From: a virus
Lineage: Duplodnaviria > Heunggongvirae > Uroviricota > Caudoviricetes
Virus record (IMG/VR): IMGVR_UViG_3300017971_007904
Reading direction: 5' to 3' (one strand)
Length of the DNA stretch: 64,000 bases
In this document: piece by piece, positions 1 to 64,000 of the stretch
Numbering within the stretch: the first letter of the stretch is position 1
Layout: each line of letters begins with the position of its first letter
The notes under the pieces: generated by a model
Told to the model about the DNA's origin: nothing
The model's database searches: none
Seen by the model: only the letters and a program-made list of their open reading frames with translations
Position numbers and translations under genes: made by a program

Positions 1-684
1 TCATGGTGCCAAATCTAAGGTGGCCGCTTGTCTGATACCTGCGGCAAATTGGTTGCGTTTGTGATCTGGAATGTCTGGGAGCACCTTTGCTAGGATATCT
101 GCTAGCTCTTCTACGCTCATATCGGCGATCTCCTCAGTACCCAGTTGGGCCCGCATACCCAACTTGTTTCTCAGGCTGTCGATGTAGGATTTTGTCCACT
201 CATCTTGATTGAGGGGCACCCCTGGCTCACGAGGTTCGTCTGGTTGGGCTTTACTTAATGCGGCCATAATTGCCTTCGCACCGATAGCGATACGATCAGG
301 TTCGATGTTTTTGGCTTGATCGGTAAGGGTACCCAGCGCTTCATCTCTATCGACAATCTCTACTCTGTCGATGTCATCTTTGTAGAAGATGTCCGGAGAA
401 GCCATTTTCCCCGATAAGGCTTTTGTGAGGTTGAACGCTTTGAAATGGGCTTGTTCAAACCCTAGATCGATATCATCATCATCGCTAGGATTCTTCATCC
501 GGGCGAAGGTGACTCGCTGGGGTTCATGAGTGGCGTAGATATCGCCCTCGAACTTGAAGTAGAAGACAAAATTCTGGCCATCAACAAGCAAACGGATGTG
601 ATTATCCCGTTTTTCTTGGATACAGACGGCATCCCACTTGTCGAGGAGTTCACGAAATTCATTACCTACGGGTGTTCGCCACAC
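1..684 (-). CDS. hypothetical protein (GTG start)
   Basis: 227-aa ORF; GGGAGA Shine-Dalgarno 6 nt upstream of GTG at 684; no recognisable motif. Confidence 0.45.
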   Translation of the reverse strand: MWRTPVGNEFRELLDKWDAVCIQEKRDNHIRLLVDGQNFVFYFKFEGDIYATHEPQRVTFARMKNPSDDDDIDLGFEQAHFKAFNLTKALSGKMASPDIFYKDDIDRVEIVDRDEALGTLTDQAKNIEPDRIAIGAKAIMAALSKAQPDEPREPGVPLNQDEWTKSYIDSLRNKLGMRAQLGTEEIADMSVEELADILAKVLPDIPDHKRNQFAAGIRQAATLDLAP

Positions 685-1143
685 AGTTCTTCTCCCATTA
701 TCAAACCTATCGTAGTATATACCTGTATGAGGTGTAAATTGCTTAAAAGCATCAATGAGTGGATGGAAGACGTTGAGAAATCCAAGAAGCCGAGCTTCGG
801 CGATTGGATGACGAGAGAGTTCGGCGTCGAGGATAAAGATTTCGCTGATATAGGCGACATTTGGCTGGCGAACACACTGTTGAAACCTGACGGCTCTGAC
901 GAGGAGATAGAAATCAAACGGCCCACGCTCTTTACGCTCTCAAGGAACGACGATGGCACTGTGTATAAACTGGTAGTTCAAGGTAAACCCGATCCTAGTG
1001 ATCCTAGAAAAGCGGCCTTTCCGCACGCTGCGGAAAGCCCGTATCACGGTAAGGAGTTCACCCTCACCAAGGATGAGTACGAGAAGTTGATAATGCCTGT
1101 TGCTCGCCAAGGTGGCGGACCAGGGCTAGGGCTTGGAATTTAG
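526..1143 (+). CDS. hypothetical protein (start uncertain: 526 or internal ATG 727)
   Basis: 205-aa ORF ending 8 nt before the REC-PAS gene; 459 nt of it lie outside any other ORF; overlaps the minus ORF 1..684 by ~160 nt if the 526 start is used. Confidence 0.4.
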   Translation: MSGVDIALELEVEDKILAINKQTDVIIPFFLDTDGIPLVEEFTKFITYGCSPHSSSPIIKPIVVYTCMRCKLLKSINEWMEDVEKSKKPSFGDWMTREFGVEDKDFADIGDIWLANTLLKPDGSDEEIEIKRPTLFTLSRNDDGTVYKLVVQGKPDPSDPRKAAFPHAAESPYHGKEFTLTKDEYEKLIMPVARQGGGPGLGLGI

Positions 1144-1151
1144 GAGGCAGA

Positions 1152-2012
1152 ATGGGGATGGCGTGCAATAAGAGATTGTTATTGCTCATAGCTGATTATG
1201 ATGAAGAGGAGCGGACGATGCTCGTGGAATATCTTCGTCCGATAAGTGCCAAGATCAAGGAGACGGATTCGGGGGAGGAGACGATTGCGCTCCTACAACA
1301 AGAACCTTTCGATTGTCTGATCACAGATTACATCCTTCCGGATTATGATGCCGTCGCCCTAATCGAGGACATCAAGAAGCTGGGAGTGAAAGTGCCCATC
1401 GTGGTTATTACGAAGAACGGGGACGAGATGACCGCTGTGAGCGTTATGAAGGCCGGGGCACATGACTACATCCCAAAAAGTAAGCTCAGTCCCGAAACGC
1501 TAACCCGTGGTGTCACCTCAGCCATCCGTTTCCAGAAATCGGCGGAAGAGGCGAACTTCTACCGGGATTTCTACGATACGGCACCAGTTGGTTTCTACAT
1601 GACGACGGTGGAGGACGGTACCTTCATCAAGGCAAATCAGCAGTGTGTGAAGATGTTCGGATACCGAACCTTCGAGCAGATGAAGGCGGATGTGAAGACT
1701 TCCGAGTTGTACTCCAAAGAACGTCGTTCAGAACTGATTGACCTGTTGAGAACTTGGGGGCAAGTAGGTCGCTTCGAGATCAAAATGATCCTCAAAGATG
1801 GTAGTGTGAAATATTTCCTGGTATCCGCCAAACTTTGTGATGACTTTGGTTGCGACTTGTGTTCTAAGGATCAGTGCATTAGGGGATCGATTATGGATAT
1901 AACTGATCAACGCATGTTGGAATTGCAACTCGATGAGTATAAGCAACAACAGCTTGAGAACATCAAGCATCTACGAGAATCCATTGAAATTAGGTTAGCA
2001 GAAGCGGTATAG
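1152..2012 (+). CDS. stand-alone response-regulator receiver (REC) domain fused to a PAS domain
   Basis: N-terminal CheY-like receiver sequence (LLLIADYDEEE...DCLITDYILPDYD...KVPIVVITKNGD...KAGAHDYIPK); C-terminal PAS-like fold (FYDTAPVGFYMTTVEDGTFIKANQQCVKMFGY...KDGSVKYFLVSAK); SD AGGAGG upstream. Confidence 0.8.
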   Translation: MGMACNKRLLLLIADYDEEERTMLVEYLRPISAKIKETDSGEETIALLQQEPFDCLITDYILPDYDAVALIEDIKKLGVKVPIVVITKNGDEMTAVSVMKAGAHDYIPKSKLSPETLTRGVTSAIRFQKSAEEANFYRDFYDTAPVGFYMTTVEDGTFIKANQQCVKMFGYRTFEQMKADVKTSELYSKERRSELIDLLRTWGQVGRFEIKMILKDGSVKYFLVSAKLCDDFGCDLCSKDQCIRGSIMDITDQRMLELQLDEYKQQQLENIKHLRESIEIRLAEAV

Positions 2013-2014
2013 AT

Positions 2015-2485
2015 ATGCGGTTTGCTGAATGGTTGCATAATATTGAAGAGAACAAGAAGCGAATGTCAGGCGGCGGTGGCGGCTCCTCTGGAGGCGGCGG
2101 TGCCGGTGGTGGTGGATCGGCTGGCGGCGGCGCAGCAGGCGGTGCTGCTGGTGGCTCTTCAGGTTCCTCAAGTAGCTCCTCAGGAGGAAGCGGCGGTGGT
2201 AATGGTGGCCCGTCAGCGGCCAGTACTTCCACAACGTCTGCTAACGGTAATGGCAACGGTTCAGATGGCGATGGTGACGGTGACGCCGGTGACGCCGGTG
2301 ACGGCGACGAGGATGGCGCAACCACTACGAAAGATATTGCCCGACGTTACCATTACTGGCCCGGTGTCTTTGCTCCCTTTTGGCGTCCTCTGAGGACCGG
2401 AAAAGAGGGTAAGCGTAAGAAGAAAAAGAAGGAGTGCAAATGGGGTCGCAAGAACGATGGGAAGTGCCGCAAGAAACCTAAGTGA
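2015..2485 (+). CDS. Gly/Ser-rich intrinsically disordered protein with aromatic motif and Lys-rich C-terminus
   Basis: Starts 3 nt after previous stop; long G/S/A low-complexity tract, then YHYWPGVFAPFWRPL and KRKKKKKECKWGRK tail; the antisense Pro-rich ORF 1990..2325 is judged its shadow. Confidence 0.45.
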   Translation: MRFAEWLHNIEENKKRMSGGGGGSSGGGGAGGGGSAGGGAAGGAAGGSSGSSSSSSGGSGGGNGGPSAASTSTTSANGNGNGSDGDGDGDAGDAGDGDEDGATTTKDIARRYHYWPGVFAPFWRPLRTGKEGKRKKKKKECKWGRKNDGKCRKKPK

Positions 2486-2669
2486 CTTCGTCTAGCTTCA
2501 TAACAATAAAGTTTTCCTTCAAATGTTCCATTCCGATAAGTCTCAGGTGATCAAAGAGGTCGAGTAAAGCTTCATCAGCCTCTTGTTTACTCATTGTATA
2601 CCAAGTCCCTACTTTAGGATGCGTTAGGACTCGTTTACTCTCTTTGTTGTAGAGTGTATACCCGGTCAT
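2478..2669 (-). CDS. hypothetical small protein
   Basis: 63-aa ORF with 4-nt overlap to the upstream minus-strand gene. Confidence 0.4.
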   Translation of the reverse strand: MTGYTLYNKESKRVLTHPKVGTWYTMSKQEADEALLDLFDHLRLIGMEHLKENFIVMKLDEVT

Positions 2670-3001
2670 ACTGTTGGTACCTGTTGCCCAGTAGTTGGTT
2701 GCACCGTTCCTGTGCCCGTGCTTAACGCCCCTGTCTTACCAGCGCCTTGTTGTAGTTGAGTTAGCCTATCCTGTAATTTCTTTTGTAGGGCCTGAATGTC
2801 TACGTCGGTGACTTTCGACGCTTCCTCTTCACCCTGTTGGTAGAGCCGTTGTTTTGACGTACCAGGAGGTGCTTTCGATGCTTGGTTTAGCTTATCTAAT
2901 GCACTGCTAATTTGTTGAGACATCGCAGCGGTGGTTGCTTCGGGGCCCTGGATATTAGGGTTGGCTAGCTCTCTTAGCTGGAAATATTCTTCAAAAGTCA
3001 T
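2666..3001 (-). CDS. hypothetical protein
   Basis: 111-aa ORF in the minus-strand gene block. Confidence 0.5.
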   Translation of the reverse strand: MTFEEYFQLRELANPNIQGPEATTAAMSQQISSALDKLNQASKAPPGTSKQRLYQQGEEEASKVTDVDIQALQKKLQDRLTQLQQGAGKTGALSTGTGTVQPTTGQQVPTV

Positions 3002-3034
3002 TGTTTGGCCTCATTTACACCGGATTCACAGTAT

Positions 3035-3361
3035 TTAGGGACCCTTCCATATTTCTTCGCCATTATCGAAGAAGTGGACTACCTCTCCACCAGTACTTTT
3101 GTACTTGCCCTCGATGACGATTTCGCCCGCATGTATGCGCCTGTGACAGTGACAACAGATGCAAAGTGTGTTGTGTTTGCGGTATTTACCACCTTCGGTG
3201 GCTGGGACGATGCGATGGACATCAAGAACATCGTAATTAGACTCGCCACATAACTGGCAAGCCTTCTCGATTCGCTTTCGACACTGTTGAAAAGACAATC
3301 TCTTTTTCACTTCCGTACTCCGTCTTAACAGAGTGCGGAGGTCAAAGTCTATGGAGACCAA
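3035..3361 (-). CDS. HNH homing endonuclease
   Basis: CQLCG...LDVHRIVP...HN..CICCHCHRRIH matches the HNH Cys/His/Asn signature. Confidence 0.8.
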   Translation of the reverse strand: MVSIDFDLRTLLRRSTEVKKRLSFQQCRKRIEKACQLCGESNYDVLDVHRIVPATEGGKYRKHNTLCICCHCHRRIHAGEIVIEGKYKSTGGEVVHFFDNGEEIWKGP

Positions 3362-3762
3362 TACTCAAAAAGAGATGCGTCATAGATGGGGAGGTCTGAA
3401 ACATCAGTAGACTCCTCTGGGGAGTCCTCTGGAGACTTCTCTGGCGGCTCCGGTCGCTTTGTATTAACGGTTTTGAGTTCCGAGAGGGCTTCCTTGTAGA
3501 TTCTGGCGATCTCTTGGTTCATCATTTCCACAGGAGACTCGTAACCGGCGATAAAAGCGTCTTCGAGCATCTTCTTCAATTTCTTCGGGGAGAGGATGTA
3601 CTGATCCATGGGTTGCTCCTTTTTAACCGGCAAGGTTTCTCTGGTGGTATCAGAGCTATAACAGCTAGAAGAAGTCGCAGAATAGTTGGAATAAGTTCCG
3701 TAATTGGAGTAAGGCGAGCCCAATGCAGAAGAAGTTGTGCTTATTGGAATATACTTAGGCAT
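3349..3762 (-). CDS. hypothetical protein (Ser/Tyr-rich N-terminus)
   Basis: 137-aa ORF overlapping its neighbours by a few nt in an operon-like arrangement. Confidence 0.45.
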   Translation of the reverse strand: MPKYIPISTTSSALGSPYSNYGTYSNYSATSSSCYSSDTTRETLPVKKEQPMDQYILSPKKLKKMLEDAFIAGYESPVEMMNQEIARIYKEALSELKTVNTKRPEPPEKSPEDSPEESTDVSDLPIYDASLFEYWSP

Positions 3763-4345
3763 CGATCTCTTTCTCCTTTACCTGTTCTAGGTTGACGCCC
3801 GCCATGCGGAACAAACCCCGGCTTGATTTACTATAGTCAGCCGCCGTTTGGAGACATACGACCTTGGCAATCTTAGCTTGAATGATCTGAATAGCACATT
3901 CATGACAAGGAACACCACAGTAGCAGTACATCGTCGAACCAACCGTGCTTACGCCCGATTGGTTCGCCGATGCGAGGGCATTTCGTTCTGCATGAGCACA
4001 CGGACAGAGGTCGAGTCGCTCCCCTGAGGGGACGCCCATAATTCGTCTGGGGCAAACTTTTTTTCCTTCATAGGCTTCGAGGAACTGTTCGAGATTGTTG
4101 ACCTTTTGAAGTTTCAGGAAGTTCTTATCGTCACCCGTTAGGAGTTCTTCCCACATGTAGGTTAGGTATTCAGCAGAATCCGGATGTGGTACCTTCTCCG
4201 CAGCGCCGTTGTACCCTAACGAAATGATGCGATTATGCTTACTGACGAGTACAACGCCTATTTTGCGTGAATAGCATGCGTCGTTATCATCAGCTAGTGT
4301 TCGTGCTAGCTTCAGGTACTTCTTAGTCCACTTATTCATACTCAT
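3755..4345 (-). CDS. dCMP (deoxycytidylate) deaminase
   Basis: Intact zinc-deaminase motifs CAHAERNAL (HAE) and PCHEC (PCxxC); GYNG motif. Confidence 0.8.
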   Translation of the reverse strand: MSMNKWTKKYLKLARTLADDNDACYSRKIGVVLVSKHNRIISLGYNGAAEKVPHPDSAEYLTYMWEELLTGDDKNFLKLQKVNNLEQFLEAYEGKKVCPRRIMGVPSGERLDLCPCAHAERNALASANQSGVSTVGSTMYCYCGVPCHECAIQIIQAKIAKVVCLQTAADYSKSSRGLFRMAGVNLEQVKEKEIDA

Positions 4346-5322
4346 TCCTTTCCGAGAACCTTCTTAAGTGATGAAGTCATATAGAATTGCCCTCCGGTTT
4401 CGTACCATGTCTCTTCGTACATGCGACTGAAGTCCTTGATATCATCTACTGCCGCCTTGATGATACCGCCTCTCGACCCGATTAGGTCAGCGCAGGATAC
4501 GATCCAGGCTTCATTAGTCATGGGCTCAGCAGCGGCTCCGAACTCTCTTCGGGTGTGATGGCTGGCTACGATGTGACTCACCTCCCTCACGAACCAGTCA
4601 TCTGTTTGGAGCTTCCTGGCCACAAGCTGAATAAAGTTAAGACCTTTACAAGCATGACCAATGAGTGTTTCTTCGGGTCGATAGGCGGGTTGTCCGACAT
4701 CATTGATGGTGTAGGTGAATACTTTGCCGATATCATGTAGGGAGGCTCCTGCAAATACGACATCGCCGCTAAGTTGTTCTTTCCAGGGGAAGTATTCCAC
4801 GATACCCTTACAGATGTTTAACACTTCTGCCGTGTGGATGATGAGCCCCCCTTGGTAAGCGTGGTGAACTTTCTTTCCTGCTGGGCACTTCAACCACTCT
4901 TCCTTATGAATCCCTAAGCATGCTGCGACAAATTGGAAGTGTCGTTCATCGGCATAAAGGCTTTGGTCCATGATAGTCTTGTATGCTTCGGCGATATCTT
5001 CTTCCTCTGCTTTCGGGACCGCCAGAAGTATTTCGAGAATCTCGGGAGGAAGCTCGCTTCTATCGACACGTTGGAACATACCTGGGTCGAAGCTGATATC
5101 GTTATATTGGCCACCACGGTTATCACGCACGCCTTTGGTGTCGGTGTTGAAGCGAATAACTTCCCCCAATCTTGGGACATCTTCTTTGTCGGGATTCACA
5201 ATACCCCACATTGTGACTTTTACCTTCTTGTCTTTGTATGTTTGCAACATAAGCTGCCAGAAGGTAGTGCTTGGGAGTTTTTTGAAGTCTTCGTGTGTTA
5301 CGAGTCCAAGTATCTCACTCAT
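4342..5322 (-). CDS. HD-domain metal-dependent phosphohydrolase
   Basis: His (LIIHTAEV) ... HD (ASLHDIGK) ... downstream His/Asp pattern typical of the HD superfamily. Confidence 0.7.
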   Translation of the reverse strand: MSEILGLVTHEDFKKLPSTTFWQLMLQTYKDKKVKVTMWGIVNPDKEDVPRLGEVIRFNTDTKGVRDNRGGQYNDISFDPGMFQRVDRSELPPEILEILLAVPKAEEEDIAEAYKTIMDQSLYADERHFQFVAACLGIHKEEWLKCPAGKKVHHAYQGGLIIHTAEVLNICKGIVEYFPWKEQLSGDVVFAGASLHDIGKVFTYTINDVGQPAYRPEETLIGHACKGLNFIQLVARKLQTDDWFVREVSHIVASHHTRREFGAAAEPMTNEAWIVSCADLIGSRGGIIKAAVDDIKDFSRMYEETWYETGGQFYMTSSLKKVLGKE

Positions 5323-5563
5323 TGTTTTCCTCGTTGTCTGTAAAGATGTTACATATCTCCTGCTTCCAGGCGGTGTCGACGGTGCCTAGGAACTCGCATA
5401 GGACGACGGAGGTACCGGACCACCAGAAAGCGATAGCTTCAGGCGCAGCCCAAGCAAGATTTTGCTTACTTTCTTCAAGTGCGGCTGCCAAGTCTTCTTG
5501 ATACTCGAAGTCGTCAGGGATGAGGGGAATGATTCGGTCGATCACGTTTTGTAGGTTTCGCAT
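5315..5563 (-). CDS. hypothetical small protein
   Basis: 82-aa ORF overlapping the hldE 3' end by 50 nt. Confidence 0.35.
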   Translation of the reverse strand: MRNLQNVIDRIIPLIPDDFEYQEDLAAALEESKQNLAWAAPEAIAFWWSGTSVVLCEFLGTVDTAWKQEICNIFTDNEENNE

Positions 5564-6989
5564 CTTTGATCTTTTCTATCGTTTTGGTTGTCGAAAAGTC
5601 CTCTAATAAAGGGCATATGATAACCTCATCCACGAGGTTACCCCCTATTACTTTATCGGCATGATAGTCCCCTCCCTTTACCAAAATCTCCATGGGAGAG
5701 AGATTTCTGATCAAATTGTACACATCACCATCGAAAGGTACGACAAAGTCAACATGCTGCATAGAAGCGATAAGCCGCATTCTTTCATCAAGTGACTTAA
5801 TCGGTTTATCTGCGCCTTTCAAACGTTTGACGTTAGCATCGCTATCGATACCAACGATTAAGATATCGCCTTGTGCCTTAGCAAACTCCAGAACCCTGAG
5901 ATGCCCTTGGTGAAGTAGATCGAAGCAACCGTTTGTAAAAACCTTGGTGCCTCGCAATGTATCAAGATGTGGACCTAACCACTTGGCGTTGTTGAAAATC
6001 TTCGCTTCTATCGGGTCAATATGAGCGTGTAGTTCCCAAGGTGTTACAGGGTCGGTGTGTTTCTTCTGGACAAAGATGGATGAGGCGTGATTGGCGATAA
6101 TGGCTGACTCTTGGAAGTCGAAGTTCAATGCGTATGCCATTGCATAAACCGCAGCAAAGCAATCCCCCGCTCCGCTGTAACCTAATGGGTGACCAACCAC
6201 TGGCTTGTCCGACTTGTATGAAAGGGGAGGTTTCTTAGGAAGGTACGTTTGGACACCATCTGCGCCTTGTGTGATAACTAGTGCCTCGCAACGCACCTCA
6301 CTGAGAATATCCTCGTTGTAACCATTGATAGTTCGGCAGAAGTCTTCTGCTTCTTTTGCATTAGGTTTGAAGATGGTACAGTTCAACCATTGATCTATAG
6401 GTTCCAACTTGGGATCAACTAGTGTGGGCACACCATACTCGCTGCATAGCTCGATCAGGTCTTGGGCCATAGTTTCGTAGAACAAACCTTTGCCATAGTC
6501 GCTGAGTATGATGATATCGGGGTCTGATCCATAGACATACTTCTCAAATTTCTCAACGAGTTGTTTGCGAGCTTTGATAAGTGGGGCCCACTCGGGATCA
6601 TAGGATTCGATATCCCATCGGCATAGCGGTAGGTCTTTGTCGAAGAACCGTCGCTTCCTAGGTGTTTGATAGCCAAATGTTATGAGGTCGCACTTGAATC
6701 CAAAATCATGCAAAAGGCTTGCGGCGTTCTTATCGGTGATACCGAACAGGGTACAATCGACGTTAAATCCCGCAAATTGATACGCCACATTCGCAGCCCC
6801 GCCCGGTAATGTCATGGTGGGTTCTTGCACTTCAGACGCCAGAACAGGTATGGGAAATTCTGGGCTAATACGATTTACTGCGACCTGATAGAATTGGTCA
6901 AGCAACACATCGCCAACGACGGCGATCTTGAGTTTTTCGTCCTCTTGAGTGTTAAGGAACTCGTGGATAAGCGAAGTGATATTTCTCAT
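5514..6989 (-). CDS. hldE: bifunctional D-beta-D-heptose 7-phosphate kinase / D-beta-D-heptose 1-phosphate adenylyltransferase (ADP-heptose synthase)
   Basis: N-terminal pfkB/ribokinase-like domain (LAVVGDVLLDQF...GAGDCF) plus C-terminal cytidylyltransferase motif (FTNGCFDLLHQGHLRVLEFAK); 491 aa, matching HldE/RfaE size. Confidence 0.85.
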   Translation of the reverse strand: MRNITSLIHEFLNTQEDEKLKIAVVGDVLLDQFYQVAVNRISPEFPIPVLASEVQEPTMTLPGGAANVAYQFAGFNVDCTLFGITDKNAASLLHDFGFKCDLITFGYQTPRKRRFFDKDLPLCRWDIESYDPEWAPLIKARKQLVEKFEKYVYGSDPDIIILSDYGKGLFYETMAQDLIELCSEYGVPTLVDPKLEPIDQWLNCTIFKPNAKEAEDFCRTINGYNEDILSEVRCEALVITQGADGVQTYLPKKPPLSYKSDKPVVGHPLGYSGAGDCFAAVYAMAYALNFDFQESAIIANHASSIFVQKKHTDPVTPWELHAHIDPIEAKIFNNAKWLGPHLDTLRGTKVFTNGCFDLLHQGHLRVLEFAKAQGDILIVGIDSDANVKRLKGADKPIKSLDERMRLIASMQHVDFVVPFDGDVYNLIRNLSPMEILVKGGDYHADKVIGGNLVDEVIICPLLEDFSTTKTIEKIKDAKPTKRDRPNHSPHP

Positions 6990-7016
6990 ACCGTTAACAA
7001 AGTAACGGTGTTATTA

Positions 7017-7316
7017 TTATTCGCCTAGCACGAGATCGAGGAGTGCATAGTATGTATCGGAGATCAACTTGATACGATTAACCGGTGATCGAAATCGCCA
7101 CAACCATGATTTCTCTAGCAGACCGATTGCTTGTTGAAGAATCACAAAGTTGATCTTATTTTCTTCGAGGCTAATCTCTGAACGCTTCCATTGTTGAATC
7201 AAATCAGCAGGAATTGCGCCGCCCACGATAGCTTCGTGTTCGCCTCCGTAATCCTCATCGTACTCAAAATGTTGGTCTTCGTCTCCGAAAAAGTCACCCT
7301 CTCCAAATCTTTTCAT
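7017..7316 (-). CDS. hypothetical acidic protein
   Basis: 99-aa ORF adjacent to hldE. Confidence 0.45.
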   Translation of the reverse strand: MKRFGEGDFFGDEDQHFEYDEDYGGEHEAIVGGAIPADLIQQWKRSEISLEENKINFVILQQAIGLLEKSWLWRFRSPVNRIKLISDTYYALLDLVLGE

Positions 7317-8080
7317 TATTTAACCATTTGATAGGTGTATCTCATTTGTTGCCACAGTTTCACTACCTGTAGCTCATCTGCCGAGAGGTCTGCGTTCTTA
7401 ACGAACTCACTCACCTGGGCAAATGGAGCCTGTAACGTCTTACTGCGAATCCATTCATCTTTTACGAAAAGACCGAATTTGTTATAACGGGTGAAGACGC
7501 CCATCTCGGAGGTTTCGGACTTACAACAAAGTTGTGATATCATATCAGGAGGTCCCATGACGGATTCCATCATCTTCATCACGGCTTGTTTATCATCCTT
7601 ATTTTCATTCCAAAACTCTCCAAAGGTATTTAGTGCTTTAACGAACCTTTCATTGTCACCACTTTTGAAGTACCATAATGGGTCGCAAACACCGAATGTA
7701 ATGTTCGGATCATTGAGTTGTTCTAACACGTCTTTTGAAAGTGATCTCACCGCCATTACATCGGGGTCAATTACAAGAAGGGGCTCTTGTACGAAGCCCT
7801 CTTTCAGAGCAATACAAGTGGCGTAGAGTTTGTTCAGCGCCGGACAGTTGTGTTTGTTTCCTAAATTTTCATGCTGAAAGAAGCGGATGCCGCATCGGTA
7901 AGGCCAGTTGAAGGATAGCTGACTTCCTGTGAAGTTGCGGGAGCACAGCACACTTACCTCAGCGTCCGGTAGATGTTGATATATCGAAAACCACGAGGCA
8001 AATGCCATCCAATCCTGGTGTTGCGAGTAATCGCAAGACAGTAGTATATTGAGCCGGTCGCCGCCTGATGTAATTTCCAT
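7316..8080 (-). CDS. hypothetical protein
   Basis: 254-aa ORF, first gene of the leftward block. Confidence 0.55.
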   Translation of the reverse strand: MEITSGGDRLNILLSCDYSQHQDWMAFASWFSIYQHLPDAEVSVLCSRNFTGSQLSFNWPYRCGIRFFQHENLGNKHNCPALNKLYATCIALKEGFVQEPLLVIDPDVMAVRSLSKDVLEQLNDPNITFGVCDPLWYFKSGDNERFVKALNTFGEFWNENKDDKQAVMKMMESVMGPPDMISQLCCKSETSEMGVFTRYNKFGLFVKDEWIRSKTLQAPFAQVSEFVKNADLSADELQVVKLWQQMRYTYQMVK

Positions 8081-8191
8081 GCCTTAATATAGTGTGGTCG
8101 TCAGGGTCTTCGGGCAAATTAGTCTTGCCCCAGTTTTACTATGAAAGTACACTGACTGGCTGACACACTGACACAAACTAAGAGGTTTATC
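8081..8191. promoter_or_regulatory. divergent intergenic/promoter region between leftward and rightward gene blocks
   Basis: 111-nt gap between divergent starts; AGAGG SD before the ATG at 8192. Confidence 0.4.
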
Positions 8192-8635
8192 ATGTCCGAA
8201 GAGCCATTGCGAGAGAAGTTAAGCGAACAATTTCTGGAAGATTGGTCGCCTGATGATGCTCAGGTCCTTTCCATGTTAGACGGAAGCGTTCAATCACAAG
8301 GTCTCGCAGTCAGTCACCGGGATTGGCTTGATATGGGTTCTGAAAGTTGGGGTGACACTCCCGACAATGTAAAAGCCGCAGCATATCAAGCCGCACACCT
8401 TACTGGCTGGGATGATGCTCGACTACGACAGATAATGCTTCACGCCTACACACATCTGACCGACCATCTAATGGATACGACAATGGAATGTCTCCGTGGC
8501 TTGGCTATGAAGTTTCCTCTTCACGTCGAAGCCGATTCTGAGAAACCGGTTGAGGTTGAAATTCGTCGTGGCTTGCAACAAGTCAAAGAGATACGTGACG
8601 AAGACGCCGATGCCGAACAAGCCGAAGCAAAGTGA
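8192..8635 (+). CDS. hypothetical acidic protein
   Basis: 147-aa ORF with SD; first gene of the rightward operon. Confidence 0.55.
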   Translation: MSEEPLREKLSEQFLEDWSPDDAQVLSMLDGSVQSQGLAVSHRDWLDMGSESWGDTPDNVKAAAYQAAHLTGWDDARLRQIMLHAYTHLTDHLMDTTMECLRGLAMKFPLHVEADSEKPVEVEIRRGLQQVKEIRDEDADAEQAEAK

Positions 8636-8644
8636 GGATATGCC

Positions 8645-9463
8645 ATGGCCCGCCGCAGAAAAGTAGTGATAGGTTGTACGGAACCTTCATATTTCACCAA
8701 CGATGTCATTCGGATGATCGAGTTGTTCTACAAAGCCAACCCCATCAAACTTTGTCAGAACGACAGCACAAACCTGAGATACTGGCTCGATCAATGTGAT
8801 GCCGTCATCCTTTCGGGAGGAAAGGACATTCATCCACGCTGCTATGGCTTCTCGGTGATGAATGAATATGGTTACAGCAACTTCGATGTTGATCGTGACC
8901 ATCGTGAGATACGGATCATCAACTATTGCTTCAAGAAAAAGAAGCCGATGTTTGGTATCTGTCGGGGGCACCAAATGTTAGGTATTCGTCACAAGGTCAG
9001 GTTTATTCCCGATCTTTCCGGTGGCGTTGTTTGCCACCAACCGATGGCGCAGAAAATCAGTCACGATAGGAATGAGCCCATGCACTGGGTTCAACTCCTC
9101 AAAGACGCCGACAAGAAGTTCCAGGTCGAAGACCCGGATGCAAAGTCCCTTCCTTCTCGGCGTGCATCAGATACGCATTGGCTCTGGGTGAACTCTTTCC
9201 ACCACCAGGGCTTGTACTACGAAGAGGGTGAGAACGATCTCGTCGAGGTACTTGGTATTACCTCTGGTACTCGCAAGCACCAGATCATCGAACTCATGCG
9301 TGGAAAGAAGAATCCGTGGTTGTCATGTCAATGGCATCCCGAGTACGACTGGGAGTTCAACGCCGCCTCCCGAATGGTTTTGACTCGCTTCGCCGAGATG
9401 ATTAAAGGGTCACTGGCAAAACCCCCGGTCGACAAAAGGGCTGCCGCCATAACCAAGAGATAA
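8645..9463 (+). CDS. class-I glutamine amidotransferase-like / peptidase C26 (gamma-glutamyl hydrolase-like) protein
   Basis: Nucleophile elbow FGICRGHQMLG and downstream WHPEYD (His-Pro-Glu) consistent with a GATase1 Cys-His-Glu triad. Confidence 0.75.
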   Translation: MARRRKVVIGCTEPSYFTNDVIRMIELFYKANPIKLCQNDSTNLRYWLDQCDAVILSGGKDIHPRCYGFSVMNEYGYSNFDVDRDHREIRIINYCFKKKKPMFGICRGHQMLGIRHKVRFIPDLSGGVVCHQPMAQKISHDRNEPMHWVQLLKDADKKFQVEDPDAKSLPSRRASDTHWLWVNSFHHQGLYYEEGENDLVEVLGITSGTRKHQIIELMRGKKNPWLSCQWHPEYDWEFNAASRMVLTRFAEMIKGSLAKPPVDKRAAAITKR

Positions 9464-9476
9464 GGAGAAACGTGAG

Positions 9477-10994
9477 ATGAACAGAAACGCTGTTCTAGCA
9501 GGCGTCGTAGGAGCCGTCTGTTTGTTTGGTGTCCTAATGGTCATCATTGTCTACAACTGCTTCAGGATCGACGTGCCTAGCAAACACATCGCCGTCCTAA
9601 CGAAGCGAACTGGTCTCGATATCGAGAACCATCAGGAGATTTCCCCAGATGCCGACCACAAAGGTATCCAGCGGGACATCCTGACTGAGGGTCGATATTT
9701 CCGGAATCCCTACTCGTGGGACTGGGAGATCATCCCCATGATCGAGGTTCCCACTGGTAAGCTTGGGGTCCCCGTGCGGCTCGTGGGGGATGACTTACCC
9801 TACGGTGATATCATCGCATGGAAAGAGGAACAGAAAGGCGTTGTCCCTAATGTTCTGCGACCTGGACGATACGCCATCAACCCCTGGATTGAAAAGGTGG
9901 AGATGCACACGCCCGTGACGGTTCCTGCCGGTTTCAAGGGAATTGTCACATTGCTTGCAGCCCCGATGCCAACCGACCCCAATGTCTTGTTGGTCGAAGC
10001 GGGTAAACGAGGTCCACAGAAAGAGACGTTGAATCCGGGGACGTATTACGTCAACCCGTATGTCAAGCGAATCAATCTTATGGACTGCCGTAGCCAACGA
10101 TTCAATCTCGGCCAGAACAAGGACTTTGGCTTTCCGAGTAAGGACGGCTTCTGGGTGAAGCTGGATGGTATCATCGAGTTCCGAGTCAAGCCCGATATGG
10201 CAGCGGAGGTTTTCGTCACCTACAACGAAGTTAGCAATGACTACGAAGGTGAGCGAGTGGACGCCGAAGTGATCAACAAGATCATCCTGCCTAACGCCCT
10301 ATCGTTCTGTCGTTTGAGAGGCTCAAATAACACCGGACGGGACTTTGTTGGTGGGGATACACGTATCCAGTTCCAAGAGGATTTCCAAAAGGCGATGCGA
10401 GCGGCCTGTGATCCGCTTGGCGTTGAGATTATTCAGGCTCTTGTTACGAAGATCGAACCGCCCGATGCCATCGCCTCCCCGATTCGGGATCGAGAGGTCG
10501 CCGAACAACGCTTGGGTCAGTACACACAACAGATCATTCAGCAGCAAAGTGAGAAGGCTCTTGAGATCGAGAAGGCACTCATCGAGCAGAAGAAGGAACT
10601 TATTGGTGCTGAACAGGAAGTTGTCGTGATGACGGTTAAGGCAAAAGAGGAACAGCAAGTTGCTGTGACTAAGGCCAATGAGAACCTTGGTGTGGCCCAA
10701 TTCAAACTGGAGGCCGCTAAGGATGAAGCACTTGCCATCGAAGCAAGAGGTAAGGCTACGGCGGACGTGATCATGTTCGACAACGCAGCCGAGGCTGCGG
10801 GGTGGAAACGTGCTGTCGCTGCGTTTAGTGGTAGCGGTCACGAGTACGCCAAGTATGTCCTCTACACCAAGTTGGCACCCGGCTTTAGGAGCATCATGGC
10901 CAATACAGCCGACTCGCCGCTGATGGAAATCTTCAAGGATTTCCGAAAGACCTCCCAATTCGCCCCGGTTCGATCTGCCCCGGCGACCCGTTAA
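9477..10994 (+). CDS. SPFH/band-7 (flotillin/YqiK-like) membrane protein, paralog 1
   Basis: N-terminal transmembrane helix; long C-terminal coiled coil with Ala/Glu-rich flotillin-like tail (EQRLGQY...KATADVIMFDNAAEAAGWKRAV..FSGSG). Confidence 0.65.
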   Translation: MNRNAVLAGVVGAVCLFGVLMVIIVYNCFRIDVPSKHIAVLTKRTGLDIENHQEISPDADHKGIQRDILTEGRYFRNPYSWDWEIIPMIEVPTGKLGVPVRLVGDDLPYGDIIAWKEEQKGVVPNVLRPGRYAINPWIEKVEMHTPVTVPAGFKGIVTLLAAPMPTDPNVLLVEAGKRGPQKETLNPGTYYVNPYVKRINLMDCRSQRFNLGQNKDFGFPSKDGFWVKLDGIIEFRVKPDMAAEVFVTYNEVSNDYEGERVDAEVINKIILPNALSFCRLRGSNNTGRDFVGGDTRIQFQEDFQKAMRAACDPLGVEIIQALVTKIEPPDAIASPIRDREVAEQRLGQYTQQIIQQQSEKALEIEKALIEQKKELIGAEQEVVVMTVKAKEEQQVAVTKANENLGVAQFKLEAAKDEALAIEARGKATADVIMFDNAAEAAGWKRAVAAFSGSGHEYAKYVLYTKLAPGFRSIMANTADSPLMEIFKDFRKTSQFAPVRSAPATR

Positions 10995-11027
10995 GTCAAC
11001 CATTCCGAATAAGTAAGGAGAAATATC

Positions 11028-12620
11028 GTGAATATGCAAAAGCTTAAGCTGATTGCAATAAGCATCGGCGTTGTGTTGTTTGTTGCGTTCTTTTTCGTCT
11101 GGACCGTCAACAGGGTCTACGTCCCCGAGGGCAAGAGTCTCTTGCTTCGATACAAGGGCCCACTGGTCTTCGGTAAGCGAGATATGGCCCCGAAGGGCCA
11201 CTTCGCCGCAGAGGGCCAAATCGGTGTTCGAGCAAAGCTGCGAGGTCCTGGTCGCCACTTCTACTGTCCCGTTTGGTGGGAGAGGACGATTGTGGATGAT
11301 CAAGTTGTCAAGCCGGGACAAGTGGCCATTGTTCGTTCCATGCTTGGTGACAATTTACCCTCTGGCCAATATCTCGTCGACGGCGAGCTTGGACAAACAA
11401 AGCACAAGGGTATTCTCCGCAAGGCGTATGCGCCAGGACGATACAGGGTTAACCCTTATGCCTACGAGTTTCAGATCGTAGAAGTCGTGAAGCAGAATGT
11501 CGGTAAACAGGTGAAGCATTCGGGGTGGGTAAGTATCCCCACCGGCTATGTCGGTGTTTGTACGAACCTTACGGATATCCCCCAACGCAAGCAAGTGACC
11601 GGTATCCAATCGAAAGTTCTGCCGCCCGGCATCTATCCTGTTAATAGTAAGGAACAACAGATCGACATCGTCGAGATCGGTTTCAGAGAAACCAGTGTTC
11701 ATGCCGAGCTACAACGGGATAGTGACGGTCAAGTGATACTGGACGATACTGGTGAACCGCAAATTGCGGATCAATCAACCGGCATCAACTACCCGAGTAA
11801 CGACGGGTTCCCCATCGTGATGGATTGGACCGCCATCTGGGGTATCATGCCCGATCAGGCACCGGAGGCCATCCGTACTTTCGGAGACGTTGATGCGGTC
11901 GAACAGAAGGTTGTCCTTCCTCAGACCGAGTCCATATGTAGGAATAAGGGCTCTCAGCACTCCGCTGTTGAACTCCTGGTTGGCGAACAACGCCAACAGT
12001 TCCAACTGGACGCCTCCGATGCCTTCCGTAATGTGCTGAAAGAGAAGAACCTCACTCTTCTCTACGGTTTGGTAAGCCACATCTACATTCCCCAAAGTGT
12101 GCGCAAGCCAATCCAGACAAAGTACATCGCCGACGAACTCAAGCTAACCAAAGACCAAGAGCAGAAAACTGCGAAGGTCGAAGCTGATCTGCGTGAGGCG
12201 GAAAGGCAGGTGGGCTTGGAAGGTGAACGAGTGAAATCTGACACGAGGAAGAAAGTTGCGGAAGCTATCGCCATGGGTCGTAAGACGGTTGGTGAAACGC
12301 ATGCCGAAACTACGAAGCTCGTGGCAGCCATCGATAAGGAGGTGGCCGAGTTAGAAGCCCAAGCAACCGTCGTGTTGGGTGAGGCGAGAGCCAACGCTGA
12401 GAAGATGCAAAAGGAGGCGAGATCGCAGAAGTTTGCGCTCGCCGTCGAAGCGTTTGGTTCCGGTTCCGCCTACAACGAGTGGGTGTTCGCTACTGGCCTG
12501 CCGGATGATGTAGACCTCAAGCTGCTATACGCAGGGGAGGGTACGTTCTGGACCGATGTCGACGGGTTCACGAACAAGCTCCTAGGCAAGCAGGAGAGGG
12601 AGCGTCAGAAGAGGAAATAA
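11028..12620 (+). CDS. SPFH/band-7 (flotillin/YqiK-like) membrane protein, paralog 2
   Basis: N-terminal TM helix; same domain order and similar C-terminal tail (…ANAEKMQKEARSQKFALAVEAFGSGSAY…) as the upstream paralog. Confidence 0.65.
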   Translation: MNMQKLKLIAISIGVVLFVAFFFVWTVNRVYVPEGKSLLLRYKGPLVFGKRDMAPKGHFAAEGQIGVRAKLRGPGRHFYCPVWWERTIVDDQVVKPGQVAIVRSMLGDNLPSGQYLVDGELGQTKHKGILRKAYAPGRYRVNPYAYEFQIVEVVKQNVGKQVKHSGWVSIPTGYVGVCTNLTDIPQRKQVTGIQSKVLPPGIYPVNSKEQQIDIVEIGFRETSVHAELQRDSDGQVILDDTGEPQIADQSTGINYPSNDGFPIVMDWTAIWGIMPDQAPEAIRTFGDVDAVEQKVVLPQTESICRNKGSQHSAVELLVGEQRQQFQLDASDAFRNVLKEKNLTLLYGLVSHIYIPQSVRKPIQTKYIADELKLTKDQEQKTAKVEADLREAERQVGLEGERVKSDTRKKVAEAIAMGRKTVGETHAETTKLVAAIDKEVAELEAQATVVLGEARANAEKMQKEARSQKFALAVEAFGSGSAYNEWVFATGLPDDVDLKLLYAGEGTFWTDVDGFTNKLLGKQERERQKRK

Positions 12621-12625
12621 CCCCC

Positions 12626-12961
12626 TTGTCGCCCCACCACCACCGGCGAAGCGAAAGCCGGTGGTGGTGGTTTTGTTATTCGAGGTATGTAGTGGTTAAG
12701 AAAAAAAGACGGCGAAAACGAAAGCGGGAACTCCGTTACGTTGCAGTTTGTGTTGACGGTCGACATATCGTTATCGGTCTGGATACGATCAGGGAGTATC
12801 GAGAGTTAGACAACGGCTTCATGTTCAAGTCGGGCTCGTTAGACTACTACTCTCCGTACTTCTTTCCTCACCATGACCTTGATATGGCTTGGCGATTCGC
12901 CAACAACTGTGCCGACGCCGAGAAGAAAGCTGACAAGATGATATGTCCCGATAAAGCATGA
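12626..12961 (+). CDS. hypothetical ORF (N-terminus coincides with terminator hairpin; real start probably internal or ORF spurious)
   Basis: 111-aa ORF whose first ~18 codons are the terminator stem; no SD. Confidence 0.2.
   Translation: MSPHHHRRSESRWWWFCYSRYVVVKKKRRRKRKRELRYVAVCVDGRHIVIGLDTIREYRELDNGFMFKSGSLDYYSPYFFPHHDLDMAWRFANNCADAEKKADKMICPDKA
12634..12680 (+). terminator. Rho-independent terminator
   Basis: CCACCACCACCGGC / GCCGGTGGTGGTGG 14-bp stem, 9-nt loop, then TTTTGTTATT. Confidence 0.75.
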
Positions 12962-12970
12962 GGTGACGCC

Positions 12971-13210
12971 ATGTTCAAATGTGGATTCTGTGGAAAGGAT
13001 GTTCCCCCTGGCATCAAAAGCACGGAGGTTATTACAAGAAGACGAAAGAAGGTTTATCCGTTTCGCCAAGATGCAAACCGGACGGCCACATGGAAGGAAG
13101 AGAAGGCCGACCGGCTGGCAAGTCAGAACGACAGTGGTGGCATCGGATGGGAGGCTGCGGAGACAGAGATCGCATGTCCTCAGTGTGTTAGAGCACGAGC
13201 CGAGAGCTAA
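12971..13210 (+). CDS. small zinc-ribbon protein
   Basis: CGFCG ... CPQC paired CxxC motifs. Confidence 0.5.
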   Translation: MFKCGFCGKDVPPGIKSTEVITRRRKKVYPFRQDANRTATWKEEKADRLASQNDSGGIGWEAAETEIACPQCVRARAES

Positions 13211-13229
13211 CAGTGTCTGCGAGGGAGCG

Positions 13230-13266
13230 AAATGCCCGCCCCGTCTAACGGGGCGGGCATTTCTAT
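13230..13266 (+). terminator. Rho-independent terminator
   Basis: AAATGCCCGCCCCG / CGGGGCGGGCATTT stem with 5-nt loop followed by T-rich tract. Confidence 0.8.
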
Positions 13267-13296
13267 TGACCTACAGGTCCTTGGTGTGGTTTAATG
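13266..13296 (+). promoter_or_regulatory. sigma70-like promoter (TTGACC, 18 nt, TGgTTTAAT extended -10) giving a near-leaderless transcript
   Basis: -35 TTGACC at 13266-71 and extended -10 TGGTTTAAT at 13287-95; ATG of the downstream gene at 13304 is only ~8 nt past the -10. Confidence 0.5.
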
Positions 13297-13303
13297 AGAT
13301 ATC

Positions 13304-15139
13304 ATGTTTGGATCAGAAGCTACACACGCCTTGGTGCAAGACAAAGAGTTTGTTAGCTGGGCCAGGAATTATCTCGTTCAGATGGCAAACAATGTGGTGG
13401 TTAAGGATTTCGACTTACTGGATAAACTCAAAGCGTCAGCCAAGTTGATGTACAATGAGTTGCAAGCGATTCATTGGACAACGTTTTACAGGCACAACTA
13501 TGCGACTGACGGTAATCTCGATTTCACGTCTCCATTCATGAAGGATTTTCTTCCGGCTCTGAGACACATTTACAACTTCACCCCTGGTATCGTTAAAGTA
13601 CATGAAGATATGAAGCGTTTAGGAAGAAAAAAACAACGTGGCAAGAAGCGGCGGCGGAAGGACCTACCACCGTTTAAGAAATTTGCGTCTGCTTGGCTCA
13701 AACGATTCTTCATCGAGGTTGTTCCTGAACCCAACCATATGCATTTCATGTGGGGCGATTTGAAGAATGCCGCTAGGCTTATCAAGTCGAAAGAAACATT
13801 TCAGAATATCGACCGGTTTCAACACGTCTCTCCACAGGATGCACATGTCAAAAACAAGGCGTTGAAGGTTTTCATTGCACCTTTGCGACATATCTACGAT
13901 AACCTTCCCGTCAGTCGCAGTGCTTTTGTTAATAAAGGTGGGGAGATCGGTTTTTCTTGGTCGCAGGTACCTTATGGCGGTAATCACCAGCAGGTGGTTA
14001 GTGGTAACGGTAAGACTACCAAACTCACCGATCTAAGAGATATTCCTGCTGATGAAATCGATGTGGTAGCGTATCCCGTTGAACTCAAGAGTAAGATGGA
14101 GGATGAGGCGTTCCGTCCGCTTGTGATAAAGGTATTGACCCACATGCTTAAGAAAGGGTATAAGTCAATATCGAGTGAGCAGTTAGCCGACTTCTTCAAA
14201 GTAGATCAGAGGGAGTTTGAGAAGTGGGCAGACGCTTGTCCGGATTTAGTTTGTAAAGAAAGCCTTCATACCAGTCGAATCTACTACGGCCTCAAACCAT
14301 TGGGGGATTTGAAAATGTCCAAGCGAGTAACTTCTGACGTTTCAGGACATACTGAGACATGCCGATGCCAGTCTTGTTGTGAGATGAGGTCTGAGGATTT
14401 TCACGCTGAGAACTGCATATGTTCGCTTTGCCGGAATACGGATTGCGAGTGCGAGTTCTGCACCAAAAAGAAAGCGAAGGCAACCGAATATGCCCTCAAT
14501 CACCCTGAGACAGAACTGGGGAGAGAGTTGGCTACGGAAGCTGCTGAGGCCGACCTCAAAAGTGCTGCGAAGTCGCTTGTTGACGAGCGCCCCGCTATGG
14601 GTACCGATGAGTTCGATACGTTTATCACGAAGTTCCTTTCTGAAGACAAAGATAAGCCTTGGCGGTCATCCGACGCCGTTACGATGTTGGGTTACGATGA
14701 GAAAAAGTTCGATGACTGGGCGTTGAAGAACCCGGCGATCACTCGACGCATCAGCACTAAGGCGACCAACGAGAAGCCGAAGATGTTATATGCCCTCGTC
14801 GCCCGGCTTGTACCGAAGCAGGAGCCTGCGGCGAAGGTAGAGCCTGAGAAGAACGGAGAGAAGAAGGAAGAGAAGAAGGACAAGAAGAAAGATGACAAAA
14901 AGAAGGTCGATGGCTCCTCTATTACAATGCAAGAGGTATTGGCCTTTGCCATGATACATAATATCTCCGATTCGCTGGTACGCACGATGAACTTCTATGC
15001 GAACAGTCTTGCGACTCGGCACCCGGAGGCATTCAGTCATCTGACAAAGGCCCAGAAGGATATGATGGCGGCTGTCGCTTTACTACAAAAAGGTGCGAAG
15101 GTAAACGACAACAAGCTACCCCCTCTAACGGATATCTGA
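13304..15139 (+). CDS. large hypothetical protein with internal duplication, Cys-cluster and Lys-rich C-terminal tract
   Basis: 611 aa; duplicated PALRHIYNF / APLRHIYDN motif; Cys cluster CRCQSCCEMRSEDFHAENCICSLCRNTDCECEFC; basic RKKQRGKKRRRK and KKEEKKDKKKDDKKK tracts. Confidence 0.6.
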   Translation: MFGSEATHALVQDKEFVSWARNYLVQMANNVVVKDFDLLDKLKASAKLMYNELQAIHWTTFYRHNYATDGNLDFTSPFMKDFLPALRHIYNFTPGIVKVHEDMKRLGRKKQRGKKRRRKDLPPFKKFASAWLKRFFIEVVPEPNHMHFMWGDLKNAARLIKSKETFQNIDRFQHVSPQDAHVKNKALKVFIAPLRHIYDNLPVSRSAFVNKGGEIGFSWSQVPYGGNHQQVVSGNGKTTKLTDLRDIPADEIDVVAYPVELKSKMEDEAFRPLVIKVLTHMLKKGYKSISSEQLADFFKVDQREFEKWADACPDLVCKESLHTSRIYYGLKPLGDLKMSKRVTSDVSGHTETCRCQSCCEMRSEDFHAENCICSLCRNTDCECEFCTKKKAKATEYALNHPETELGRELATEAAEADLKSAAKSLVDERPAMGTDEFDTFITKFLSEDKDKPWRSSDAVTMLGYDEKKFDDWALKNPAITRRISTKATNEKPKMLYALVARLVPKQEPAAKVEPEKNGEKKEEKKDKKKDDKKKVDGSSITMQEVLAFAMIHNISDSLVRTMNFYANSLATRHPEAFSHLTKAQKDMMAAVALLQKGAKVNDNKLPPLTDI

Positions 15140-15161
15140 TTTTAGGAAATAAAGGAGGCAC

Positions 15162-15575
15162 ATGCCTTTCTACACGTTTGCGACCATAGACGAGGATGTT
15201 GACAAGAAGGTTTTTGAGGTTCTTCTAACTTTTACCGGATATGACGAAGTAATGGCGGGCGATAAGCCCCTGATTCATCCGGACACTGAGAAGCCAGTAA
15301 AGGAATGGAAGCGAATCTTAGATAATGTCAACGTCCAGTTTGCACAACCTTGGGAATCATCTAAGTGGGACAACTTTGAGTACAGAGCCGCCTATAACCT
15401 CTACAAAGCACAAGATGAAAGACGAAACGCCGTGAATCGAAGTCATGTTGGAGGACAGCCATATGAGCGAACCGAACAACAATACATTGAGGGCGGACAC
15501 GTTCACGGCGTCGATTCTGGGTATTCTAACATCGCCGATCATGACATGGCAAATTTTGATGGAAAAGTGGTCTAG
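15162..15575 (+). CDS. hypothetical protein
   Basis: 137-aa ORF with SD AAGGAGG. Confidence 0.55.
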   Translation: MPFYTFATIDEDVDKKVFEVLLTFTGYDEVMAGDKPLIHPDTEKPVKEWKRILDNVNVQFAQPWESSKWDNFEYRAAYNLYKAQDERRNAVNRSHVGGQPYERTEQQYIEGGHVHGVDSGYSNIADHDMANFDGKVV

Positions 15576-15630
15576 CTTTAGATGTGAGATTTCAGTATGA
15601 TAACTTGCATCTAACCAAACGATTCTACCT

Positions 15631-15694
15631 CCGTTTTTTACTTGCGTTTTTTTTACCTGCGTTTTTTTTACCTGTTCATTGTGACTTGTGTCAC
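15631..15694 (+). repeat. three tandem T-rich ~15-nt repeats (CGTTTTTTT(T)ACYTG) followed by a 14-nt perfect palindrome GTGACTTGTGTCAC
   Basis: Direct reading of the intergenic sequence upstream of prkA; candidate UP-element or operator array. Confidence 0.6.
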
Positions 15695-15735
15695 TTGGAA
15701 ACCAGCAGGATTGACCCGCAATTTTGGAGGTAGCT

Positions 15736-17898
15736 ATGTCCACCGAGAATCCGGCCCCAGCCAGTGCCGTCGACAATGGTCAATCGACCTTTGATAAACT
15801 GGCCAAATCTTTCGACTGTGAAGAGTTCCGCAAGCTCACAACTGAGATGACCTTCTCCGAGTATCTCGAAGAGGCCGAGCGGAACCCCCTGGTGTGCCTC
15901 AGCGCCTACCAGAGAATCTACGACATGGTTCTTTCCGCTGGTGTCGAGCGCATCAAGCGGTTCAACAGAACCTTCACCCGCTACAAGTTCTTCGCCGAAC
16001 ATCCGGAGTTTCCGATCTACGGCCTGGAACAGGCCATCGACGGCTTCGTTGGCAACCTGAAAGGTGCCGCTGGGTACTATGGTACCGAAAAGCGAATCCT
16101 CCTGTTGCACGGCCCGGTCGGCTCGTCGAAGTCCACCGCTGTCCGAGCGCTCAAGCGGGGCTTGGAAGAGTACACCATGACGGATCGGGGTGCCCTCTAT
16201 ACCTTCGATTGGATTGACCTACCCGTCGAAGACGACGACGACGGCCCCGGCCTGGAGCTTCGCAAAATTGCGCCGTGCCCCATGCAGGACGACCCCGTCA
16301 AACTCATCCCGCCCGGCCCGATGCGAAAAGAGATGGAGAAGAAGCTCAACGTCGCATTGGAGAACATGAAACTCAGCGATGACGAAGCCGTCGACGCCGA
16401 GCTTCACCGCATCTTCAAGATTCGCCTGGATGGTGAACTCAACCCGCACGACAAGTTCTTCTACCGTGAGTTGCTTCGTCGCTACAAGGGCGACTGGCGG
16501 AGGGTCATGGAGAAGCACATTCGTGTGCGGCGTGTCGTCCTCTCCGAGTCCGACCGTGTCGGCATCGGTACGTTCAGCCCCAAGGACGAGAAGAACCAGG
16601 ATTCGACGGAGTTGAGTGGCGATGTCAACTATATGAAGTTGGGCCAGTACGGTGTCGACTCCGACCCCCGTGCCTTCAACTTTGATGGTGAGTTCGAGGT
16701 GAGCAACCGAGGGCTCTTGGAGATGATCGAAATGCTCAAACTCAACCAGGAGTTCTTGTACGACCTCCTGGGGGCAGCACAAGAGCGACAGATCAAACCC
16801 AAGAAGTTCCCGCAGGTTGGCATCGACGTGTGCATCCTCGGCCACACCAACGATCCGGAATACCAGAAGCTCCTCAAAAACGAGTGCATGGAGGCGCTGA
16901 AGGATAGGACGATTCGGGTCGACTGGCCCTACGTCCTTCGTTGGGAAGACGAGATCAATGTCCTTCGTCACGACTACAACCAGGAAAGGGTTCGACAGCA
17001 CATCGCTCCCCACACCATCGAGATCGCAGCGCTGTTCGCAATTCTCACCCGGTTGAAGACCGACAAGAACATCAAGCTCGATCCGGTCAAGAAGGCCAAG
17101 CTCTACAACGGCCAGACCGTCCCCGGCTATACGGAAGAAGCCGTCAAGGAGTTGATGGACGCCGAACCGTCCGAGGGTATGGACCAGGGCATCAGCGCCC
17201 GTTACGTCCAGAACAAGCTGTCGAACTCCCTCGTGTCCCACCACGACTACGTCAACCCGTTCATGGTTCTCCACGAACTGAAAGAGGGTCTGAAGACCTA
17301 CTCCCTCGTCGGTGACAACGAAAACCGTCGTGCGTTCTACGAGACGTGCGTCGACCTCGCCAAGAAGGAGTTGGACGAGATTCTCAAGAACGAGGTTCGT
17401 CGGGCTCTCGTTATGGACGATGAAGCCATCAGTCGGATGTTCACCTCGTACTTGGACAACGTCTTCGCCTATATCAACAACGAGAAGGTGAAGAACGAGT
17501 ACACCGGTGAGTTCGAGGAACCGAATGAGCGGTTGATGCGGTCCATCGAAGAGAAGATCGACGTTCCCGATCAGGGTGTCGACGACTTCCGCCGCAGCAT
17601 CGCCGCTTACGTCGGCCACATCACCCGCAACGAGGGCGAGAAGGCCCTCAAGTGGGACAGCAACCCCGATCTTGCAAGGGCACTGGAATTGAAGCTGTTC
17701 GAGGAAACGAAGGACAGCATCAAGCTCAGCAGCCTTACCAAGGTCACCGGCGTCATCGACCCGGATATGCAAGAGAAGATCAACCAGATCAAAACCCGGT
17801 TGGTCAAAAACTACGGTTACGACGAGCGCAGTGCGACCGACGTGTTGAACTACGTCGGCTCCATCTTCGCCCGTGGTGACATGGTCGAACAGCAGTAA
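15736..17898 (+). CDS. prkA: PrkA/YeaG-family serine protein kinase (AAA+ N-terminal domain)
   Basis: Walker A LLLHGPVGSSKST in a PrkA-type AAA domain; 721 aa from the ATG at 15736 (GGAGG SD); the C-terminal half matches the PrkA kinase region. Confidence 0.85.
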   Translation: MSTENPAPASAVDNGQSTFDKLAKSFDCEEFRKLTTEMTFSEYLEEAERNPLVCLSAYQRIYDMVLSAGVERIKRFNRTFTRYKFFAEHPEFPIYGLEQAIDGFVGNLKGAAGYYGTEKRILLLHGPVGSSKSTAVRALKRGLEEYTMTDRGALYTFDWIDLPVEDDDDGPGLELRKIAPCPMQDDPVKLIPPGPMRKEMEKKLNVALENMKLSDDEAVDAELHRIFKIRLDGELNPHDKFFYRELLRRYKGDWRRVMEKHIRVRRVVLSESDRVGIGTFSPKDEKNQDSTELSGDVNYMKLGQYGVDSDPRAFNFDGEFEVSNRGLLEMIEMLKLNQEFLYDLLGAAQERQIKPKKFPQVGIDVCILGHTNDPEYQKLLKNECMEALKDRTIRVDWPYVLRWEDEINVLRHDYNQERVRQHIAPHTIEIAALFAILTRLKTDKNIKLDPVKKAKLYNGQTVPGYTEEAVKELMDAEPSEGMDQGISARYVQNKLSNSLVSHHDYVNPFMVLHELKEGLKTYSLVGDNENRRAFYETCVDLAKKELDEILKNEVRRALVMDDEAISRMFTSYLDNVFAYINNEKVKNEYTGEFEEPNERLMRSIEEKIDVPDQGVDDFRRSIAAYVGHITRNEGEKALKWDSNPDLARALELKLFEETKDSIKLSSLTKVTGVIDPDMQEKINQIKTRLVKNYGYDERSATDVLNYVGSIFARGDMVEQQ

Positions 17899-17923
17899 CG
17901 CTCGCTGGGTTAGGGACGACCAG

Positions 17924-17966
17924 CCCCCACCTGTCGCTGCACGCTGCGACAGGTGGGGGCATTTTA
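17924..17966 (+). terminator. Rho-independent terminator after prkA
   Basis: CCCCCACCTGTCGC / GCGACAGGTGGGGG 14-bp stem followed by ATTTT. Confidence 0.7.
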
Positions 17967-17979
17967 CCCGAGGTTTGTC

Positions 17980-18258
17980 ATGGTCAAGTACGTTAACTTT
18001 CAGGTTCCCGGTTTTGGTTCGGTTGTGTCGGTCGAGTCGGGGCATTCGCTCGTCCGGTTGGCCCAGTTGCCGTTAGAAGATGCTATCGTTGCCCTGAAGG
18101 ATTGGGGTAAGAAGTTTCGCAAAAGGTTGATACAGCAATCAGCAACCCCACGAGACCGTTATACCGAATTGGCCCCTTATAACAACCCTCAAGGTTACAC
18201 GGAGCAATCTGCCCAGGATGTTTTCAATCACGTAGGTCAACTACTGGCCACTTCGTAG
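17980..18258 (+). CDS. small protein resembling the PrkA C-terminal tail
   Basis: ATG with GAGG SD; C-terminus GYTEQSAQDVFNHVGQLLA parallels the PrkA C-terminus GYDERSATDVLNYVGSIFA. Confidence 0.4.
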   Translation: MVKYVNFQVPGFGSVVSVESGHSLVRLAQLPLEDAIVALKDWGKKFRKRLIQQSATPRDRYTELAPYNNPQGYTEQSAQDVFNHVGQLLATS

Positions 18259-18268
18259 GAGGTGCAAC

Positions 18269-19501
18269 ATGCCACGGCGCATACAAGAAGATCATAAGAT
18301 GTTCCGAGACGTAGTGTCCGGAACCACAAGACGGGAGTTGAAGAAGTGGATTAAGAGTGGTCGTATCGTCCGCCGTCGAGGTAAGGACAAGCTTGCCATT
18401 CCGATCCCCCGAATCGACCTCCCGCATTTCATATTCGGTAGGCCGACCGAAGGCATCGGTCGGGGGCCCGGCAAGGATGGTGACAAGGTCGGTGAAGAAC
18501 CTGCCCCAAATCAAGGCGACGGGGCCAGCACCGATCCAGGTGATGCCATCCTGGTCGATGTCGACATGGAACGAATCCTCAAGGAAATGGGCGAGGATTG
18601 GGGCTTGCCGAACATGCTCCCGAAAGAGAACGCCACTTTCGAGGAAGTGAAGATTCGGTACAACAGCTTGTCGAAGATCGGCCCGCCGAGTTTGCTTCAC
18701 AAGCGGAAGACCATTCTTCAAACCCTCAAACGTATGTCGGCCATGGGCCAGTTGGGTCCGGAGAACGCACGGATACTCCCCGGTTACAACGTGCCCGTCA
18801 CGCCGCTGATTCCAATCAAGGATGATATGCGGTTTCGCAAGTGGACGGAGCAGCGCATCCCGTCCAGCAACGCCGTCATCTTCTTCGCCCGTGATATCTC
18901 GGGTTCGATGACGACATACAAGTGCGAGATCGTTTCGGACATGGCGTGGTGGATCGATATGTGGATTCGCCAGTTCTATGAAAAAACTGAGCGGGTCTAC
19001 GTTGTTCACGACACCCGTGCCAAAGAAGTCGACGAAGAACGGTTCTACAAGCTCAGGATGGGTGGTGGAACCATTTGCAGTAGCGCACTGAGGTACATCG
19101 CCAAACAGTTGAAGCATCGCTATCCCCCGGAGAAATGGAACGTGTACGTGTTCTATTTTTCGGACGGCGACAACTGGATGGACGACAACGACAAGTTCGT
19201 CAAGGTTCTCCGTGATGACCTTCCGCCCGACAAGGTCAACTTGTTTGGCATGACGCTGATTCTTCCCTGGTGCCAGGAGGGGCTCAAGGAACACCTGGAT
19301 GCTTTGATCAAGAATGGCAAGCTTGACAACAAGTTCATCCGTACCACCGGCATTGATCGTCCGGACAAGGATAAGAACGACCGGTGGGGTTGGTGGTGGT
19401 GGGACGAAACCATGGATGAAGATGCCCGTAACGATGCCATCCGCAACGCTATCCGAGAGTTGCTGGGGGCTCACGATCAGGCTTCCGAAAAAGCCGCATA
19501 A
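18269..19501 (+). CDS. yeaH: YeaH/YhbH-family DUF444 (vWA-like) protein
   Basis: vWA-like core FFARDISGSM...YVFYFSDGDNW; size and position between prkA and spoVR as in bacterial yeaG-yeaH-ycgB loci. Confidence 0.85.
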   Translation: MPRRIQEDHKMFRDVVSGTTRRELKKWIKSGRIVRRRGKDKLAIPIPRIDLPHFIFGRPTEGIGRGPGKDGDKVGEEPAPNQGDGASTDPGDAILVDVDMERILKEMGEDWGLPNMLPKENATFEEVKIRYNSLSKIGPPSLLHKRKTILQTLKRMSAMGQLGPENARILPGYNVPVTPLIPIKDDMRFRKWTEQRIPSSNAVIFFARDISGSMTTYKCEIVSDMAWWIDMWIRQFYEKTERVYVVHDTRAKEVDEERFYKLRMGGGTICSSALRYIAKQLKHRYPPEKWNVYVFYFSDGDNWMDDNDKFVKVLRDDLPPDKVNLFGMTLILPWCQEGLKEHLDALIKNGKLDNKFIRTTGIDRPDKDKNDRWGWWWWDETMDEDARNDAIRNAIRELLGAHDQASEKAA

Positions 19502-19515
19502 TTGGAGGTGCAACC

Positions 19516-21144
19516 ATGCCCAGTACGATGTTGCACGGGTCGCCGATTTTACTCGACGACAATACCGTGCCCGGCGTGAAGTACACGCCAGAACTTGAGG
19601 AGGTTATTCCAAAGGTCATCCAAGCGTGCTTGGACTTCGGGCTCAAGCCCTACAAGCCTGTTGTCGAGGTCCTCACATACGATGACATTTCGGAGGTGGC
19701 TGCCTACGGGGGCTTCCCCGTGAGGTTCCCCCACTGGTCCTTTGGGATGGAGTATGAAGAACTCAGCAAAGGCTATGAGTTCGGCATGCACAAGATTTAC
19801 GAGATGGTAATCAATACCAATCCGGCATACATCTACTGTCTCGATTCCAACCCCCTGCTCGACCACGTTACGGTCATCGCTCACGCCACAGGCCACAGCG
19901 ATTTCTTCCGCCAGAACGTCTGGTTCGAGCCGACTACCGAGAACGCTCTGAACGAATTGGCCAACCACGGCAGCCGGATTCGGCGGTACATGGACCGCTG
20001 GGGCCGGGAGAAGGTCGGCCAGTTCATCGATTGGGTCCTTTGCGTCGACGATCTGATCGACCTATCCGCATCGTGGCGGTCGAGGCAGGTCAAAGAGCTA
20101 CGAGTCAAGGATAGGCGGGAATACCACTACCCCCGTCGACTCAAGCTGCCGTCGACCGAGGACGAAGAGCACGATTACATGGAACCCTGGATCAACGACG
20201 ATCAGTGGAAGAAGTTCGAGAAGGAACGTCTGGCTCGCCTGGAAGCGGCGCAGACCTTGAACATCTTCAAAGGTAACGACAAGGATGTCCTGGGTTACCT
20301 CGTCAAGAACGCTCCGTTGGTCCCCTGGCAACAGGACATCATCAGTATGCTCTACCGGGAGGCGCAATACTTTGCCCCCCAAGCCTTGACCAAGATGATG
20401 AACGAGGGCTGGGCGTCCTACGTCGATTACAACATCATGGCCCGAAAGCATTGGGCTGGTGGTGGTGGAATCTACGACTACTCCAAGCACAAGATGGGTG
20501 TGCTGGGTGGTAAGTACTCGACCAACCCGTATGCCGTTGGGTTTAAGCTCTTCCTTTACATTGAAGAGCGATGGAACAAGGGCCGCTTCGGAAGGGAATA
20601 CGAGCAGTGCGAAGACATGACCAAGAGGAAGAATTGGGACACGAAGGCCGGTAAGGGCCACGAGAAGGTGTTCGAGGTTCGGGAAATCCACAACGACCTG
20701 ACGGCGATCCAGCAGTTCGTCGACCAGGAGTTCGTGGACCAGTACGAACTCTACGTCTGGGAGAAGTTCCCACGACCGGACGGCGGGTTCGACTACCGGA
20801 TCAAGACACGGGATGCCAAGGAGATCAAGAAAATCCTCATGCAGAGGTACTCCAACGGTGGTCGTCCCGACATCCGCCTTACCGACCCGAACTACGCCAA
20901 CAAGGACATCCTCTTATTGCAACACTTTTGGGAGGGACGAATCCTCGCCCGGCGCTACGCCCAGGCCACCCTCGTCTGCCTCTGGAACCTCTGGAACCAG
21001 GGTGGCGTGGCCGGAAAGCGGCCTGTCGCCGTTGCGACGAAGGACAAGGACGGCGAAGAATTTGTCTACGTCTGCACCGGTACCAAACCGGAGCAGAACC
21101 AGATTCTCCGTCGCAAGAAGTTCGAGGAAGAGTTCGGCTCCTAA
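19516..21144 (+). CDS. spoVR: SpoVR/YcgB-family protein
   Basis: Conserved FPHWSFGMEYEEL, IYEMVINTNPAYIY, HATGHSDFF motifs; 542 aa. Confidence 0.88.
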   Translation: MPSTMLHGSPILLDDNTVPGVKYTPELEEVIPKVIQACLDFGLKPYKPVVEVLTYDDISEVAAYGGFPVRFPHWSFGMEYEELSKGYEFGMHKIYEMVINTNPAYIYCLDSNPLLDHVTVIAHATGHSDFFRQNVWFEPTTENALNELANHGSRIRRYMDRWGREKVGQFIDWVLCVDDLIDLSASWRSRQVKELRVKDRREYHYPRRLKLPSTEDEEHDYMEPWINDDQWKKFEKERLARLEAAQTLNIFKGNDKDVLGYLVKNAPLVPWQQDIISMLYREAQYFAPQALTKMMNEGWASYVDYNIMARKHWAGGGGIYDYSKHKMGVLGGKYSTNPYAVGFKLFLYIEERWNKGRFGREYEQCEDMTKRKNWDTKAGKGHEKVFEVREIHNDLTAIQQFVDQEFVDQYELYVWEKFPRPDGGFDYRIKTRDAKEIKKILMQRYSNGGRPDIRLTDPNYANKDILLLQHFWEGRILARRYAQATLVCLWNLWNQGGVAGKRPVAVATKDKDGEEFVYVCTGTKPEQNQILRRKKFEEEFGS

Positions 21145-21193
21145 GGGCACGAAGCACCTCCTTGGGTCAAGTTCGCTGAACAGGGCCCTGCAC

Positions 21194-21233
21194 AGCCAGC
21201 CACCAGACATTGTCTGGTGGCTGGCTTTTTTTC
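21194..21233 (+). terminator. Rho-independent terminator after spoVR
   Basis: AGCCAGCCACCAGACA / TGTCTGGTGGCTGGCT stem followed by TTTTTTT. Confidence 0.8.
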
Positions 21234-21320
21234 TCATCTTTCTTGTCTCTCCTGCCGATACCTAGAATAGGAAGCATATTGCTACCTTAAGGATGAGGGT
21301 AACGTGTCCTTGGAGAAACC

Positions 21321-21989
21321 ATGCCTAGAGGTCCTAAGAAGCAAATCCCGCAATCAGAGGTGTCACAACTAATCAATGACGTGCATGGTTTGAATATCAA
21401 TGCACGAACCAGAGAACTCTTCTTAATGGGATATGCGGGAGATTCGCAGGAAGAAGACCCTGGAGTTGATTACCGTTCAGCCGGTACCTTTTTGAAGAAC
21501 TTGCACATCTTAGAGACCCTTGGCCGCTCCAAAATCATCGTCCACATGCAAATCACGGGCGGTGAGTGGAGTTATGGTATGGGCATTTACAATGCCATCC
21601 AGGCGGCAAAATCTTCTGTTACGATAGTCGCCTATGCTCACGCCACTTCGATGAGTGGTGTGATCCTTCAGGCGGCTGATAACCGCATCCTGATGCCGGA
21701 TACGCACTTCATGTTGCACTACGGTTCTCTGGGGATCGAATCGACCTCACAGGCCGTTTTAGCGTGTGTGGAGCAGAATGAGCGGGATAACAAGCGGATG
21801 CTTGAAATCTTCGCTGAGCGGGCCGTAGAGGGCCCACATTTCCGTGCCAAGCGGTGGGGCGTGAAACGAGTGTCCGATTACATCGACCACGAGATGCGGC
21901 AGAAAGGTGATTGGTACCTGAGCGCCACGGAGGCTGTGGAGTATGGCTTTGCGGATGGTGTCTTAGGACGAGACATTACGAAAGTATGA
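21321..21989 (+). CDS. ClpP-family (S14) serine peptidase
   Basis: ClpP-like core with catalytic Ser in ATSMSG and His in MPDTHFMLHYG; 222 aa. Confidence 0.75.
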   Translation: MPRGPKKQIPQSEVSQLINDVHGLNINARTRELFLMGYAGDSQEEDPGVDYRSAGTFLKNLHILETLGRSKIIVHMQITGGEWSYGMGIYNAIQAAKSSVTIVAYAHATSMSGVILQAADNRILMPDTHFMLHYGSLGIESTSQAVLACVEQNERDNKRMLEIFAERAVEGPHFRAKRWGVKRVSDYIDHEMRQKGDWYLSATEAVEYGFADGVLGRDITKV

Positions 21990-22000
21990 AAGGAGTAGAA

Positions 22001-22390
22001 ATGATTCAAGCATATAATATTGCTGAGTTCAGCAAGGTGACACTTTGGCACGAGTCGGAAGTGCTAAAAGCTAGACGAAAACGTAATTTGGCTCGCTTTT
22101 ACAAACAGTATGACGACTCGGATGGCTCTGGAACCCTTTGGCGGATATGCCTTAATTCGGATCACAACGAAAGTCTCGATATGGAGAAGGGTGGTTGCTA
22201 CGAGGTTCCTTTGTCTCGAATGACGACACCCGCAGCGTTTGTTAATTGGTTGGTCCATTTGAGTGACAAAGAGTGGTTCACGGCCCAAATGCAAGCCGAT
22301 TTTATCACAGAGTTATTTGATGCCTTAGTGGCGATAAATGTATCACCGCATGACTGCGGTAACGAGTGGAACTGGCCTGAAGGAGAATAA
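22001..22390 (+). CDS. hypothetical protein
   Basis: ATG at 22001 with AAAGGAG SD (listed ORF 21911..22390 starts inside clpP). Confidence 0.5.
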   Translation: MIQAYNIAEFSKVTLWHESEVLKARRKRNLARFYKQYDDSDGSGTLWRICLNSDHNESLDMEKGGCYEVPLSRMTTPAAFVNWLVHLSDKEWFTAQMQADFITELFDALVAINVSPHDCGNEWNWPEGE

Positions 22391-22391
22391 A

Positions 22392-22625
22392 ATGCCAAGA
22401 AAGAAAGAGGAACCTATGGATATCATGAACATTGACATCTTGAATCCAGAGTTTATAGCCTTAGCTACGGAAGCCAAGGAGCTTCACGACAAAAAAGAGG
22501 CTACCACCGCTGAGTTCAAGAAGCTTTATGTGAAGCACAAGGCCGACATGGCTGAACTCGAACACGAGGCCGAGGAACTCAAGAAGAAGATGGCTGCGCT
22601 AACCACAGAAAAAGCTTCAGAATGA
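22392..22625 (+). CDS. hypothetical coiled-coil protein
   Basis: ATG at 22392 with GGAGAA SD; charged helical sequence. Confidence 0.45.
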   Translation: MPRKKEEPMDIMNIDILNPEFIALATEAKELHDKKEATTAEFKKLYVKHKADMAELEHEAEELKKKMAALTTEKASE

Positions 22626-22664
22626 CCCCCGTATTCTCCGATACTTAAGAAGACGGAGGATGAC

Positions 22665-25193
22665 ATGAAGAAGTGTGAAACGTGTGGCCTAGAGCATTTG
22701 CATCGACACTCAGATTTCTCTCTCCTAGACGGGTTTGCTACCGTCGAGGAGTATGCGGCTTACTCCGAGGCCGCTAATCAGAAGTATCTGTGTATCAGCG
22801 ACCACGGTATGCTTGGTTGCATCCCCCGCCAGATTCGGGCTTGTGACGAGTACAATCTTCAGCCGGTATTTGCCTGTCTTACCGCTGGCCAGCCGATATA
22901 TCTAAAGGATGGAATCAAGCCAATCGAAGAGGTATTGGTTGGTGATCAGGTGTTGACCGATAAGGGTCGTTATCGCAAAGTACTACGAGTGATGAGTCGG
23001 CGGTATCAGGGAAGTCTTTATAAAGTCAAGTTGGCGAACCAAACTGGTAGAGCCTTGATGCAAACGCTAACAGGGGAGCATCCGATTCTCATAAGGAGCT
23101 ATAATGGTCAATATAGCTGGATACCAGTATCGCAAATATTGACAGGCCGTCCCACTACGAAGCGTGGACTTAAAAACCACAATTCGTATGTCTGTTATCC
23201 GCAGAGCAGATCGTCACGTTCTGTAACTTTGAAGATTAGTGACTATCTTCCTGATATTTTTGAATGCGGTGATACCATTGTTCGTACTGGTTGGAAAGGG
23301 GTAGCTGCTTATGAGTGGGAAATTCCACCTGAGTTTGAATTAGATGAGAATTTTGCATATTTCTTGGGCTTATATGTGGCGGAAGGCTCATCGACCACCA
23401 ATAAAAAAGGTTTGCCAAATGGAGCTATGAGGTTGTCATTACATGCCAAAGAGTCTCCTTTGGTGGAAAGGTGCCAACCTGCTGTTGAAGCATTTGGTAT
23501 CAAATTTCATTTGTATCCACGACCTGAGATCAATCGTTTAGATGTTCATTTTGGTTGTCTACCCTTATCTTACATCATTAGGCAACTGTGCGGTATTGGA
23601 TCGCATTGCAAAAAAGTACCCTCCCCAATCTTTCAAAGCTCACTTTCGGTGAAAAAGGCTTTTATGGAAGGTTTGATGGATGGCGATGGCAAAATTAGTG
23701 GTGTGCAAGATGTGTTGAGGGTAGCGTCAAAAGAGTTGGCGTGGGGTGTCAAGAGATTGTTATCCGATTTAGGGTATTGGTCTAATGTTGGGCTTTCTAA
23801 GGATGGTGACAAGGAGTGCTACCATCTCAGTTATTGTCCGGAACGAACATATGCTAGAAGTTTTGTCGAAGATGGCTCTGTAATGTCACCGGTTCAAGAC
23901 ATTGTTGAATTACGTGATCAAGATGTCATGGTATACAATTTAGAGGTAGAAGAGGACAACAGCTATGTCAGTTATTTCGCTGTACATAACTGTGAGTTGT
24001 ACGTCAACAACGCACAACCCATTTGCCGAGACCCAGAAGACTACGTCAAATACGTCGAAGAGAACTCTCCCGAGACGAAGGAGACCCTTCGTAAGTCCTA
24101 TCATCTACTGGCGATAGCTTACACGAATCAAGGTTACAGCAACCTCGTACAGCTTGCGTCGTGGGGCCACATTTATGGTTGGGGTGGCGTACCACGTCGA
24201 CCACGGATCACGCACGAGCAGTTGATGAAGCACAAAGAGGGCTTGATCTTTTCATCGTGTTGCTATCTCTCGGAGATTGGTCAAACCTTTGATCGGTACG
24301 GTCGAGATGCCGCTTTTGCCATGATCGAGAAGTACATGGCCATGTTTGGCGATAACTTCTATCTGGAGTTGATGCTCTTGGACTTCAAGAAGCAAAAGCC
24401 ATACGACCAGTTTCTTATTGAGGCTCATGACCGGTATCACATCCCTCTGAACATCACGCAGGATTGCCACTACTGCAAACAAGAGGATGCTAAGTACCAG
24501 CAGTATATGCTGATGATACGCACGAAGCACACGGTGGCTGACATTGAGGCGGCTATCGAACAGGGTGAGGCAAGGGAAGGTTTCTTTGAGTTACAGGATC
24601 AGCAACTTTGGATGAAAACTGAAGAGGAGTTGAACGAAAAGTGGAACGAAGATTACACCGACGCAATCCCGTATGAACTCTTTTGTCAGGCTAAGCATAA
24701 CACGGTCGAGATATGTCGGAAAGCCGAAGGAGTTGAGATCGACCGTACCATCAAGTTGCCCGAAATCGACGAGGCTGACGAGAAGCTCTGGGAGGGGCTT
24801 TGTAAAGGTTTCAAATGGCGAGGTTTGGAGGGTAAGGCTGACTATATGCAACGCTTGAGAGAGGAGTATGAGCTTATCTGCCGCAAAGACTTCTCCAGTT
24901 ACTTTCTCTTGACAAAGATGTTTACGGATGAGGGTCGTCGAGCGTGCCCCAAACTGATTGGTTGGGGAACTGGCGAAGAGGCAATTAGCCCTGGCCGAGG
25001 GTCGGGTGTGAGCTTCCTATCCAATTACGTCTTGGGTATTACGGATGTTGATCCAATCCGCCACGACTTAGTCCCAGAAAGGTTCCTCAGTGATGCACGG
25101 GGTGGTCGTCAACTGAAGCTACAGTTTGATAGTGAGCCGATTAGTACGGCTCATAGTCATCCGGAATCTCCCAATCATCCGGAATCGGAATGA
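22665..25193 (+). CDS. dnaE: DNA polymerase III alpha subunit (DnaE), N-terminal fragment (PHP domain through the GPGRGSG region), interrupted by an intein
   Basis: PHP motif LHRHSDFSLLDG; after the intein, SYFLLTKMF...SPGRGSGVSFLSNYVLGITDVDPIRHDLVPERFLSDAR aligns with E. coli DnaE ~residues 300-400; the last ~30 aa are non-homologous. Confidence 0.85.
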   Translation: MKKCETCGLEHLHRHSDFSLLDGFATVEEYAAYSEAANQKYLCISDHGMLGCIPRQIRACDEYNLQPVFACLTAGQPIYLKDGIKPIEEVLVGDQVLTDKGRYRKVLRVMSRRYQGSLYKVKLANQTGRALMQTLTGEHPILIRSYNGQYSWIPVSQILTGRPTTKRGLKNHNSYVCYPQSRSSRSVTLKISDYLPDIFECGDTIVRTGWKGVAAYEWEIPPEFELDENFAYFLGLYVAEGSSTTNKKGLPNGAMRLSLHAKESPLVERCQPAVEAFGIKFHLYPRPEINRLDVHFGCLPLSYIIRQLCGIGSHCKKVPSPIFQSSLSVKKAFMEGLMDGDGKISGVQDVLRVASKELAWGVKRLLSDLGYWSNVGLSKDGDKECYHLSYCPERTYARSFVEDGSVMSPVQDIVELRDQDVMVYNLEVEEDNSYVSYFAVHNCELYVNNAQPICRDPEDYVKYVEENSPETKETLRKSYHLLAIAYTNQGYSNLVQLASWGHIYGWGGVPRRPRITHEQLMKHKEGLIFSSCCYLSEIGQTFDRYGRDAAFAMIEKYMAMFGDNFYLELMLLDFKKQKPYDQFLIEAHDRYHIPLNITQDCHYCKQEDAKYQQYMLMIRTKHTVADIEAAIEQGEAREGFFELQDQQLWMKTEEELNEKWNEDYTDAIPYELFCQAKHNTVEICRKAEGVEIDRTIKLPEIDEADEKLWEGLCKGFKWRGLEGKADYMQRLREEYELICRKDFSSYFLLTKMFTDEGRRACPKLIGWGTGEEAISPGRGSGVSFLSNYVLGITDVDPIRHDLVPERFLSDARGGRQLKLQFDSEPISTAHSHPESPNHPESE
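22875..23990 (+). mobile_element. intein (372 aa) with LAGLIDADG homing-endonuclease domain inserted in the DnaE PHP domain
   Basis: N-splice block CLTAGQPIYL, block B TLTGEHPIL, LAGLIDADG-like FAYFLGLYVAEGS and FMEGLMDGDGKIS, C-terminal VYNLEVEE...FAVHN followed by extein Cys (CELYV). Confidence 0.8.
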
Positions 25194-25653
25194 ATTGTGG
25201 TGGTTTGTCGGCCCGGTACATGATGACTTCGGCGTGGGTTTCTTGTATATCGATATCCCAGCCCAACATGTCTTGTTCGGGCATTATCACAAAGAAGCAA
25301 TTACTGCCGTAGCTACCACCCATGCCCCATCGATCACTACCGAATGGTTCGCTTTTTGAAACAAAGACCCATCGTATTCCGTTATCCCATAGGAACTCTT
25401 CCATCTTTTCGGCCCACTCTTCATACTCACCGGAGTATTTGTCGTTGTTTGGAGGTTCTTGGATGCCTAAGTCGTAAAGTTTATCAGTTAGATTGTAAGG
25501 TATGTGCTCCAGAATCCAATTACCCCATTGTGACTGGGTAAAGTAACTGGCTACGATACGGCCATCTGGCTTTTCGTACTTGCTACAATGAAAACCCCTG
25601 AAGTCGGGACTCTCCATTGGATCGTTCTGTTCAAGCCATAGTCGGAATTGCAT
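25141..25653 (-). CDS. hypothetical protein (Trp/acidic-rich), overlapping the 3' tail of the dnaE N-fragment
   Basis: 170-aa ORF with protein-like composition; overlaps the non-homologous tail of the DnaE N-fragment by 53 nt. Confidence 0.5.
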   Translation of the reverse strand: MQFRLWLEQNDPMESPDFRGFHCSKYEKPDGRIVASYFTQSQWGNWILEHIPYNLTDKLYDLGIQEPPNNDKYSGEYEEWAEKMEEFLWDNGIRWVFVSKSEPFGSDRWGMGGSYGSNCFFVIMPEQDMLGWDIDIQETHAEVIMYRADKPPQFIPIPDDWEIPDDYEPY

Positions 25654-25718
25654 GTCATATCTACTGGGAGAAAGGAGAAAATTGCCCTCCCGATGCTAAA
25701 TAACAAACAGACTAGGAG

Positions 25719-25904
25719 GTGGTTATGATCAAACGTGACGTAGACAACGCTCTGGTATTTGGTGTGTGTGCTGGCATAGCGAAGCACCTGGATGTCAGTG
25801 TGGCGTTAGTGCGTGTGCTAACGGTTTTGAGTTTCATTTTCACGGGCTCCATTACGTTTTGGGCCTATATCATAGCTGCGATTTTGCTGCCAAAAGAAGA
25901 ATAA
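25719..25904 (+). CDS. PspC-domain small membrane protein
   Basis: GVCAGIAKHLDV...VRVLTVL followed by a TM segment; SD AGGAGG. Confidence 0.6.
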   Translation: MVMIKRDVDNALVFGVCAGIAKHLDVSVALVRVLTVLSFIFTGSITFWAYIIAAILLPKEE

Positions 25905-25919
25905 TGTGTAGGAGAAGCA

Positions 25920-27149
25920 ATGGGTAAATACCGTGCTTTTGATGATTTCGTTGAAGGTAAGAAGCTTGATGACAAGCCCCCTAAGAAGGCGAAGGTGAGT
26001 GCTGATGTGCCACCACAAGGTAAGAACCCCACGCCTTATTACGGCCCTCATGCGAAGAACGACCCCAAGCCGAAGCTGAGAGTTGTCGAGAAGCCAGCTA
26101 ATGCACTTGGCGATGAGGCAACACCGGCGCTGAAAAAACCCGAAGATAACCTTCCCTCTGGTAAGAAGCCGTCTCACGACCATATGACAATCGAGAGATA
26201 CATCGAAGCTAGGAATAAGGGTAAGAAGATCAAGGATGAGTACGATGGCAAAGTTCGTGTCAGGGTGACTGATAAGGTTGAAGCGGGTCTCGGCGACGAG
26301 GCTAGCCCCCGCATGGAGAAGCCAGATACGAACCTCCCCACGGGCAAAAAGCCGACTCGAAAGGGTTTGACTACTGAGGAATACTTGAGGGAAACGGAGG
26401 AGCTTTCCGACTCCGAGTTCATCATCTCTGAGGTAAAAAAAACGAAAAACGACGATGAAGATGTCGGCCCGGTAATGCATTGCCAACGAAGGGGTATCGC
26501 AATAGTCCCCTCATCGAGTGAGGCAGCTAGTTACATGGCCAGCGTTATACCCATCAATGATCGTGCGGTGCGAACACTCGTACACGAAGTGATAAACACT
26601 CCGGGTGCATTGGGAGCTTTGATCGCAGAATTGGCAGCACATAATGATACCTACTCAGAACTTGTAGGTCAGATGAATGGTCCTGATTCAAGAGTACCAC
26701 GTCGTTTGGTGAAAGCAATGAGAGAAGACTATGATAAGTTCATGTCAGACCTCGGGCTCAACGAAGCGGTGAATGCACCAATGGATGATCGGGATAAGGC
26801 TGCCGACCCGGTCCCGGCCCCGGCCCCCGAAGGAGCAGCCTCACCTACGTCTGAGATTACAGCAGGTGCTAGTTTAATGGGACCGGAAGGTGTTCCCGGT
26901 GGACCAGCCCCAGCAGCAGGACCAGGACCAGGACCAGGACCAGGACCAGTAGGGCCGCCTCCAGCACCGGCACCGGGACCTCCAGCGCCAGCGGCAGGTG
27001 CGCCAGCAATGCCGCCAGCAACGCCGCCAACAGCGGGTGGACGACAGCCACTAGCGGCAAACAGGAAGTTTGCATACCATCACGTCCTGAAAGAGATGGG
27101 CAAACACGATAACATGATGAATTATATGAGAGAGATAATAGGTGGTTAA
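25920..27149 (+). CDS. repeat-containing Pro/Ala/Gly-rich protein
   Basis: Two ~45-aa repeats (ALGDEATPALKKPEDNLPSGKKPS... / GLGDEASPRMEKPDTNLPTGKKPT...) and a C-terminal PAPAPGPGPGPGP tract; SD AGGAGA. Confidence 0.6.
   Translation: MGKYRAFDDFVEGKKLDDKPPKKAKVSADVPPQGKNPTPYYGPHAKNDPKPKLRVVEKPANALGDEATPALKKPEDNLPSGKKPSHDHMTIERYIEARNKGKKIKDEYDGKVRVRVTDKVEAGLGDEASPRMEKPDTNLPTGKKPTRKGLTTEEYLRETEELSDSEFIISEVKKTKNDDEDVGPVMHCQRRGIAIVPSSSEAASYMASVIPINDRAVRTLVHEVINTPGALGALIAELAAHNDTYSELVGQMNGPDSRVPRRLVKAMREDYDKFMSDLGLNEAVNAPMDDRDKAADPVPAPAPEGAASPTSEITAGASLMGPEGVPGGPAPAAGPGPGPGPGPVGPPPAPAPGPPAPAAGAPAMPPATPPTAGGRQPLAANRKFAYHHVLKEMGKHDNMMNYMREIIGG
26919..26948 (+). repeat. (GGACCA)x5 hexanucleotide tandem repeat inside the CDS (encodes GPGPGPGPGP)
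   Basis: Direct reading of the sequence. Confidence 0.8.
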
Positions 27150-27150
27150 C

Positions 27151-27582
27151 ATGACAAGATTCAAATCGTGGAACGAGTACGCTACGGAACGTGCGGCAAA
27201 CGAAGGTAAGGAGCCAACAAACGAAAGTAAGGACACCAAGAAGGAGTTCATCCATCTTTCTAAGACGCCTGAAGAGCAGAATGCTACGTGCTCTGGTGAG
27301 CCCCTTGATCTGACTTACCGTGAGGAAGACGAGTATAAGAAGATGTTAGACTTCCTTCGAGGTAAGAAGAATGTCCCCGATCCTCCGAAACCACCCGCCG
27401 AAGCACCGAAAGGTTGGTTCATCGCCGATGAGCAGAGCCGTGGTTTCTGGTATGACAATGGTTGGACTCAAGACACTAGTTTCCTCAATGAAGCGGTTAT
27501 CGATTCAGAGCGAGCAGCACACGCTTTAGCCCAGGTTGTGGGCGGCGTTGTCATCCCCGCTGAAGAGGTAATGGGTAACTGA
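27151..27582 (+). CDS. hypothetical protein
   Basis: ATG at 27151 with AGGTGG SD; 143 aa. Confidence 0.5.
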   Translation: MTRFKSWNEYATERAANEGKEPTNESKDTKKEFIHLSKTPEEQNATCSGEPLDLTYREEDEYKKMLDFLRGKKNVPDPPKPPAEAPKGWFIADEQSRGFWYDNGWTQDTSFLNEAVIDSERAAHALAQVVGGVVIPAEEVMGN

Positions 27583-27635
27583 CATTGACTCAGTTTTCTC
27601 CATAAATTACAATACGTCTACTCCATTGGGAGTAA

Positions 27636-27985
27636 GGGGGCGACAGGTATCGATTGGCTATGTCGATAACGGGTTGCCTGCCGTGGTTGGTCAGCAGGCC
27701 ACGTAAAAAGCCGACCACTAAACTTTAAGTGCCGAACCGGTACGAATGGCTGCTTAAGAGTAGCCCAGGCCAAGGAAGCCCGCCAGCGGCGTCCGGAAGC
27801 CTGCCGAAAATGTTGGCTGGATTCAGGTCATTGTCGACTACGCCTGGGTTGAGATCAGTTGTCATGACTAGCCGTTAGAACTTTGTTCGCCGAGGTCGAA
27901 TCGGTAAAACCAAAAGACGAACTATTGCAGGTAGACGCCTTTTTGAGACTAGTGCAACACAGCGGTTCGAGTCCGCTCGCCTCCA
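27636..27985 (+). ncRNA. ssrA: tmRNA (ssrA)
   Basis: 5' GGGGGCG pairs with 3' CGCCUCC as a 7-bp acceptor stem carrying the G3:U70 alanine identity pair; T-arm AGCGG-UUCGAGU-CCGCU; internal GGUUGG...CGUAAAAAGCCG closely matches E. coli tmRNA upstream of the tag ORF; candidate tag reading frame GCC GAA CCG GUA CGA AUG GCU GCU UAA (AEPVRMAA) at 27730-27756; discriminator A; CCA not fully encoded. Confidence 0.8.
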
Positions 27986-27994
27986 CTTTCTACA

Positions 27995-28040
27995 CCACCA
28001 CCCTTCCAGCCTAGTGGCTGGAAGGGTGGTGGCCCCTTTC
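27995..28040 (+). terminator. Rho-independent terminator after the tmRNA
   Basis: CCACCACCCTTCCAGCC / GGCTGGAAGGGTGGTGG 17-bp stem, 4-nt loop, then CCCCTTTCT. Confidence 0.7.
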
Positions 28041-28053
28041 TGAGGACGAACCG

Positions 28054-28260
28054 ATGAAAAGTCTTCCCTACCTTATCATGTTGTTCGTTATTTTTCCACT
28101 TGGCATCTGGCATCATTTTTGCAATAAAGTGGTGGTAACAGGCCCGGCAACTCCCCACGAGTTCATGATTGCGAATTACAGCCAACACCCCGTCTTCACA
28201 GGGGTCTTTTTCGGAGTCTTTGTACTAATACTCGTCTTGATGGCGATTACTTGGAAGTAA
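28054..28260 (+). CDS. small hydrophobic membrane protein
   Basis: 68 aa with two predicted TM helices. Confidence 0.4.
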   Translation: MKSLPYLIMLFVIFPLGIWHHFCNKVVVTGPATPHEFMIANYSQHPVFTGVFFGVFVLILVLMAITWK

Positions 28261-28283
28261 CCCTTTTATCAGGAGGTATCACG

Positions 28284-28418
28284 ATGAAACGGCTTTCAAT
28301 GTTAATCTATGATGTTTATCCGTGTGAAGGTTATCTTGCCGCCGACCCTCCTGACAACCCAGAGATTTCGGCACCGGACTCCATCGACTTATCAGAAGTT
28401 GGAACGGAACGAGAATGA
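28284..28418 (+). CDS. 44-aa upstream ORF translationally coupled to the GluRS-like gene (possible leader peptide)
   Basis: Strong SD AGGAGGT 6 nt upstream; its stop TGA overlaps the ATG of the next gene (gaATGa); its first 15 nt ATGAAACGGCTTTCA nearly duplicate the start of the next gene (ATGAAAACGGCTTTCA). Confidence 0.4.
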   Translation: MKRLSMLIYDVYPCEGYLAADPPDNPEISAPDSIDLSEVGTERE

Positions 28419-29743
28419 AAACGGCTTTCATTTACCACGCCTCCTGGGTGCCCGGATTGCATCTTGGAGCAGCCCGACTTGCGCTGTTGAACTACCTTTA
28501 TGCCAAAAAGCATGGTGGTTCGTGTGTTCTTATCTGTAATGATATCGCATCGCCGCCCAAGCCGTTCCACGACAGCCTCCCAATGTTGTTGGAGTGGCTG
28601 AACATCCGCTGGGGGGAAGGCCCATACCACAACGTCCACTTCAGGGGGAAGTATCGTGAGGTGGTAGAGCGTCTGCTCAGTTGCAACTTGGCCTATTACG
28701 ATTACGCCACACCGGAGGAGATTCACAGCGAGCAGCAAGCTGCTCGTAAGTCGAAGGAGCCATTCCTTTACAGTCGCTTGTATGAAGGTCACACGCCCAC
28801 TGACTGCCGGAACTGGGAGGCAGAAGGCCGGAAAGCTGTTATTAGGCTTCGGATGCCTCGGACGGATGATGAGACCTACCGTTACGAAGAGGCGATTATG
28901 GATGATATGATCTACGACCGCAAGATTACCGATCTGGCGACGGAAAATGACTACGTCATTCAGCGAACTGACGGCAGTTACACAACATATCTCACGCAAG
29001 CGGTTGATTACGATCTCCACAACATCGATGTTGTGTTCAGGGACATCAATGATCGGGCTTCGTTAGCCGCCGAAACCTTCATTGCCAGATGGGCGGGCTT
29101 GAAGCAGCCTAAGTTTGGCCATATTCCTTACTTTGCTGGGCCTGTTGGCTCTCATCGGTTCTCACCCAAGCACGATAAGGATTATGCCCGCCACGTCGAG
29201 TTTTGCGAGATGCTCGATCTGGTCATGGAGATTGACGCCAAGATTCCAACTTACTCACAATGGGGCGTTTTTCATCCGTGTTATGTGCGATTTTACGAGA
29301 AGGTTGGATTCCTCCCAGAGGCGGTTTCTCACTACCTGTATCAGTCGCTCCTGAAAACGTCTGTAGAATGCGATTCTAGGCCCCTCACAGCCTCTCAGAT
29401 GGCCTCTAAGCTCGAATTGGACTCAGTAGACCCTGGTATAAAACAATTCGATACAGAGGCTCTGGAAGCCTGCCAGAGGGAGGCTATGAAAGGCTGCGGA
29501 TTAGGGCGTAAAGCTAAGCTCATTCACTCATTGGCTCGCTCGATCCGCCCCTTCGATTACAAGCGTGATTTTGGAGGCGTGCAATCAGAAGCGGTTCAAG
29601 CCTTTAAGGATTTTGCTGAAAGCCAGGACCTCTTCTTGATAGGAGAGGCGGCTCTTCGCCCAAATGATCTTCCATGCGGCTTTGCACCTGAGCCTACGCT
29701 TGAAGAGGACGCTTTTACCAACGAAGGCTGTCCACACAGTTGA
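28415..29743 (+). CDS. class-I aminoacyl-tRNA synthetase catalytic-domain protein, glutamyl-tRNA synthetase / GluQ-RS-like
   Basis: N-terminal WVPGLHLGAARLALLNYLYAKKHGGSCVLICNDI resembles the GluRS HIGH region (PSPTGxLHxGxARTALxNWLxAR..GGxFxLRIEDTD); 442 aa, no recognisable anticodon-binding domain. Confidence 0.65.
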   Translation: MKTAFIYHASWVPGLHLGAARLALLNYLYAKKHGGSCVLICNDIASPPKPFHDSLPMLLEWLNIRWGEGPYHNVHFRGKYREVVERLLSCNLAYYDYATPEEIHSEQQAARKSKEPFLYSRLYEGHTPTDCRNWEAEGRKAVIRLRMPRTDDETYRYEEAIMDDMIYDRKITDLATENDYVIQRTDGSYTTYLTQAVDYDLHNIDVVFRDINDRASLAAETFIARWAGLKQPKFGHIPYFAGPVGSHRFSPKHDKDYARHVEFCEMLDLVMEIDAKIPTYSQWGVFHPCYVRFYEKVGFLPEAVSHYLYQSLLKTSVECDSRPLTASQMASKLELDSVDPGIKQFDTEALEACQREAMKGCGLGRKAKLIHSLARSIRPFDYKRDFGGVQSEAVQAFKDFAESQDLFLIGEAALRPNDLPCGFAPEPTLEEDAFTNEGCPHS

Positions 29744-29780
29744 ATCTTGCTCGTGAATACGCTAAATAGGGCGAGCCACG

Positions 29781-30482
29781 ATGTCTGATAACATCCACAG
29801 ACCGAAAGATGTGAGAGCAGCCATCTTCGATTTGGATGGTGTGATCATTTCGTCGAAAGTGGCCGAGTACGAATCGTGGCGTAGGGTCTTCCGAGTCTTC
29901 AACTCTAACTTGACACTCCAACAGTGGGTCAAGATCATCGACAGTCCAGACGGTGTATTCGATCCCGCAACCGTCTTGAGGCAAAAATGCAAGATAGAGT
30001 TGCTTGCCAACGGCCAAATCGAGACCATGAGGACGAACCTGTATGAGTCGCTGCGCCGGGAGCTAGTAGCATTGCCGGGGATCGTGGGGCTCATCAAAGA
30101 ATGCACATCAATGGATTTGATGCTTGGTGTGGCCTCCAACGGAGACCACACCAAGGTAATGTACCACTTAGGTCGACTCAAGTTGCTTCGTTACTTCCAT
30201 GTGATCAAGTGTCGGGACGATGTTCGGAACAAGAAGCCCGCCCCGGATATCTATATGGCCACCGTGCGGGACTTGGGCGTGAATCCTGGGACCGTAGTTG
30301 TCTTTGAGGATTCCCCACCAGGGATCACTGCCGCCAAAGCGGCTGGCCTGTATTGCATTGGGTGCCCGAACAAGATCACGAAGTATCTCGACCTTTCTGA
30401 AGCGGACGAGATATGCAAGTCCTTCAAACGTTTCTCTATGCAAGAGTTCATTAACCCTGCCAACAAACTGACGAGGTTGTAG
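29781..30482 (+). CDS. HAD-superfamily hydrolase, beta-phosphoglucomutase/phosphatase-like
   Basis: Motif I AAIFDLDGVII; motif II GVASNG; motif III/IV KKPAPDIY...FEDSPPGITAAKAAG. Confidence 0.8.
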   Translation: MSDNIHRPKDVRAAIFDLDGVIISSKVAEYESWRRVFRVFNSNLTLQQWVKIIDSPDGVFDPATVLRQKCKIELLANGQIETMRTNLYESLRRELVALPGIVGLIKECTSMDLMLGVASNGDHTKVMYHLGRLKLLRYFHVIKCRDDVRNKKPAPDIYMATVRDLGVNPGTVVVFEDSPPGITAAKAAGLYCIGCPNKITKYLDLSEADEICKSFKRFSMQEFINPANKLTRL

Positions 30483-30507
30483 ATGAAACAGGAGGTTATC
30501 AAAAAGC

Positions 30508-31440
30508 TCATGGGGTGAGTAGACATCGGCGAATAGCTTCTTTTACCTTGACGGTAGGTTGAAAGCCCAGGTCTCTTTCGGCTTTTGATATGTCTGGAAC
30601 CCTAACCAACACATCGTCTTTGTATTCCTTCATCGTTTCAAACTTGAGTTCCTCTTTGCCTTGGTAGATCAACCTCGCTAGGTCTTTCATTGTGATGGGT
30701 TCTGGATTCCCGATGTTGTAGGTTTCATTGTTGGTTTTGTCTTCAAATGACCACTCACCAATGATGTTAGCAACATCCTCGATCCAGGTGAAACACCTTA
30801 TCTGGTTACCGTCACCAATGATGGGCAATGGGTTTCTACTTTCATTCGCTATCTTCTGAATGAAGTCGGCGAACACATGACTTAAACCCTGTTCTTTCCC
30901 GGCAATTTCATGTGGGCTTATTATGTTGAAAGGTCTCCAGATGACGTACCGGATGTCATATTGTTGAGCGAAAGCCCTACACATTCTTTCGCCGACCACT
31001 TTGGACAAGCCGTAGTCTGTGGAGGGTGTCGGTGACTCAAATGCATCTTCTTCTTTACTTGGCTGGTTATGGCACCTTTCGTAGACCATGGAAGAACTGA
31101 TGTATGCTATCTTCTTGACATGATGCTTCACCATAGCCCACAGAATGTTTTGGTGTAGAGCGACATCTTTCGATAGAATATCTGCTGCGTGCTTGTGGAA
31201 TCCGCCCACACCGTAGCACAGCGCCGCTGCCTGTACTACGCCGTCGACTCCCGTCATCACCTCATCCACGAACTTGCTATCGGTAAGATCGCCTCGATGA
31301 AAGGTATAGGTTCTAGTTCTATTGATTTCACCGTATCGAACAAAGTTATCCACCCCTAGAACTTCATGGCCGTTCTTCATCAAGACTGGGATCACGAATT
31401 GCATCAATGACCCTTCTGATCCCGTAACAAGTATCTTCAC
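30508..31440 (-). CDS. NAD-dependent epimerase/dehydratase (extended SDR) family protein
   Basis: N-terminal Rossmann VTGSEGSLMQFV; catalytic YGLSK (YxxxK); 310 aa. Confidence 0.75.
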   Translation of the reverse strand: MKILVTGSEGSLMQFVIPVLMKNGHEVLGVDNFVRYGEINRTRTYTFHRGDLTDSKFVDEVMTGVDGVVQAAALCYGVGGFHKHAADILSKDVALHQNILWAMVKHHVKKIAYISSSMVYERCHNQPSKEEDAFESPTPSTDYGLSKVVGERMCRAFAQQYDIRYVIWRPFNIISPHEIAGKEQGLSHVFADFIQKIANESRNPLPIIGDGNQIRCFTWIEDVANIIGEWSFEDKTNNETYNIGNPEPITMKDLARLIYQGKEELKFETMKEYKDDVLVRVPDISKAERDLGFQPTVKVKEAIRRCLLTP

Positions 31441-32234
31441 ATCTCCCTCATTCCGTCAAAAACAGTTGTCTCGAACTGTTCGTTATCGCTCAAGACAGCT
31501 TGAAAGAGTCTTCCCTTTGTCTGTAGTTCGTTTGCCAGTTGACTGATGGTATGAGTATCTTTCGGTAGACACACGCCGCCGAAACCCTTGAAGTTATCGT
31601 TGCAGTCTAAGTAACTATCTGTAATATGGCTTCTATTCACAGCGGCGTTTTTAACCGTAGTGTAATCAACATTCATCTTCTCGCATATTTCGTAGAAGTT
31701 GTTTGCGAATGTCACTAGGGTGGCGTTGTAGACATTGATGAAGTATTTCACCAATTCGGCCTCTGTGGGAAGAAGTCGGACTGTTTTCTTCGGATACTTC
31801 CCATGAGCGGATTTAATGATCTCAAAGACACAGGAAGTCTTTGTTCCGATTACGCATAGGTCATGATTCTCCATAAAGTCAGATATAGCACATCGCTCTC
31901 TTAGGAACTCGGGAACATAGCATAGAATCCTACTTGGGTATTCGTGCTGTAGCCTTTCAGTAAAGCCCGGTTCTACAGTTGATTTGATTGCTATTATCCC
32001 AGCGTAGTCGATTGCGTCTAATTCGTTTATTACACTTTCGACAATGCTAACATCGCACTTGCCAGTGCCCAGTGAGGGTGTGGGTACGCAAATGAATGCG
32101 ATTTCCGTATTTTCCAGGTCTCGAATTGAGGTCTCGCATTTCGTATCGTGAACGAAGACTCTGTGCCCTATCTTCTCAAAGCCTTCCTTTATGGCTGAGC
32201 CTACAACACCTAAACCGATTATTCCTATCTTCAT
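31437..32234 (-). CDS. UDP-glucose/GDP-mannose dehydrogenase-family protein, short form
   Basis: Start taken at MKIGIIGLGVVGSA (GxGxxG); IKSTVEPGFTERL and YVPEFLRERCAISDF...DLCVIG match the UDPGDH N-terminal and central domains; no C-terminal UDP-binding domain (265 aa). Confidence 0.65.
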   Translation of the reverse strand: MKIGIIGLGVVGSAIKEGFEKIGHRVFVHDTKCETSIRDLENTEIAFICVPTPSLGTGKCDVSIVESVINELDAIDYAGIIAIKSTVEPGFTERLQHEYPSRILCYVPEFLRERCAISDFMENHDLCVIGTKTSCVFEIIKSAHGKYPKKTVRLLPTEAELVKYFINVYNATLVTFANNFYEICEKMNVDYTTVKNAAVNRSHITDSYLDCNDNFKGFGGVCLPKDTHTISQLANELQTKGRLFQAVLSDNEQFETTVFDGMREM

Positions 32235-32299
32235 GCCATAAGAGAGGGTTTGTTGAGAAAATGCTAAGGTTTTTGGCCCGATAAGCCGATACATGAAGT

Positions 32300-34936
32300 A
32301 TGACGAAGAAGGAACTGCTGAAGAAGTTATGCCTTGGGCGAATGAAGAAACTAGGCATACTTGATGCTGCGCACCTTGCTCGTCTCAAGAATGAACTTAT
32401 CGAGATCGAAGTTCAGGACCAATACGAGTATTTTCTAGGCCATTGTAAGAGTGGAACCCGCTGGGAACACAACGACCACAATCTGTTGGTTCCTTATCTC
32501 CTCAATCTATGTCCCGAGTTTGATATCACGAAGGAAACCGCCTTTACGATGGGTGAGTTTCCGGACATCGATGTGGACTATCTGGCTGTCGTGCGTGAGT
32601 ATCTGATGAACGAGTGGGCTCCAAAAAAGTTCGGAGCCGACAAGGTTTGCCATATTGGCACCTATTCCACGTACAACCTCAAACAGTCGCTAATCGACAT
32701 GGCTCGCATCTTTGGCGAGAGTAGAACTGAAGTGATGAATGTCACGACCCAGTTTGGTGCGAAGGATGACGAGGGTGATGCTTTGACCTGGGAAAAAGCC
32801 CTAACCATCTATCCGTCCTTTCGAGAGTACGTCAAGAACCACCCCGACGTGGCGGATGCCGCAAAGAAGATTTGTGGTCGGAATCGCAATATGGGCCAGC
32901 ATGCTGGTGGTTTCATTGTGTCTCGAACGCCCCTGACTGGTTTTGTACCATTGGTCCGAAACAAGAAGGATAACCAGCTTATGACGGCGTGGCCCGAGGG
33001 GCAGTCGGCGCAGGAGCTACAGGCGGTGGGCTTGGTAAAGCTGGACTTACTTTCGAGCAAGATGTCGACCCAGATCAAGGACTGTATTGGTTTGATTCGC
33101 CAGCGTCACGGCGAGGTGAAGATTTCGGCAAGAGAGGGGGGCTCGAATTGGTCGGATCATTCGTACTTGGACGATCCGAAGTGTATGGAAATGGCCAATA
33201 AGGGTGACTTACGATTCATCTTCCAATTTGATTCAGATGGTATCCGTCGTCTCGTTAGGACTGGTGGCGTCGATGGGTTTCAGGACTTAGAGGCATATTC
33301 GGCGTTATATCGTCCTGGGACCCTGAGCATGGGCATGCATGACGTGTACTGCAACCGGAAGAAAGGTAAGGAGGTATTCGACATACACCCTGTCTTGGAG
33401 CCGTATTTGCAAAAGACGTATGGTGTAGCAGTCTTCCAAGAGAGCGTGATGAAGGTTCTAAACAAGGCGGGCGGAATCCCGCTGCGGGATTGTATGGCGG
33501 TAATTAAGGCCATCAGCAAGAAGAAAATCGAGAAGTTTGCGAAGTACAAAGAGCTATTCATCCGGAACAGCCAGAGGATTCTGGGGATCAAGAAGGAGGC
33601 TGCCGGGCAGTTTTGGGAGCAGATTGAGGCGTTTGCTGGTTACGGGTTTAACAAGGCTCACTCTTGCGTCTATACGCATGTAAGCGCCCGACAGCTATAT
33701 CTGAAGTGTTACTATCCACTGGAGTACTATTGTAGTTATCTGAATCACATCAAAGGCGCAGACGCAAAGATGCGTGATTGTGTGCGGGATGCTGCTCGAC
33801 ACAATGTAACGGTTAACTCAATCGACATCAACAAGTCGGAAGAGCATTTTCAGATTGCGGATGACGATGAAATCTACTTCGGATTTGCCAACGTCAAGCA
33901 TGTGGGCGAGAAAGTGGCTACGAGGTTAGTAGAAGAGCGACGTAACGGCCCCTTTACGGACTTCCAGAACTTCCTAGATCGATTTGGGACGGATGCCAAG
34001 ATCATCCAGGCCCTTGTTTCTCTGGGGGCCTTTGAGGGTGATCCGGTTTGTCTCTACGAGTATTACGAGTACTACAAGGATTATCACACGAAGCAGACGC
34101 AGCGACGGAAGAGGTATGAGGTAGCACTTAAGAGGTACGAAGATCAATTCCATGAATTTGCCGGTCACAATTTCGCCTTTGGTACTGAGGAGCAGATTAC
34201 CTTCGCAATCGATAATATCGATGATGAGGAGGCTAAGGCAAAGCTTCGTCGCCTGCGTGGGAACTATCGCCGTACCTTGACGAACAATACAAACAACGAG
34301 CGGAACGATACAGGCCCTGTATCATTTGAAAATTTCGTTTCGCCAAAGAAATCTGCTATCAAAGAGGACCTTCGCAAGATTCTACAAGACAAGGCAGTAG
34401 CCGAAATTGAGTATTACGGTTTCACATGGTCCAGCCCGCTGGAAAGTTGCCCTAATCTCGAAGGGGACACGTTTGCGGAATACCGGTCTGCCCGTCTAGC
34501 TTTGGGCCCCGTGGAGGGAGCTATACAGGATGTGCGGGAGGTGAAGAGCCGAAAGGGTAATAAGTACTACGTTGTACAGCTTCTGGATGCTAACTGGGAA
34601 CTTGGGTTCGTCAATGTCTGGACGGCAGACATGGCTGAGTTTACCGATAAGTTGAAACCTGGGAATATTGTCCGCATGCGGCTTCAGGCTCCCAATCCTA
34701 AGTTTGCTTCTGAGCGGTACAGTCTGGAAAGCTACCCTCGGAAGCGACGGGGTATCACACGAGAACAGTCAAACGCTCGTGTTATGATACTACGTTCTCC
34801 GGATCAAGAGGTAAAGGTCGTGACCAATGAGCCCCCAATTACTCTTGATAAGGAAAGGGAAAAGAAATTGGAGGTAAAAGAGGATGTCGAAACAGCCGAA
34901 CTGTACCAAGACCTCGACAAACTCCTCGGCTTATGA
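32300..34936 (+). CDS. dnaE: DNA polymerase III alpha subunit (DnaE), C-terminal fragment (palm/fingers/thumb core)
   Basis: PDIDVDY, GQHAGGFIVSRTPL and FNKAHSCVYTHVSARQLYLKCYYPLEYY catalytic-core motifs; its N-terminal ~80 aa re-encode the helical region (ARLKNELIEIEVQDQYEYFL) also present at the end of the N-fragment. Confidence 0.88.
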   Translation: MTKKELLKKLCLGRMKKLGILDAAHLARLKNELIEIEVQDQYEYFLGHCKSGTRWEHNDHNLLVPYLLNLCPEFDITKETAFTMGEFPDIDVDYLAVVREYLMNEWAPKKFGADKVCHIGTYSTYNLKQSLIDMARIFGESRTEVMNVTTQFGAKDDEGDALTWEKALTIYPSFREYVKNHPDVADAAKKICGRNRNMGQHAGGFIVSRTPLTGFVPLVRNKKDNQLMTAWPEGQSAQELQAVGLVKLDLLSSKMSTQIKDCIGLIRQRHGEVKISAREGGSNWSDHSYLDDPKCMEMANKGDLRFIFQFDSDGIRRLVRTGGVDGFQDLEAYSALYRPGTLSMGMHDVYCNRKKGKEVFDIHPVLEPYLQKTYGVAVFQESVMKVLNKAGGIPLRDCMAVIKAISKKKIEKFAKYKELFIRNSQRILGIKKEAAGQFWEQIEAFAGYGFNKAHSCVYTHVSARQLYLKCYYPLEYYCSYLNHIKGADAKMRDCVRDAARHNVTVNSIDINKSEEHFQIADDDEIYFGFANVKHVGEKVATRLVEERRNGPFTDFQNFLDRFGTDAKIIQALVSLGAFEGDPVCLYEYYEYYKDYHTKQTQRRKRYEVALKRYEDQFHEFAGHNFAFGTEEQITFAIDNIDDEEAKAKLRRLRGNYRRTLTNNTNNERNDTGPVSFENFVSPKKSAIKEDLRKILQDKAVAEIEYYGFTWSSPLESCPNLEGDTFAEYRSARLALGPVEGAIQDVREVKSRKGNKYYVVQLLDANWELGFVNVWTADMAEFTDKLKPGNIVRMRLQAPNPKFASERYSLESYPRKRRGITREQSNARVMILRSPDQEVKVVTNEPPITLDKEREKKLEVKEDVETAELYQDLDKLLGL

Positions 34937-35552
34937 AAAGCTATTCGGGGAGAATCAGGACATTTTAGAGGAAGTGGAGAGCCGAGGGCATTCAATCAAT
35001 GAGTTCAAAGGTTGGTTGATGCGCAATGACGACCCGGCTCCCGACAAGTTGACACTCACAGATGTTTGCCATTTCCTTGACTGGAAAGAGTCCTTGAAAA
35101 CTGTCGAGATTGATGAATCTAACTTTGAGCAATACTTCTTTGACATTAGAAAGAACGGGCCAAAGCCTGGGCAGGTGCTGGCATGTTATGAAGCAATGGC
35201 AGATTTCGTGGATGGGAATATGAAGCGGGATGTCATCCACATACTCATGCACAGTGACAAAGGTGGCGAAGCGGGCCCGAGGTTACTTCGGAAGCTTGCC
35301 GGTGCCACAGAATCGTCTGCCTTTCGTGTTATTCGGGAGATGGTGAAGGACTTACTTTCCGGTATGAGTTCTGAAGAGGTAGCGAAGAAAGCGTATGAAA
35401 TGCGGTGCCAACACTTCTATTACACGCAAAAGGAGTGCCTTCCAGAGGATGATCCCCACTGGTGGAGCACCTGTTTGATTGATGTTAACCACCCATCACA
35501 GGAAGAAATCAACCGTGTAATGTCTGAACTTTCGCAAGAATCGCAAAATTAG
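34884..35552 (+). CDS. hypothetical protein
   Basis: 222 aa; GGAGG SD; overlaps the dnaE-C end by 53 nt. Confidence 0.5.
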   Translation: MSKQPNCTKTSTNSSAYEKLFGENQDILEEVESRGHSINEFKGWLMRNDDPAPDKLTLTDVCHFLDWKESLKTVEIDESNFEQYFFDIRKNGPKPGQVLACYEAMADFVDGNMKRDVIHILMHSDKGGEAGPRLLRKLAGATESSAFRVIREMVKDLLSGMSSEEVAKKAYEMRCQHFYYTQKECLPEDDPHWWSTCLIDVNHPSQEEINRVMSELSQESQN

Positions 35553-35602
35553 TAGTTCCTTGCTAAATACTACTGTGGTCATATACACAAAGGTCGATTG
35601 CT

Positions 35603-36157
35603 ATGGAACACGAAAATATACGAGACGAGTTGGAATACTACCAGGGCTTGTGGGACAATGCCCAAGACAAGATGCAAGTAGAACCAATCCACCCCCACCC
35701 CCAATCTGAAGAGGCTCCCAAGAGAATTGACGCCAATGAGCTTTTGAATGAGCGACGGGCGGCGGCTGACCGTGAACTGGATTGGCGGGATATGTTACTG
35801 GTGTCTGAGAACATCGATAAGATATTCAACCCCGAACGGATTGACGAAGCCGAAAGGAGTAAGTCAGCAGTAGCCGATGTCGCCAAACGAGCGGCCAGTG
35901 CCCCCAACCCAGTTGAGAAGTGGACTTTAGGGAAAGATCAGGCTTTGCGGGTTACTCCGAATTTCAACGATAGTGAAGCTCTTCGAGAATTGGCCGATCT
36001 GAAAATTCGTTTTGAGGCTCTGGAGCGGGAAATACATGCCTCTAATGTGCATGGTGAAGAAAAACAAGAAAATAAACTAAACAAACAGCTTGATTCTCTC
36101 CGATCTAAACTAGAGGAGCTTAACGATCAGTTAACTCCACACATGTACGACCTTTGA
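35603..36157 (+). CDS. hypothetical coiled-coil protein
   Basis: 184 aa, charged/helical. Confidence 0.5.
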   Translation: MEHENIRDELEYYQGLWDNAQDKMQVEPIHPHPQSEEAPKRIDANELLNERRAAADRELDWRDMLLVSENIDKIFNPERIDEAERSKSAVADVAKRAASAPNPVEKWTLGKDQALRVTPNFNDSEALRELADLKIRFEALEREIHASNVHGEEKQENKLNKQLDSLRSKLEELNDQLTPHMYDL

Positions 36158-36177
36158 TCTAGTTTCGGAGAAAGACA

Positions 36178-36708
36178 ATGCCAATTCGTCACGTAAAGGC
36201 TCCAGCCGCTATTATGGAGCGCATGGCCGCTGTCCAGGCCAAGAACCACCCGCACCTCGATGATGCACTCATCTGTATCGAGTTCGTCGACTCGAAGCCC
36301 TACCTGAAGGACAGGCTCAACCTCGGTAAGGTTGCTAAATTCTCAGCAGCCTTGAAGCTCTGGCTACACAACAGCTACGATTTTCGCCTGAGTATCTGTA
36401 GCGATGTGTGGTACGATCTACTGGATGATGACCAGCGAGAGGCGTATCTCGACCTCCTACTCACCCGGTGCCAGATCGAATACGAACCGAACACCGTGGT
36501 GGTGAATGGTAAGAGGCAGGTTGTGAAGGATGAGTGGGGTCGGATCGAATACACCGACGAACCCAAGTATGATGATGAGGGCCATCCGGTATGGAAAGTG
36601 TCGCCCTTGGACATCGCCGTCATCTCACAGAACATCAAACGGTATGGCTTGTGGTTTGATGATTTGGTAGAATTGAAACAAGCCATTGAATCCCATGAGA
36701 AGGAATGA
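36178..36708 (+). CDS. hypothetical protein
   Basis: 176 aa with SD. Confidence 0.5.
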   Translation: MPIRHVKAPAAIMERMAAVQAKNHPHLDDALICIEFVDSKPYLKDRLNLGKVAKFSAALKLWLHNSYDFRLSICSDVWYDLLDDDQREAYLDLLLTRCQIEYEPNTVVVNGKRQVVKDEWGRIEYTDEPKYDDEGHPVWKVSPLDIAVISQNIKRYGLWFDDLVELKQAIESHEKE

Positions 36709-36709
36709 G

Positions 36710-37153
36710 ATGTTCCGACAAATCCTAAAGGATAATGCGATCATTATCGGCATTGTGGTGGTAGTGGCCGTTGTCGGCCTCATCTTTACCGCTGTTTCGA
36801 GTCATGCGCCACCGCCCCCTTCTACATCCATACCTGGAAAAACCCTCGAAATAGGGAATAGGTACAAGGTATTGAAGGTTCGTGTATTGGAAGGCCACGT
36901 TTTTGATGTTTACTTGGAAAACCAGAAGCGGTATCTTGTAGCGTTGGAGGGGGTGATCGGTACGCCCCCAGAGGCGAAAGAACATGTCGTTCGATTACTC
37001 AATAAATCTCAGGACGAGGGCCATTTTGTCACGATCATTCCACGAGAGTGGAATGATCGTGAATACTGGTGGATGGTTGATATGTACTTCAACTCCCAAG
37101 ACGTTACATTAGCCGAGTGGCTTAGGGCGAGGGAGTTGGTGTATAACCAATAG
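36710..37153 (+). CDS. hypothetical membrane-anchored protein
   Basis: ATG at 36710 just after the previous stop; N-terminal TM helix. Confidence 0.5.
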   Translation: MFRQILKDNAIIIGIVVVVAVVGLIFTAVSSHAPPPPSTSIPGKTLEIGNRYKVLKVRVLEGHVFDVYLENQKRYLVALEGVIGTPPEAKEHVVRLLNKSQDEGHFVTIIPREWNDREYWWMVDMYFNSQDVTLAEWLRARELVYNQ

Positions 37154-37164
37154 CAGGTGTAACA

Positions 37165-38277
37165 ATGGCCAAAACCGATAAAGAACCATTGCCTAGCAAT
37201 GGTAAAGGGAAGTCCGTGGCAACCTCTGACTCGCAGAAGTTAGACGACTTTCTGACTAAAAAGCTCGTTTCTGTGAAGGGGACGAAGAGGGTAGCGATCT
37301 TTAGTCATGCAACACCCGACCCAGATACCATAGGGTCGTTTGTAGCGTTGCGGCATCTGCTCCTTCACTCTCATGATCTGGAAGCCGACTGCTTCTATGA
37401 CGGCGACATTTCACACCCCCAGAATAAGACGGCGGTTCAGCTTCTGAACCCTGATATGAAACGGGTGAGGAACTACAAGGCGAGTGACTATTTGGTGAAT
37501 ATTCTGGTGGATACCATTCCAAGTCATGCTGGCACCGGCGATCACGATATCGATTTCGATATCGTGATCGACCACCACAAGGAGCTTCCTGGTGAGGAGT
37601 TCAAAGGGCTCTGCATACACCATCATAGTGGAAGTTGCACTGGCATCATCCATAGTTTGATGGAAGAGTATAGTCTGGAGTGGCAGGATGATGACGAGTC
37701 GCATATCCAGGTGGCGTCGGCTATCCTCGTCGGGATTATGACTGATACGGACTTTTGCACAAGGCCCGACACGACATACCGTGACTTCCAAGCCCAACAA
37801 CACATGTTTCGCTACAGCGATGCTGACATTGTGCGAAAGGTAGTGCGGTTCAACTGGCCTATGAGTTGGATCAAATTGATGGGCACGGCAATCAATGAAT
37901 ATCACGTTCAAGAGGGTGTCGCTGTTGCTGGTCTCGGTGCGTTAGAGGCGAACCAAAAGGATGCCGTTGCGTCCATCGCTGACTGGATGCTGACGTGGGG
38001 GAATATCCAAACGTCGGTTGTATTTGCTTTCTTTGATGGCGAGTACATTTCTGGGTCCATTCGGACGGTCGACCCAACGATTGAGGTCCACGAACTCTGC
38101 GCTAAATTGGGTGGCCGATTTGGTGAGGGGGGCGGAAAGAGTTTCGCCGGGCGGTACGCTAAGCCACTGGGTGCATTCGAGTTCGATCACGAGGAGGACC
38201 CGGAAGTGGTTGATCGCTGGTGGAGCCTCCAGAAGGAGCGTGAGATCGGCAAGATATTCAAGCTTCTCAATAAGTAG
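37165..38277 (+). CDS. DHH-family phosphoesterase (NrnA-like nanoRNase / pAp phosphatase)
   Basis: Motif I VAIFSHATPDPDTIGS, DHH motif IVIDHHK; DHHA1-like C-terminal region with GGG..FAG; 370 aa. Confidence 0.75.
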   Translation: MAKTDKEPLPSNGKGKSVATSDSQKLDDFLTKKLVSVKGTKRVAIFSHATPDPDTIGSFVALRHLLLHSHDLEADCFYDGDISHPQNKTAVQLLNPDMKRVRNYKASDYLVNILVDTIPSHAGTGDHDIDFDIVIDHHKELPGEEFKGLCIHHHSGSCTGIIHSLMEEYSLEWQDDDESHIQVASAILVGIMTDTDFCTRPDTTYRDFQAQQHMFRYSDADIVRKVVRFNWPMSWIKLMGTAINEYHVQEGVAVAGLGALEANQKDAVASIADWMLTWGNIQTSVVFAFFDGEYISGSIRTVDPTIEVHELCAKLGGRFGEGGGKSFAGRYAKPLGAFEFDHEEDPEVVDRWWSLQKEREIGKIFKLLNK

Positions 38278-38304
38278 ATCGACCACTCCTCACTCTAATA
38301 GGGT

Positions 38305-38610
38305 ATGGCACAACGACTATACCTTATCTACTGCTCACACTGTCACTTCAAGAAGTTGACAGACGGTTCTGACCTCGCCAATTTCGTTGAGGTTAAGACC
38401 TGCAAAGACTGTGGCGGCGCTCGCAAGTTCAAGTGTCCCCAATGTGGCCGTTTAGCGAAGGCTACAAAGGCGAATATCGGTACGCAAACCGAATCGCAAA
38501 AGCACATAGAGAAGATACGGGCGCAGCAAGAGTTGGAAAAAGAGAAGCGTAAGAAAGATCATCGCCGCTGGGTTAAAGAACGGTACGAAAAGGAGAAACG
38601 AGACGAATGA
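38305..38610 (+). CDS. small zinc-ribbon protein with Lys/Glu-rich tail
   Basis: CSHCH ... CKDCGG...CPQCG. Confidence 0.5.
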   Translation: MAQRLYLIYCSHCHFKKLTDGSDLANFVEVKTCKDCGGARKFKCPQCGRLAKATKANIGTQTESQKHIEKIRAQQELEKEKRKKDHRRWVKERYEKEKRDE

Positions 38611-39812
38611 AATTAAAGACGCTGCCCGGCGTACTTTACAACCCCGGTAATAGGGTTGAGGTTGATTCAGAAGAACCGTTACAAGATGTTCAATTCAACG
38701 TCCATAAGTTCACCAACCGTCCCAAACCGCCGAAGTCGAAGATTGTGATTATGTCAGCCTTCTCCGAGTTTGGGTGCGAATCGCTCATCCCCCTATATTG
38801 CATCCCTAGTTTACTTCAGAAGAAGTATCGTGGGTACTATTCTGTCGTTATGGGTTGGTATGGACGGGAATATCTCTACCGTCACCTAGTGGACGAGTTT
38901 TGGGAGTTGAAGGAGGAGTTTCAACCGCTACGGGATTACTGTCGGGCGTTTCACCACACGTCAAAAAACTTGAAGAACGTGGAGCGAAAGGCTGCTGAGT
39001 TCGGTAACGTAGTCAATGCGGGCGAGATCGGCGCTGTGGCGACTTACCCTCGTTTCTTGGTATGCGTGGTAGAACGGAAGGGTGTAAAGTGTGGCGGGCG
39101 TGTGACACAATTTCAAGAGTTTCAACAATGTCAAAAGTGTGGTTTCAGATATCAAGCTGCTGGAGTATTTGCGGATTGCGAAAAGGCTAGGAAGTCGGCA
39201 CGTTGGCTACCAATGCCTGCGAGCGAGAAGATGGAGCATGCGAAATCCATACTTCCGCCTAACGCCGTTGGTGTAACCGCTCGTGGTCGCAAGTGTTATG
39301 GTCGGAACTTGACCCCGGAGTTTTACGAAAGGCTCATTTGGTTGCTTGAGGATTTGGGGTATTCGCCCGTTTGGTTAGGAGAGAAGGTCACTACGTTACC
39401 ATGTCCTTGTTCTCACATTCTTGACATGAGTCGAAATACTGGGGCGAGGGATTTTGAACAAACACTGGCGTATGTGTCGCATATGACTTTTACAATCCAG
39501 TTTTGGACAGCATCGACACGTTTGGCCGGTCTAGTTGGTACGCCATTTGTCCTTTTCGAGTCGCCGGATCAGATATGGGGAGGTGGCCAGGAGGGTTACC
39601 GGTTACATCTTACAACGAGAGGTTCAAAGAAACTTGTCGCCGCTGATTACTTAACTGTAAATGAGAACAATACGAAGGCCCTTAAAGTGGTGGAGTCCGC
39701 AGTCCATGGTGTTGAAGAGGGGGACTTCTCGACAATGATAGGCCCCGTGGCGGACGAGTCAGCCGTCAAGAACATAATGCGTGGACGGCGTCATGAAATT
39801 AGTTGGTTTTAA
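38607..39812 (+). CDS. hypothetical protein
   Basis: 401 aa; ATGA overlap with the upstream gene. Confidence 0.55.
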   Translation: MKLKTLPGVLYNPGNRVEVDSEEPLQDVQFNVHKFTNRPKPPKSKIVIMSAFSEFGCESLIPLYCIPSLLQKKYRGYYSVVMGWYGREYLYRHLVDEFWELKEEFQPLRDYCRAFHHTSKNLKNVERKAAEFGNVVNAGEIGAVATYPRFLVCVVERKGVKCGGRVTQFQEFQQCQKCGFRYQAAGVFADCEKARKSARWLPMPASEKMEHAKSILPPNAVGVTARGRKCYGRNLTPEFYERLIWLLEDLGYSPVWLGEKVTTLPCPCSHILDMSRNTGARDFEQTLAYVSHMTFTIQFWTASTRLAGLVGTPFVLFESPDQIWGGGQEGYRLHLTTRGSKKLVAADYLTVNENNTKALKVVESAVHGVEEGDFSTMIGPVADESAVKNIMRGRRHEISWF

Positions 39813-40933
39813 GGAGAGCAATGTCAGAAGTACTTGATTTCATCCAGCGGGTTATCGATAGGACGGGGTTCACACGAGAGGTCTTTGTCGATAGGAAACT
39901 GCCGCTCAATCTCTCACGCTTGAGGATTATCCCCTTTTTCGGAGATAGCCGATCCGAATTTGTTTTAGCGACACTGATCCTTCCGAGACTCTTCCCAGAG
40001 GATTACACGATAGTGTGTTCGTGGCCCGGCCATGGTGGTCTTTATTCTGGCATTTCCGAGTACTGGTCAATTACTGACGAGGATGCCTTGTCTGATCTTG
40101 CTCGCAATCTCGATGGGTTTAACAACTTCAAAGCGGGTCAATACGAGCGGTTATTACTTCGCTACTTTGACAACGTCACAACCATTGACCAGTTGGTTCC
40201 CCAGTACTATCTGCACGGTTTCGGAGAGATGTTTTTCGAGAATTTCGATAAGATCGAGTATCACTTACCTTCGCTACCCTCAGTGAGCCTGGGGTGGGAT
40301 GATACCGCTGCTTTGAATCGTAAGGAGCGAATCTTTCTGATGCCGACGAAGTATATTACCCGTTGGTCCAACAAAGGTAGCTCGTCACAAATGTTTGTCG
40401 AGGAGAAGTTCTGGAGTAATCTTGTTAATAAGCTTCTCGCTAGAGATTACATGCCGATCCTCATGCAGAATTATATGACATACGACCTGTCACCGGAGTT
40501 TGCGAGCCAATGTGCTTACATCACCGAGAGGAATATCCTTGCTCGTCTCGGCGTTATGCGGGCTTGCGATTGCGTATTGGATGTCTTCAATGGTTTGTCA
40601 CGTTATGCTTTGGCGGCTCGATGTCCTTATTTCATTTGTGACGAAAGACAAAGGTACTTTTCGACGAGAGACTACATCCTTGACGACTTGTGTGGTAGTG
40701 AGTTACCAAAGGGTTTCTTGTTCTCTTTTGCTCCCATGGCGACAACTGATGCGGCTGAAAGGGTGAATAGTGCTATTGTGAATCGTTTGTATGACTTCCT
40801 TCTCAAGGTGAATCGTAATAGCTTGCCATCCACGGTTGAATGCACCCAGAGTCTTTCATATGACAACATTCGCAAGAGAGAGATCAATCGCATAGGCGTG
40901 CGTTTCATTTCATTACCACAAGAGGATAAGTAA
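39803..40933 (+). CDS. hypothetical protein
   Basis: 376 aa, overlapping the upstream gene by 10 nt. Confidence 0.55.
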   Translation: MVLRRAMSEVLDFIQRVIDRTGFTREVFVDRKLPLNLSRLRIIPFFGDSRSEFVLATLILPRLFPEDYTIVCSWPGHGGLYSGISEYWSITDEDALSDLARNLDGFNNFKAGQYERLLLRYFDNVTTIDQLVPQYYLHGFGEMFFENFDKIEYHLPSLPSVSLGWDDTAALNRKERIFLMPTKYITRWSNKGSSSQMFVEEKFWSNLVNKLLARDYMPILMQNYMTYDLSPEFASQCAYITERNILARLGVMRACDCVLDVFNGLSRYALAARCPYFICDERQRYFSTRDYILDDLCGSELPKGFLFSFAPMATTDAAERVNSAIVNRLYDFLLKVNRNSLPSTVECTQSLSYDNIRKREINRIGVRFISLPQEDK

Positions 40934-40999
40934 TTTGAGGAGGTTCATACTTTAATAATGCGGGTAAGCAAGCCCGTAACCTGAGGAAGAAGAACGAAT

Positions 41000-41206
41000 A
41001 TGAGCGTTTGCAATGTAAGAGTAGTTAACAGGCGGGGCTTTGAGCAGATGTTGAGAGCTTTCCGCCGAGCTTGTACCGAACACGGTATTCTGCATGAATG
41101 GAAAAGGCATGAATACTATGAGAAACCATCAGAGAAGCGAAGAAAGAAGGTTCGACAGATGGAGCGAGAAAAGAAGAAGGCCCAGCGTAAAAGAGGGAAA
41201 CGGTGA
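41000..41206 (+). CDS. rpsU: ribosomal protein bS21 homolog
   Basis: VRVVNRRGFEQMLRAFRRACTEHGILHEWKRHEYYEKPSEKRRKK parallels bacterial S21 ([39 protein letters not shown]..RKR). Confidence 0.8.
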   Translation: MSVCNVRVVNRRGFEQMLRAFRRACTEHGILHEWKRHEYYEKPSEKRRKKVRQMEREKKKAQRKRGKR

Positions 41207-41209
41207 TTT

Positions 41210-41566
41210 ATGAGTAAAACAACGAAAGTAATCAGTTTGTCAGTGCCGCCTCCCATCGATGATCACCTCACCGAAGTAGCGACCTTGCACGGACACGGTA
41301 ATCGGTCTAAGATAGCATGTGAAGTATTTGGGGATTTCCTCGACTTGAGTCCAAAGTCCCAAAGTGCCCTGCGGCGTGCTGCTGAGAAGCGTGGCGCTAC
41401 GGTGGCCGAACTGGTTGAATTTTTAGTCGACAAATTTCCTTTAGAAGATGATAGTGTTAGGCCGATAGTACTAAAGGTACCGGTGGATGTTTTGCGAGAC
41501 CCAGTGATGCTTGAATCCTGGCTTAAACGGAAAGTCGCCGCTTTGGTAAACCATCTTCATTCGTAA
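41210..41566 (+). CDS. hypothetical protein, possible ribbon-helix-helix N-terminus
   Basis: Beta strand (VISLSVP) followed by helices, weakly Arc/CopG-like. Confidence 0.4.
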   Translation: MSKTTKVISLSVPPPIDDHLTEVATLHGHGNRSKIACEVFGDFLDLSPKSQSALRRAAEKRGATVAELVEFLVDKFPLEDDSVRPIVLKVPVDVLRDPVMLESWLKRKVAALVNHLHS

Positions 41567-41585
41567 CGGTTAGCACAACGTAACC

Positions 41586-42059
41586 ATGCAAATTGTCGAA
41601 TCTAACGCAATACCAACTGATGTACGTCCGGTAATCGCCGAGGAGGTTGTGGAGGCGTTTAAGGTGGCTACACAGATGGAGAAAATTTGCCGGGAACATG
41701 ACGGTTTAGGAGTAGCAGCAGTCCAAGTCGGAATCCCTTGGCAACTTTTTGTTATTGCATTAAACGGCGATTTCCGCTATTGTGTTAATTGTACATACGA
41801 GCCAACGCCGGGCACATCTCGTGCCAGTAGTATCGAGGGTTGCCTGTCGTTACCAGGAAGGTTTTTTACTGTTGAAAGGTGGGCTGAAGTTCAAGTGGAG
41901 GGTCAGGAGATCATTCTGGAGGATGGGAAGCCAGCATTTACCGCATTCAGCATGTTAACGAACTTCATCGCCTTTCAGCACGAAATTGATCATCAGAACG
42001 GAATCTTGATTAGTGACTGTGGGGGTGAAGTGTTTCTTAGGCCCCTTAAGAGAAAGTAA
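41586..42059 (+). CDS. def: peptide deformylase
   Basis: All three PDF motifs: GVAAVQVG, EGCLSLPG, HEIDHQNG. Confidence 0.88.
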   Translation: MQIVESNAIPTDVRPVIAEEVVEAFKVATQMEKICREHDGLGVAAVQVGIPWQLFVIALNGDFRYCVNCTYEPTPGTSRASSIEGCLSLPGRFFTVERWAEVQVEGQEIILEDGKPAFTAFSMLTNFIAFQHEIDHQNGILISDCGGEVFLRPLKRK

Positions 42060-42067
42060 GGATTGTC

Positions 42068-42415
42068 ATGCCACTCACCGAAAAACAAGTACAACACGTT
42101 TGCCTTGCACACGTTGGTGCCAGAACCTGTCGTTACCTGGAGAACGACAAGAAGAATTGGCGGCTTCATCACTGTGTAAAGAAGGTATCTGGCAAGAAGA
42201 GGGCTATCGACAAAGAAGTCGCCAAGTATCTTGCCGATTGTAAAGCCAATCACAGCGACCCGAAGCAAGGTTGGAAACCCATTGGAGACGGTGGCACTTG
42301 TCAGGGCTATGCCTACCTGCCAACTGTTCTTCAGGGTTATGATATGAGTCATCAGAATGTCAACACGAGCCCGCCAAAGGTGAAGAAGGCGAAAAAGTTG
42401 CATTCGCATCCGTAA
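42068..42415 (+). CDS. hypothetical basic protein
   Basis: 115-aa ORF in an operon with def. Confidence 0.45.
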   Translation: MPLTEKQVQHVCLAHVGARTCRYLENDKKNWRLHHCVKKVSGKKRAIDKEVAKYLADCKANHSDPKQGWKPIGDGGTCQGYAYLPTVLQGYDMSHQNVNTSPPKVKKAKKLHSHP

Positions 42416-42429
42416 CCCAGGAGGCAATC

Positions 42430-42666
42430 ATGCCGAACCCCGAACTACGAGAGACAAAACCTGAACTCGCTGACGTGGTCGAACAACTTGAAGCTCGATA
42501 CGGAAGGGCTTTTGACCTTGGCGAAATGGCCGACCAAGCGACTTGCGCCGAAGGTATGCAGGAGCTTGGAAGGCACATCGCTAGGAACAGTTCGCAGGCC
42601 ACCATCAGCATTGGCGTCGGAGCCAAGGGTATCACACAAGTGACCATCACCGCAAACCCCAAGTAA
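42430..42666 (+). CDS. hypothetical small protein
   Basis: 78 aa, SD AGGAGG. Confidence 0.45.
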   Translation: MPNPELRETKPELADVVEQLEARYGRAFDLGEMADQATCAEGMQELGRHIARNSSQATISIGVGAKGITQVTITANPK

Positions 42667-42701
42667 TCAGGGAAACCCCGTAGAATCGCCCTGGTTAGAT
42701 G

Positions 42702-42731
42702 CCCTCGCACGCATGGCGTGCGAGGGTTTTT
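42702..42731 (+). terminator. Rho-independent terminator (between convergent genes)
   Basis: CCCTCGCACGC / GCGTGCGAGGG stem followed by TTTTT. Confidence 0.75.
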
Positions 42732-43177
42732 CATTTGATCATTTTGTATACGGTCTTCTCAACCTCGGTGTTCCAGGCGGCAGCCATAATGTCATCCTTC
42801 AAGTCCCAGTCGTCCACCATCCGAACTTGATCTGCGAGGATCGTAGAGACCTTCTTGTACTTCGATGACTTGTACATGTAGAACAGCAACAGGCCGATAG
42901 TGCCGATACCAAAAACTCCGATCAAGATACCGTCAGCTTGGATGTTAAGCCAGCCTTGCTGGACCTCATTATTTTCACCCTGGATTTCCAGAGCGTTTTG
43001 CAAACGGCCCAGTTCGATTTTGATGGCGTTCTGGTTGTTTTCTAGTGTGTTTTGATTCCCCTTAAGCTCTTCCAGTTGTTGTTCGAGTTCTGGGTTAATT
43101 CGGGGTGATAAATTGCCGCATCCGGATAGTGCTATCACACATATGACAGCTATCATAGCGATTGCGAGTCTAACCAT
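42731..43177 (-). CDS. lipoprotein with coiled-coil region and C-terminal TM helix (unimolecular-spanin-like architecture)
   Basis: Start at MVRLAIAM with AAGGAGG SD; lipobox LSGC; heptad-like QQLEELKGNQNTLENNQNAIKIELGRLQNALEIQ; TM segment ILIGVFGIGTIGLLLFYMY near the C-terminus. Confidence 0.55.
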   Translation of the reverse strand: MVRLAIAMIAVICVIALSGCGNLSPRINPELEQQLEELKGNQNTLENNQNAIKIELGRLQNALEIQGENNEVQQGWLNIQADGILIGVFGIGTIGLLLFYMYKSSKYKKVSTILADQVRMVDDWDLKDDIMAAAWNTEVEKTVYKMIK

Positions 43178-43264
43178 GTTCCCTCCTTTGTGAATATCTA
43201 TTGACGTAGATTGAAACTTCTGGTTCAATAAGGGTGTCAACCAAGTTCTGTGTGAGGTAGTCCT

Positions 43265-43750
43265 ATGTCTATACAACCAACGGACCCGTCTAAGCAACGG
43301 GAAATGGAGTCGTTTTTTCTGTCAGAAAGCGAACAGGACGACACTTTTACGGATGAAAGTGACGTAATGGAATTGATCGCTGTAGCGCCCAAGTCTCGTA
43401 TCCTTGAAGATGGCGATGAAGATGACACACCGGACGAGTCCGTAACAATGGAAGATGCGGCGGATTTCCTTACTCGTTTTTTCGAGGGCAAACGATGGCA
43501 TTGTGGTGGTCCGATCCCTAAAGCGGTTCTTCTATGTGACCGCCACCTGCAAATGGTTTTACGGCTTGAAATGAACGATTGCGTTGACCTCTTTTATGAG
43601 GCGCTGGGTGTTCCCAAACGATTTACTCGTAAAGAAACAAAGTTGCTATCATCTCTTTTGGATGAGGCGTACCAGAAGTCAATTCCGAAACATCATACTG
43701 GAGGTTTGGTGTTGGTGTATTTGCGGCTTTGCATCGGTCTGGATATCTGA
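43265..43750 (+). CDS. hypothetical acidic protein
   Basis: 161 aa. Confidence 0.5.
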   Translation: MSIQPTDPSKQREMESFFLSESEQDDTFTDESDVMELIAVAPKSRILEDGDEDDTPDESVTMEDAADFLTRFFEGKRWHCGGPIPKAVLLCDRHLQMVLRLEMNDCVDLFYEALGVPKRFTRKETKLLSSLLDEAYQKSIPKHHTGGLVLVYLRLCIGLDI

Positions 43751-43772
43751 TCGCAACATACTCCAATAGTGC

Positions 43773-44102
43773 ATGGACCTAGAATTGATATCAGGTGCGT
43801 TCTTTTACGATGATATCGTGCCGAAAGACAAGCGATACCTATTTAAGTACTTCAGTGGTGATCCACAACGGAGGTTTGTTGCATACGCATTTACTTTCGA
43901 GAAATTCAGAGATCGTCATGGGTCGTACAAGTTCTGCCGTGGCTTTGTAGACCATACTGGGTTTCAGGTGACACGGCGTGTCATTTTCAAATGGCTAGCA
44001 CGGATTAGAGACATCGAGGCAGCGCTATCAGAAGCCACCAAAGCTTTTGATATGCAGACGATAGAGACCATCAGGACAGGTAAATTTCGCTTTAGGTGTT
44101 AA
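43773..44102 (+). CDS. hypothetical protein
   Basis: 109 aa. Confidence 0.45.
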   Translation: MDLELISGAFFYDDIVPKDKRYLFKYFSGDPQRRFVAYAFTFEKFRDRHGSYKFCRGFVDHTGFQVTRRVIFKWLARIRDIEAALSEATKAFDMQTIETIRTGKFRFRC

Positions 44103-45073
44103 CAATGCCACAGCTTCGAGCGGTTCTCATAATGGGTTCCCCGTCTTCTGGGAAGACGAGCTATGCAATGTCGGATGTCTTCTCCAACTTTGTTCGCATA
44201 TCGCCTGAGGCATTTGACAGCAAAGAGGCATTACGAGAGACGATCCAGATCGTAGTGGAGAAAGGTCGGCACCTCGTCATCGATGCTTGTAATGGAACGG
44301 TTTCCCAGAGAAAGTTCTACATCGATATCATTCAGCCCAGTGGAAAGTATCAGATCGAATGCCACCACCTAAAGACCACCATGAGGGAAGCCAGAGACAA
44401 CGCCCGTGTTCGCCAGAAACGTGGTGGGCATCGTTTGAACACGGCTCAATTCATCAAGTACAGAAATGGCCTCGTTTCGCCGTCTGCCGAGGAAGGTTTT
44501 TCCGTTGTAGTGGAGATTGATTTTGTTCGCCGGGCCGAGCGGGAGTTTCACAATATTGGCGTCTTCTTGTCGTTATGGTCTATATGTTTCTCCAAGGTAC
44601 CGAAGGAATTTCCCCGTCATCCTGACGAGTTGGAGATGCATTCGGATATCGACGACATCTTGTTAGCGTACTTCAAGCGGGGTTACAAGTTTGTGATCTT
44701 GGCCAACATACCTGAAATTGCCGAGAGGGTTGTGACCGAGACAATGGCGCAGAATTGTATCATCGAGGCTATCAAAAGGTTATCGGTGCCCGTTGATGCG
44801 TTCTACTACAGCCCCCACGCATTGACTGAAGCTCACGATACAACCCTTCCTAACACCAAGTTTGCTATCTTGGCGAGAGACAAACACAAGATCGACCTGG
44901 GTCGGTCTACCATGGTGGGCCACTCAGAAGTAGAGAGGTGTTTCGCTCGCCAAGCCGGATTTGGATTGTACCTGCCAAGAGATCAGTTCTTTTGGAGTGG
45001 CAGGAACCGCCTGACGGAAGAAGAGCCGGATGGCGAAGCAAAAGAAGCCCTCAAAGTGGTGGAAGACTCATGA
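44096..45073 (+). CDS. P-loop kinase-like protein (polynucleotide-kinase-like N-terminus)
   Basis: Walker A MGSPSSGKTS within the first 25 aa; C-terminal half sits where T4 Pnk carries its HAD phosphatase, but the DxDGT motif is not conserved. Confidence 0.5.
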   Translation: MLTMPQLRAVLIMGSPSSGKTSYAMSDVFSNFVRISPEAFDSKEALRETIQIVVEKGRHLVIDACNGTVSQRKFYIDIIQPSGKYQIECHHLKTTMREARDNARVRQKRGGHRLNTAQFIKYRNGLVSPSAEEGFSVVVEIDFVRRAEREFHNIGVFLSLWSICFSKVPKEFPRHPDELEMHSDIDDILLAYFKRGYKFVILANIPEIAERVVTETMAQNCIIEAIKRLSVPVDAFYYSPHALTEAHDTTLPNTKFAILARDKHKIDLGRSTMVGHSEVERCFARQAGFGLYLPRDQFFWSGRNRLTEEEPDGEAKEALKVVEDS

Positions 45074-45705
45074 GTGTTTTGAAGATTCGAGATGATGACC
45101 TTCTTTGGAAGTACTACCAGAAGTATTACACGGTGGATGACCTTAAGGTTCCACATCCGCAGAACCTCTGTAACTACTTTTGGACGGCGGTCTTTGGTGC
45201 TATTCGATCCTTCTATATTGAAAAGCCGCTGTGGGTCGTTTGGCTGTCCGCCATTGTCTTGATTGGTGGGGTGCAGATGCTATTCTCTTGTTTGGGAACT
45301 TGGAATTTACCCGTGTTCATTCGTGTGTTCTTTGTTCCGCTTATTTTTGTCATACCTATAAGCGGGGCATTAACACTCGCCTCGACAGGGGGACGATTAA
45401 AGGGTTGGGCACTTTCCATCTATGCTGGTCTTCTACTGGGGGCGGTCATCGGTATGTTCATCGGGGCTCTGATGCTGGCGTTCAATGATCCTAACCTCAC
45501 ATGGGAGTCGTTTCTATTGTGCTTTGCTGCTCTCGCAGGTGCCGCTCTGGTGGTCGGCGTGTTCATAGGTCTAGGCTTCTTGATATATACCATCTGTAAA
45601 CCGGTGGCTGGCTGGCGGTTTGTTAAGACGATAGGCGTTTACCTTATGGCCGTCAAGCATCGTATGTGTCCTTTGATGGAACCTCCCCAGTCATTCAAAG
45701 AATAA
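45070..45705 (+). CDS. integral membrane protein (about 4 TM helices)
   Basis: ATG at 45070 overlapping the previous stop (ATGA); hydrophobic segments. Confidence 0.5.
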   Translation: MSVLKIRDDDLLWKYYQKYYTVDDLKVPHPQNLCNYFWTAVFGAIRSFYIEKPLWVVWLSAIVLIGGVQMLFSCLGTWNLPVFIRVFFVPLIFVIPISGALTLASTGGRLKGWALSIYAGLLLGAVIGMFIGALMLAFNDPNLTWESFLLCFAALAGAALVVGVFIGLGFLIYTICKPVAGWRFVKTIGVYLMAVKHRMCPLMEPPQSFKE

Positions 45706-46150
45706 CCGAATCTTCATCGACACAGATACCTCGATAGACATTCACACAGTCAGAATCTTCCGACACCATGAGGTAGTCGAGATGGTAGTCGGAGGTGAAA
45801 TACTCGCAAAATGAAGGGGTGTCGCTGGTGGCGTAGGCTGCTTGACCCTTTTGATAGACGAAGTCTTCCTCGCCGCCACACAAGACAATTTCGTCAGCAA
45901 AGTCGTCGCTATCAAAACAGTCGATTTCTTCGCCGAAACCCTCACAAATGGCGCAAATCATGCTACCGCTTAGATACGTCACGATCAAGGAGTAGTCACC
46001 GAGTTCGGCGATTGCGATATCCACACCGTCGACATCGTACCTCTCAACTTGGTTGATCACAAAGTCCTCTTGACCAGTGAACTGCTTTGATATTTCATCG
46101 TCGACCGATATCATTGCACCGCTTTTCAGCATGGCCAGTTCGTCAATCAT
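45695..46150 (-). CDS. hypothetical acidic protein
   Basis: 151 aa, Asp/Glu/Cys-rich. Confidence 0.45.
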   Translation of the reverse strand: MIDELAMLKSGAMISVDDEISKQFTGQEDFVINQVERYDVDGVDIAIAELGDYSLIVTYLSGSMICAICEGFGEEIDCFDSDDFADEIVLCGGEEDFVYQKGQAAYATSDTPSFCEYFTSDYHLDYLMVSEDSDCVNVYRGICVDEDSVIL

Positions 46151-46273
46151 GCGTATCTCCCTTTTCGTATATCTAGTAACATCCCAGATTTTATGACTAA
46201 TTTGCCTAAGGAATGTGGGTTCTGGATGCCGATAAAGGAAATAGACCCAATTTATCTCCTAAAGGATTAACTG

Positions 46274-46849
46274 ATGCCTGGCTCATTACCCTTCGTTAAA
46301 GCTGAGATGCAGAGACTGTATGAGAAATACCTAGGAAGTGATCTTGTGCAAAGACGGCGTTTAGGCGACAATAACTTAGACGATGATGAGTCGTTAGCTA
46401 AAGCTGGAGCATCTACCATGAACGAAGATACAAGACAGAAAGATATCGTCGACATACAGGAATCACTTGAGATTCAAGCGATTCCTGGTAGGACGTATCT
46501 GTGCGTTGTGGTTTTGGACTCTCCCAAAGAGGGTCAGAGGCGTATGCACAAAGTGCGGCATGTTCGGTGTTATCACGGTTCGGCTTTCACTCAAGGCTAT
46601 CCCTACGATCAGAATAGCGACTCATATCTAATCAACTGCGTAGAGGCTCTACACATAGGCCACATTTCACTTGCATTTCAAGTGGCCGTGCCTGATACGG
46701 AATGGAAAGTGACGATTCCCGTGCCGCCATCTGTTGTGGATCGCCACCTGTCCGATTCTCAGAAAGCAGAACTCAAAATGATACGAGACAGGTATAAGGA
46801 CGACCGGTTTCAACTTAAGATGGTACAAATGTCGGGGTGTGAGTGCTAA
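46274..46849 (+). CDS. hypothetical protein
   Basis: 191 aa. Confidence 0.5.
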   Translation: MPGSLPFVKAEMQRLYEKYLGSDLVQRRRLGDNNLDDDESLAKAGASTMNEDTRQKDIVDIQESLEIQAIPGRTYLCVVVLDSPKEGQRRMHKVRHVRCYHGSAFTQGYPYDQNSDSYLINCVEALHIGHISLAFQVAVPDTEWKVTIPVPPSVVDRHLSDSQKAELKMIRDRYKDDRFQLKMVQMSGCEC

Positions 46850-47415
46850 CAATGGCTGCTATCGATAAGAAAGAACGAAGGCTGCAAGCTAGAATAACGC
46901 CTGCGAAGGAAGAGTACTTCATGGGCGTTTTGTTCATGCTATCCGCCATATGCAAGGACCCACATGGCCAGGAAGCGGCCCTATTGATCGATAACAAGGA
47001 TCGGCTAATCACCTTTGGAGTCAACCATATCTCACAGCCCGCAGGTTACCAGAACAGAAAGCTCAGTTGGGACCCCGAGGATCGGTACCTTGGGATGACC
47101 GCTTCCGGCGACTCAGCAATGGATCGGGCTTTGAAATTGTATGTCCCAGCGTCGACGATGTGCGAACCGTTTACAAGCCACACGATGTATCTGACTGGAC
47201 CGCCGACTTTGCGGTTGGTTAACCGAGCGGCGGCGAATGGTCTCAAGAATTTCATATATGGGCCACTAAGGTCTCAGATGTTTGACGAAGACGATTGGAA
47301 GCAGGCGGTCGAGCTTGCCAAAGTACACGACATGACACTGAAGGAGTTTAATGGGAATTTAGGTTGGTTGCGTGATCGCACGAAAGCCCTATCTGAGACA
47401 TTCCGTTTATTCTAA
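46843..47415 (+). CDS. dCMP-deaminase-fold protein with degenerate zinc/catalytic motifs
   Basis: KEEYFMGVLFMLSAICKDPHGQEAALLIDNKDRLITFGVNH parallels the dCMP deaminase N-terminal core (EYFMxVAxLSAxRSKDPxxQVGAxIVxxxNKIVGIGYNG), but the HAE and PCxxC positions read GMTASGD / PASTMCEP. Confidence 0.45.
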   Translation: MLTMAAIDKKERRLQARITPAKEEYFMGVLFMLSAICKDPHGQEAALLIDNKDRLITFGVNHISQPAGYQNRKLSWDPEDRYLGMTASGDSAMDRALKLYVPASTMCEPFTSHTMYLTGPPTLRLVNRAAANGLKNFIYGPLRSQMFDEDDWKQAVELAKVHDMTLKEFNGNLGWLRDRTKALSETFRLF

Positions 47416-48256
47416 CGGTTTGCCGCTGGATAGGATCAATGTTCAATCACTATATACTTACATGACAAATTCCTGCTCAACAACTAGTGGTGTGAATCAG
47501 TTAGGTTGTCCCGACCCATCGTTGGGCATCTGTCCTGACTTTCGCATCAAACGACATGACACGAAACCACCCTTCGAGGTAGTAGTAAAAGATTGTAACG
47601 AGCCGATTGACTTGACCAATACAGTTGTCGAGGCTTCCATGTGGGCTACGGCAAAATTCAAGTCGGCAGTTGCGGAAACGGATACGTACTTCCGTTTGGC
47701 TGATGACATCGGATTTGAGCAATCTATGGTTGGAGATATCATCGTAATCGCAAATCAGGTACGAGCACCAGAGCAGATGCTTGTAACTGGTTTCGATGAA
47801 GAGAATAAGTTGATTCGGGTTCAAAGGGAATACAACGGAACGAAAGCTTGGCCATACAAGAAAGGCACCCCAATCAGGATATTTAGATTCATCAATTCGG
47901 TCGGTTCGACCGAGATGACGTATATGGATATCGCACAGGTGGATGGAACAACTGAAGAAGATGTTCTGGTTGAAAGCAAATTGATTTATGAGTGGACATC
48001 ACAGGACACCTGCCTTCCTGGCTGTTATTATCTGGAGTTGAAATTACTGAAAATGGTTTTACCTAACGGTTCTCCAAGTAATGTGTCTTCAATGTACCTT
48101 ACATCGCCTATAGTACCGAGTTTTGTTAGTCCCAGTGCCTCTGATCTAGGGTGCGACCTTGGATTGGGGGTTGAATGGGTTCGTCGATTTCCGGTGGACA
48201 AACCCGGTTTCCTTATCGAAATTGTCGATTCTCCGACAAATGAAAACCTTGTGTAA
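47372..48256 (+). CDS. hypothetical protein (start ambiguous: GTG 47372 or ATG 47462)
   Basis: 294-aa ORF; no clear SD at either start. Confidence 0.45.
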   Translation: MIARKPYLRHSVYSNGLPLDRINVQSLYTYMTNSCSTTSGVNQLGCPDPSLGICPDFRIKRHDTKPPFEVVVKDCNEPIDLTNTVVEASMWATAKFKSAVAETDTYFRLADDIGFEQSMVGDIIVIANQVRAPEQMLVTGFDEENKLIRVQREYNGTKAWPYKKGTPIRIFRFINSVGSTEMTYMDIAQVDGTTEEDVLVESKLIYEWTSQDTCLPGCYYLELKLLKMVLPNGSPSNVSSMYLTSPIVPSFVSPSASDLGCDLGLGVEWVRRFPVDKPGFLIEIVDSPTNENLV

Positions 48257-48270
48257 AGGGGGTTAAACTC

Positions 48271-49893
48271 ATGCCTAGTGTAGCGCAGTTCCTAATGGAG
48301 CGACTCGATCCATTAGTAGATTCAATCTTCGGTATTCCAGGCGACTACATCCTAAATTTCTACAACCAAATAGACCAGAAATTCGATGTGATCAATACCA
48401 CGGATGAGCAATGCGCCGGGTTTGCGGCGGATGCTTATGCACGAGTCCACGGCTTTGGCGTGGTATGTGTCACCTATTGTGTTGGCGGCTTTAAGTTACT
48501 CAACTCAGTAGCGTGCGCCTACGCTGAAAAGTCGCCAGTCTTGATTATCAGTGGTGCCCCTGGCGTAAAGGAGAGGCATGCTGGGTTACTACTCCATCAT
48601 GCTGCTGGGCCGTATGAGTGCCAACGACGTGTCTTCGAGCACGTCACCTGCGCAAGCGCTATCCTCGATGACCCAACATGGGCTGGTCACGAGATTGACC
48701 GTGTCATTGATGCGATACAGCACTTCAAGCAGCCCGGCTACTTGGAGATACCTAGGGACATGGTCGACAAGAACGTCAAGTACGATGTGTACGCTCAGGG
48801 TACGCCACAGTCCTTCGTGGGAGACCCGGAGAATCTCCAAGAGGCTCTCGAAAAGTCCATCGAGTGGATCAGCAACAGCGAAAAGCCGGTGATCCTCGCT
48901 GGTGTTGAACTCGCCCGTTTCGATCTGGGTTCAGAGTTGATTAAGTTCGCAGAGCGAACTAACATTCCTGTGGCCACGACAATTCTCGGCAAGTCAGTTG
49001 TCAGCGAGTACCACCCGCTCTGCCTCGGTGTGTACGGCGGAACGATGAGTCGTGATGTGGTACGGGAAATGGTCGAGACCTCCGATTGCGTTCTACAGTT
49101 GGGCGTGATGCAAACCGACATGAACTTGGGCTTCCGACCCTTCCAATGCAATCAAACCAACGTGATCATGGCGAACACGGATCGAGTTCGTATTCGTCGG
49201 AGTACCTACGAGAACGTTGCCTTCTTGGAGTTCGTTAACAGCCTTCTCAAGTCCGAAGTCGAACCGAAGGTCTCGGTGAAGGTTCCCCGAAAGCAAGTCA
49301 CTAAGTTTGTTCCGCAAAATTCGCCGATCACTGCGGAGCGGTTGTTCGAGAAGATCGATTCGATCCTCGACACCAACACAGCTATCATCGCTGATGTCGG
49401 CGACAGTTTGTTCGGCGCAACGGACCTGACCGTCCGCCACCACAACCACTTTCTGGCCCCGGCGTTCTACACCAGTATGGGCAATGCCGTGCCCGGAGCC
49501 CTCGGCGTCCAGACGGCCATCCCTGATGTTCGTCCAGTCGTCATCGTCGGCGATGGGGCGTTCCAGATGACTGGTATGGAAATATCGACCATTGTGCGGC
49601 GAGGTTTGAACCCCATTATCATTGTCCTCAACAATGACGGGTATGGGACAGAGCGATGCCTGGGCAATGATGGCCAATACAATGACCTACAGCGGTGGGA
49701 TTACCACCGGGTCACAGAAGTCGTAGGTGGTGGTAACGGTTTTCTTGTTGAAAATGAGCGAGAGTTGGATGCGGCGATGACCGAAGCTTTAGCAGATAAA
49801 AAATCGGTCTCGATCCTCAACGTCGTTATTGATAGGATGGACGTTACGCCAGCCCTGAAACGAATGACAGCCAATTTGAAAGATAGAGTATAG
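48271..49893 (+). CDS. thiamine-diphosphate-dependent 2-keto-acid decarboxylase (indolepyruvate/pyruvate decarboxylase family)
   Basis: N-terminal PYR domain GIPGDYILNF...; C-terminal TPP-binding motif GDGAFQMTGMEISTIVRRGLNPIIIVLNNDGYG; 540 aa. Confidence 0.85.
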   Translation: MPSVAQFLMERLDPLVDSIFGIPGDYILNFYNQIDQKFDVINTTDEQCAGFAADAYARVHGFGVVCVTYCVGGFKLLNSVACAYAEKSPVLIISGAPGVKERHAGLLLHHAAGPYECQRRVFEHVTCASAILDDPTWAGHEIDRVIDAIQHFKQPGYLEIPRDMVDKNVKYDVYAQGTPQSFVGDPENLQEALEKSIEWISNSEKPVILAGVELARFDLGSELIKFAERTNIPVATTILGKSVVSEYHPLCLGVYGGTMSRDVVREMVETSDCVLQLGVMQTDMNLGFRPFQCNQTNVIMANTDRVRIRRSTYENVAFLEFVNSLLKSEVEPKVSVKVPRKQVTKFVPQNSPITAERLFEKIDSILDTNTAIIADVGDSLFGATDLTVRHHNHFLAPAFYTSMGNAVPGALGVQTAIPDVRPVVIVGDGAFQMTGMEISTIVRRGLNPIIIVLNNDGYGTERCLGNDGQYNDLQRWDYHRVTEVVGGGNGFLVENERELDAAMTEALADKKSVSILNVVIDRMDVTPALKRMTANLKDRV

Positions 49894-49903
49894 GAGAACA
49901 GTT

Positions 49904-50431
49904 ATCGATAAGAAGCGTTCACACCAACCAGATCAACGACGCCCTACAAACAATAATATCAGGGCGTCCAAGGTTCGAGTAATCTTGGAAGGTCGCAATA
50001 TGGGTATTGTTTCAAGGTATGATGCCCTTACTCTCGCCAGAGAGCGAAAGCTTGACCTCGTCCAGGTCTCGGAAAGTAAGAAAGGGGAACCTCCCGTTTG
50101 CCAAATCATCGATTACGGTAAGTTCTGTTACAACCAGAAGAAACGGGCGAAGAAGAATAAGCAGAAACAAATTGACTGGAAGGAAGTGCGAATGACGCCC
50201 GGTACGGGTGAGCACGATATCCAGACTAAGATACGCCAGATTCGACAGTTTTTAGAACAGGGCAAGTATGTAAAGCTCGCTATCAAATATCGAAGGCGAC
50301 AGATTGTCCATGTTGACGAAGGTCACAAGATCATGGAGAGCGTGCTTGCTGCCATTGAGGATGTGGGGAAATCACAAAATCGACCCCGTATGGAAAACAG
50401 ACAGCTTACCATCCACATCGTTCCCAAATAG
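49904..50431 (+). CDS. infC: translation initiation factor IF-3 with a non-AUG (AUC) start codon
   Basis: Translated sequence RRPTNNNIRASKVRVILEGRNMGIVSRYDALTLARERKLDLVQVS..EPPVCQIIDYGKF aligns with E. coli IF3 ([61 protein letters not shown]); the conserved N-terminus has no in-frame AUG/GUG/UUG upstream, only ATC at 49904 preceded by AGGAGA SD with a 6-nt spacer. Confidence 0.75.
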   Translation: MDKKRSHQPDQRRPTNNNIRASKVRVILEGRNMGIVSRYDALTLARERKLDLVQVSESKKGEPPVCQIIDYGKFCYNQKKRAKKNKQKQIDWKEVRMTPGTGEHDIQTKIRQIRQFLEQGKYVKLAIKYRRRQIVHVDEGHKIMESVLAAIEDVGKSQNRPRMENRQLTIHIVPK

Positions 50432-50439
50432 GCTCACCG

Positions 50440-51879
50440 ATGCCTACTACCAACGAGAACATCGCTCTTAAATTAACGAGGTTGCTTCGTGAAGGTCGCT
50501 TCCTTGATGCTGCGCACTTCTACCGGGATCAGAGTGGGGTTAGTCGTGATGAAGCATCGGGTTTCATTGCCGACCTCATCCAAGGGATTCATGTGGATAA
50601 GCCTGATCTTTTTGGCCACCTTAAAGCTAAGAACAAAATCCCAGATGATGTCGAAGAGGCTCAGGAGATAGCCCTCTCTACACTAGGTAAACCCTCGAAG
50701 TGTCTCCCAAAATCGAAGGTGAGTATTCTGGAGAAGCTCGCTGACTATGATGCGGACCTCATTGTATTCGCTCTCGGTGATCTGGGTCGAGATTTCTTAA
50801 GATTTCGAGATAGCGTGAATGCTGGACATCCGTGTTTGAGTCGGATCAACAGTGGTACACTTGTGGAAGGGGGTAAAGTTTTTGAACGGCTCTACGAGTC
50901 GGTCGTGCTGGCGAAGTTCGCCAAAGAAAACAAACTTTGCACGATGCCGCTTGTGATACGTGATTGGCTCAATCGAAACCATGGCCGCATCCGCAAAGTC
51001 ATGCAGAAACCACCCGCCTCTATATACAAGAGTCCGGCGTCCCGTAAGGCGGCTCGTAGTATCGCCAAGCAGAAAGACATTAACTTGAGTGAGGTGCTTG
51101 AGCGAGGCCGTCGAACAAGTTGGGATGGCCTCCCAAAGTCATTTGTACCCTTTGTTCGCCAAGGCCCTGGCTTCCGAAAGGAAAAGGAGAGGATAGGCAA
51201 AATGGCTAGCGAGTTCAAGTCGCTAGGAATGATTAACCAGGAAAGTGCAATGTTGGTGTCTGTGTCTGCTATGGACGACTGTATCTCCGATCAGTATTGT
51301 GGCTTCGTCCGAATCAAAATGACCGACGCCGCTCTCATAGCTGCCAAGACTATGAGGGCCGAATGGAACAGAGTTCTGGGCACCCGCATCGCCATCCCAA
51401 CAAGTCACTTTACCGTCCCCGTATGGTTAACTAACAACACCGGCGATAAGATGGAGGACGATCCGCTCCTTACGGATGTTTACGAGCGACACATCCAAGT
51501 TGAGGCTAACTACCCCCAGACGGGAAGTTCTGTCATATCGCTCACCTACGCCCCCAGAGCGTATCCCCTGTGTCATTTTACAGCCGAGATGCCCGAGAGG
51601 GCGTCTCGGCTCATCGAAGCCGTAGAAAGCCACCCAGACGCCGCAGGGGGCCCCCTGTTCGATAATCTGTGGGTGATCGTCCCCTCGGTGCATGTCAACC
51701 CAAAAAAAGGAGATCATTACGAGTTCTTTGACGGGGCGACACACCGCAAGTACTATGAGTATTGGGAATACTGCAAGGCGCTCGATACCTACCTTGTCGA
51801 AACACAACAGGTTTTTCCGTTGCTCCTAGGCGAACAAGTTATGCTGAAGAAGTGTTACTTCTTAGGATATTGGGCATAG
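50440..51879 (+). CDS. hypothetical protein
   Basis: 479 aa immediately downstream of infC. Confidence 0.55.
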   Translation: MPTTNENIALKLTRLLREGRFLDAAHFYRDQSGVSRDEASGFIADLIQGIHVDKPDLFGHLKAKNKIPDDVEEAQEIALSTLGKPSKCLPKSKVSILEKLADYDADLIVFALGDLGRDFLRFRDSVNAGHPCLSRINSGTLVEGGKVFERLYESVVLAKFAKENKLCTMPLVIRDWLNRNHGRIRKVMQKPPASIYKSPASRKAARSIAKQKDINLSEVLERGRRTSWDGLPKSFVPFVRQGPGFRKEKERIGKMASEFKSLGMINQESAMLVSVSAMDDCISDQYCGFVRIKMTDAALIAAKTMRAEWNRVLGTRIAIPTSHFTVPVWLTNNTGDKMEDDPLLTDVYERHIQVEANYPQTGSSVISLTYAPRAYPLCHFTAEMPERASRLIEAVESHPDAAGGPLFDNLWVIVPSVHVNPKKGDHYEFFDGATHRKYYEYWEYCKALDTYLVETQQVFPLLLGEQVMLKKCYFLGYWA

Positions 51880-51890
51880 TCTTTGTTGAA

Positions 51891-51924
51891 CCACCACCCG
51901 CACGCCTAGGCGTGCGGGTGGTGG
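51891..51924. terminator. strong GC hairpin between convergent genes (putative bidirectional terminator; weak U-tract)
   Basis: CCACCACCCGCACGCC / CGTGCGGGTGGTGG stem with 4-nt loop. Confidence 0.5.
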
Positions 51925-51934
51925 TGGTGGGTAC

Positions 51935-52294
51935 TCAAACTGGTGATTGGCTCCAAGAGTTTCCTAAGGTATCAAGGTCTTGGATGATTTGGGGTAATTG
52001 CTGTTGCTGCCAAGATGATGGCATATCGACTGCCGTGCGTTGAAGTCTATCTTTCACGAGTCGCACATTTCGTGCTGACCGTTTCCCAAAGCTTTTCAGG
52101 TTATCGTTGATACTCTTGATCATATCACGCATCCTCTTAGCCTCTCCTGTAAATGAGCTTCCGCCATAACCGGTAACGCCCGTTGCGCCGCCTCCAACGA
52201 CATCTTGAAAAGCTTGCCAAGTGCGGTTCAAGATTTCTTCTTCTTCGGCGGTTGCCCTGCCCATCTCGGCTAAGAATTGCTTGAATTTCTCCAT
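51935..52294 (-). CDS. hypothetical protein
   Basis: 119 aa. Confidence 0.45.
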   Translation of the reverse strand: MEKFKQFLAEMGRATAEEEEILNRTWQAFQDVVGGGATGVTGYGGSSFTGEAKRMRDMIKSINDNLKSFGKRSARNVRLVKDRLQRTAVDMPSSWQQQQLPQIIQDLDTLGNSWSQSPV

Positions 52295-52350
52295 GACATA
52301 TCCTCTGGTGATATGTAGTTGGATTTGCTGGATTATTACTCATTCACGGT

Positions 52351-52743
52351 ATGAAGAAGATACATTACCTGATATTTGGGTGGGTGAGTTTCCTGCTACT
52401 ATATGCCGCAGCATTGGGTTGGTATGTGCGGTATTGGTCTCAGTCGCCCCAAACCCAGCTACCAACAGCGAGTGTCTTACTGTTGGAAGAAGTGTCACCC
52501 GCCTCCTACCAGAATCTTGCCCTGGATGTTTTCCTCTTTCCAGAGGTGAAGCCATTGATCGAGATGGCGATGGAAGATGATAAAGTGACTATGTTGGAAC
52601 TGCATTACATTTACAGTAGTTGGGAGTGGTGGCTAAGTTACGAATCGCCTAATCCCCTCGTCCGAAAATGGGTCGAGCGCAAGGGTGAGGCGACGAAATT
52701 GTACAAACGAGAGTTGAGAGAAGCCTTAAAGGAGGCAAGATGA
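52351..52743 (+). CDS. hypothetical membrane-anchored protein
   Basis: N-terminal TM helix; ATGA overlap with the downstream gene. Confidence 0.5.
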   Translation: MKKIHYLIFGWVSFLLLYAAALGWYVRYWSQSPQTQLPTASVLLLEEVSPASYQNLALDVFLFPEVKPLIEMAMEDDKVTMLELHYIYSSWEWWLSYESPNPLVRKWVERKGEATKLYKRELREALKEAR

Positions 52744-53633
52744 AAACCATTGGTGTTGTTGGTTGTGGGTTTGTGGGTACGGCGGTTGCCAAGGGTATGT
52801 GTCATGCATTTCAGGTATATGGTGTAGACAAGAAGGACCCTGGCTTGTTAAAGAAGTGGTGTGGCTTAGACGACCACGTAGTTTCAGCAGGGGGAAACGA
52901 TTCGTTAGAGGAACTTATCGAGAGGGTGGATGGACCCATCTTCATTTGTGTGCCGACGCCGATGAGACCTAATGGTAGTTGTGACACTACCATTGTGCAG
53001 TCGGTGATATCTGGTATCGACTCTTTAGCTCTTGTGGCGAAACGTCAGATTGTGGTAGTAATCAAATCGACGGTACCGCCCGGCACAACAGATCGTTTGA
53101 ATGGGCAGTTTCACCATGTACATGTGTGCTTCAATCCTGAGTTCTTAAGGGAGGCTACGGCGGTGGAGGACTTCAAGAACCAAGATAGAATCATTCTAGG
53201 TGGCCCTCGTTCTGGTACGAACATCTTGAAGCAAATGTACCAACATGCGTATCCCGATGTTCCCACCACGAAGACACACTCGACAATCGCAGAGATGGTC
53301 AAATATGTGACCAACTGCTTTCTCGCCACAAAAGTGAGTTTCGCTAATGAGGTTTACCAGTTGTGCGAGGCTCTGGAGATCGATTATGACAAGGTCGTAG
53401 AGTATGCAACTAAGGATAAGCGGCTTGGCATATCGCACTGGGCGGTGCCAGGACCTGATGGGCATTACGGTTTTGGTCTAACGTGCTTCCCTAAGGATTT
53501 GAATGCACTCATGTACAAGGCCGGGGAGTTGGGTGTGGAACCGACAATCATGCAAGCTGCTTGGCGTAAGAATTTGGAAGTTCGACCAGAAAAGGATTGG
53601 GAGCAGATGAAGGGCCGTGCTGTTAGCGAATAG
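52740..53633 (+). CDS. UDP-glucose/GDP-mannose dehydrogenase-family protein, short form (paralog of 31437..32234)
   Basis: MKTIGVVGCGFVGTAVA Rossmann fold; VIKSTVPPGTTDRL; FNPEFLREATAVEDF...RIILGG; 297 aa, no C-terminal UDP-binding domain. Confidence 0.7.
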   Translation: MKTIGVVGCGFVGTAVAKGMCHAFQVYGVDKKDPGLLKKWCGLDDHVVSAGGNDSLEELIERVDGPIFICVPTPMRPNGSCDTTIVQSVISGIDSLALVAKRQIVVVIKSTVPPGTTDRLNGQFHHVHVCFNPEFLREATAVEDFKNQDRIILGGPRSGTNILKQMYQHAYPDVPTTKTHSTIAEMVKYVTNCFLATKVSFANEVYQLCEALEIDYDKVVEYATKDKRLGISHWAVPGPDGHYGFGLTCFPKDLNALMYKAGELGVEPTIMQAAWRKNLEVRPEKDWEQMKGRAVSE

Positions 53634-53641
53634 GAGGTTGC

Positions 53642-54127
53642 ATGGATTTTGAATCATTTCGGATCAAGAAGGATAAATTGGCGGTCAAATCGCATGAGGA
53701 GTACATGGGAATTGCGATAACTGCGGCTAAGGCTGCCAAGTCGAAAGGATTTGCGCCTATCGGTGCGTGTTTAGCTTTCACCAGTAGCCACCTAAGTGAG
53801 CACTCTACTGGCGATGTGCTGCGAACCGCTGGTATCAACGTCATTCGGAAGGCGATGGATATGTTGCCATACAAAGTGCCTAATAGTGTTTTGTATTGTA
53901 CCGTGGAGCCTGACGCTCTTACGGCGCTGGCGGCATACAAAAGTGGTATCAATGAGATTGTATTTGGTGCATTCGACCCCAAGAATGGGTTTGTTAGTTC
54001 TACTTCAAGGAATCTAAATCCCGAACTTTGCGCCATAAAGCAACGGGGTGGCGTTCTAGCGAATGAGTGCTGTGAGCTTTTATCTGAAGATATGAGGGAA
54101 TATTGTGAGACCGACCCCCAAACCTAA
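53642..54127 (+). CDS. TadA/cytidine-deaminase-fold protein with degenerate active site (predicted catalytically inactive)
   Basis: Aligns with TadA (HEEYMGIAITAAK..PIGACLAF; LYCTVEPDALTALAAYKSGINEIVFGAFDPKNG; LANECCELLSE), but PCxxC reads PDALT and HAE reads HST. Confidence 0.55.
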   Translation: MDFESFRIKKDKLAVKSHEEYMGIAITAAKAAKSKGFAPIGACLAFTSSHLSEHSTGDVLRTAGINVIRKAMDMLPYKVPNSVLYCTVEPDALTALAAYKSGINEIVFGAFDPKNGFVSSTSRNLNPELCAIKQRGGVLANECCELLSEDMREYCETDPQT

Positions 54128-54410
54128 GCGTGTGCATTGCACCGAAAAGGACATTCTATTGGCTCTAAGGGAAGCCTTCGAGGCGGGGCTGTCCAGTCCT
54201 TATGAATTGAAGTCACAAGAGGTCAATAGGATTTACAAGAAGTTGGCCGAGTCGCCTAAACCACGACCTCCTAAGGTCAAACCGTCCATCTGTCCAAATT
54301 GTTCTTCCTCTAATCTTGAGCACATGGTAGAATCGTGTGGTTTTGTTGGGCCTATTTACACCACAAAATGCAAGGACTGTTGGTATCGGTCATTTGGATC
54401 GGGGGTTTGA
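54105..54410 (+). CDS. hypothetical protein with C-terminal Cys pairs
   Basis: GTG start with GAGGGA SD; CPNC...CKDC. Confidence 0.4.
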   Translation: MRPTPKPKRVHCTEKDILLALREAFEAGLSSPYELKSQEVNRIYKKLAESPKPRPPKVKPSICPNCSSSNLEHMVESCGFVGPIYTTKCKDCWYRSFGSGV

Positions 54411-54412
54411 AC

Positions 54413-55501
54413 ATGGCACAAGACTACTACGAAACTCTTGGTCTCAAAAAAAACGCCTCGCCCGACGAGATTAGCGATGCTTACCGTGAGATGGCAAAGC
54501 TATATCACCCGGATCGCAACCCTGGTGACGAAGAGTCGGTGAAACGGTTCAAAGCTTGCGCTGAAGCTTTCGAGGTCCTGAGCGATCCCGTGAGGCGACG
54601 GGAGTTCGATCAGTATGGTAAGGTCGGGGGTGGACCGTCCATTCATATTAACCCATTCGATGTTTTCAACAACATCTTTGGCGATCCATTTGGCGACCGT
54701 CCCCGAAAAGGCGCAGATATTCATAGAGAGGTTCGGCTCTCACTTAAAGAGGCGTTCACCGGTTGCAAGCGAACGATTACCTCATGTGCTCACGTCAACT
54801 GCGAGCCGTGCGCCGGTACCGGGGTTTCAAAATGGGATTCTTGTCCGACATGTGGAGGTGAAGGTCAGGTTGTTACCCAAAGAGGGCCGATTTCTATCGC
54901 CGTTACCTGCACCCGTTGCCAGGGTAGAGGAGAGCTTCCTGTTGTCAAGTGTGAAGAATGCGGCGGCGAAGGTCGCATAGCTTGTAATGAGAAGGAACAC
55001 GAAATCAATCTTCCCCCTGGAATTGATACCGGCGTCAGTGTGAAGTTGCCAGGAAAGGGAGAGGTTTCTCAGAGCGGTTATGCAGGTGACCTGTATTGCA
55101 CCGTGTATGTAGACCCTGATGACCTCTTTGAGCGAGATGGTCCCGATCTATTCTGTGCGGTACCCATAACCTACGCCCAGGCTATTCTCGGCCACAAGAT
55201 GAAATTGCCATTGCTTTCGGGAAATCAATGTACTGTTAAGATTCCGCCCGGCACCCGATCTGGACAACTCCTGCGCATTGCCGGGATGGGAATGCCAACG
55301 ACGGTCGACCGGATGCGCAAGAAAAAGCCCTTTGGAGACTTGATAGTTCGTGTCGACATACAAATCCCCACCGAGCCTAGCAAAAAATATCTGGATTTGG
55401 TTAAGAAATTGGCTGATTTAGACGATAACGAATCATATGGGAGGATTCTGTCGTTTGAATCCTGTGTTGACAAATGCCGAGCTTTAGAAAAAGGAGCCTA
55501 A
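54413..55501 (+). CDS. dnaJ: DnaJ (Hsp40) co-chaperone
   Basis: J domain with HPD motif (DYYETLGL...LYHPDRNPGD); four CxxCxGxG zinc-finger repeats; C-terminal substrate-binding domains; start at ATG 54413 with GGGGGT SD. Confidence 0.88.
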   Translation: MAQDYYETLGLKKNASPDEISDAYREMAKLYHPDRNPGDEESVKRFKACAEAFEVLSDPVRRREFDQYGKVGGGPSIHINPFDVFNNIFGDPFGDRPRKGADIHREVRLSLKEAFTGCKRTITSCAHVNCEPCAGTGVSKWDSCPTCGGEGQVVTQRGPISIAVTCTRCQGRGELPVVKCEECGGEGRIACNEKEHEINLPPGIDTGVSVKLPGKGEVSQSGYAGDLYCTVYVDPDDLFERDGPDLFCAVPITYAQAILGHKMKLPLLSGNQCTVKIPPGTRSGQLLRIAGMGMPTTVDRMRKKKPFGDLIVRVDIQIPTEPSKKYLDLVKKLADLDDNESYGRILSFESCVDKCRALEKGA

Positions 55502-55503
55502 CT

Positions 55504-55707
55504 GTGCAATTTCTCACAAAGTCATGGCTATTCCCAGCTATTTTGGTTATCTTCGCATTGATTGCTATCGTCCATCAGACCAACTTCTCAGTTGTGGATT
55601 GTCTTCCGGATCGGCTCGTGGATCGAGTTGCGGATCGAGTGATCGAGAAGCTGGATGCTGACTACAGTCCATTTGGACCCTCGGGACCTGTGGAACCCGG
55701 CAACTAG
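55504..55707 (+). CDS. small membrane protein
   Basis: GTG start with AAAGGAG SD; hydrophobic N-terminus. Confidence 0.4.
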   Translation: MQFLTKSWLFPAILVIFALIAIVHQTNFSVVDCLPDRLVDRVADRVIEKLDADYSPFGPSGPVEPGN

Positions 55708-56156
55708 TGGCCGTATTGGTCTGTTGGGCCGACAGAGCCACTCGTGGGCGACTTATGTCCCCATGTGCGGACGAACACATCAGGTTTGGCTTGTACTAGC
55801 TTGTAGTCGCTTAGGCTGCCGTCTTGGTCGAAGACGACATGGATAATATCACCTTCTTTGGGTGGCTCCGTGTCTTTCGATACGAATTTGTCGTATGGAA
55901 TGTTGACCTCTGCGGAGTTCCCATTCGGGTCTTCAACAGAGAGGGTGACGGTATCTCCCTCCACCTCTTTACTGCGAATGACACCTTGGATATCGCTCTG
56001 TCCGAGGACCATCCGCACCCCAGGCATTTCTTGTTGACGGCCTGAGCCAGTAGGTTTGGTTCCTTCGGGCTCGAAGTAACCCGCCGTTATCTCTAGGAAT
56101 TTTCGGAATCTCATTTCTCTGATGTATATAGGAGAACCAATGAGAATCAAGAACAT
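55704..56156 (-). CDS. hypothetical protein (start uncertain)
   Basis: 150-aa ORF; an alternative start at 56114 gives 136 aa. Confidence 0.4.
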   Translation of the reverse strand: MFLILIGSPIYIREMRFRKFLEITAGYFEPEGTKPTGSGRQQEMPGVRMVLGQSDIQGVIRSKEVEGDTVTLSVEDPNGNSAEVNIPYDKFVSKDTEPPKEGDIIHVVFDQDGSLSDYKLVQAKPDVFVRTWGHKSPTSGSVGPTDQYGH

Positions 56157-56454
56157 TCATCCACTTATACCGTTCTGCGTAGAACTAGAATCTGGCGGTT
56201 CGGCCTTCTTCTTTGTTGATAAGGATTGCCGAGAACTTATTCCGTTGAACTCGTCCACCTCACAGGGGTGGTATGAGGATTCATGGAATGAATTGACGGA
56301 GGCCGTTTTTGCCGAGCTTGATGAGCAAGACGCCACAGTTTTCAAAGCCCCGGTAATTCCGAAGCAGGTATTGGAATCGGCCAATAAGTGTACGTTGAAG
56401 ATGAATCAATACCGGGAAGAGGCGGTAAAGAAAGCGGGTCCTAATGCATTTTGA
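56140..56454 (+). CDS. hypothetical protein
   Basis: ATG at 56140 with AGGAGA SD. Confidence 0.45.
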   Translation: MRIKNIHPLIPFCVELESGGSAFFFVDKDCRELIPLNSSTSQGWYEDSWNELTEAVFAELDEQDATVFKAPVIPKQVLESANKCTLKMNQYREEAVKKAGPNAF

Positions 56455-56710
56455 AAATTTCAAATCGGAAGTCACGATGCCGGGCGACCGACCTAGGTCG
56501 AAAAGGCAGAATGTGCTCAGCCCGGATAAGCTTACGCATTATCATATGCGCAACTGGGTTCAGAATGCTGCCCTCGATGAAGAGACCAAAGTTGAGCTTC
56601 TCAAAGAGATTGCGAAGTACCCCGCCAACACGATGCACCACTTCTTTGACAACATCCACAAACATATCGCTCGTATTCACAAGAAGCGAAACAAAAAAGA
56701 AGAAGATTGA
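56444..56710 (+). CDS. hypothetical basic protein
   Basis: 88 aa. Confidence 0.4.
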   Translation: MHFENFKSEVTMPGDRPRSKRQNVLSPDKLTHYHMRNWVQNAALDEETKVELLKEIAKYPANTMHHFFDNIHKHIARIHKKRNKKEED

Positions 56711-56754
56711 TACTCATATACTCATAATAACCCCTTAAGATTGTGAGTGTATGT

Positions 56755-57240
56755 ATGGCAACGATTGATACAGAAAACCCTGTTGTCCATCTGGACGAAT
56801 TGAAGGAATTAGCGGGAAGAGTGGCGGAACTTGAGAAAGACGCCGTCAAAGTAATGAAGCAACGTGTTGAACAGGTCAAAATCTACGCCAGTGATGAAGC
56901 TTGCTTCCCCACGCCTGATGGAAGTCATGGCTTTGATTTGAAGTTCAGTTCCGACTCGCCAGAACCAGCAATTCCACCACGGATGGCTTTTCCCCTTGAC
57001 TGCGGCTTCTCGGTTGAACTACCCAAGGGAATGCGGGTAGCAGTACAAGTAACCGAAGATTGGGCCAAGAAGGGCCTTATCCTTACCGTCAATACGTATG
57101 ACGAGTCCGTAGAACGCCGTCAGGTTACCGTTATGGCTTACAATGTCGGAAGGCAAATTCTGGCCTTTGAGCACGGTCAAATCCTTGGCAAAATCTGGTT
57201 TGTGAAAGCCGACCAAGTAGCTTTGGTGAGTTGCAAATGA
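56755..57240 (+). CDS. hypothetical protein, possibly dUTPase/dCTP-deaminase-like beta-barrel fold
   Basis: Weak resemblance to dUTPase motifs (DGSHGFDL; AKKGLILTVNTYDES); no SD. Confidence 0.3.
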   Translation: MATIDTENPVVHLDELKELAGRVAELEKDAVKVMKQRVEQVKIYASDEACFPTPDGSHGFDLKFSSDSPEPAIPPRMAFPLDCGFSVELPKGMRVAVQVTEDWAKKGLILTVNTYDESVERRQVTVMAYNVGRQILAFEHGQILGKIWFVKADQVALVSCK

Positions 57241-57452
57241 AACAAGCTTGGGTAGTTTGGCAAGTAGCGAGACAAGTCGAAGGAGACAATCTCAGTCCGT
57301 TGATCGAATTGGTTACGACGAATAAGCAACGGGCCGAGCAATTTGTACAAGACAATCAAATCAAAGATAGATTCGTCAACATCGGCGGTCACCAATATGC
57401 CGTAGTTCAACGTGCAATTATTGAAGTTGATCTTGACGATAGCGAAGAATAA
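57231..57452 (+). CDS. hypothetical small protein
   Basis: 73 aa. Confidence 0.4.
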   Translation: MQMKQAWVVWQVARQVEGDNLSPLIELVTTNKQRAEQFVQDNQIKDRFVNIGGHQYAVVQRAIIEVDLDDSEE

Positions 57453-57460
57453 GGAGTTGC

Positions 57461-58198
57461 ATGACAACAGTATACAATCCTTTAGAGGGAGATCGTGCCG
57501 AACTAAGTATCGATGTGGCCGAACAGGGTTCTGAAGAGCGAATCTCGATCATCATCATACACAAAGATCGACCAGAGTACTTAAACATCTGCCTCCAGAC
57601 CATTACAGTTACCAGTCTTAATAACAACTATGAGTTAATTGTGGTCGATAATGGTTCGGGTCAAAGAACTCAAGACTTCCTCACTGAACTAGAGGAAGAT
57701 GGTGTTAAGGTCATCCGGAATGATGAGAATGTTTGGTGGGCCGAGGCTGCGAATCAAGGGGTAAAAGCCGCTAGTAAGAACTCGAAGTACCTCGTATTCC
57801 TCCACCACGATATCAACGTGACTAATCCAGCGTGGCTTGATCTCATGATCAATGTATCAGAGGCTACAAAGTCTGGGCTCGTGGGAATGAATCTGCGACG
57901 TTACGAGTTGAATAACCAGTTTATTCCGTTTGTTGACGAGAGTTGTATGATGGTTAGTCGAGAGTGTTGGAATGATGTTGGTCCCTTTGTTGAAGATTTC
58001 AAACAAGAGGGGGCACCGTTTTTCTTTACATTCAAAGCCAACAAGTTGGGTTACAACCCTCAGGCAATCGATCAGAAGCACACGCCGTGTGTACATCATT
58101 TTCGTATCTTCGCTTTGGATTATAGTGATTACGAAAGGTTCTGTGAGAAGGCCCGAATTACCCTCCCGCAACACATTGGTGAATTGCAAAAGGTATGA
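57461..58198 (+). CDS. family-2 glycosyltransferase (GT-A fold)
   Basis: ISIIIIHKDRPEYLNICLQTI...YELIVVDNGSG and a DxD-like region; 245 aa. Confidence 0.75.
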   Translation: MTTVYNPLEGDRAELSIDVAEQGSEERISIIIIHKDRPEYLNICLQTITVTSLNNNYELIVVDNGSGQRTQDFLTELEEDGVKVIRNDENVWWAEAANQGVKAASKNSKYLVFLHHDINVTNPAWLDLMINVSEATKSGLVGMNLRRYELNNQFIPFVDESCMMVSRECWNDVGPFVEDFKQEGAPFFFTFKANKLGYNPQAIDQKHTPCVHHFRIFALDYSDYERFCEKARITLPQHIGELQKV

Positions 58199-58500
58199 AG
58201 TATTGCACCGCAGAGGACATTGCGACACGTATCATAAGGAGGTACCCAGATGCGGGTTACTTCCCCGAGGCTTCTCGCCTTGTTGTAGGGACACCAGGAA
58301 GGCGACATTCGCAGCCCGGTTGGTGTGCGATTGGGCTTTTGTATGAAGTCGAGGCTAATTCATGGGCCATTTTGACTGGCTTGATGGATGAGGATGGCTA
58401 CCGACCGCTATGGGATGTATACGCCAACCGGGAGTTGGTAGAGGAAGAACTGGCGAAAGCATGTAAGGGTCTGGGCGGCGTGTACGCTAAAGGTTATTAG
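58195..58500 (+). CDS. hypothetical protein
   Basis: 101 aa; ATGA overlap with the upstream gene. Confidence 0.45.
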   Translation: MKYCTAEDIATRIIRRYPDAGYFPEASRLVVGTPGRRHSQPGWCAIGLLYEVEANSWAILTGLMDEDGYRPLWDVYANRELVEEELAKACKGLGGVYAKGY

Positions 58501-58946
58501 ACCATTTTCTTGATGAATCTCTCCCATTCGGGATGGTTGTGAACTTCGATCTTATTCTTGGCATATGTGTTGGCATAAGCGTGACAGAATAACTCTTCGG
58601 CTCCCTGATTCACCTTACCTTTTGTCTTTTTGACGATTGCTTTCCATTGCCTTTTCGTATGCGCACACATCAGGTGACACCAGACGAGGTGTCCTATCTC
58701 ATGGAGAATGGCAAACTCACGCCCATAATTCCAAGGTGCCGCAATTACAATCTTTTTATGATCAAGATCATTTGAGCCGATATTGTCGTCTGAGCCTGAT
58801 AGCACGTTATCGCCTTGGAAGTCGAAGCTGTAACCCTTTAGGAATTTGCGGTGACTCTTAGGTATCTTTCCCAGCGTGGTACTCAGGTCCCCAGACTCTT
58901 TTTTGCTCTTAGCTTCGTTCAGATAGTAGAAAACTCGGAATTGCAT
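58497..58946 (-). CDS. putative zinc metallopeptidase (HExxH)
   Basis: FAILHEIGHLVWCH HExxH motif with a downstream His/Glu. Confidence 0.5.
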   Translation of the reverse strand: MQFRVFYYLNEAKSKKESGDLSTTLGKIPKSHRKFLKGYSFDFQGDNVLSGSDDNIGSNDLDHKKIVIAAPWNYGREFAILHEIGHLVWCHLMCAHTKRQWKAIVKKTKGKVNQGAEELFCHAYANTYAKNKIEVHNHPEWERFIKKMV

Positions 58947-59462
58947 GTGTTATTTAGCCAAGAAAAACTCAAATTGCATTACGATCTTGCCGATGGTATA
59001 AATAGGGGCAACGGCAACGATTTGTTTCCGTTGCCCTGATTGTCCAGAAAGGTGGAAACCGCCATTAGTCATCACGGGTCTGCTATCTATCTGCGGCGGC
59101 GAGGTTTGTCATTGAGTGATCATAACACGTCATATCCCTCACGTCGCAGAGAAGTAGAGACAAAGCATCAAAGGTGATCCCAAATATGCGAAACTATCAT
59201 GTTTGTCGTTTCATGATACTACGCAGACCGAGGAGATTCGGAGGTGTCAACGGCCTGACCCAAATGACCAAGCACCTATTGTAAGGATCGGTGCCGTAAT
59301 TTTGCATTACGTGGCTTCGGTGTCGTCACCCACCTTTCATTGACTCCGGAAACGGACAGTGGACCACTCTTTATGGCCACTGCCCAATTCCGGAGTCTTT
59401 ACTTGTGAAAAGGCACTTTATCTTGGCTATTATAAAGAAAGACTTCAGAGGAAAGTTCATAC
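58947..59462. promoter_or_regulatory. 516-nt noncoding region with several hairpins/inverted repeats upstream of phoH
   Basis: Hairpins at ~59013-59037 (GGGCAACGG/CCGTTGCCC), ~59195-59218 (TATCATG/CATGATA) and a nested inverted repeat at 59342-59397 (GACTCCGGAA ... TTCCGGAGTC with inner CAGTGGACC/GGCCACTG); TATTATAAA -10-like element and AGAGGAAAG SD precede the phoH ATG. Confidence 0.5.
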
Positions 59463-60137
59463 ATGCCAAGACGTAGTGCGAGACGCAAGGAACAGGAATC
59501 ATCCCACGTTCCAATACCGCAAGAGTTTGCGTTAGAGTTTTTACACCCATCACAGGAGTTAGCATACCGTCAGTACCAACGACATGACCTACTGTTTTTG
59601 CTGGGTCCCGCTGGAACTGGAAAAACGCATTTAGCGACTGGGTTTGCTATTCAGGAGATTCTGCAAAAGAGAAAAGAACGTATCATTGTGACAAGGCCAG
59701 TCGTAGAGTCGGGGGAAAGCCTTGGCTACCTCCCAGGAGATTTCTACGAGAAGGTTTTACCATATATGATGCCGGTCTACGATTGCATCGATAAGATTGT
59801 CGGAAAAGGTAGTGTAAACTGGGAGAAGGTTCGAGCCGCCCTCGAAATCGTACCTATCAATTACATGAGGGGGCGAACATTTGATTCATCAGTATTCATT
59901 TTGGACGAGGCGCAAAATTGCACATATGACCAAATCAAGCTAGCCATCAGCCGGTTGGGTTTTGATAGTAAAATGGTCATTACCGGTGATCCGCAACAAT
60001 CGGATTTAGTTGGTGAAGTTGCGTTGGAGAATGTTGTAGCGAAAATTAGCCCACTTTCGGGAGTTGCAACCATGCGGTTCAAGGAGAACGATATCGTAAG
60101 GCATTCTCTTATTGCACGTATCCTTAAAAGGTTGTAG
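59463..60137 (+). CDS. phoH: PhoH-like ATPase
   Basis: Walker A GPAGTGKT and the typical PhoH core (VTRPVVE...LGYLPGD...DEAQN...ITGDPQQSD). Confidence 0.9.
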   Translation: MPRRSARRKEQESSHVPIPQEFALEFLHPSQELAYRQYQRHDLLFLLGPAGTGKTHLATGFAIQEILQKRKERIIVTRPVVESGESLGYLPGDFYEKVLPYMMPVYDCIDKIVGKGSVNWEKVRAALEIVPINYMRGRTFDSSVFILDEAQNCTYDQIKLAISRLGFDSKMVITGDPQQSDLVGEVALENVVAKISPLSGVATMRFKENDIVRHSLIARILKRL

Positions 60138-60156
60138 AATACTGTACGGTGATGAT

Positions 60157-61071
60157 ATGGATGAACCGATAACATATCCTACATGGTCCGATGTGAACAT
60201 CCCCCAATCGCTCATTCATGATGTGCGCCGATTGGGTACCGGGATCATTCTCGATTACCTGATCCTGAATCGCATCTATCGATTCCAGATCAAGGCTCAG
60301 TATGTTTATACCTGTCAGAGTTGCGGTTACCAAAAGCGGATAAGTCGAAACTACGAGAGCTATCTGCAATGCGAACAGTGTAGGTCGGGCTTGATATCTT
60401 CCCTTGCCAACTGGCGTATGGGTAAGGATCGGATCGAAGGGTGGAGCCGAAAGACTAACGATGGTTTATTGAGAAAAACCATTCGCCAGATGTCGGCGAA
60501 CTATACCCACTACTTTAGAGATTACCCGCCTGAGGATTTCTTGAAGTGTGATTGGGTCATGAAAAAACCATCGTTTGATATTCCTGAAAACGGAGTTGCA
60601 TGGGGTCAAAATTCGCCGGACCTTATGGACCTTCCTTCCGAAATGCCGTCATTCGCAGCGAAGTTCTGTTGTGGCGAGCAGGTGGTGGGTGGTAACCAGC
60701 AGATATGCATTTACAAAGCCGCTGTGTTGTGTCCGTTTCTTTGGGATGACTGTTTCGATTGGAAATACCTATCACCCAAGGATTCTGGTCGAGAGACGCA
60801 CATTTTTCCCGTCTTAAACCTTTGGTGTAAACTAAAGGGTGATCGTAAATCTAAGAAGTCCGCTTGGGCCTCCTCATCAGAAGGATTCCAATTCGCCGAT
60901 GAGGAGGAAGTTCCTATGTACAATCCTCCCCAACCTTTGCATGCCCCAGATCAGCAGAACGAAGCGCCCGCACCAGTGGAAGCTGCTCCTGTTGGACCCA
61001 ACTCTGTACCTGCGGCTGTTCTCGAAGCTCTTGCCGATGATCCCGATATATTGAATGAAATGTTCCAATGA
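60157..61071 (+). CDS. hypothetical protein with Cys pairs (start uncertain: TTG 60112 or ATG 60157)
   Basis: CQSCG...CEQC motifs; Pro/Ala-rich C-terminus. Confidence 0.45.
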   Translation: MDEPITYPTWSDVNIPQSLIHDVRRLGTGIILDYLILNRIYRFQIKAQYVYTCQSCGYQKRISRNYESYLQCEQCRSGLISSLANWRMGKDRIEGWSRKTNDGLLRKTIRQMSANYTHYFRDYPPEDFLKCDWVMKKPSFDIPENGVAWGQNSPDLMDLPSEMPSFAAKFCCGEQVVGGNQQICIYKAAVLCPFLWDDCFDWKYLSPKDSGRETHIFPVLNLWCKLKGDRKSKKSAWASSSEGFQFADEEEVPMYNPPQPLHAPDQQNEAPAPVEAAPVGPNSVPAAVLEALADDPDILNEMFQ

Positions 61072-61616
61072 GTAACTTGCTTGAAGAATACCGCCGACGC
61101 CATCGCATTCCCAGCGTGTGGCCGGTGAACGAGGGTATGTTGTTTTTCGACTTCAAGAAGAAGCCGGGTTTGATCGCAATTACAAGTTCATTCAGCAAGA
61201 GCGTGCATGCGTGTCCTGCCTGTCCGGAGAATACGGAAGCAATCGTGTTGGAAATCTTTCGATCATATCGCTTCCCACATTGCGTCCAACGGGTGATTCA
61301 TACTCACATGCCACCGGATGCCGACCTACTTCAGTATGTTCGTAACCACGTTCCGAAAGGGGATAAATTCGATCCTTATATTTCGCCAGGAGAGCGTAAT
61401 CAAGAGCGGTGGTTGTGGGAGTTCTTCCTTCAATCAAACCCGCTTAGTTCAAAGGCCCACGAGCAAATGGCTAAACTTCCATGCGAGCGACCTGACCTGC
61501 TCTGGTTGGAGCAGGCAATATGGATGATGAATAGGCAGCCGGAACAGTTCCGTACATTCTACCAAAATGTTTACTCGATATGCATGGTAAACCGCCGTTA
61601 CATTCTCATGGCTTAG
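61068..61616 (+). CDS. hypothetical protein
   Basis: 182 aa; ATGA overlap. Confidence 0.5.
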   Translation: MSNLLEEYRRRHRIPSVWPVNEGMLFFDFKKKPGLIAITSSFSKSVHACPACPENTEAIVLEIFRSYRFPHCVQRVIHTHMPPDADLLQYVRNHVPKGDKFDPYISPGERNQERWLWEFFLQSNPLSSKAHEQMAKLPCERPDLLWLEQAIWMMNRQPEQFRTFYQNVYSICMVNRRYILMA

Positions 61617-61882
61617 ACCTTGAGATTTGGCATGATTGCCTCGGCGATCCGGTGCTGTTCAAAAGCGGCTTGTTCCTGCTCCTTCTGAACGATAAATCGA
61701 CCGATCAACCAGCGTCGGTATTCACCATCAAGTGCTCTGGCTTCGCTTGGTGCCATTTGTAGGTGGTAGATTAGGAAAAAGCACTCTTCGTCTTGTTCGG
61801 TGGCTTGGTAAGTCACTTCGAGGACGTGCTCGCCATCGTTTTGATCTTTATCGCTGGGCTCTGGCATGATGATTTTGGGCAT
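61613..61882 (-). CDS. hypothetical small protein
   Basis: 89 aa, convergent with the upstream gene. Confidence 0.4.
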   Translation of the reverse strand: MPKIIMPEPSDKDQNDGEHVLEVTYQATEQDEECFFLIYHLQMAPSEARALDGEYRRWLIGRFIVQKEQEQAAFEQHRIAEAIMPNLKV

Positions 61883-61914
61883 TATTCTCTCCTTTTGTGT
61901 TAATGTAGTATTGG

Positions 61915-62442
61915 GTGTCTAAATACCACATGCGATGCTTCAAGGAGTCTAGCTGGGACGAACTTTACCAAAGTGCTGTGGATGCATTTCCACGTACTAC
62001 GATGCGACAACATGCGACCGATCCGATTGATATCACCAACTTGACGGTTGTTCCATTTCTCGGGTTCAAGACATTGTTTCTGCGCTCTAGGGCTTTGAAT
62101 GAAGATCGTGAATACTCGCCAATCGTACTCGTGAAAGGTGTTATTTATCGAGAGGATCGGCAGCCCGGTGTGATAGAAATTGAGGCGTCAGACGGGGAGA
62201 CTTATCTATTTGATCGCTTGTCGTTGGCAGACCATGACGTTTTACTGCGGTGTAATTGTCCCGACTTCTATTGGCGGTTCAATTATTACGACCACTTGGA
62301 TCACTCATTGTACGGACGGAAGCGAGCGTCCTATACAGCGACGGTGAACCCAGGATCGGCCAATCCTCTTCATATGCCTGGGGCCTGCAAACACATCATG
62401 AAGATGATGCAAGTTCTATTTAACAGTGGCATTTTTAGGTAA
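61915..62442 (+). CDS. SWIM zinc-finger-containing protein
   Basis: CNCPDF ... CKHI matches the SWIM CxCxnCxH pattern. Confidence 0.5.
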   Translation: MSKYHMRCFKESSWDELYQSAVDAFPRTTMRQHATDPIDITNLTVVPFLGFKTLFLRSRALNEDREYSPIVLVKGVIYREDRQPGVIEIEASDGETYLFDRLSLADHDVLLRCNCPDFYWRFNYYDHLDHSLYGRKRASYTATVNPGSANPLHMPGACKHIMKMMQVLFNSGIFR

Positions 62443-63373
62443 CCAAATTGACCATTTCATCTAAAAGGGACTCGAAGGTATAATCGGCTTTCCAACCTAG
62501 TACGGATTTCGCCTTGTTGGCATCCCCTTTGATACGTTGCGATTTCTTGGGCGGATCGGGTGTTACATACTGTTCATAATTGATGTCGAGTTTCTGGAAC
62601 ACGTACCTACACATATCTTCGATGGTATGTTCGTCCCCGGATGCAAGAACAAAGTCATCTGGTTCCTTGTGGTGCATTATAAGATGTATTGCACGAACAT
62701 AGTCTTTAGTGTGTCCCCAGTCTCTATACTCATTCACGTTAGGTAACTTGAGGTTTGATTGCTTACCCGCCTTGATTGCTTTGGCTGCCCTTATCACTTG
62801 TACGGTAATAGAACTGGGGTTGCTACGGGGGCTTTCGTGATCAAAGATGATACCGTTAACCGCAAATATTTTGTGCGACATACGGTAGTTCCGAACCATA
62901 TGGTATCCAAATAGCTTTGAACAACCATATGGTGTGACGGGATTCATTCTGGTAGCTTCCCTTTGATAACCATCTTCATCCGTTTCAATGCCAAACATCT
63001 CTGCTGAGGCCGTGTTATAGAACTTACAATAGGGTGCATTCAATCTACATGCCTCTAATATGTTCACGGTGCCTAGGATATTCGCTTTGGTTGTCATCAT
63101 CGGCCAATGGTTATTTGGCCGTACTGAGGCGAGGTGGTACACCTCGTCGGGCTGTATCGAGCGAATGAATCTTTCAACACCACTCGCATCGGTGATATCT
63201 CCATACTCCACGTCGATTGCGTCTTCTATGTGCCTTAGCCGTGAAGGGTGGTGGTCCGCCAGGGAGTTTTTGCGGGCTAGACCATGCACCTTGTAGTTTT
63301 TTTTCAGCAGATGTTCTGCGAGATAACTTCCGTCTTGACCGCAGATACCCGTGATAATAGCAGTTTTCTTCAT
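62435..63373 (-). CDS. gmd: GDP-mannose 4,6-dehydratase
   Basis: MKKTAIITGICGQDGSYLAEHLLKKNYKVHG, PDEVYHLA, YGCSKLFGY, NGIIFDHESPRSN, RDWGHTKDY closely track E. coli Gmd. Confidence 0.9.
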   Translation of the reverse strand: MKKTAIITGICGQDGSYLAEHLLKKNYKVHGLARKNSLADHHPSRLRHIEDAIDVEYGDITDASGVERFIRSIQPDEVYHLASVRPNNHWPMMTTKANILGTVNILEACRLNAPYCKFYNTASAEMFGIETDEDGYQREATRMNPVTPYGCSKLFGYHMVRNYRMSHKIFAVNGIIFDHESPRSNPSSITVQVIRAAKAIKAGKQSNLKLPNVNEYRDWGHTKDYVRAIHLIMHHKEPDDFVLASGDEHTIEDMCRYVFQKLDINYEQYVTPDPPKKSQRIKGDANKAKSVLGWKADYTFESLLDEMVNLVT

Positions 63374-63447
63374 ACATCACCCCCAACGTTTGATGTCCTA
63401 AGTTAGTGTAAGATTCTATCTAATTACTCCTTTATCTCATAAAAACA

Positions 63448-63699
63448 ATGAGGTTTGCCATGGAAATTGCCATTCTCGTATTAGTCTGCATATCACTCTT
63501 CTTTCACATCGTAATGGGTATCTTCCTGGTACGGATGCGTGAAAACCACGAAAACATAACGAAAGACCTGAACCGCCGCATAGAGAATCTCACAAAGGAG
63601 TTGCTTGTTAGATTGCCACCTCGACCTTATGGAGTAAATGTTGAAGAGAGGGAACCGGCTCTCACAACGGGGCCGATGGATTGGCGCACGCCAACGTGA
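63448..63699 (+). CDS. small membrane protein
   Basis: N-terminal TM helix. Confidence 0.4.
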   Translation: MRFAMEIAILVLVCISLFFHIVMGIFLVRMRENHENITKDLNRRIENLTKELLVRLPPRPYGVNVEEREPALTTGPMDWRTPT

Positions 63700-63770
63700 G
63701 ATTGACATTCACTTCTTCGTGATTTACACTGCCTGTGTAAGGATAAGTTCTCACAGGAGTTGGTAGGTCC

Positions 63771-64000
63771 AATGAAGGTGAAATATCTCAAGTTCAACAC
63801 GAAGCGTCGGTTTGGAGTTGAAATAGAACTGAACCGCCACTTAAGCCAGCAAGGTCTTCGTGAGGTAGTCGGTGATGTTGTCGGTTATGATAATACGGCG
63901 ATCCATGGATGGGGTTATACCTGTAATAACACCCAATGGATCATCAAGCCGGATTCCTCATGCGGAGATTTAGGAAACAAAAACAAAGACGGCGGCGGTT
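63771..64000 (+). CDS. hypothetical protein, 3'-truncated by window edge
   Basis: ORF running off the end; AGGT upstream. Confidence 0.4.

Follow-up and report, generated by a model that had tools for sequence, protein, structure and literature searches.

The window, i.e. the whole stretch of 64,000 nt of phage DNA that was analysed, carries a tmRNA gene that is followed on the same strand, 427 nt after its end, by an open reading frame (ORF) for a protein derived from glutamyl-tRNA synthetase (GluRS), hereafter referred to as pseudo-GluRS (Table 1). The perfect hairpin found directly 3′ of the tmRNA is likely a processing or termination structure, and the space between the tmRNA and the pseudo-GluRS gene is a variable islet filled by two small ORFs, a hydrophobic one of 68 aa and another one of 44 codons plus TGA. 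The latter is a real ORF with a strong Shine-Dalgarno (SD) site, and its TGA (28416–28418) overlaps the ATG of the main ORF (28415–28417) as gaATGa. Moreover, the first 15–16 nt at both starts are nearly identical, so that the three observations made on this ORF in the initial annotation were confirmed.

Table 1. Coordinates of the features found around the pseudo-GluRS gene in the window
Feature	Position	Strand	Source or property
Phage tmRNA gene, tag AEPVRMAA	27636..27988	+	ARAGORN; Rfam RF00023, 95.6 bits
Perfect 17-bp hairpin directly 3′ of tmRNA	27995..28032	+	−42 kcal/mol, z −7.1
68-aa hydrophobic ORF	28054..28260	+	ORF call
AGGAGG SD site of upstream ORF	28271..28276	+	7 nt before ATG 28284
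44-codon upstream ORF, MKRLSMLIYDVYPCEGYLAADPPDNPEISAPDSIDLSEVGTERE, TGA overlapping main ATG	28284..28418	+	ORF call
Repeated start, copy 1, ATGAAACGGCTTTCA	28284..28298	+	exact repeat search
8-bp hairpin over main AUG, GAAUGAAA / UUUCAUUU, 5-nt loop	28413..28433	+	predicted −4.9 kcal/mol
442-aa GluRS-derived protein (pseudo-GluRS)	28415..29743	+	ORF, PF00749, AF2, Foldseek
Repeated start, copy 2, ATGAAAACGGCTTTCA	28415..28430	+	exact repeat search
~33-aa insertion after KMSKS position	29195..29293	+	alignment columns 311–343 (two alignments)
Acidic C-terminal tail, low confidence (aa 381–442, end EGCPHS)	29555..29740	+	AF2, family alignment

The pseudo-GluRS and its phage family

The GluRS-type catalytic domain proposed by the initial annotation was recovered in a Pfam domain search, where PF00749 (tRNA-synt_1c) matched residues 15–239 of the 442-aa protein with 89.7 bits, the equivalent of the HIGH motif being H16-L-G-A19. 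The anticodon-binding domain, already described as not obvious, was also undetected in this search (PF19269), the region being truncated. Furthermore, the model for bacterial GluRS (TIGR00464) scored 119 bits, below its cut-off of 289.95. In the AF2 model (mean pLDDT of 85), a Rossmann core is followed by the acceptor-binding domain 2, by domain 3, which was modelled with confidence, by what is left of domain 4, with helices up to approximately residue 377–407, and then by a disordered acidic tail standing in place of the anticodon-binding domain 5. The pLDDT of this tail was <50 in the segments 381–390, 410–415, 418–434 and 438–442, and a C-terminal end of the EGCPN type was present in 6 out of 11 members of the family described below. 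When this model was compared with the PDB using Foldseek, the best 42 matches were chains of bacterial GluRS (E-values down to 1e−26, TM-score of 0.74), followed by GluQ-RS structures at ranks 43 and 44. As modelled, the protein thus has the three-dimensional fold of GluRS.

A search of 5.8 billion proteins returned a single close match (P0002), after which came the GluRS of Gemmataceae, Pirellulales and other Planctomycetota, with 30–35% identity over ~80% of the query. A profile search of 1.84 billion representatives added P0121–P0126, P0128, P0130 and P0131, all of them full-length matches of 198–380 bits, a range in which the best ordinary GluRS (~202 bits with the family profile) outscored the weakest family members. 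Finally, one further locus (L014) was added by scanning IMG/VR with an 11-sequence profile, and no family members were found in IMG/VR or JGI metagenome contigs by single-sequence, two-sequence and hand-made degenerate patterns. The pseudo-GluRS family comprises 12 phage proteins of 400–491 aa, which show 25–45% identity to the window protein and keep an M-K-T-A-F N-terminus. It is a small, previously undescribed phage family, absent from the deposited phage genomes, in which the search detected only ordinary gltX (~24% identity).

The insertion located after the KMSKS position was common to the family and Planctomycetota GluRS only, being missing in the other aligned bacterial GluRS; it is a marker of where the family came from. 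The NJ tree recovered the 12 proteins as monophyletic in 93 out of 100 bootstraps and grouped them with Planctomycetota GluRS in 78 out of 100, the family being placed sister to, or nested within, the latter. As shown by tree and alignment, the ancestor of the family is a GluRS of the Planctomycetota type, which was acquired by a clade of T4-like huge phages, and genes for the Gp23 capsid and the prohead protease were found on locus L001. The family appears confined to this one clade, the hosts of which are probably Planctomycetota.

The active site was scored in 11 family members using the numbering of the T. thermophilus GluRS, the reference of which was checked to be identical to PDB 1j09. 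Glutamate recognition in GluRSs depends chiefly on the strictly conserved Arg5, Arg205 and Asp195 (PMC2978374), and all the real GluRS in the alignment kept these residues. In the family, by contrast, I, T or H appeared at the Arg5 position and Y or C at the Asp195 position in 11/11 members (Tyr in 10/11), while Arg205 was gone in 10/11 members and kept in one, the corresponding residues of the window protein being Ile6, Tyr199 and Arg209, respectively. Tyr187 was also gone in all 11. Regarding KMSKS, which the initial annotation had suggested looking for by alignment, the window protein has RFSPK instead; the second lysine was missing in 11/11 members, with a basic residue following the lost position in nine of them (R-F-S-x-K/R). 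The HIGH histidine was kept in 8/11 members and replaced by N or T in the other three, the Glu84 position was His in 9/11, and the YQSER motif of GluRS was lost. Moreover, W11, H75, Y199, D210, an SW motif and a PAQ motif were conserved as family-specific features. It should be considered that the loss of canonical residues is not a proof that all catalysis is lost.

The identity between the family and Planctomycetota GluRS was 0.41 in domain 2, but 0.27–0.29 in the two Rossmann halves, where real GluRS are most alike (0.82–0.83). For the 88 residues of domain 5, the family members aligned over only ~21 residues on average. Thus, the acceptor-arm-binding domain 2 is shown by these alignments as the best-conserved part of the family relative to real GluRS.

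In all long loci, DnaE is split and the family gene sits between its halves. A tmRNA appeared upstream of this gene in 8 out of 9 phages having enough upstream sequence. Besides the window, L001, L005, L007, L008/L009, L010, L011 and L014 have such a tmRNA, and no homology was detected in an all-against-all comparison of every ORF between tmRNA and gene from eight loci. Nevertheless, the clade relatives L015 and L016 had the tmRNA between the DnaE halves with no family gene there (HMM, E ≤10), the family member L013 had no tmRNA within 970 nt, and intrinsic terminators separated both genes in L011 and L014. Given these exceptions and terminators, the tmRNA linkage may be inherited synteny, and adjacency was discarded as a proof of function.

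The upstream ORF and translation of the main gene

The two starts have in common an exact 12-mer (AAACGGCTTTCA), which has no copies in the 64-kb window other than those at 28287 and 28419, and 3 out of 2,000 shuffles reached the score of the local alignment between the repeated starts. Direct repeats of 12 nt lying within 200 nt occurred at five loci of the window vs. 0.6 expected. Since short repeats exceed the expectation window-wide, the unusual part is the location at both start codons, and not the repetition. Of the two copies, the second one is ancestral, since the M-K-T-A-F conserved in the family is encoded there. The extension of the repeat to the upstream TTATCAG was not significant (42 out of 2,000 shuffles), and a longer tandem duplication was rejected, since the likeness past the 16-nt core was not significant. 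The duplication remnant suggested by the initial annotation is a reasonable reading of the repeated start, and the duplication model rests on 16 nt.

The 44-codon ORF is also a predicted gene in three further assemblies of this phage. It had no match in Pfam, NCBIfam, PHROG or PADLOC, and showed values of GC1 (0.59) and GC2 (0.41) matching the coding pattern, with a GC3 of 0.41 vs. the phage coding average of 0.60. Absence from close relatives had been named by the initial annotation as evidence against its own reading, and this is what was found: neither the 44-aa peptide nor its DNA had a homologue upstream of nine related genes, and, when compared with the sequence preceding the gene of P0002, protein and DNA both scored at chance level. 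Furthermore, the body of the ORF had no second copy within the window, and it was thus discarded as a repeated or mobile element. These comparisons show the 44-codon ORF as specific to the phage of the window, inside a hypervariable islet.

The energy of the duplex with the anti-SD was −11.6 kcal/mol for the upstream ORF vs. −3.9 kcal/mol for the main start, which is preceded by a minimal GAG(A) purine tract. The hairpin over the main AUG, which is weak and partly buries this start, appeared in both the MFE and centroid folds of 28262–28470. The two ORFs therefore present the layout of a coupled pair, with an ATGA overlap, a weak downstream SD and an AUG within an 8-bp hairpin; seven other 4-nt ATGA overlaps were found in the window. 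Upstream of other family genes, an unrelated 42-codon ORF from the end of a TnpB insertion was found to end in ATGA on the gene (L008/L009), a 99-aa ORF ended in TAATG (L005), and SD-like purine tracts (AGGAG, GAGG) appeared just before the start (L010 and L011), while L006 and L014 had weak SD-like tracts and no overlapping upstream ORF.

A mechanism can be proposed in which a local duplication or insertion would have copied the first ~16 nt of the pseudo-GluRS gene, giving rise to the islet and parting this gene from the strong SD. Ribosomes would now initiate at 28284, translate 44 codons, open the hairpin holding the main AUG, stop at the overlapping UGA and then re-initiate at 28415. From the arrangement of both ORFs, we infer an ordinary termination-reinitiation coupling, and not an amino-acid-sensing attenuation, in which the upstream ORF probably only delivers ribosomes to the pseudo-GluRS gene. 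Taken alone, this ORF is ordinary.

The initial annotation had compared this arrangement to a leader peptide with attenuator-type control. In a leader of this kind, stalling at the Glu codons of the GAA-CGA-GAA-TGA end would sense the supply of Glu-tRNA and set the expression of the synthetase-like gene. Such a control is very improbable: although the ORF has a strong SD and GAA makes up two of its final three sense codons, directly on the main start, its five Glu in 44 codons are not an enrichment (P-value of 0.23 vs. the phage background), zero terminator-like sites were found in 27400–30600, no antiterminator is present, and the fold of 28262–28470 was no better than shuffles (z of −0.29). 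In addition, the stop-start overlap leaves no room for terminator or antiterminator structures between leader and gene, no conservation of the ORF was seen in nine relatives, and any use of glutamate by the downstream protein is unlikely. On the other hand, the ORF could encode a functional small acidic protein, the ATGA overlap being normal operon packing, as such overlaps are common in this phage, gene callers predict the ORF in every assembly and its GC1 and GC2 fit the coding pattern. This is unlikely, if still of some weight, considering the lack of homologues in the databases searched and in related loci, the atypical GC3, and the first five codons, which are a frame-shifted copy of the start of the neighbour. 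Separately, the start motif, which contains CUUUCA, was rejected as mimicking the anticodon loop of tRNA-Glu, as it is not exposed in a loop and the protein has no anticodon-reading domain.

Candidate functions of the pseudo-GluRS

The most likely reading of the protein is that of an RNA-binding paralogue of GluRS, non-canonical and probably non-aminoacylating. It would no longer produce Glu-tRNA or Glu-AMP, and would act on a tRNA acceptor arm or a tRNA-like RNA, either as a non-canonical binder or as an enzyme that uses aa-tRNA. The binding of RNA is suggested by the relative conservation of domain 2, and the conserved family-specific residues, together with the basic residue after the lost lysine in 9/11 members and the HIGH histidine kept in 8/11, could mean that the remodelled site is a new pocket, and not a dead one. 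For the whole locus, the best explanation combines this non-aminoacylating pseudo-GluRS family with a phage-specific upstream ORF that would couple its translation, to which a probability of about 0.6 is given.

An affinity to GluQ-RS had been favoured in the initial annotation, i.e. to an enzyme that needs no tRNA to activate glutamate, which it then attaches to queuosine-34 of tRNA-Asp or to a similar base. A GluRS-type Rossmann domain with a truncated C-terminus would suit such an enzyme, and the GluQ-RS models did match the 442-aa protein, but weakly, with 28–78 bits that are far below all their cut-offs (250–453). Moreover, the GluQ-RS structures trailed the 42 GluRS chains in the Foldseek ranking, domains 3 and 4 are kept, and the family groups with Planctomycetota GluRS and has their insertion. 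GluQ-RS keeps the residues that recognise and activate glutamate (PMC3542578), while Arg5, Asp195, Tyr187 and the KMSKS lysine are gone in 11/11 members of the family. Overall, this affinity did not hold, and a GluQ-RS-type activity is hardly credible.

More room is left for an enzyme with new chemistry, which would have given up ATP activation and take already charged aa-tRNA (for example Glu-tRNA) as substrate in the manner of the cyclodipeptide synthases (CDPSs), or would activate another, less polar substrate in the remodelled pocket. CDPSs lack HIGH and KMSKS and use aa-tRNAs (PMC3105412), domain 2 is kept in the pseudo-GluRS, and the conserved substitutions of the pocket (Asp195 to Tyr in 10/11, Glu84 to His in 9/11, SW, PAQ) suggest selection on a new site. 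However, neither an acceptor substrate nor a partner gene stands out, the neighbour genes differ between phages, and the Arg205, Glu41 and HIGH positions are variable in the family, which argues against one fixed catalytic centre; the new chemistry is then an outside chance, albeit an appreciable one.

A role of the family as a dedicated partner, either of the phage tmRNA or of a tRNA acceptor arm, is rather improbable; it is suggested by the fit between a GluRS without its anticodon reader and an RNA with an acceptor/T-arm but no anticodon arm. As such a partner, the pseudo-GluRS may bind the tRNA-like domain of tmRNA, protect it, deliver it or modify it chemically, or may take aa-tRNA as substrate like the CDPSs, while another phage or host factor may be the docking site of its acidic EGCPN tail. 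An alternative tmRNA-charging enzyme was discarded, as the alanine identity set, i.e. the G3-U70 pair plus A73, was seen by inspection of the ends in all the phage tmRNAs examined, so that charging by AlaRS is the simpler reading. A decoy for HipA-type kinases phosphorylating the KMSKS serine was rejected as well, this position being S or T in only 8/11 members, which gives weak support. PADLOC and PHROGs provided no functional lead.

Non-aminoacylating synthetase paralogues such as HisZ, PoxA, GluQ-RS and CDPSs have repeatedly exposed new biochemistry. The pseudo-GluRS family was retained long enough to reach 25–45% identity, with its catalytic residues replaced in a consistent pattern. The family also shows that Pfam-based calls of a ‘phage-encoded tRNA synthetase’ can conceal non-synthetases, which bears on the claims of how huge phages take over translation. 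The recurrent place beside the phage tmRNA is a concrete and testable lead and, if the protein were indeed a partner of tmRNA, it would be the first synthetase-derived factor of tmRNA or tRNA-like RNA and a new phage route to intervene in ribosome rescue.

Comparison with known systems

The pseudo-GluRS shares with bacterial GluRS (TIGR00464; PDB 2cfo, 1j09) the fold and the order of domains 1–4, and with Planctomycetota GluRS (Gemmataceae/Pirellulales) the ~33-aa insertion and the domain 2 block EAEGRKxVVRLKMPR. In contrast to bacterial GluRS, it scores under the TIGR00464 cut-off, lacks the recognition network, Tyr187, YQSER, the KMSKS lysine and domain 5 (PF19269), presents a new acidic tail with the EGCPN end, and is phage-encoded instead of cellular.

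GluQ-RS/YadB (TIGR03838; PDB 1nzj, 4a91) and the pseudo-GluRS are both GluRS paralogues without anticodon recognition. GluQ-RS has ~300 aa and comprises the catalytic domain only, which ends with the KMSKS region and in which the Glu-binding and ATP motifs are intact (PMC3542578). The pseudo-GluRS, of 400–491 aa, keeps domains 3–4, has lost the residues of these motifs and has an independent origin from Planctomycetota GluRS. The re-use of an aaRS catalytic fold is also common to CDPSs, HisZ and PoxA/EpmA, the parents of which are TyrRS/TrpRS, HisRS and LysRS, respectively; to our knowledge, none of them is GluRS-derived, phage-encoded or tmRNA-linked. CDPSs are class-I aaRS-like proteins that, without HIGH and KMSKS, still bind and use aa-tRNA (PMC3105412).

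Regarding the aaRS genes of huge phages (Al-Shayeb et al. 2020), the likeness lies in a host-derived synthetase gene within a phage of >200 kb carrying a tmRNA. Those genes were reported as TIGRFAM-confirmed synthetases, presumed to charge tRNA (PMC7162821), whereas the pseudo-GluRS is below the TIGRFAM cut-off, with catalytic residues missing. Finally, the stop-start overlap, the weak downstream SD and the AUG in a hairpin resemble the ATGA termination-reinitiation of phage and bacterial operons, from which this locus differs in that the upstream cistron starts with a frame-shifted copy of the downstream start.

Origin and class of the protein family

Among a total of 5.8 billion proteins, P0002 was the only close relative of the window protein (44% identity), followed by GluRS of Gemmataceae, Pirellulales and other Planctomycetota, with 30-35% identity over ~80% of the query. 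Exhaustive searching of 1.84 billion representatives with a profile added nine full-length members of 402-491 aa (P0121-P0126, P0128, P0130 and P0131), and a scan of IMG/VR added one more at locus L014; no member was found in deposited phage genomes. Moreover, an insertion of ~33 residues after the KMSKS position is common to the phage proteins and Planctomycetota GluRS, and is missing from the other bacterial GluRS aligned. Neighbour joining gave a monophyletic family in 93 of 100 bootstraps and grouped it with Planctomycetota GluRS in 78, with long branches. The family is thus a GluRS paralogue of Planctomycetota origin carried by phages, whose active site has been rewritten and whose anticodon reader is gone, and it constitutes the main interest of the locus.

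The initial annotation had likened the window protein to GluQ-RS and had noted the lack of an obvious anticodon-binding domain. The latter point held, no such domain being found by Pfam and domain 5 of the family being shrunk to ~21 residues, and the profile check gave a GluRS/GlnRS catalytic domain (PF00749, residues 15-239, 89.7 bits). The likeness to GluQ-RS was not borne out, as its NCBIfam models scored 28-78 bits against cut-offs of 250-453, and in Foldseek it appeared at ranks 43-44, behind 42 chains of GluRS (E as low as 1e-26, TM 0.74). The best NCBIfam model was bacterial GluRS (119 bits, far under all curated cut-offs), which also ranked first when the PDB was searched by sequence and by fold. 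The AlphaFold model (mean pLDDT 85) was confident up to about residue 377, followed by a short helix (397-407) and low-confidence segments between 381 and the C-terminus at 442.

Features of the window and of related loci
Feature	Location	Strand	Remarks
SPFH/Band-7 proteins	9477-12620		Two, large (505 and 530 aa), adjacent
Repeated motif	15643-15677		TGCGTTTTTTTTACCTG at 15-nt offset, just 5′ of PrkA-like gene
PrkA-like serine kinase, DUF444 (YeaH-like), SpoVR-like genes	15724-21144; also L011 1-2179		In a row; GC 0.54-0.57, above surroundings
DNA polymerase III alpha, N-terminal half	22665-25193		Intein (Hint + LAGLIDADG) in PHP region
Promoter-like site	27585-27613		TTGACT-17-TACAAT, just 5′ of tmRNA
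tmRNA	27636-27988	+	Tag AEPVRMAA; Rfam 95.6 bits
Perfect 17-bp GC-rich hairpin	27995-28032		Directly 3′ of tmRNA, without U-tract; −42 kcal/mol, z −7.1
SD of upstream ORF	28271-28276	+	AGGAGG, 7 nt 5′ of ATG 28284
Upstream ORF	28284-28418	+	44 codons; TGA 28416-28418
Main ORF	28415-29743	+	ATG 28415; 442 aa
Acidic C-terminal tail	29555-29740		Also P0002, P0122, P0124, P0126, P0128; ends EGCPN(F/V/C/GG)
DNA polymerase III alpha, other half	32300-34936		
Dense host-like cargo	1152-2012, 3755-5322, 29781-32294, 48271-49893, 52740-55501, 57461-58198, 62435-63373		
Group I intron	L008 874-1106		Rfam 111 bits; just 5′ of DnaE N-terminal gene
TnpB (OrfB_IS605 / Cas12f-like)	L008 6692-7843; L009 4394-5545		Between tmRNA and family gene
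tmRNA	L015 533-896		
tmRNA	L016 6564-6919	−	Inverted

Upstream ORF and start of the main gene

The features initially read from the sequence were real, namely the SD, the 44-codon ORF, its TGA overlapping the main ATG and the near-identical starts, which read ATGAAACGGCTTTCA in the upstream ORF and ATGAAAACGGCTTTCA in the main ORF. The 12-mer common to both starts (AAACGGCTTTCA) had no other copy in the 64 kb, and 3 of 2,000 shuffles attained the score of its local alignment. Direct 12-mer repeats within 200 nt were found at five loci in the window vs. 0.6 expected; with such an excess, what is notable is that both copies lie on start codons. Since the downstream copy encodes the family-conserved M-K-T-A-F, it is taken as the original, and the upstream copy is a duplicate, one base shorter.

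Leader-peptide or attenuator control, as initially proposed, found no support around the upstream ORF, where neither a terminator nor excess RNA structure was detected and Glu codons were not enriched (P 0.23). The GC3 of this ORF (0.41) was under the coding norm (0.60), and its peptide had no family match in Pfam, NCBIfam, PHROGs or PADLOC. The proposed check for conservation in related phages gave no counterpart in nine related loci. Three other assemblies of the same phage were 100% identical over window positions 27600-29800 and thus offered no variation to compare. A comparison of all ORFs lying between tmRNA and family gene showed this interval to be hypervariable, with ORFs of 68 and 44 aa in the window, 101 aa in L001, 99 aa in L005 and 182 aa in L010; L007 has three ORFs there, L008/L009 a TnpB element, and L011 hardly anything. 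No two of these were homologous.

The surroundings of the main start do have, as read from the sequence, the layout of translational coupling. The SD energy was −11.6 kcal/mol for the upstream ORF (very strong) vs. −3.9 for the main start (poor), whose AUG is paired within a predicted 8-bp hairpin (ATGAAA / TTTCAT, −4.9 kcal/mol). The ATGA stop/start overlap recurs in another seven pairs of genes of the window, and in L008/L009 an unrelated ORF of 42 codons extends from the border of the TnpB insertion and likewise ends in ATGA on the family gene. SD-like purine tracts (AGGAG and GAGG) lie just 5′ of the family-gene start in L010 and L011; by contrast, L006 and L014 had no overlapping upstream ORF and weak SD-like tracts only. 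A local duplication or insertion would have moved the gene ~131 nt away from its SD, and an open frame ending on the start codon would have been kept because it restored ribosome delivery. Such an event with a retained coupling frame is the most economical account of the upstream ORF, which appears to be an ordinary, lineage-specific coupling arrangement.

Phage context and tmRNA linkage

The window is a piece of a huge phage, the identical protein being encoded on contigs of up to 297,696 bp, and in L001 genes for a T4-type Gp23 capsid and a prohead protease share the neighbourhood of the family gene. The host-like cargo coded for a PAS-domain response regulator, dCMP deaminase, an HD protein and an HAD hydrolase. 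It also had two UDP-glucose/GDP-mannose dehydrogenase-like genes, besides genes for epimerases/dehydratases, a TPP enzyme, a GT2 glycosyltransferase and DnaJ in full length. No tRNA genes were found in the window. The PrkA-like row is the bacterial yeaG-yeaH-ycgB stress module, here on a phage genome. A 246-kb contig of the same phage was 100% identical from window position 26918 on and unrelated upstream (L002 1-1503), a TIR_2-domain protein replacing the N-terminal part of a 409-aa ORF, and a third contig begins exactly at 26920; the discontinuity reflects rearrangement at strain level or else a breakpoint of the assembly.

In all long loci, the family gene is flanked on either side by one half of a split DNA polymerase III alpha (DnaE). 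In the window, the halves are ~7 kb apart, and the interruption lies within the DNA_pol3_alpha domain (profile positions ~98/100). The split with a tmRNA between the halves is conserved in the clade (L001, L007-L011 and L014-L016). Every related long locus had a homologous tmRNA. The tags end in MAA (also DEAPLRMAA and ANAPRYAMAA), and the CCA end is encoded for C74 only; the tmRNAs of L001, L008 and L010 were missed by ARAGORN and found by Rfam. The hairpin 3′ of the window tmRNA may act as a signal for processing or termination, or else as a recombination site bordering the variable islet.

The family gene is usually found just downstream of the phage tmRNA gene, on the same strand and at 63 nt to 1.7 kb, as seen in eight distinct phages (the window, L001, L005, L007, L008/L009, L010, L011 and L014). 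This linkage is striking, but it may be inherited synteny, and a direct functional tie to the tmRNA is improbable. Terminators separate both genes in L011 and L014, and the divergent member at L013 had no tmRNA within 970 nt and different neighbours. In the clade relatives L015 and L016, whose DnaE C-terminal halves are ~50% identical, a tmRNA lies between the DnaE halves, but no family gene was found there even at HMM E ≤10. The tmRNA ends inspected all keep G3-U70 and A73, so that alanine charging by AlaRS is expected.

Active site and inferred function

A total of 11 family members were compared with T. thermophilus GluRS (sequence verified identical to PDB 1j09), whose numbering is used. 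Arg5, Arg205 and Asp195 are strictly conserved in GluRSs and mainly responsible for specific glutamate recognition (PMC2978374). None of the 11 had Arg5, which was replaced by Ile, Thr or His; Asp195 was Tyr in ten and Cys in one, and Arg205 was kept solely by the window protein. Tyr187 and the second lysine of KMSKS were gone in 11 of 11, the window protein reading RFSPK at the motif that the initial annotation had proposed to look for. The YQSER motif was also replaced, and the HIGH histidine was Asn or Thr in three members, while the ordinary GluRS in the alignment all retained these residues. That canonical residues and domain 5 have been lost is shown by the family sequences. Since some of the replacements recur from member to member (Asp195 to Tyr, Glu84 to His, and the SW and PAQ motifs), the site seems to have been remodelled under selection rather than to have plainly decayed.

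Regarding the domains, the family identity to Planctomycetota GluRS was highest in the acceptor-arm-binding domain 2 (0.41). It was lowest in the Rossmann halves (0.27-0.29), the parts in which real GluRS are most alike (0.82-0.83). By analogy with cyclodipeptide synthases (PMC3105412), a use of charged tRNA by the family protein is a live alternative. The preferred reading is a non-aminoacylating paralogue that would still engage a tRNA-type acceptor arm, with both RNA binding and the absence of catalysis inferred. Unlike the family, GluQ-RS keeps the residues by which glutamate is recognised and activated (PMC3542578); Arg5, Asp195, Tyr187 and the KMSKS lysine are lost in the family. Finally, the acidic tail with an EGCPN-type motif that ends six of the 11 members recalls the docking tails of SSB-type proteins.

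What the first reader, a model, noticed from the sequence alone, without database searches (positions are those of the whole stretch)
41000..42059. Translation-associated cluster: ribosomal protein S21 homolog, unknown RHH-like protein, peptide deformylase
Both S21 and PDF are recognisable by eye, and all three PDF motifs are present. Together with IF3 (49904), DnaJ (54413), ClpP (21321), the tmRNA and the GluRS-like gene, the window encodes an unusually broad set of translation and proteostasis components for a virus. That breadth is typical of very large phages that remodel host ribosomes.
Basis: partly seen in the sequence, partly recalled or inferred. Interest (0 to 1): 0.5.

Follow-up and report, generated by a model that had tools for sequence, protein, structure and literature searches.

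The report
Huge-phage S21, RHH, deformylase operon
A very large bacteriophage carries its own ribosomal protein S21, a small DNA-binding-type (ribbon-helix-helix) protein and a peptide deformylase as three adjacent genes; such genes are already known in huge phages, but their fixed arrangement throughout this phage lineage appears not to have been described.

Summary
41000-41206 encodes a true bS21 homologue. 41586-42059 encodes a compact peptide deformylase (PDF) with all three catalytic motifs. 41210-41566 encodes a diverged tandem ribbon-helix-helix (RHH) protein.

The window comes from a ~298 kb contig. It is syntenic with the complete, curated 595 kb phage genome LR756511 (Al-Shayeb et al. 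2020) and with IMG/VR contigs, so the huge-phage reading is supported, although the window itself has no virion genes.

My added finding is that the trio is the core of a rigid operon: two ~400-aa paralogues of unknown function, S21, RHH, PDF, and a small protein with four invariant cysteines. This order recurs in all eight independent lineages I sampled, on contigs up to 673 kb. The genes are tightly spaced or overlapping and under strong purifying selection (dN/dS 0.03-0.07). No other cassette gene lies next to any of the 80 most similar cellular PDF genes.

S21, PDF, IF3 and tmRNA in huge phages are already published, so this is a new member of a known kind. The function of the RHH protein and its unknown neighbours is the only open point. 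Host unresolved. Interest is modest.

The parts
38305..38610 (+). Small conserved ORF (101 aa) at the head of the conserved block; function unknown.
   Evidence: Orthologues lie at the same position in all related loci that extend that far (all except the 1.2-kb contig L010). It has no Pfam or NCBIfam assignment.
38607..39812 (+). Protein A (401 aa): conserved protein of unknown function, paralogue of the next gene.
   Evidence: 40-66% identical orthologues sit upstream of S21 in every lineage. No hits in Pfam, PHROGs, NCBIfam or PDB. The structure model was unusable, pLDDT 28.
39803..40933 (+). Protein B (376 aa from the first possible start; a public gene call starts at 39821, giving 370 aa): paralogue of A, function unknown.
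   Evidence: 23% identical to A with shared invariant residues. Orthologues lie directly upstream of S21 in all lineages.
41000..41206 (+). Ribosomal protein bS21 homologue (68 aa).
   Evidence: PF01165 at 48.7 bits. TIGR00030 at 47.9 bits, above its cutoff of 28.95. Full-length alignment to bS21 of solved ribosomes. dN/dS 0.03 in a related pair.
41210..41566 (+). Protein X (118 aa): two ribbon-helix-helix units in one chain, followed by a conserved C-terminal strand-helix tail (V-L-K-[IV]-P ... W). Predicted DNA-binding regulator.
   Evidence: Family alignment. 38 of 60 members match DUF6364 and 37 match RHH_1. The model shows two helix pairs plus a C-terminal helix, pLDDT 78.8. P0026 shows a clean tandem duplication. 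271 clusters at 50% identity.
41586..42059 (+). Peptide deformylase (157 aa), type-1B-like. It has a complete catalytic core, keeps the short eta3-like segment (ILISD) and lacks the long C-terminal ribosome-docking helix.
   Evidence: PF01327 at 77.2 bits. PDB hits include 2ew5, 5mtc and 3uwa. Catalytic residues are invariant and the C-terminus is truncated relative to E. coli Def. It scores below all NCBIfam Def cutoffs.
42068..42415 (+). Protein C4 (115 aa): small conserved protein with four invariant cysteines (C12, C21, C36, C78) and a QGYD motif. Function unknown; possibly metal-binding.
   Evidence: It lies directly after PDF in seven of the eight lineages; it was not detected in L002. 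Alignment. No Pfam or PDB hits. dN/dS 0.07.
42430..42666 (+). 78-aa ORF, the last gene of the unit. Conserved only in the nearest relative.
   Evidence: Called as a gene in the identical public contig. 49% identical orthologue in L008 only.
42701..42727 (+). Strong intrinsic-terminator-like hairpin (12-bp stem, 9 G-C pairs, then a T-run) at the convergence with the minus-strand gene. Probable end of the transcription unit.
   Evidence: It is the only long-stem site in 38000-46500. The total count of terminator-like sites there does not exceed shuffled controls, so function is inferred from stem strength and position.
42731..43297 (-). Convergent conserved gene (148-188 aa depending on the start), with a lipoprotein-like N-terminus. 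It bounds the cassette.
   Evidence: Orthologues lie on the opposite strand after C4 in seven of the eight lineages; none was detected in L006. Weak lipoprotein-family hits only.

Best explanation
The interval is the core of a co-transcribed operon (A-B-S21-X-PDF-C4) that is conserved throughout a lineage of huge phages.

(1) The bS21 homologue most likely replaces or supplements host bS21 on the 30S subunit. bS21 is a small protein that sits next to the anti-Shine-Dalgarno helix. Swapping it would bias translation initiation towards phage mRNAs.

(2) The deformylase is a catalytically complete metalloenzyme. It most likely removes the N-formyl group from the large amount of phage protein made during infection, so that N-terminal maturation does not become limiting. 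It lacks the ribosome-docking helix of cellular Def, as other viral PDFs do.

(3) The protein between them is a single-chain double ribbon-helix-helix protein. It most likely binds DNA and sets the level or timing of expression of this operon or of other phage genes.

Shown here: gene identities, catalytic motifs, operon-like spacing, conserved synteny, purifying selection, and absence of the cassette from the cellular PDF loci examined. Inferred, not shown: incorporation of S21 into ribosomes, deformylase activity, DNA binding by X and its target, and co-transcription.
For: Identities.

Operon structure. The gaps in the window are 3, 19, 8 and 14 nt. Several relatives have overlapping stop and start codons. 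A strong hairpin lies at 42701-42727.

Conservation. The same gene order occurs in 16 loci representing 8 lineages, on contigs up to 673 kb, at 25-79% identity.

Selection. dN/dS is 0.03-0.07 for S21, X, PDF and C4.

Phage origin. The window is syntenic with a curated complete phage genome.

RHH nature of X. The weak top fold hits are all RHH proteins.

Published support. A phage bS21 is incorporated into E. coli 70S ribosomes (PMC6375957). C-terminally truncated viral PDFs can be active in vivo (PMC5591237). S21, IF3, PDF and tmRNA occur in huge phages (PMC7162821).
Against: There are no expression or biochemical data.

The window's own X does not reach any Pfam threshold, and no fold match is significant.

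The PDF scores below every NCBIfam Def cutoff. Some truncated viral PDFs fail to complement a def mutant, so activity is not guaranteed.

No convincing operator repeats or promoter were found near the cassette.

The three other conserved operon genes (A, B, C4) have no known function, so the 'translation' theme covers only part of the operon.

The window holds no virion genes, and the host is unknown.
Confidence: 0.72

Rival explanations
1. X does not act mainly as a transcription factor. It is an antitoxin-like or adaptor protein whose conserved C-terminal tail binds and controls a neighbouring gene product (PDF, S21 or C4). The RHH part then provides autoregulation, as in type II toxin-antitoxin modules.
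For: 22 of 60 family members hit the CopG_antitoxin model. Spacing to the downstream PDF gene is tight or overlapping, as in antitoxin-toxin pairs. The C-terminal strand-helix with an invariant Trp is the best-conserved and most confidently modelled part, pLDDT about 94.
Against: No known toxin domain lies next to X. The PDF has an intact catalytic site and is under purifying selection like an enzyme. The cassette is fixed across a whole phage lineage rather than patchy as toxin-antitoxin modules usually are. In the L001/L013 lineage an extra ORF separates X from PDF.
Confidence: 0.12
2. The deformylase has been repurposed. It is not a general co-translational Def substitute. Instead it protects infection against natural PDF inhibitors, or it acts on a narrow set of substrates away from the ribosome.
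For: It scores below all NCBIfam Def cutoffs. It lacks the alpha3 ribosome-binding helix. It has two clade-specific invariant cysteines, C35 and C69. Accessory PDFs can confer inhibitor resistance (PMC12690207). The cyanophage PDF was proposed to favour D1 maturation (PMC7162821 citing Frank 2013).
Against: All metal-binding and catalytic residues are retained. Vp16 and '1906' show that truncated viral PDFs can perform general deformylation in vivo. Nothing in the sequence indicates substrate specificity.
Confidence: 0.12
3. The contig is a bacterial chromosome fragment or a large plasmid-like element, and the genes are ordinary housekeeping copies.
For: The 64-kb window holds no capsid, portal, terminase or tail gene. 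Al-Shayeb et al. note that some large plasmid-like elements carry similar translation genes.
Against: The window is syntenic with a complete, curated, circular phage genome and with IMG/VR viral contigs. More than half of the ORFs tested have no family assignment. There are no other ribosomal proteins, rRNA or tRNA genes. None of 80 cellular PDF loci carries any of the other cassette genes tested, and the closest cellular PDFs are only 31-41% identical.
Confidence: 0.04

Closest known systems
Phage-encoded bS21: pelagiphage HTVC008M (Mizuno et al. 2019, PMC6375957), huge phages (Al-Shayeb et al. 2020, PMC7162821), freshwater Bacteroidota phages (Chen et al. 2022, PMC9723584)
   Same: It is a small basic bS21 homologue carried by a large phage and under purifying selection. 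It is expected to enter host 30S subunits and influence initiation.
   Different: In Chen et al. the gene lies on the reverse strand among capsid, portal and terminase genes. Mizuno et al. report variable contexts. Here it sits in a fixed cassette with an RHH protein and a PDF, far from any structural gene seen. The window's copy is short (68 aa) and has no N-terminal extension, while most clade relatives carry a 6-13 aa insertion after the first strand. No aromatic residue is evident in the window copy's C-terminal tail after the conserved YYEKPSEKRR segment. I did not align it to a Bacteroidota bS21 to compare it with the Tyr54 discussed by Chen et al..
Viral peptide deformylases: Vibrio phage Vp16 PDF (PDB 5mtc), cyanophage S-SSM7 PDF (PDB 3uwa)
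   Same: It has a type-1B-like catalytic core with all three motifs, and the long C-terminal ribosome-binding helix is absent.
   Different: Identity to those enzymes and to other phage PDFs is only about 30-38%. It keeps an eta3-like ILISD segment plus about 13 residues, unlike the 137-aa Vp16 enzyme. It has two clade-specific invariant cysteines. It is always encoded next to S21 and an RHH gene.
Ribbon-helix-helix regulators (Arc, Mnt, CopG; Pfam RHH_1 and DUF6364), and tandem-RHH viral regulators such as AvtR (PDB 4hv0)
   Same: It has the strand-helix-helix sequence pattern and family-level Pfam matches. Like AvtR or engineered single-chain Arc, the window protein carries two RHH units in one chain.
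   Different: The family has an extra conserved C-terminal strand-helix tail with an invariant Trp. Its DNA target is unknown. The window's copy is too diverged to pass any Pfam threshold on its own.

Membership tests
Ribosomal protein bS21 (PF01165 / TIGR00030) | Profile match above the curated cutoffs | tested here: met
   PF01165 scores 48.7 bits against 27. TIGR00030 scores 47.9 bits against 28.95.
Ribosomal protein bS21 (PF01165 / TIGR00030) | Full-length similarity to bS21 seen in solved ribosomes, including the conserved Y-E-K-P-S/T-x-x-R/K core | tested here: met
   It aligns over residues 7-68 with 71-aa bS21 chains at E about 2e-9. See also the alignment.
Ribosomal protein bS21 (PF01165 / TIGR00030) | Physical incorporation into the 30S subunit | not testable with these tools
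   This has only been shown for another phage bS21 (PMC6375957).
Peptide deformylase (PF01327; Def) | Pfam domain match above the gathering score | tested here: met
   77.2 bits against 22.8.
Peptide deformylase (PF01327; Def) | Three catalytic motifs with the metal ligands: GxGxAAxQ, EGCLS and HExxH | tested here: met
   G40/G42/A45/Q47, E84-S88 and H132/E133/H136 are invariant with E. coli Def.
Peptide deformylase (PF01327; Def) | Score at the level of housekeeping bacterial Def (NCBIfam equivalog or subfamily cutoffs) | tested here: not met
   NF001159 scores 71.1 against 125. TIGR00079 scores 62.8 against 103.95.
Peptide deformylase (PF01327; Def) | C-terminal alpha3 helix that docks type 1B Def on the ribosome | tested here: not met
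   The protein ends 21 residues after HEIDH, and most clade members end 10-16 residues after it. This is typical of viral PDFs.
Peptide deformylase (PF01327; Def) | Deformylase activity | not testable with these tools
Ribbon-helix-helix superfamily (RHH_1 / DUF6364) | Profile match | tested here: inconclusive
   The window copy gives only RHH_5 at E=0.02, below threshold. Of 60 family members, 38 match DUF6364 and 37 match RHH_1, with best E-values of 4e-9 and 5e-7.
Ribbon-helix-helix superfamily (RHH_1 / DUF6364) | Strand-helix-helix fold that forms a two-stranded sheet on dimerisation | tested here: inconclusive
   The monomer model shows two helix pairs, each preceded by an extended segment. 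Foldseek hits are not significant, although the top ones are RHH proteins.
Ribbon-helix-helix superfamily (RHH_1 / DUF6364) | Sequence-specific DNA binding | not testable with these tools
   No convincing operator repeat was found nearby.
Type II toxin-antitoxin module (RHH antitoxin) | Adjacent gene encoding a recognised toxin domain | tested here: not met
   The neighbours are S21, PDF and the C4 protein. None matches a toxin family.
Huge-phage lineage (Al-Shayeb et al. 2020 set) | Shared gene order with a curated complete phage genome | tested here: met
   21 window proteins match LR756511.1, 20 of them in the same order (the DUF444 row is an opposite-strand shadow ORF), over about 25 kb of that genome, corresponding to about 45 kb of the window. 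That record is a 595,163-bp complete circular phage.
Huge-phage lineage (Al-Shayeb et al. 2020 set) | Virion and packaging genes on the same molecule | tested here: not met
   None was found in the ORFs tested across the 64-kb window. The rest of the ~298 kb contig was not available.

The most novel reading that the evidence does not exclude
The conserved six-gene unit A-B-S21-X-PDF-C4 works as one system for taking over host protein synthesis. In this reading the uncharacterised partners are new ribosome- or nascent-chain-associated factors: the two ~400-aa paralogues, the four-cysteine protein, and the tailed RHH protein. For example, X or C4 might recruit or control the helix-less PDF, or X might couple operon output to S21 or PDF levels. 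If so, this phage lineage encodes a previously unknown accessory translation module rather than two unrelated borrowed host genes.
Probability: 0.15. Interest if true: 0.6.

Novelty: new member of a known kind. Interest (0 to 1): 0.33.

Why it matters
Phage-encoded S21 and PDF are established examples of viruses carrying parts of the translation apparatus, so the finding is not surprising in itself.

What it adds is a well-defined and deeply conserved gene arrangement. It offers a tractable starting point for asking how huge phages use these proteins: a short operon with two recognisable enzymes or factors, a probable regulator, and three conserved unknowns. If the unknown partners act on the ribosome or on nascent chains, the cassette would reveal new accessory translation factors. 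If they do not, it is simply a conserved early or middle operon with mixed functions.

Tried and rejected
1. A megablast of 12 kb around the cluster against GenBank phages found no match. Relatives are detectable only at the protein level.

2. A single-sequence search for X in viral contigs found nothing. Its relatives were found through their neighbours and then through a profile.

3. Foldseek searches of the X model against PDB and BFVD gave no significant hit.

4. Proteins A/B and C4 gave nothing in Pfam, PHROGs, NCBIfam, or in PDB sequence and profile searches. The weak PP2A-B56 and '56B' hits (E about 0.01-0.06) are treated as chance.

5. AlphaFold on protein A, with only its in-window paralogue as alignment, gave pLDDT 28, which is unusable. 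My by-eye impression of a GT-B or heptosyltransferase-like fold is therefore untested and I make no claim from it.

6. The genome-contig scan with the X alignment failed because no stretch was conserved enough. The scan with the PDF profile returned only distant cellular PDFs from many phyla, so no host could be inferred.

7. The operator and promoter search around the cassette returned only short two-copy repeats, and promoter-like sites did not exceed shuffled controls.

8. Host inference failed. The S21 nearest cellular relatives are WOR-3 proteins at about 50% identity. One X-family member sits in a Chryseobacterium MAG. The published profile for LR756511 is 82% unknown. SD-like motifs are moderately enriched, 32 of 90 genes against 11 +/- 3 expected, which argues weakly against a host that avoids SD. 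None of this is decisive.

9. A non-canonical IF3 start as a lineage-wide feature is rejected, because relatives use ATG.
Full report
**1. The observation**

All are on the + strand and are separated by 3 and 19 nt.

- **S21.** The first ORF is a bS21 homologue by every test. It matches Pfam PF01165 at E=6e-13, 48.7 bits against a gathering score of 27. It matches PHROG 21469 'ribosomal protein S21'. It passes the NCBIfam TIGR00030 equivalog cutoff, 47.9 against 28.95 bits. It aligns over its full length with bS21 chains from solved bacterial ribosomes.
- **PDF.** The third ORF is a peptide deformylase. It matches PF01327 at E=1.3e-21, 77.2 bits against 22.8, and PHROG 2890. It aligns with solved PDFs, including H. 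pylori Def and the phage enzymes Vp16 (5mtc) and S-SSM7 (3uwa). In an alignment with E. coli Def, the motif-1 residues G40/G42/A45/Q47, motif 2 (E84-G-C-L-S88) and motif 3 (Q131-H-E-x-D-H136) are invariant.
All are real:
  - tmRNA at 27636-27988 (ARAGORN, and Rfam at 95.6 bits);
  - IF3, DnaJ and ClpP;
  - a class-I Glu/Gln-tRNA-synthetase catalytic domain at 28415-29743.

**2. What the molecule is**

No DNA-level relative exists in GenBank phages. At the protein level, the flanking 401-aa protein and PrkA both have their best hit in LR756511.1, a 595,163-bp 'uncultured phage'.

Twenty-one window proteins match that genome, 20 of them in the same order (the DUF444 row in that table is an opposite-strand shadow ORF). 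The order is PrkA, DUF444, SpoVR, DnaE, the two ~400-aa proteins, S21, X, PDF, the small Cys-rich protein, the TPP enzyme and IF3 (the DUF444 identification of the window gene is). Sibling accessions of 642, 636 and 634 kb match the largest genomes of Al-Shayeb et al. 2020. That paper's supplementary table lists a complete, circular, curated genome of exactly 595,163 bp from vernal-pool mud, SR-VP_PHAGE_COMPLETE_CIR-CU-CL_42_23.

Five IMG/VR contigs (44-165 kb) share the same block. The exact X protein of the window occurs on a 297,696-bp public contig.

The window itself contains no recognisable virion or packaging gene. It holds only PhoH, a 'phage metallopeptidase' domain and many unassigned ORFs. 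The viral assignment therefore rests on synteny with the curated phage genome and the IMG/VR contigs. I consider that strong but indirect.

**3. The middle protein (X)**

On its own, X gives only a sub-threshold RHH_5 hit (E=0.02). Orthologues recovered from the syntenic loci gave an alignment, and a profile search with it returned 389 proteins. Most are about 85 aa, and many lie on contigs of 260-673 kb. An exhaustive profile search found 271 clusters at 50% identity with E<=0.001.

Of 60 members scanned individually, 38 match DUF6364, 37 match RHH_1 and 22 match CopG_antitoxin.

- **Short form.** It consists of a strand (I-M-S-L-S), two helices, an acidic linker, a second strand (V-I-L-K-I-P) and a final helix with an invariant Trp.
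- **Long forms.** These include the window's 118-aa protein and carry a second helix pair. P0026 shows this to be a clean tandem duplication of the RHH unit.
- **Structure.** The AlphaFold model (pLDDT 78.8, pTM 0.39) has two helix pairs plus a very confident C-terminal helix. The strands are unpaired, as expected for a fold that forms its sheet only in a dimer or pseudo-dimer.
- **Fold searches.** Foldseek finds nothing significant. Its weak top hits are single-chain Arc, VapB, the tandem-RHH viral regulator AvtR, Arc, NikR and Mnt.

DNA binding remains an inference.

**4. The cassette**

The main thing I can add is that the trio is not a chance neighbourhood. The same order occurs in every locus examined:
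- a ~100-aa ORF;
- protein A (~400 aa);
- protein B (~379 aa, a paralogue of A);
- S21;
- X;
- PDF;
- a ~92-aa protein with four invariant cysteines and a QGYD motif (C4);
- a convergent ~170-aa gene on the opposite strand.

The loci represent eight lineages:

| Lineage | Loci |
|---|---|
| 1 | window / L007 |
| 2 | L008 |
| 3 | L001 / L013 / L014 |
| 4 | L002 |
| 5 | L003 / L004 / L011 / L012 |
| 6 | L005 / L009 / L010 |
| 7 | L006 |
| 8 | L015 / L016 |

. A few genes fell below tblastn detection in individual loci: S21 and C4 in L002, where an S21-like ORF is nevertheless present, and the convergent gene in L006.

Amino-acid identities to the window run from 25% to 79%. Gene spacing is tight everywhere, and several lineages have overlapping stop and start codons for S21/X and X/PDF. 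One lineage has an extra 195-aa ORF inserted between X and PDF.

In the window, a 12-bp G+C-rich hairpin with a T-run at 42701-42727 follows the last + strand gene. It is the only strong terminator-like site in 38000-46500, and it lies where the convergent gene ends.

Between a closely related pair of loci, dN/dS is 0.03 for S21, 0.04 for X, 0.05 for PDF and 0.07 for C4, at dS 0.14-0.40. All four are therefore maintained by selection.

A scan of 185,579 species genomes with the clade's PDF profile returned only distant PDFs, 31-41% identical and from many phyla. None of the 80 retained loci has S21, X, A, B or C4 beside its PDF.

**5. Features of the two recognisable proteins**

*PDF*
- It ends 21 residues after HEIDH. 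Most clade members end 10-16 residues after it.
- It keeps a segment (ILISD) that aligns with the E. coli eta3 element (KLFMDY).
- It lacks the alpha3 helix that docks E. coli Def beside the ribosomal exit tunnel (background in PMC5591237).
- That paper shows such truncated viral PDFs can be active in vivo (Vp16, '1906') or fail to complement ('1577', '2750'). Activity here is likely but not assured.
- The clade has two extra invariant cysteines, C35 and C69.
- It scores below every NCBIfam Def cutoff, so it is well diverged from housekeeping Def.

*S21*
- The window copy and its nearest relatives are short, 63-69 aa.
- The more distant clade members carry a 6-13 residue insertion after the first strand, and longer basic tails.
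- The closest cellular bS21 sequences are from candidate division WOR-3, at about 50% identity over 72% of the protein. No donor can be named.

**6. How it probably works**

*Established knowledge*
- bS21 sits at the platform next to the anti-SD helix and promotes initiation.
- A phage bS21 is incorporated into E. coli 70S ribosomes (PMC6375957).
- Def removes the formyl group co-translationally.

*My inference*
- The operon supplies a phage bS21 that enters host 30S subunits and biases initiation towards phage messages.
- It supplies a free-standing deformylase that keeps N-terminal maturation going during the burst of phage protein synthesis.
- The double-RHH protein acts as a DNA-binding regulator that sets the level or timing of expression.
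- SD-like motifs are moderately enriched upstream of window genes, 32 of 90 against 11 +/- 3 at random positions, with G peaking near -8. An SD-dependent mode of action for S21 is therefore plausible.

*Not shown*
- Incorporation of S21, PDF activity, DNA binding by X and co-transcription are all untested.

*Rivals*
- X may be an antitoxin-like or adaptor partner of PDF or C4. The CopG_antitoxin hits, the tight coupling and the conserved tail favour this. The lack of a toxin domain, the lineage-wide fixation and the inserted ORF in one lineage count against it.
- The PDF may be repurposed.
- The element may be cellular or a plasmid, which I consider unlikely.

**7. Comparison with what is known, and novelty**

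S21, IF1/IF3, PDF, tmRNA and aminoacyl-tRNA synthetases in huge phages are explicitly described by Al-Shayeb et al. 2020. The nearest named relative of this window belongs to that data set. PDF genes occur in 111 GenBank phage records.

Mizuno et al. 2019 report variable contexts for viral ribosomal-protein genes. Chen et al. 2022 find bS21 mostly beside structural genes, and their paper does not mention deformylase. I found no paper describing the S21-RHH-PDF linkage, but those searches cover open-access literature only.

I therefore rate this as a new member of a known kind, with a modest new observation: the conserved six-gene cassette and the tailed, often duplicated RHH family.

**8. What led nowhere**

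- Proteins A, B and C4 resisted every sequence method.
- The only structure prediction allowed for protein A failed, with pLDDT 28.
- No operator or promoter could be identified.
- The host could not be inferred.

**9. Verdict**

Interest is modest (0.33), because the category is already published. The open value lies in the unknown conserved partners of S21 and PDF.

Noticed in passing
window 22665-25193 and 32300-34936 (+): The DnaE-type DNA polymerase III alpha gene is split into two ORFs about 7 kb apart. The first half also carries an intein (Hint plus LAGLIDADG, residues ~82-439). The break falls between the 'ERFL' segment and the 'PDIDVD' active-site segment. The second half starts with about 85 aa that look like a duplicate of the junction region. 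In LR756511 the gene is one 1,183-aa ORF with no intein. The intervening DNA holds the tmRNA, the GluRS-like gene, a HAD hydrolase and two sugar-nucleotide enzymes. No split-intein signature is obvious.
   Followed up: partly
window 49877-50431 (+): Homology to IF3 extends upstream of the first canonical start codon (TTG at 49985). There is no ATG, GTG or TTG in frame back to the stop at 49877. An AGGAG lies 7 nt before an ATC codon at 49904. This infC therefore probably starts on a non-canonical AUC codon, recalling the AUU start that autoregulates bacterial infC. Relatives L002, L004 and L006 start on ATG, so this is specific to the sublineage.
   Followed up: partly
window 15724-21144: A complete PrkA (15724-17898), DUF444/YeaH-like (18269-19501) and SpoVR (19516-21144) module is present. 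PrkA and SpoVR are 51-57% identical to their LR756511 counterparts. PrkA homologues also occur in Thermus phages, in Ralstonia jumbo phage RsoM2USA and in other huge phages.
   Followed up: partly
window 27636-27988 (+): A phage-encoded tmRNA (Rfam 95.6 bits) has an unusually short predicted tag peptide, AEPVRMAA. No tRNA genes occur anywhere in the 64-kb window.
   Followed up: no
window 38607-40933 (+): Two paralogous ~400-aa proteins (23% identical to each other) lie directly upstream of S21 in every lineage. They match nothing in Pfam, PHROGs, NCBIfam or PDB. By eye they recall a GT-B-like glycosyltransferase with an inserted Cys-x-x-Cys ribbon. I could not test this, because the structure model failed.
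   Followed up: partly
window 42068-42415 (+): A small protein lies directly after PDF in seven of the eight lineages (not detected in L002). It has four invariant cysteines (C12, C21, C36, C78), an invariant G-D...C-x-G-Y segment and a QGYD motif near the C-terminus, and no known family. It may be a metal- or cluster-binding partner.
   Followed up: partly
L001 9427-10014 and L013 4345-4932: One lineage has an extra 195-aa ORF inserted between X and PDF. By eye it resembles a CYTH-type domain, which I did not test. This shows that the X-PDF junction tolerates an insertion.
   Followed up: no
window 47372-49893 (+): A thiamine-pyrophosphate enzyme with all three TPP domains (48271-49893) and an unknown 294-aa protein before it (47372-48256) are conserved next to IF3 across the lineage at 38-56% identity. 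This is an unusual metabolic gene for a phage.
   Followed up: no
window 1152-9463, 29781-32294, 52740-53633, 57461-58198, 62435-63373: The window is rich in genes that look cellular. They include a response-regulator-PAS protein, an HD-domain protein, an HldE-like PfkB kinase plus cytidylyltransferase, a C26 glutamine amidotransferase, a HAD hydrolase, two UDP-glucose/GDP-mannose dehydrogenase-like genes, two NAD-dependent epimerases and a glycosyltransferase. Together they suggest phage-encoded sugar-nucleotide or surface-glycan metabolism.
   Followed up: no
S21 orthologues in L001-L006 (alignment A3): Most clade members carry a 6-13 residue insertion between the first strand and the first helix of bS21, and longer basic C-terminal tails. 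The window and L008 copies lack both. Al-Shayeb et al. mention N-terminal extensions in huge-phage S21, and this looks like a related feature.
   Followed up: partly

What the first reader, a model, noticed from the sequence alone, without database searches (positions are those of the whole stretch)
49892..50431. IF3 (infC) that appears to start with AUC behind a perfect SD
The conserved IF3 N-terminal domain aligns from 49904 and has no in-frame AUG/GUG/UUG upstream. The only candidate initiator is ATC at 49904, six nt after AGGAGA. Bacterial infC uses an atypical AUU start for IF3-dependent autoregulation. An acquired IF3 that kept, or re-evolved, a non-canonical start implies the virus exploits the same discrimination circuit.
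Basis: partly seen in the sequence, partly recalled or inferred. Interest (0 to 1): 0.65.

Follow-up and report, generated by a model that had tools for sequence, protein, structure and literature searches.

The report
Phage IF3 gene starting at AUC
A huge-phage-like genome carries its own copy of translation initiation factor IF3 that, like bacterial infC, begins at a weak non-standard start codon (AUC; AUU in most relatives), so the cell's IF3 activity probably throttles its synthesis; this is a known bacterial trick seen here in a viral copy.

Summary
The IF3 reading frame opens after TGA 49877-79 and has no in-frame ATG/GTG/TTG before TTG 49985. AGGAGA (49892-97) sits 6 nt before ATC 49904. 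The infC/IF3_N profiles start at residues 11-15 of the ATC-started protein, and E. coli IF3 aligns residue 14 to residue 14.

Ten diverged lineages (50-60% protein identity, synonymous sites near saturation) share the upstream TPP-enzyme gene, except L185, whose short contig could not be checked. At the SD-aligned position six have ATT, the window has ATC, and three have a relocated ATG. ATC recurs in independent assemblies. So AUU is probably ancestral and AUC a lineage-specific variant.

A near-cognate infC start is ordinary in bacteria: ATC in Streptomyces, ATA in Flavobacterium, and SD-backed ATC/ATA/ATT dominate my 160-locus sample. IF3 genes in huge phages are also known. The other phage IF3 genes I checked use ATG or GTG, and I found no paper noting a near-cognate start in a phage copy.

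Most likely mechanism (inferred): total IF3 activity, host plus phage, represses initiation at AUC, giving negative feedback. Verdict: new member of a known kind, moderate interest. Side lead: this phage clade has mostly lost the basic residues that contact the initiator tRNA elbow (E. coli R66/R25).

The parts
48271..49893 (+). Upstream thiamine-pyrophosphate (TPP) enzyme gene, 540 aa. Its TAG stop (49891-93) overlaps the IF3 Shine-Dalgarno sequence. The TPP->IF3 gene order is conserved in the relatives whose contigs show the upstream gene, and in the roughly 590-kb LR756511-type phages.
   Evidence: Pfam TPP_enzyme_N/M/C. Synteny seen in L001, L002, L179, L181, L183, L184, L186 and L012.
49892..49897 (+). 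Shine-Dalgarno sequence AGGAGA, 6 nt upstream of the start codon.
   Evidence: Sequence. Homologous AGGAGA/GGAGGA/AGGGAGA/AGGAGC blocks lie 6-8 nt before ATT in L002, L003, L004/5, L179, L183 and L184.
49904..49906 (+). ATC (AUC), the inferred near-cognate initiation codon of IF3.
   Evidence: There is no canonical in-frame start between TGA 49877-79 and TTG 49985. It is positionally homologous to ATT in six relatives. E. coli IF3 residue 14 aligns to residue 14 of the ATC-started protein. ATC is identical in the independent assemblies L006 and L007.
49904..50431 (+). IF3 (infC) coding sequence, 175 aa plus a TAG stop.
   Evidence: TIGR00168 at 162 bits. PDB IF3 chains match at E 2e-34.
49946..50155 (+). 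IF3 N-terminal domain (aa 15-84). It includes N16, I19, V24 and R25, all of which lie upstream of the first canonical start.
   Evidence: Pfam PF05198. Invariant columns in the clade alignment.
50174..50428 (+). IF3 C-terminal (30S-binding) domain, aa 91-175.
   Evidence: Pfam PF00707.
49985..50002 (+). TTG 49985 and ATG 50000, the starts that gene callers choose (148 aa and 143 aa). Rejected as the true start.
   Evidence: Neither has a strong SD; only a weak GGAAGG lies 7 nt before ATG 50000. They fall inside the conserved N-terminal domain. The database protein P0001 begins at ATG 50000 and so covers only 82% of the protein. These codons are not conserved as start codons in relatives.
49883..49885 (+). 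In-frame ATA upstream of the SD. Rejected as a start.
   Evidence: It has no SD and lies inside the end of the TPP gene. In L002 and L004 the frame opens only at or just before the ATT, so no start this far upstream is possible there.
50440..51879 (+). Downstream conserved 479-aa ORF of unknown function, 8 nt after the IF3 stop. It belongs to the same tightly packed co-directional gene block.
   Evidence: No Pfam hit. Syntenic 478-528-aa ORFs are present in L001, L002, L179 and L181. No promoter-like or terminator-like site lies at the TPP/IF3 junction.

Best explanation
This is a phage-borne infC gene whose translation starts at AUC 49904, positioned by the AGGAGA SD 6 nt upstream and read by initiator tRNA as fMet. 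AUC is a near-cognate codon that IF3 discriminates against on the 30S subunit. Synthesis of the phage IF3 should therefore vary inversely with the total IF3 activity in the infected cell, host plus phage. That is the same negative-feedback logic as bacterial infC, so the gene would be expressed mainly when IF3 becomes limiting relative to ribosomes. Shown here: the gene's identity, the absence of a canonical start, the SD-aligned AUC, and conservation of AUU/AUC at that position across deeply diverged relatives. Inferred: that AUC is the codon actually used, that IF3 represses it, and that the feedback is what selection maintains. The gene is probably co-transcribed with the upstream TPP-enzyme gene. 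Because that gene's stop overlaps the SD, translational coupling may contribute.
For: (1) The frame opens at 49880, and there is no ATG/GTG/TTG until codon 28 of the ATC-started protein. (2) The infC and IF3_N profiles begin at aa 11-15, and E. coli IF3 aligns residue 14 to residue 14, so the N-terminal tail has the bacterial length. (3) The clade of TPP-syntenic loci splits as follows: ATT behind an SD in L002, L003, L004/5, L179/180, L183 and L184; ATC in the window; a relocated ATG in L001, L181/182 and L185. Between the window and L002, 15 of the 18 nt spanning the SD, spacer and start are identical. Meanwhile third-codon-position identity at identical residues is only 34-52%, so the ATY is not shared merely through recent ancestry. 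(4) In L002 and L004 the frame opens at or just before the ATT, which excludes an upstream start. (5) ATC is present in independent assemblies. (6) Among 160 bacterial-type infC loci, an SD-backed ATC/ATA/ATT is the commonest arrangement, and ATC is forced (no canonical alternative) in 13 + 6 loci. (7) From the literature: AUU-to-AUG abolishes infC autocontrol, and infC uses AUU or AUC (PMC5499595); ATC in Streptomyces (PMC5472188); ATA experimentally proven in F. johnsoniae (PMC7797042); AUC initiates at 1-2% of AUG and yields an N-terminal Met in E. coli (bioRxiv 10.1101/063800). (8) IF3 is the only convincing SD-backed near-cognate start in the 64 kb. (9) There is no significant RNA structure around the start (z = -0.34) and no Rfam element, so the start codon itself is the only regulatory feature found.
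Against: There is no experimental evidence for the initiation site or for repression. Three of ten clade lineages have moved to ATG. The Atu_ph07 and Phosso genes use GTG, and EJP2, LR756504, LR756501 and LR756500 use ATG, so a phage IF3 gene does not need a near-cognate start. The LR756511 group is ambiguous: an ATT sits at SD distance and an ATG follows 2-3 codons later. The NJ tree used to argue that AUU is ancestral has weak bootstrap support. The host is unknown, so host IF3 behaviour is assumed by analogy with studied bacteria. No capsid or terminase gene lies in this window, so 'phage' rests on relatedness to LR756511 and on PHROG-type gene content.
Confidence: 0.7

Rival explanations
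1. The near-cognate start only keeps expression low, or is an inherited relic of the bacterial donor gene, and the phage gains no feedback function from it.
For: Three of ten lineages replaced it with ATG, and every other phage IF3 gene examined uses ATG or GTG. This shows the feature is dispensable in phages.
Against: The ATY survived in seven lineages whose synonymous sites are near saturation, even though one T/C->G change would create ATG. None of the three ATG lineages arose by that simple substitution at the homologous codon. Any AUC start is unavoidably subject to IF3 discrimination (established biochemistry; PMC5499595), so 'low expression' and 'IF3-sensitive expression' cannot be separated physically.
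Confidence: 0.2
2. Translation starts downstream at TTG 49985 or ATG 50000, as gene callers assume, giving an N-terminally truncated IF3 of 148 or 143 aa.
For: These are the first canonical start codons. The database protein P0001 is called from ATG 50000. A weak GGAAGG lies 7 nt before ATG 50000.
Against: This would delete 27-32 residues, including the clade-invariant N16, I19 and V24, and also R25. R25 is invariant in bacterial IF3 and needed for full function (PMC9723500). The upstream frame stays open and conserved at the protein level in all relatives. The TTG and ATG are not conserved as start codons; they are Leu or other codons in relatives. L001 encodes the full-length tail from an ATG.
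Confidence: 0.05
3. Initiation at AUC is driven mainly by ribosomes terminating at the TPP-gene stop TAG 49891-93, that is, by translational coupling or re-initiation. IF3 output would then track translation of the upstream gene rather than the free IF3 level.
For: The stop codon overlaps or abuts the SD in the window, L001, L002, L003, L183 and L012, and lies within about 11 nt in L004, L179 and L184. No promoter or terminator signal lies at the junction.
Against: A strong SD at optimal spacing is maintained, which is typical of de novo 30S initiation. In E. coli, IF3 overproduction also lowers re-initiation (PMC2268962), so coupling would not remove IF3 sensitivity. This explanation modifies the main one rather than excluding it.
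Confidence: 0.2
4. The window is cellular or plasmid DNA rather than a virus, so this is simply a host infC gene with its usual start.
For: No capsid, terminase or tail gene was found in the 64 kb. Many of the genes are metabolic. The huge-phage paper notes that some large plasmids carry similar sets of translation genes (PMC7162821).
Against: The thrS-infC-rpmI-rplT context is absent. The protein is at most 48% identical to any bacterial-type IF3 retrieved. The nearest annotated relative for both DnaE and IF3 is the 595-kb uncultured phage LR756511, which shares the TPP->IF3 synteny. The split DnaE with an intein, PhoH, dCMP deaminase, HNH genes, tmRNA and the PrkA/DUF444/SpoVR set are typical of huge phages.
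Confidence: 0.1

Closest known systems
Bacterial infC autoregulation through a near-cognate start codon (E. coli AUU; Streptomyces ATC; Flavobacterium johnsoniae ATA)
   Same: It is a two-domain IF3 with a basic N-terminal tail of the same length. It has a strong SD at optimal spacing followed by an AUH codon, no canonical start upstream of the N-terminal domain, and conservation of the AUH in relatives. Gene callers truncate the protein in the same way as reported for Streptomyces and F. johnsoniae (PMC5472188, PMC7797042).
   Different: It is carried on a huge-phage-like genome. It lies between a TPP-enzyme gene and an unknown ORF, not in a thrS-infC-rpmI-rplT operon. The repressor pool would be host IF3 plus phage IF3. 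The protein is at most 48% identical to bacterial-type IF3s and lacks the basic residue equivalent to E. coli R66.
IF3 genes of huge and jumbo phages (Al-Shayeb et al. 2020 genomes LR756500-511; Agrobacterium phage Atu_ph07; Sinorhizobium phage Phosso; Asteriusvirus such as EJP2 and Sharanji)
   Same: All are phage-encoded IF3 genes found among other translation genes (tmRNA, an aaRS-like gene and peptide deformylase in this window). LR756511-type phages share the TPP->IF3 gene order and a related DnaE.
   Different: Those genes start with GTG (Atu_ph07, Phosso) or ATG (EJP2, LR756504, LR756501, LR756500). LR756511 and L186 are ambiguous, with an ATT at SD distance and then an ATG. Among the phage IF3 genes I examined, only the window's clade keeps an unambiguous near-cognate start.
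Other IF3-controlled near-cognate starts (E. coli pcnB AUU; Streptomyces sigR GTC)
   Same: Expression is set by IF3 discrimination at the start codon.
   Different: Those genes are targets of IF3, not IF3 itself, so they form no feedback loop.

Membership tests
Translation initiation factor IF3 (infC; TIGR00168; Pfam IF3_N + IF3_C) | Both the IF3_N and IF3_C domains are present, in order, above the curated cut-offs. | tested here: met
   IF3_N scores 90.6 bits against a cut-off of 26.9, and IF3_C 89.3 against 34.8. TIGR00168 scores 162 bits against 60. PDB IF3 chains match at E 2e-34 over aa 16-175.
Translation initiation factor IF3 (infC; TIGR00168; Pfam IF3_N + IF3_C) | Conserved functional residues (E. 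coli numbering): R25, C65, R66, Y75, D106. | tested here: inconclusive
   R25, C65, Y75 and D106 are present in the window protein. R66 is Q (window residue 67). That position is R or K in 160 of 160 bacterial-type loci, although one retrieval pattern allowed only Q or R there.
infC-type autoregulated gene (near-cognate start discriminated by IF3) | No canonical start codon is available upstream of the conserved N-terminal domain. | tested here: met
   The in-frame codons from 49880 to 49984 contain no ATG, GTG or TTG.
infC-type autoregulated gene (near-cognate start discriminated by IF3) | An AUU/AUC/AUA codon at optimal distance from a Shine-Dalgarno sequence. | tested here: met
   AGGAGA, then 6 nt, then ATC.
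infC-type autoregulated gene (near-cognate start discriminated by IF3) | The near-cognate start is conserved among relatives. | tested here: met
   ATT or ATC is present in 7 of 10 lineages at 50-60% protein identity, while 3 lineages have ATG.
infC-type autoregulated gene (near-cognate start discriminated by IF3) | Expression is repressed by IF3, and the repression is lost when the start is changed to AUG. | not testable with these tools
   This needs reporter or in vitro translation assays. It is known for E. coli infC (Butler et al. 1987 and Brombach & Pon 1987, as cited in PMC5499595).
Bacterial thrS-infC-rpmI-rplT operon | infC is flanked by thrS upstream and by rpmI-rplT downstream. | tested here: not met
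   A TPP enzyme lies upstream and a 479-aa ORF with no Pfam hit lies downstream. The same order is seen in relatives.
Huge-phage genomes carrying translation genes (LR756511-type) | Homology and synteny with a genome deposited as a phage. | tested here: met
   The best phage hit for DnaE is LR756511 at 40% identity over 83% of the query. IF3 is 39% identical. The TPP->IF3 order is present in LR756511 and in the 587-kb contig L186.
Huge-phage genomes carrying translation genes (LR756511-type) | Virion hallmark genes (major capsid, portal, terminase). | tested here: inconclusive
   None was found among about 75 ORFs of this 64-kb window; there were only ClpP-type 'head maturation protease' hits. 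The remainder of the 297-kb contig was not available.

The most novel reading that the evidence does not exclude
The phage IF3 may not be a simple spare copy but a relaxed-fidelity variant. Nearly every lineage of this clade has lost one of the two basic residues that hold the initiator-tRNA elbow. E. coli R66 becomes Q, H or L, and R25 becomes L in L002, L003 and L184. In E. coli, mutating these residues raises initiation at AUU and AUA. If the phage factor displaces host IF3 on 30S subunits, it would loosen start-codon proofreading cell-wide. It would then derepress its own AUC start, turning the classical negative feedback into a host-repressed, self-reinforcing takeover switch.
Probability: 0.12. 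Interest if true: 0.7.

Novelty: new member of a known kind. Interest (0 to 1): 0.35.

Why it matters
The finding shows that at least one deep clade of huge phages kept both the IF3 protein and the cis-acting trick that ties its synthesis to cellular IF3 activity. That argues the viral copy is dosed rather than simply over-expressed, which bears on how large phages manage host ribosomes. There is also a practical lesson. Standard gene callers truncate this protein by 27-32 residues; P0001, P0003-P0006, P0016, P0017, P0080 and P0091 are all truncated this way. Surveys of phage translation genes therefore mis-annotate it and miss the feature. The loss of tRNA-elbow contacts in the same proteins gives a concrete, testable lead on whether phage IF3s alter start-codon fidelity.

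Tried and rejected
- **Close relatives in phage collections.** Megablast of window 40000-60000 against the phage collection found nothing. A single-sequence scan of IMG/VR found nothing, and a profile scan found only three distant loci at 36-39% identity.
- **Metagenome and GTDB scans.** These returned only bacterial-type IF3s at 36-48% identity, not clade members. I used them instead as a baseline for start codons. Close relatives came from the protein database plus contig look-ups.
- **RNA regulatory elements.** The fold of 49860-49960 is no better than shuffled sequence (z = -0.34). Rfam finds only the tmRNA. Promoter and terminator scans are at background.
- **Other near-cognate starts in the window.** A scan for SD-backed near-cognate starts opening ORFs of at least 80 codons found only IF3 plus four weak or trivial candidates: 3403, 11025, 12548 and 63419. 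So there is no sign of general near-cognate usage.
- **Split intein in DnaE.** I checked whether the two DnaE halves are joined by a split intein. The junction sequences show no obvious intein ends.
- **Tree.** The NJ tree of IF3 has weak bootstraps apart from a few small groups, so the ancestral-state argument is only suggestive.
- **Rejected starts.** ATA 49883 has no SD, and the frame is closed there in relatives. TTG 49985 and ATG 50000 lie inside the conserved domain.
Full report
**1. What is in the sequence**

The ORF 48271-49893 is a 540-aa thiamine-pyrophosphate enzyme (Pfam TPP_enzyme_N/M/C). It ends in TAG at 49891-93. The sequence then reads TAGGAGAACAGTTATCGATAAGAAG.

- AGGAGA occupies 49892-97.
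- A 6-nt spacer follows.
- ATC occupies 49904-06.

The ATC frame is closed upstream by TGA 49877-79. It contains no ATG, GTG or TTG until TTG 49985 (codon 28) and ATG 50000 (codon 33). Other in-frame near-cognate codons exist. ATA 49883 has no SD and lies inside the end of the TPP gene. ATC 49958 and ATC 49982 lie inside the conserved domain.

Translated from ATC, the 175-aa product is a full IF3:
- IF3_N covers aa 15-84.
- IF3_C covers aa 91-175.
- TIGR00168 infC covers aa 11-175, matching profile positions 3-168, at 162 bits against a cut-off of 60.
- E. coli IF3 (PDB 8jsg) aligns with residue 14 opposite residue 14, so the basic N-terminal tail has exactly the bacterial length.

**2. What the window is**

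The window carries a DnaE polymerase split into two ORFs 7 kb apart (22665-25193, which contains a Hint/LAGLIDADG intein, and 32300-34936). It also carries:
- a tmRNA (27636-27988; ARAGORN and Rfam);
- a GluRS/GlnRS-like catalytic-domain protein;
- a PrkA-like/DUF444/SpoVR trio;
- PhoH, dCMP deaminase, peptide deformylase, ClpP, DnaJ and HNH endonucleases;
- several nucleotide-sugar enzymes.

There is no nucleotide-level match in the phage collection. The best phage hit for DnaE is the 595-kb uncultured phage LR756511, at 40% identity over 83% of the query. The IF3 of that phage is 39% identical. In LR756511, and in a related 587-kb contig (L186), IF3 also lies directly downstream of a TPP-enzyme gene.

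The identical IF3 sits on a 297,696-bp contig and in several independent assemblies. I found no capsid or terminase gene within these 64 kb. 'Huge phage' is therefore well supported by relatedness but not proven from the window alone.

**3. Comparative test of the start codon**

Gene callers accept only ATG, GTG and TTG, so the database versions of this protein are truncated; P0001 starts at ATG 50000. I fetched the DNA of relatives and read the junctions directly. Every relative whose contig shows the upstream gene has the TPP gene immediately upstream; the short L185 contig could not be checked. The proteins are 50-60% identical to the window's. Third-codon-position identity at identical residues is only 34-52%, which is close to saturation.

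At the SD-aligned position:

| Lineage | Junction | Start |
|---|---|---|
| L002 | AGGAGAccagttATT | ATT |
| L003 | GGGAGGAcccagctATT | ATT |
| L004/L005 | AGGGAGAactaaaccATT | ATT |
| L179/L180 | AGGAGAatcattATT | ATT |
| L183 | AGGAGAactaccATT | ATT |
| L184 | AGGAGCaacgccATT | ATT |
| window | AGGAGAacagttATC | ATC |
| L001 | start lies 15 nt from the SD after an indel; the old codon reads ACC | ATG (relocated) |
| L181/L182 | shortened N-terminal tail | ATG (relocated) |
| L185 | different upstream sequence | ATG (relocated) |

In L002 and L004 the frame opens at or just before the ATT, which rules out any start further upstream. The residues between the ATY and the first canonical codon are conserved at the protein level; N16, I19 and V24 are invariant.

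ATC is present in two independent assemblies of the window's phage, so it is not a sequencing error. A neighbour-joining tree scatters the ATG lineages among the ATT lineages. It groups the window with L001, L002 and L003 (86% bootstrap), but most other nodes are weak.

My reading is that AUU is ancestral in this clade, that the window's AUC is a T->C variant of it, and that ATG arose by start-site turnover about three times.

**4. Comparison with other IF3 genes**

*Other phage IF3 genes.* These use canonical starts: GTG in Atu_ph07 and Phosso, ATG in Escherichia phage EJP2, and ATG in LR756504, LR756501 and LR756500. The LR756511 group is ambiguous. An ATT lies 4-6 nt after the SD, and an ATG follows 2-3 codons later, at 12-13 nt from the SD.

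*Bacterial-type infC loci.* In two samples of 80 loci each, from metagenomes and from GTDB genomes, an SD-backed ATC, ATA or ATT is the commonest arrangement. ATC with no canonical alternative occurs in 13 and 6 loci respectively.

*Literature.*
- infC 'uses either AUU or AUC' and is autoregulated by IF3 (PMC5499595).
- Streptomyces infC starts with ATC and is routinely mis-annotated (PMC5472188).
- F. johnsoniae infC starts with ATA, shown by mass spectrometry and mutagenesis (PMC7797042).
- AUC initiates at 1-2% of AUG in E. coli and yields an N-terminal Met (bioRxiv 10.1101/063800).
- IF3 genes in huge phages are known (PMC7162821, PMC7824862, PMC11895373). None of the passages I read mentions their start codons, and phrase searches for phage-encoded IF3 returned no papers.

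**5. Mechanism**

No significant RNA structure, Rfam element or promoter/terminator signal accompanies the start. The start codon itself is therefore the only regulatory feature found. IF3 is also the only convincing SD-backed near-cognate start in the 64 kb.

IF3 destabilises 30S initiation complexes on AUU, AUC and AUA; this is established biochemistry. The phage infC mRNA must therefore be translated in inverse relation to the IF3 activity present, whether host or phage.

The most likely function is homeostatic: the phage tops up IF3 when it becomes limiting, without overshooting. Excess IF3 is harmful to coupled translation and even to phage M13 propagation (PMC2268962). The stop of the upstream gene overlaps the SD, so translational coupling may add to de novo initiation. 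All of this is inferred and none of it was tested.

**6. Side observation**

The position equivalent to E. coli R66 is R or K in all 160 bacterial-type loci. In the phage clade it is:
- Q in the window, L001, L004, L179 and L185;
- H in L183;
- L in L184;
- S in part of the LR756511 group.

R25 is R in 158 of 159 bacterial-type loci but L in L002, L003 and L184. One caveat applies: one retrieval pattern allowed only Q or R at the R66 position. An independent profile-search sample shows H, S, A or Q mainly in proteins with an LR756511-like 'FTRVNF' N-terminus.

R25 and R66 contact the initiator-tRNA elbow, and alanine substitutions relax start-codon fidelity in E. coli (PMC9723500). This raises the speculative possibility that these phage IF3s have altered fidelity.

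**7. Verdict**

The feature is the ordinary infC start-codon device. AUC is a documented bacterial variant, and phage IF3 genes are already known. What is new is modest. One deep clade of huge-phage-like elements has retained the near-cognate start (AUU, or AUC here), whereas the other phage IF3 genes examined have not, and the literature I could search does not mention this.

Classification: new member of a known kind; interest about 0.35.

Noticed in passing
window 49904-50431 (residue 67 = 50102-50104); L001-L005, L179-L186: The residue equivalent to E. coli IF3 R66 (initiator-tRNA elbow contact) is R or K in 160 of 160 bacterial-type loci. In this phage clade it is Q, H or L, and it is S in part of the LR756511 group. 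R25 is L in L002, L003 and L184. In E. coli, mutating these residues relaxes start-codon fidelity (PMC9723500). Caveat: one retrieval pattern allowed only Q or R at this position.
   Followed up: partly
L012 1408-1428 (LR756511.1) and L186 1482-1503: In the roughly 590-kb LR756511-type phages, the IF3 gene has an ATT 4-6 nt after the SD and an ATG 2-3 codons further on, 12-13 nt from the SD. Which codon is used is unclear. The TPP-enzyme->IF3 gene order is shared with the window.
   Followed up: partly
window 22665-25193 and 32300-34936: The DNA polymerase III alpha (DnaE) gene is split into two ORFs 7 kb apart, with the break inside the DNA_pol3_alpha domain (profile positions 98 and 100). 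The first half also carries a Hint + LAGLIDADG intein in its PHP domain. The ends of the two halves show no obvious split-intein junctions.
   Followed up: partly
window 27636-27988: A tmRNA gene (Rfam 95.6 bits; tag peptide AEPVRMAA) lies between the two DnaE halves. Next to it is a GluRS/GlnRS-like catalytic-domain ORF (28415-29743). A peptide deformylase is also present elsewhere in the window.
   Followed up: no
window 15724-21144: A PrkA-like ORF (phrog_22605), DUF444 (18269-19501) and SpoVR (19516-21144) lie in a row. This is the bacterial PrkA/YeaH/YcgB-type stress trio, here carried by the phage-like element.
   Followed up: no
window 48271-49893 and 50440-51879; L001, L002, L181: IF3 is embedded in a conserved block: a TPP-dependent decarboxylase-like enzyme, then IF3, then an unknown ORF of about 480 aa. 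In relatives this is followed by an aldehyde dehydrogenase and UDP-glucose dehydrogenase-like genes. It is unclear why IF3 is stably linked to this metabolic block.
   Followed up: no
window 12548: A GGAGG + 7 nt + CTG opens the frame of ORF 12626-12961 a further 26 codons upstream of its first canonical start. This is a possible second near-cognate start, but it overlaps the end of the preceding gene and may be a chance match.
   Followed up: no
L015 (MT121966.1, 'Pseudomonas phage SC_8_H2H8_2017') 692-710: The annotated IF3 CDS starts at ATG 710, but three in-frame ATT codons behind GGAG lie just upstream. This looks like an ordinary Pseudomonas-type infC with a mis-called start, sitting at the edge of a phage record.
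   Followed up: no
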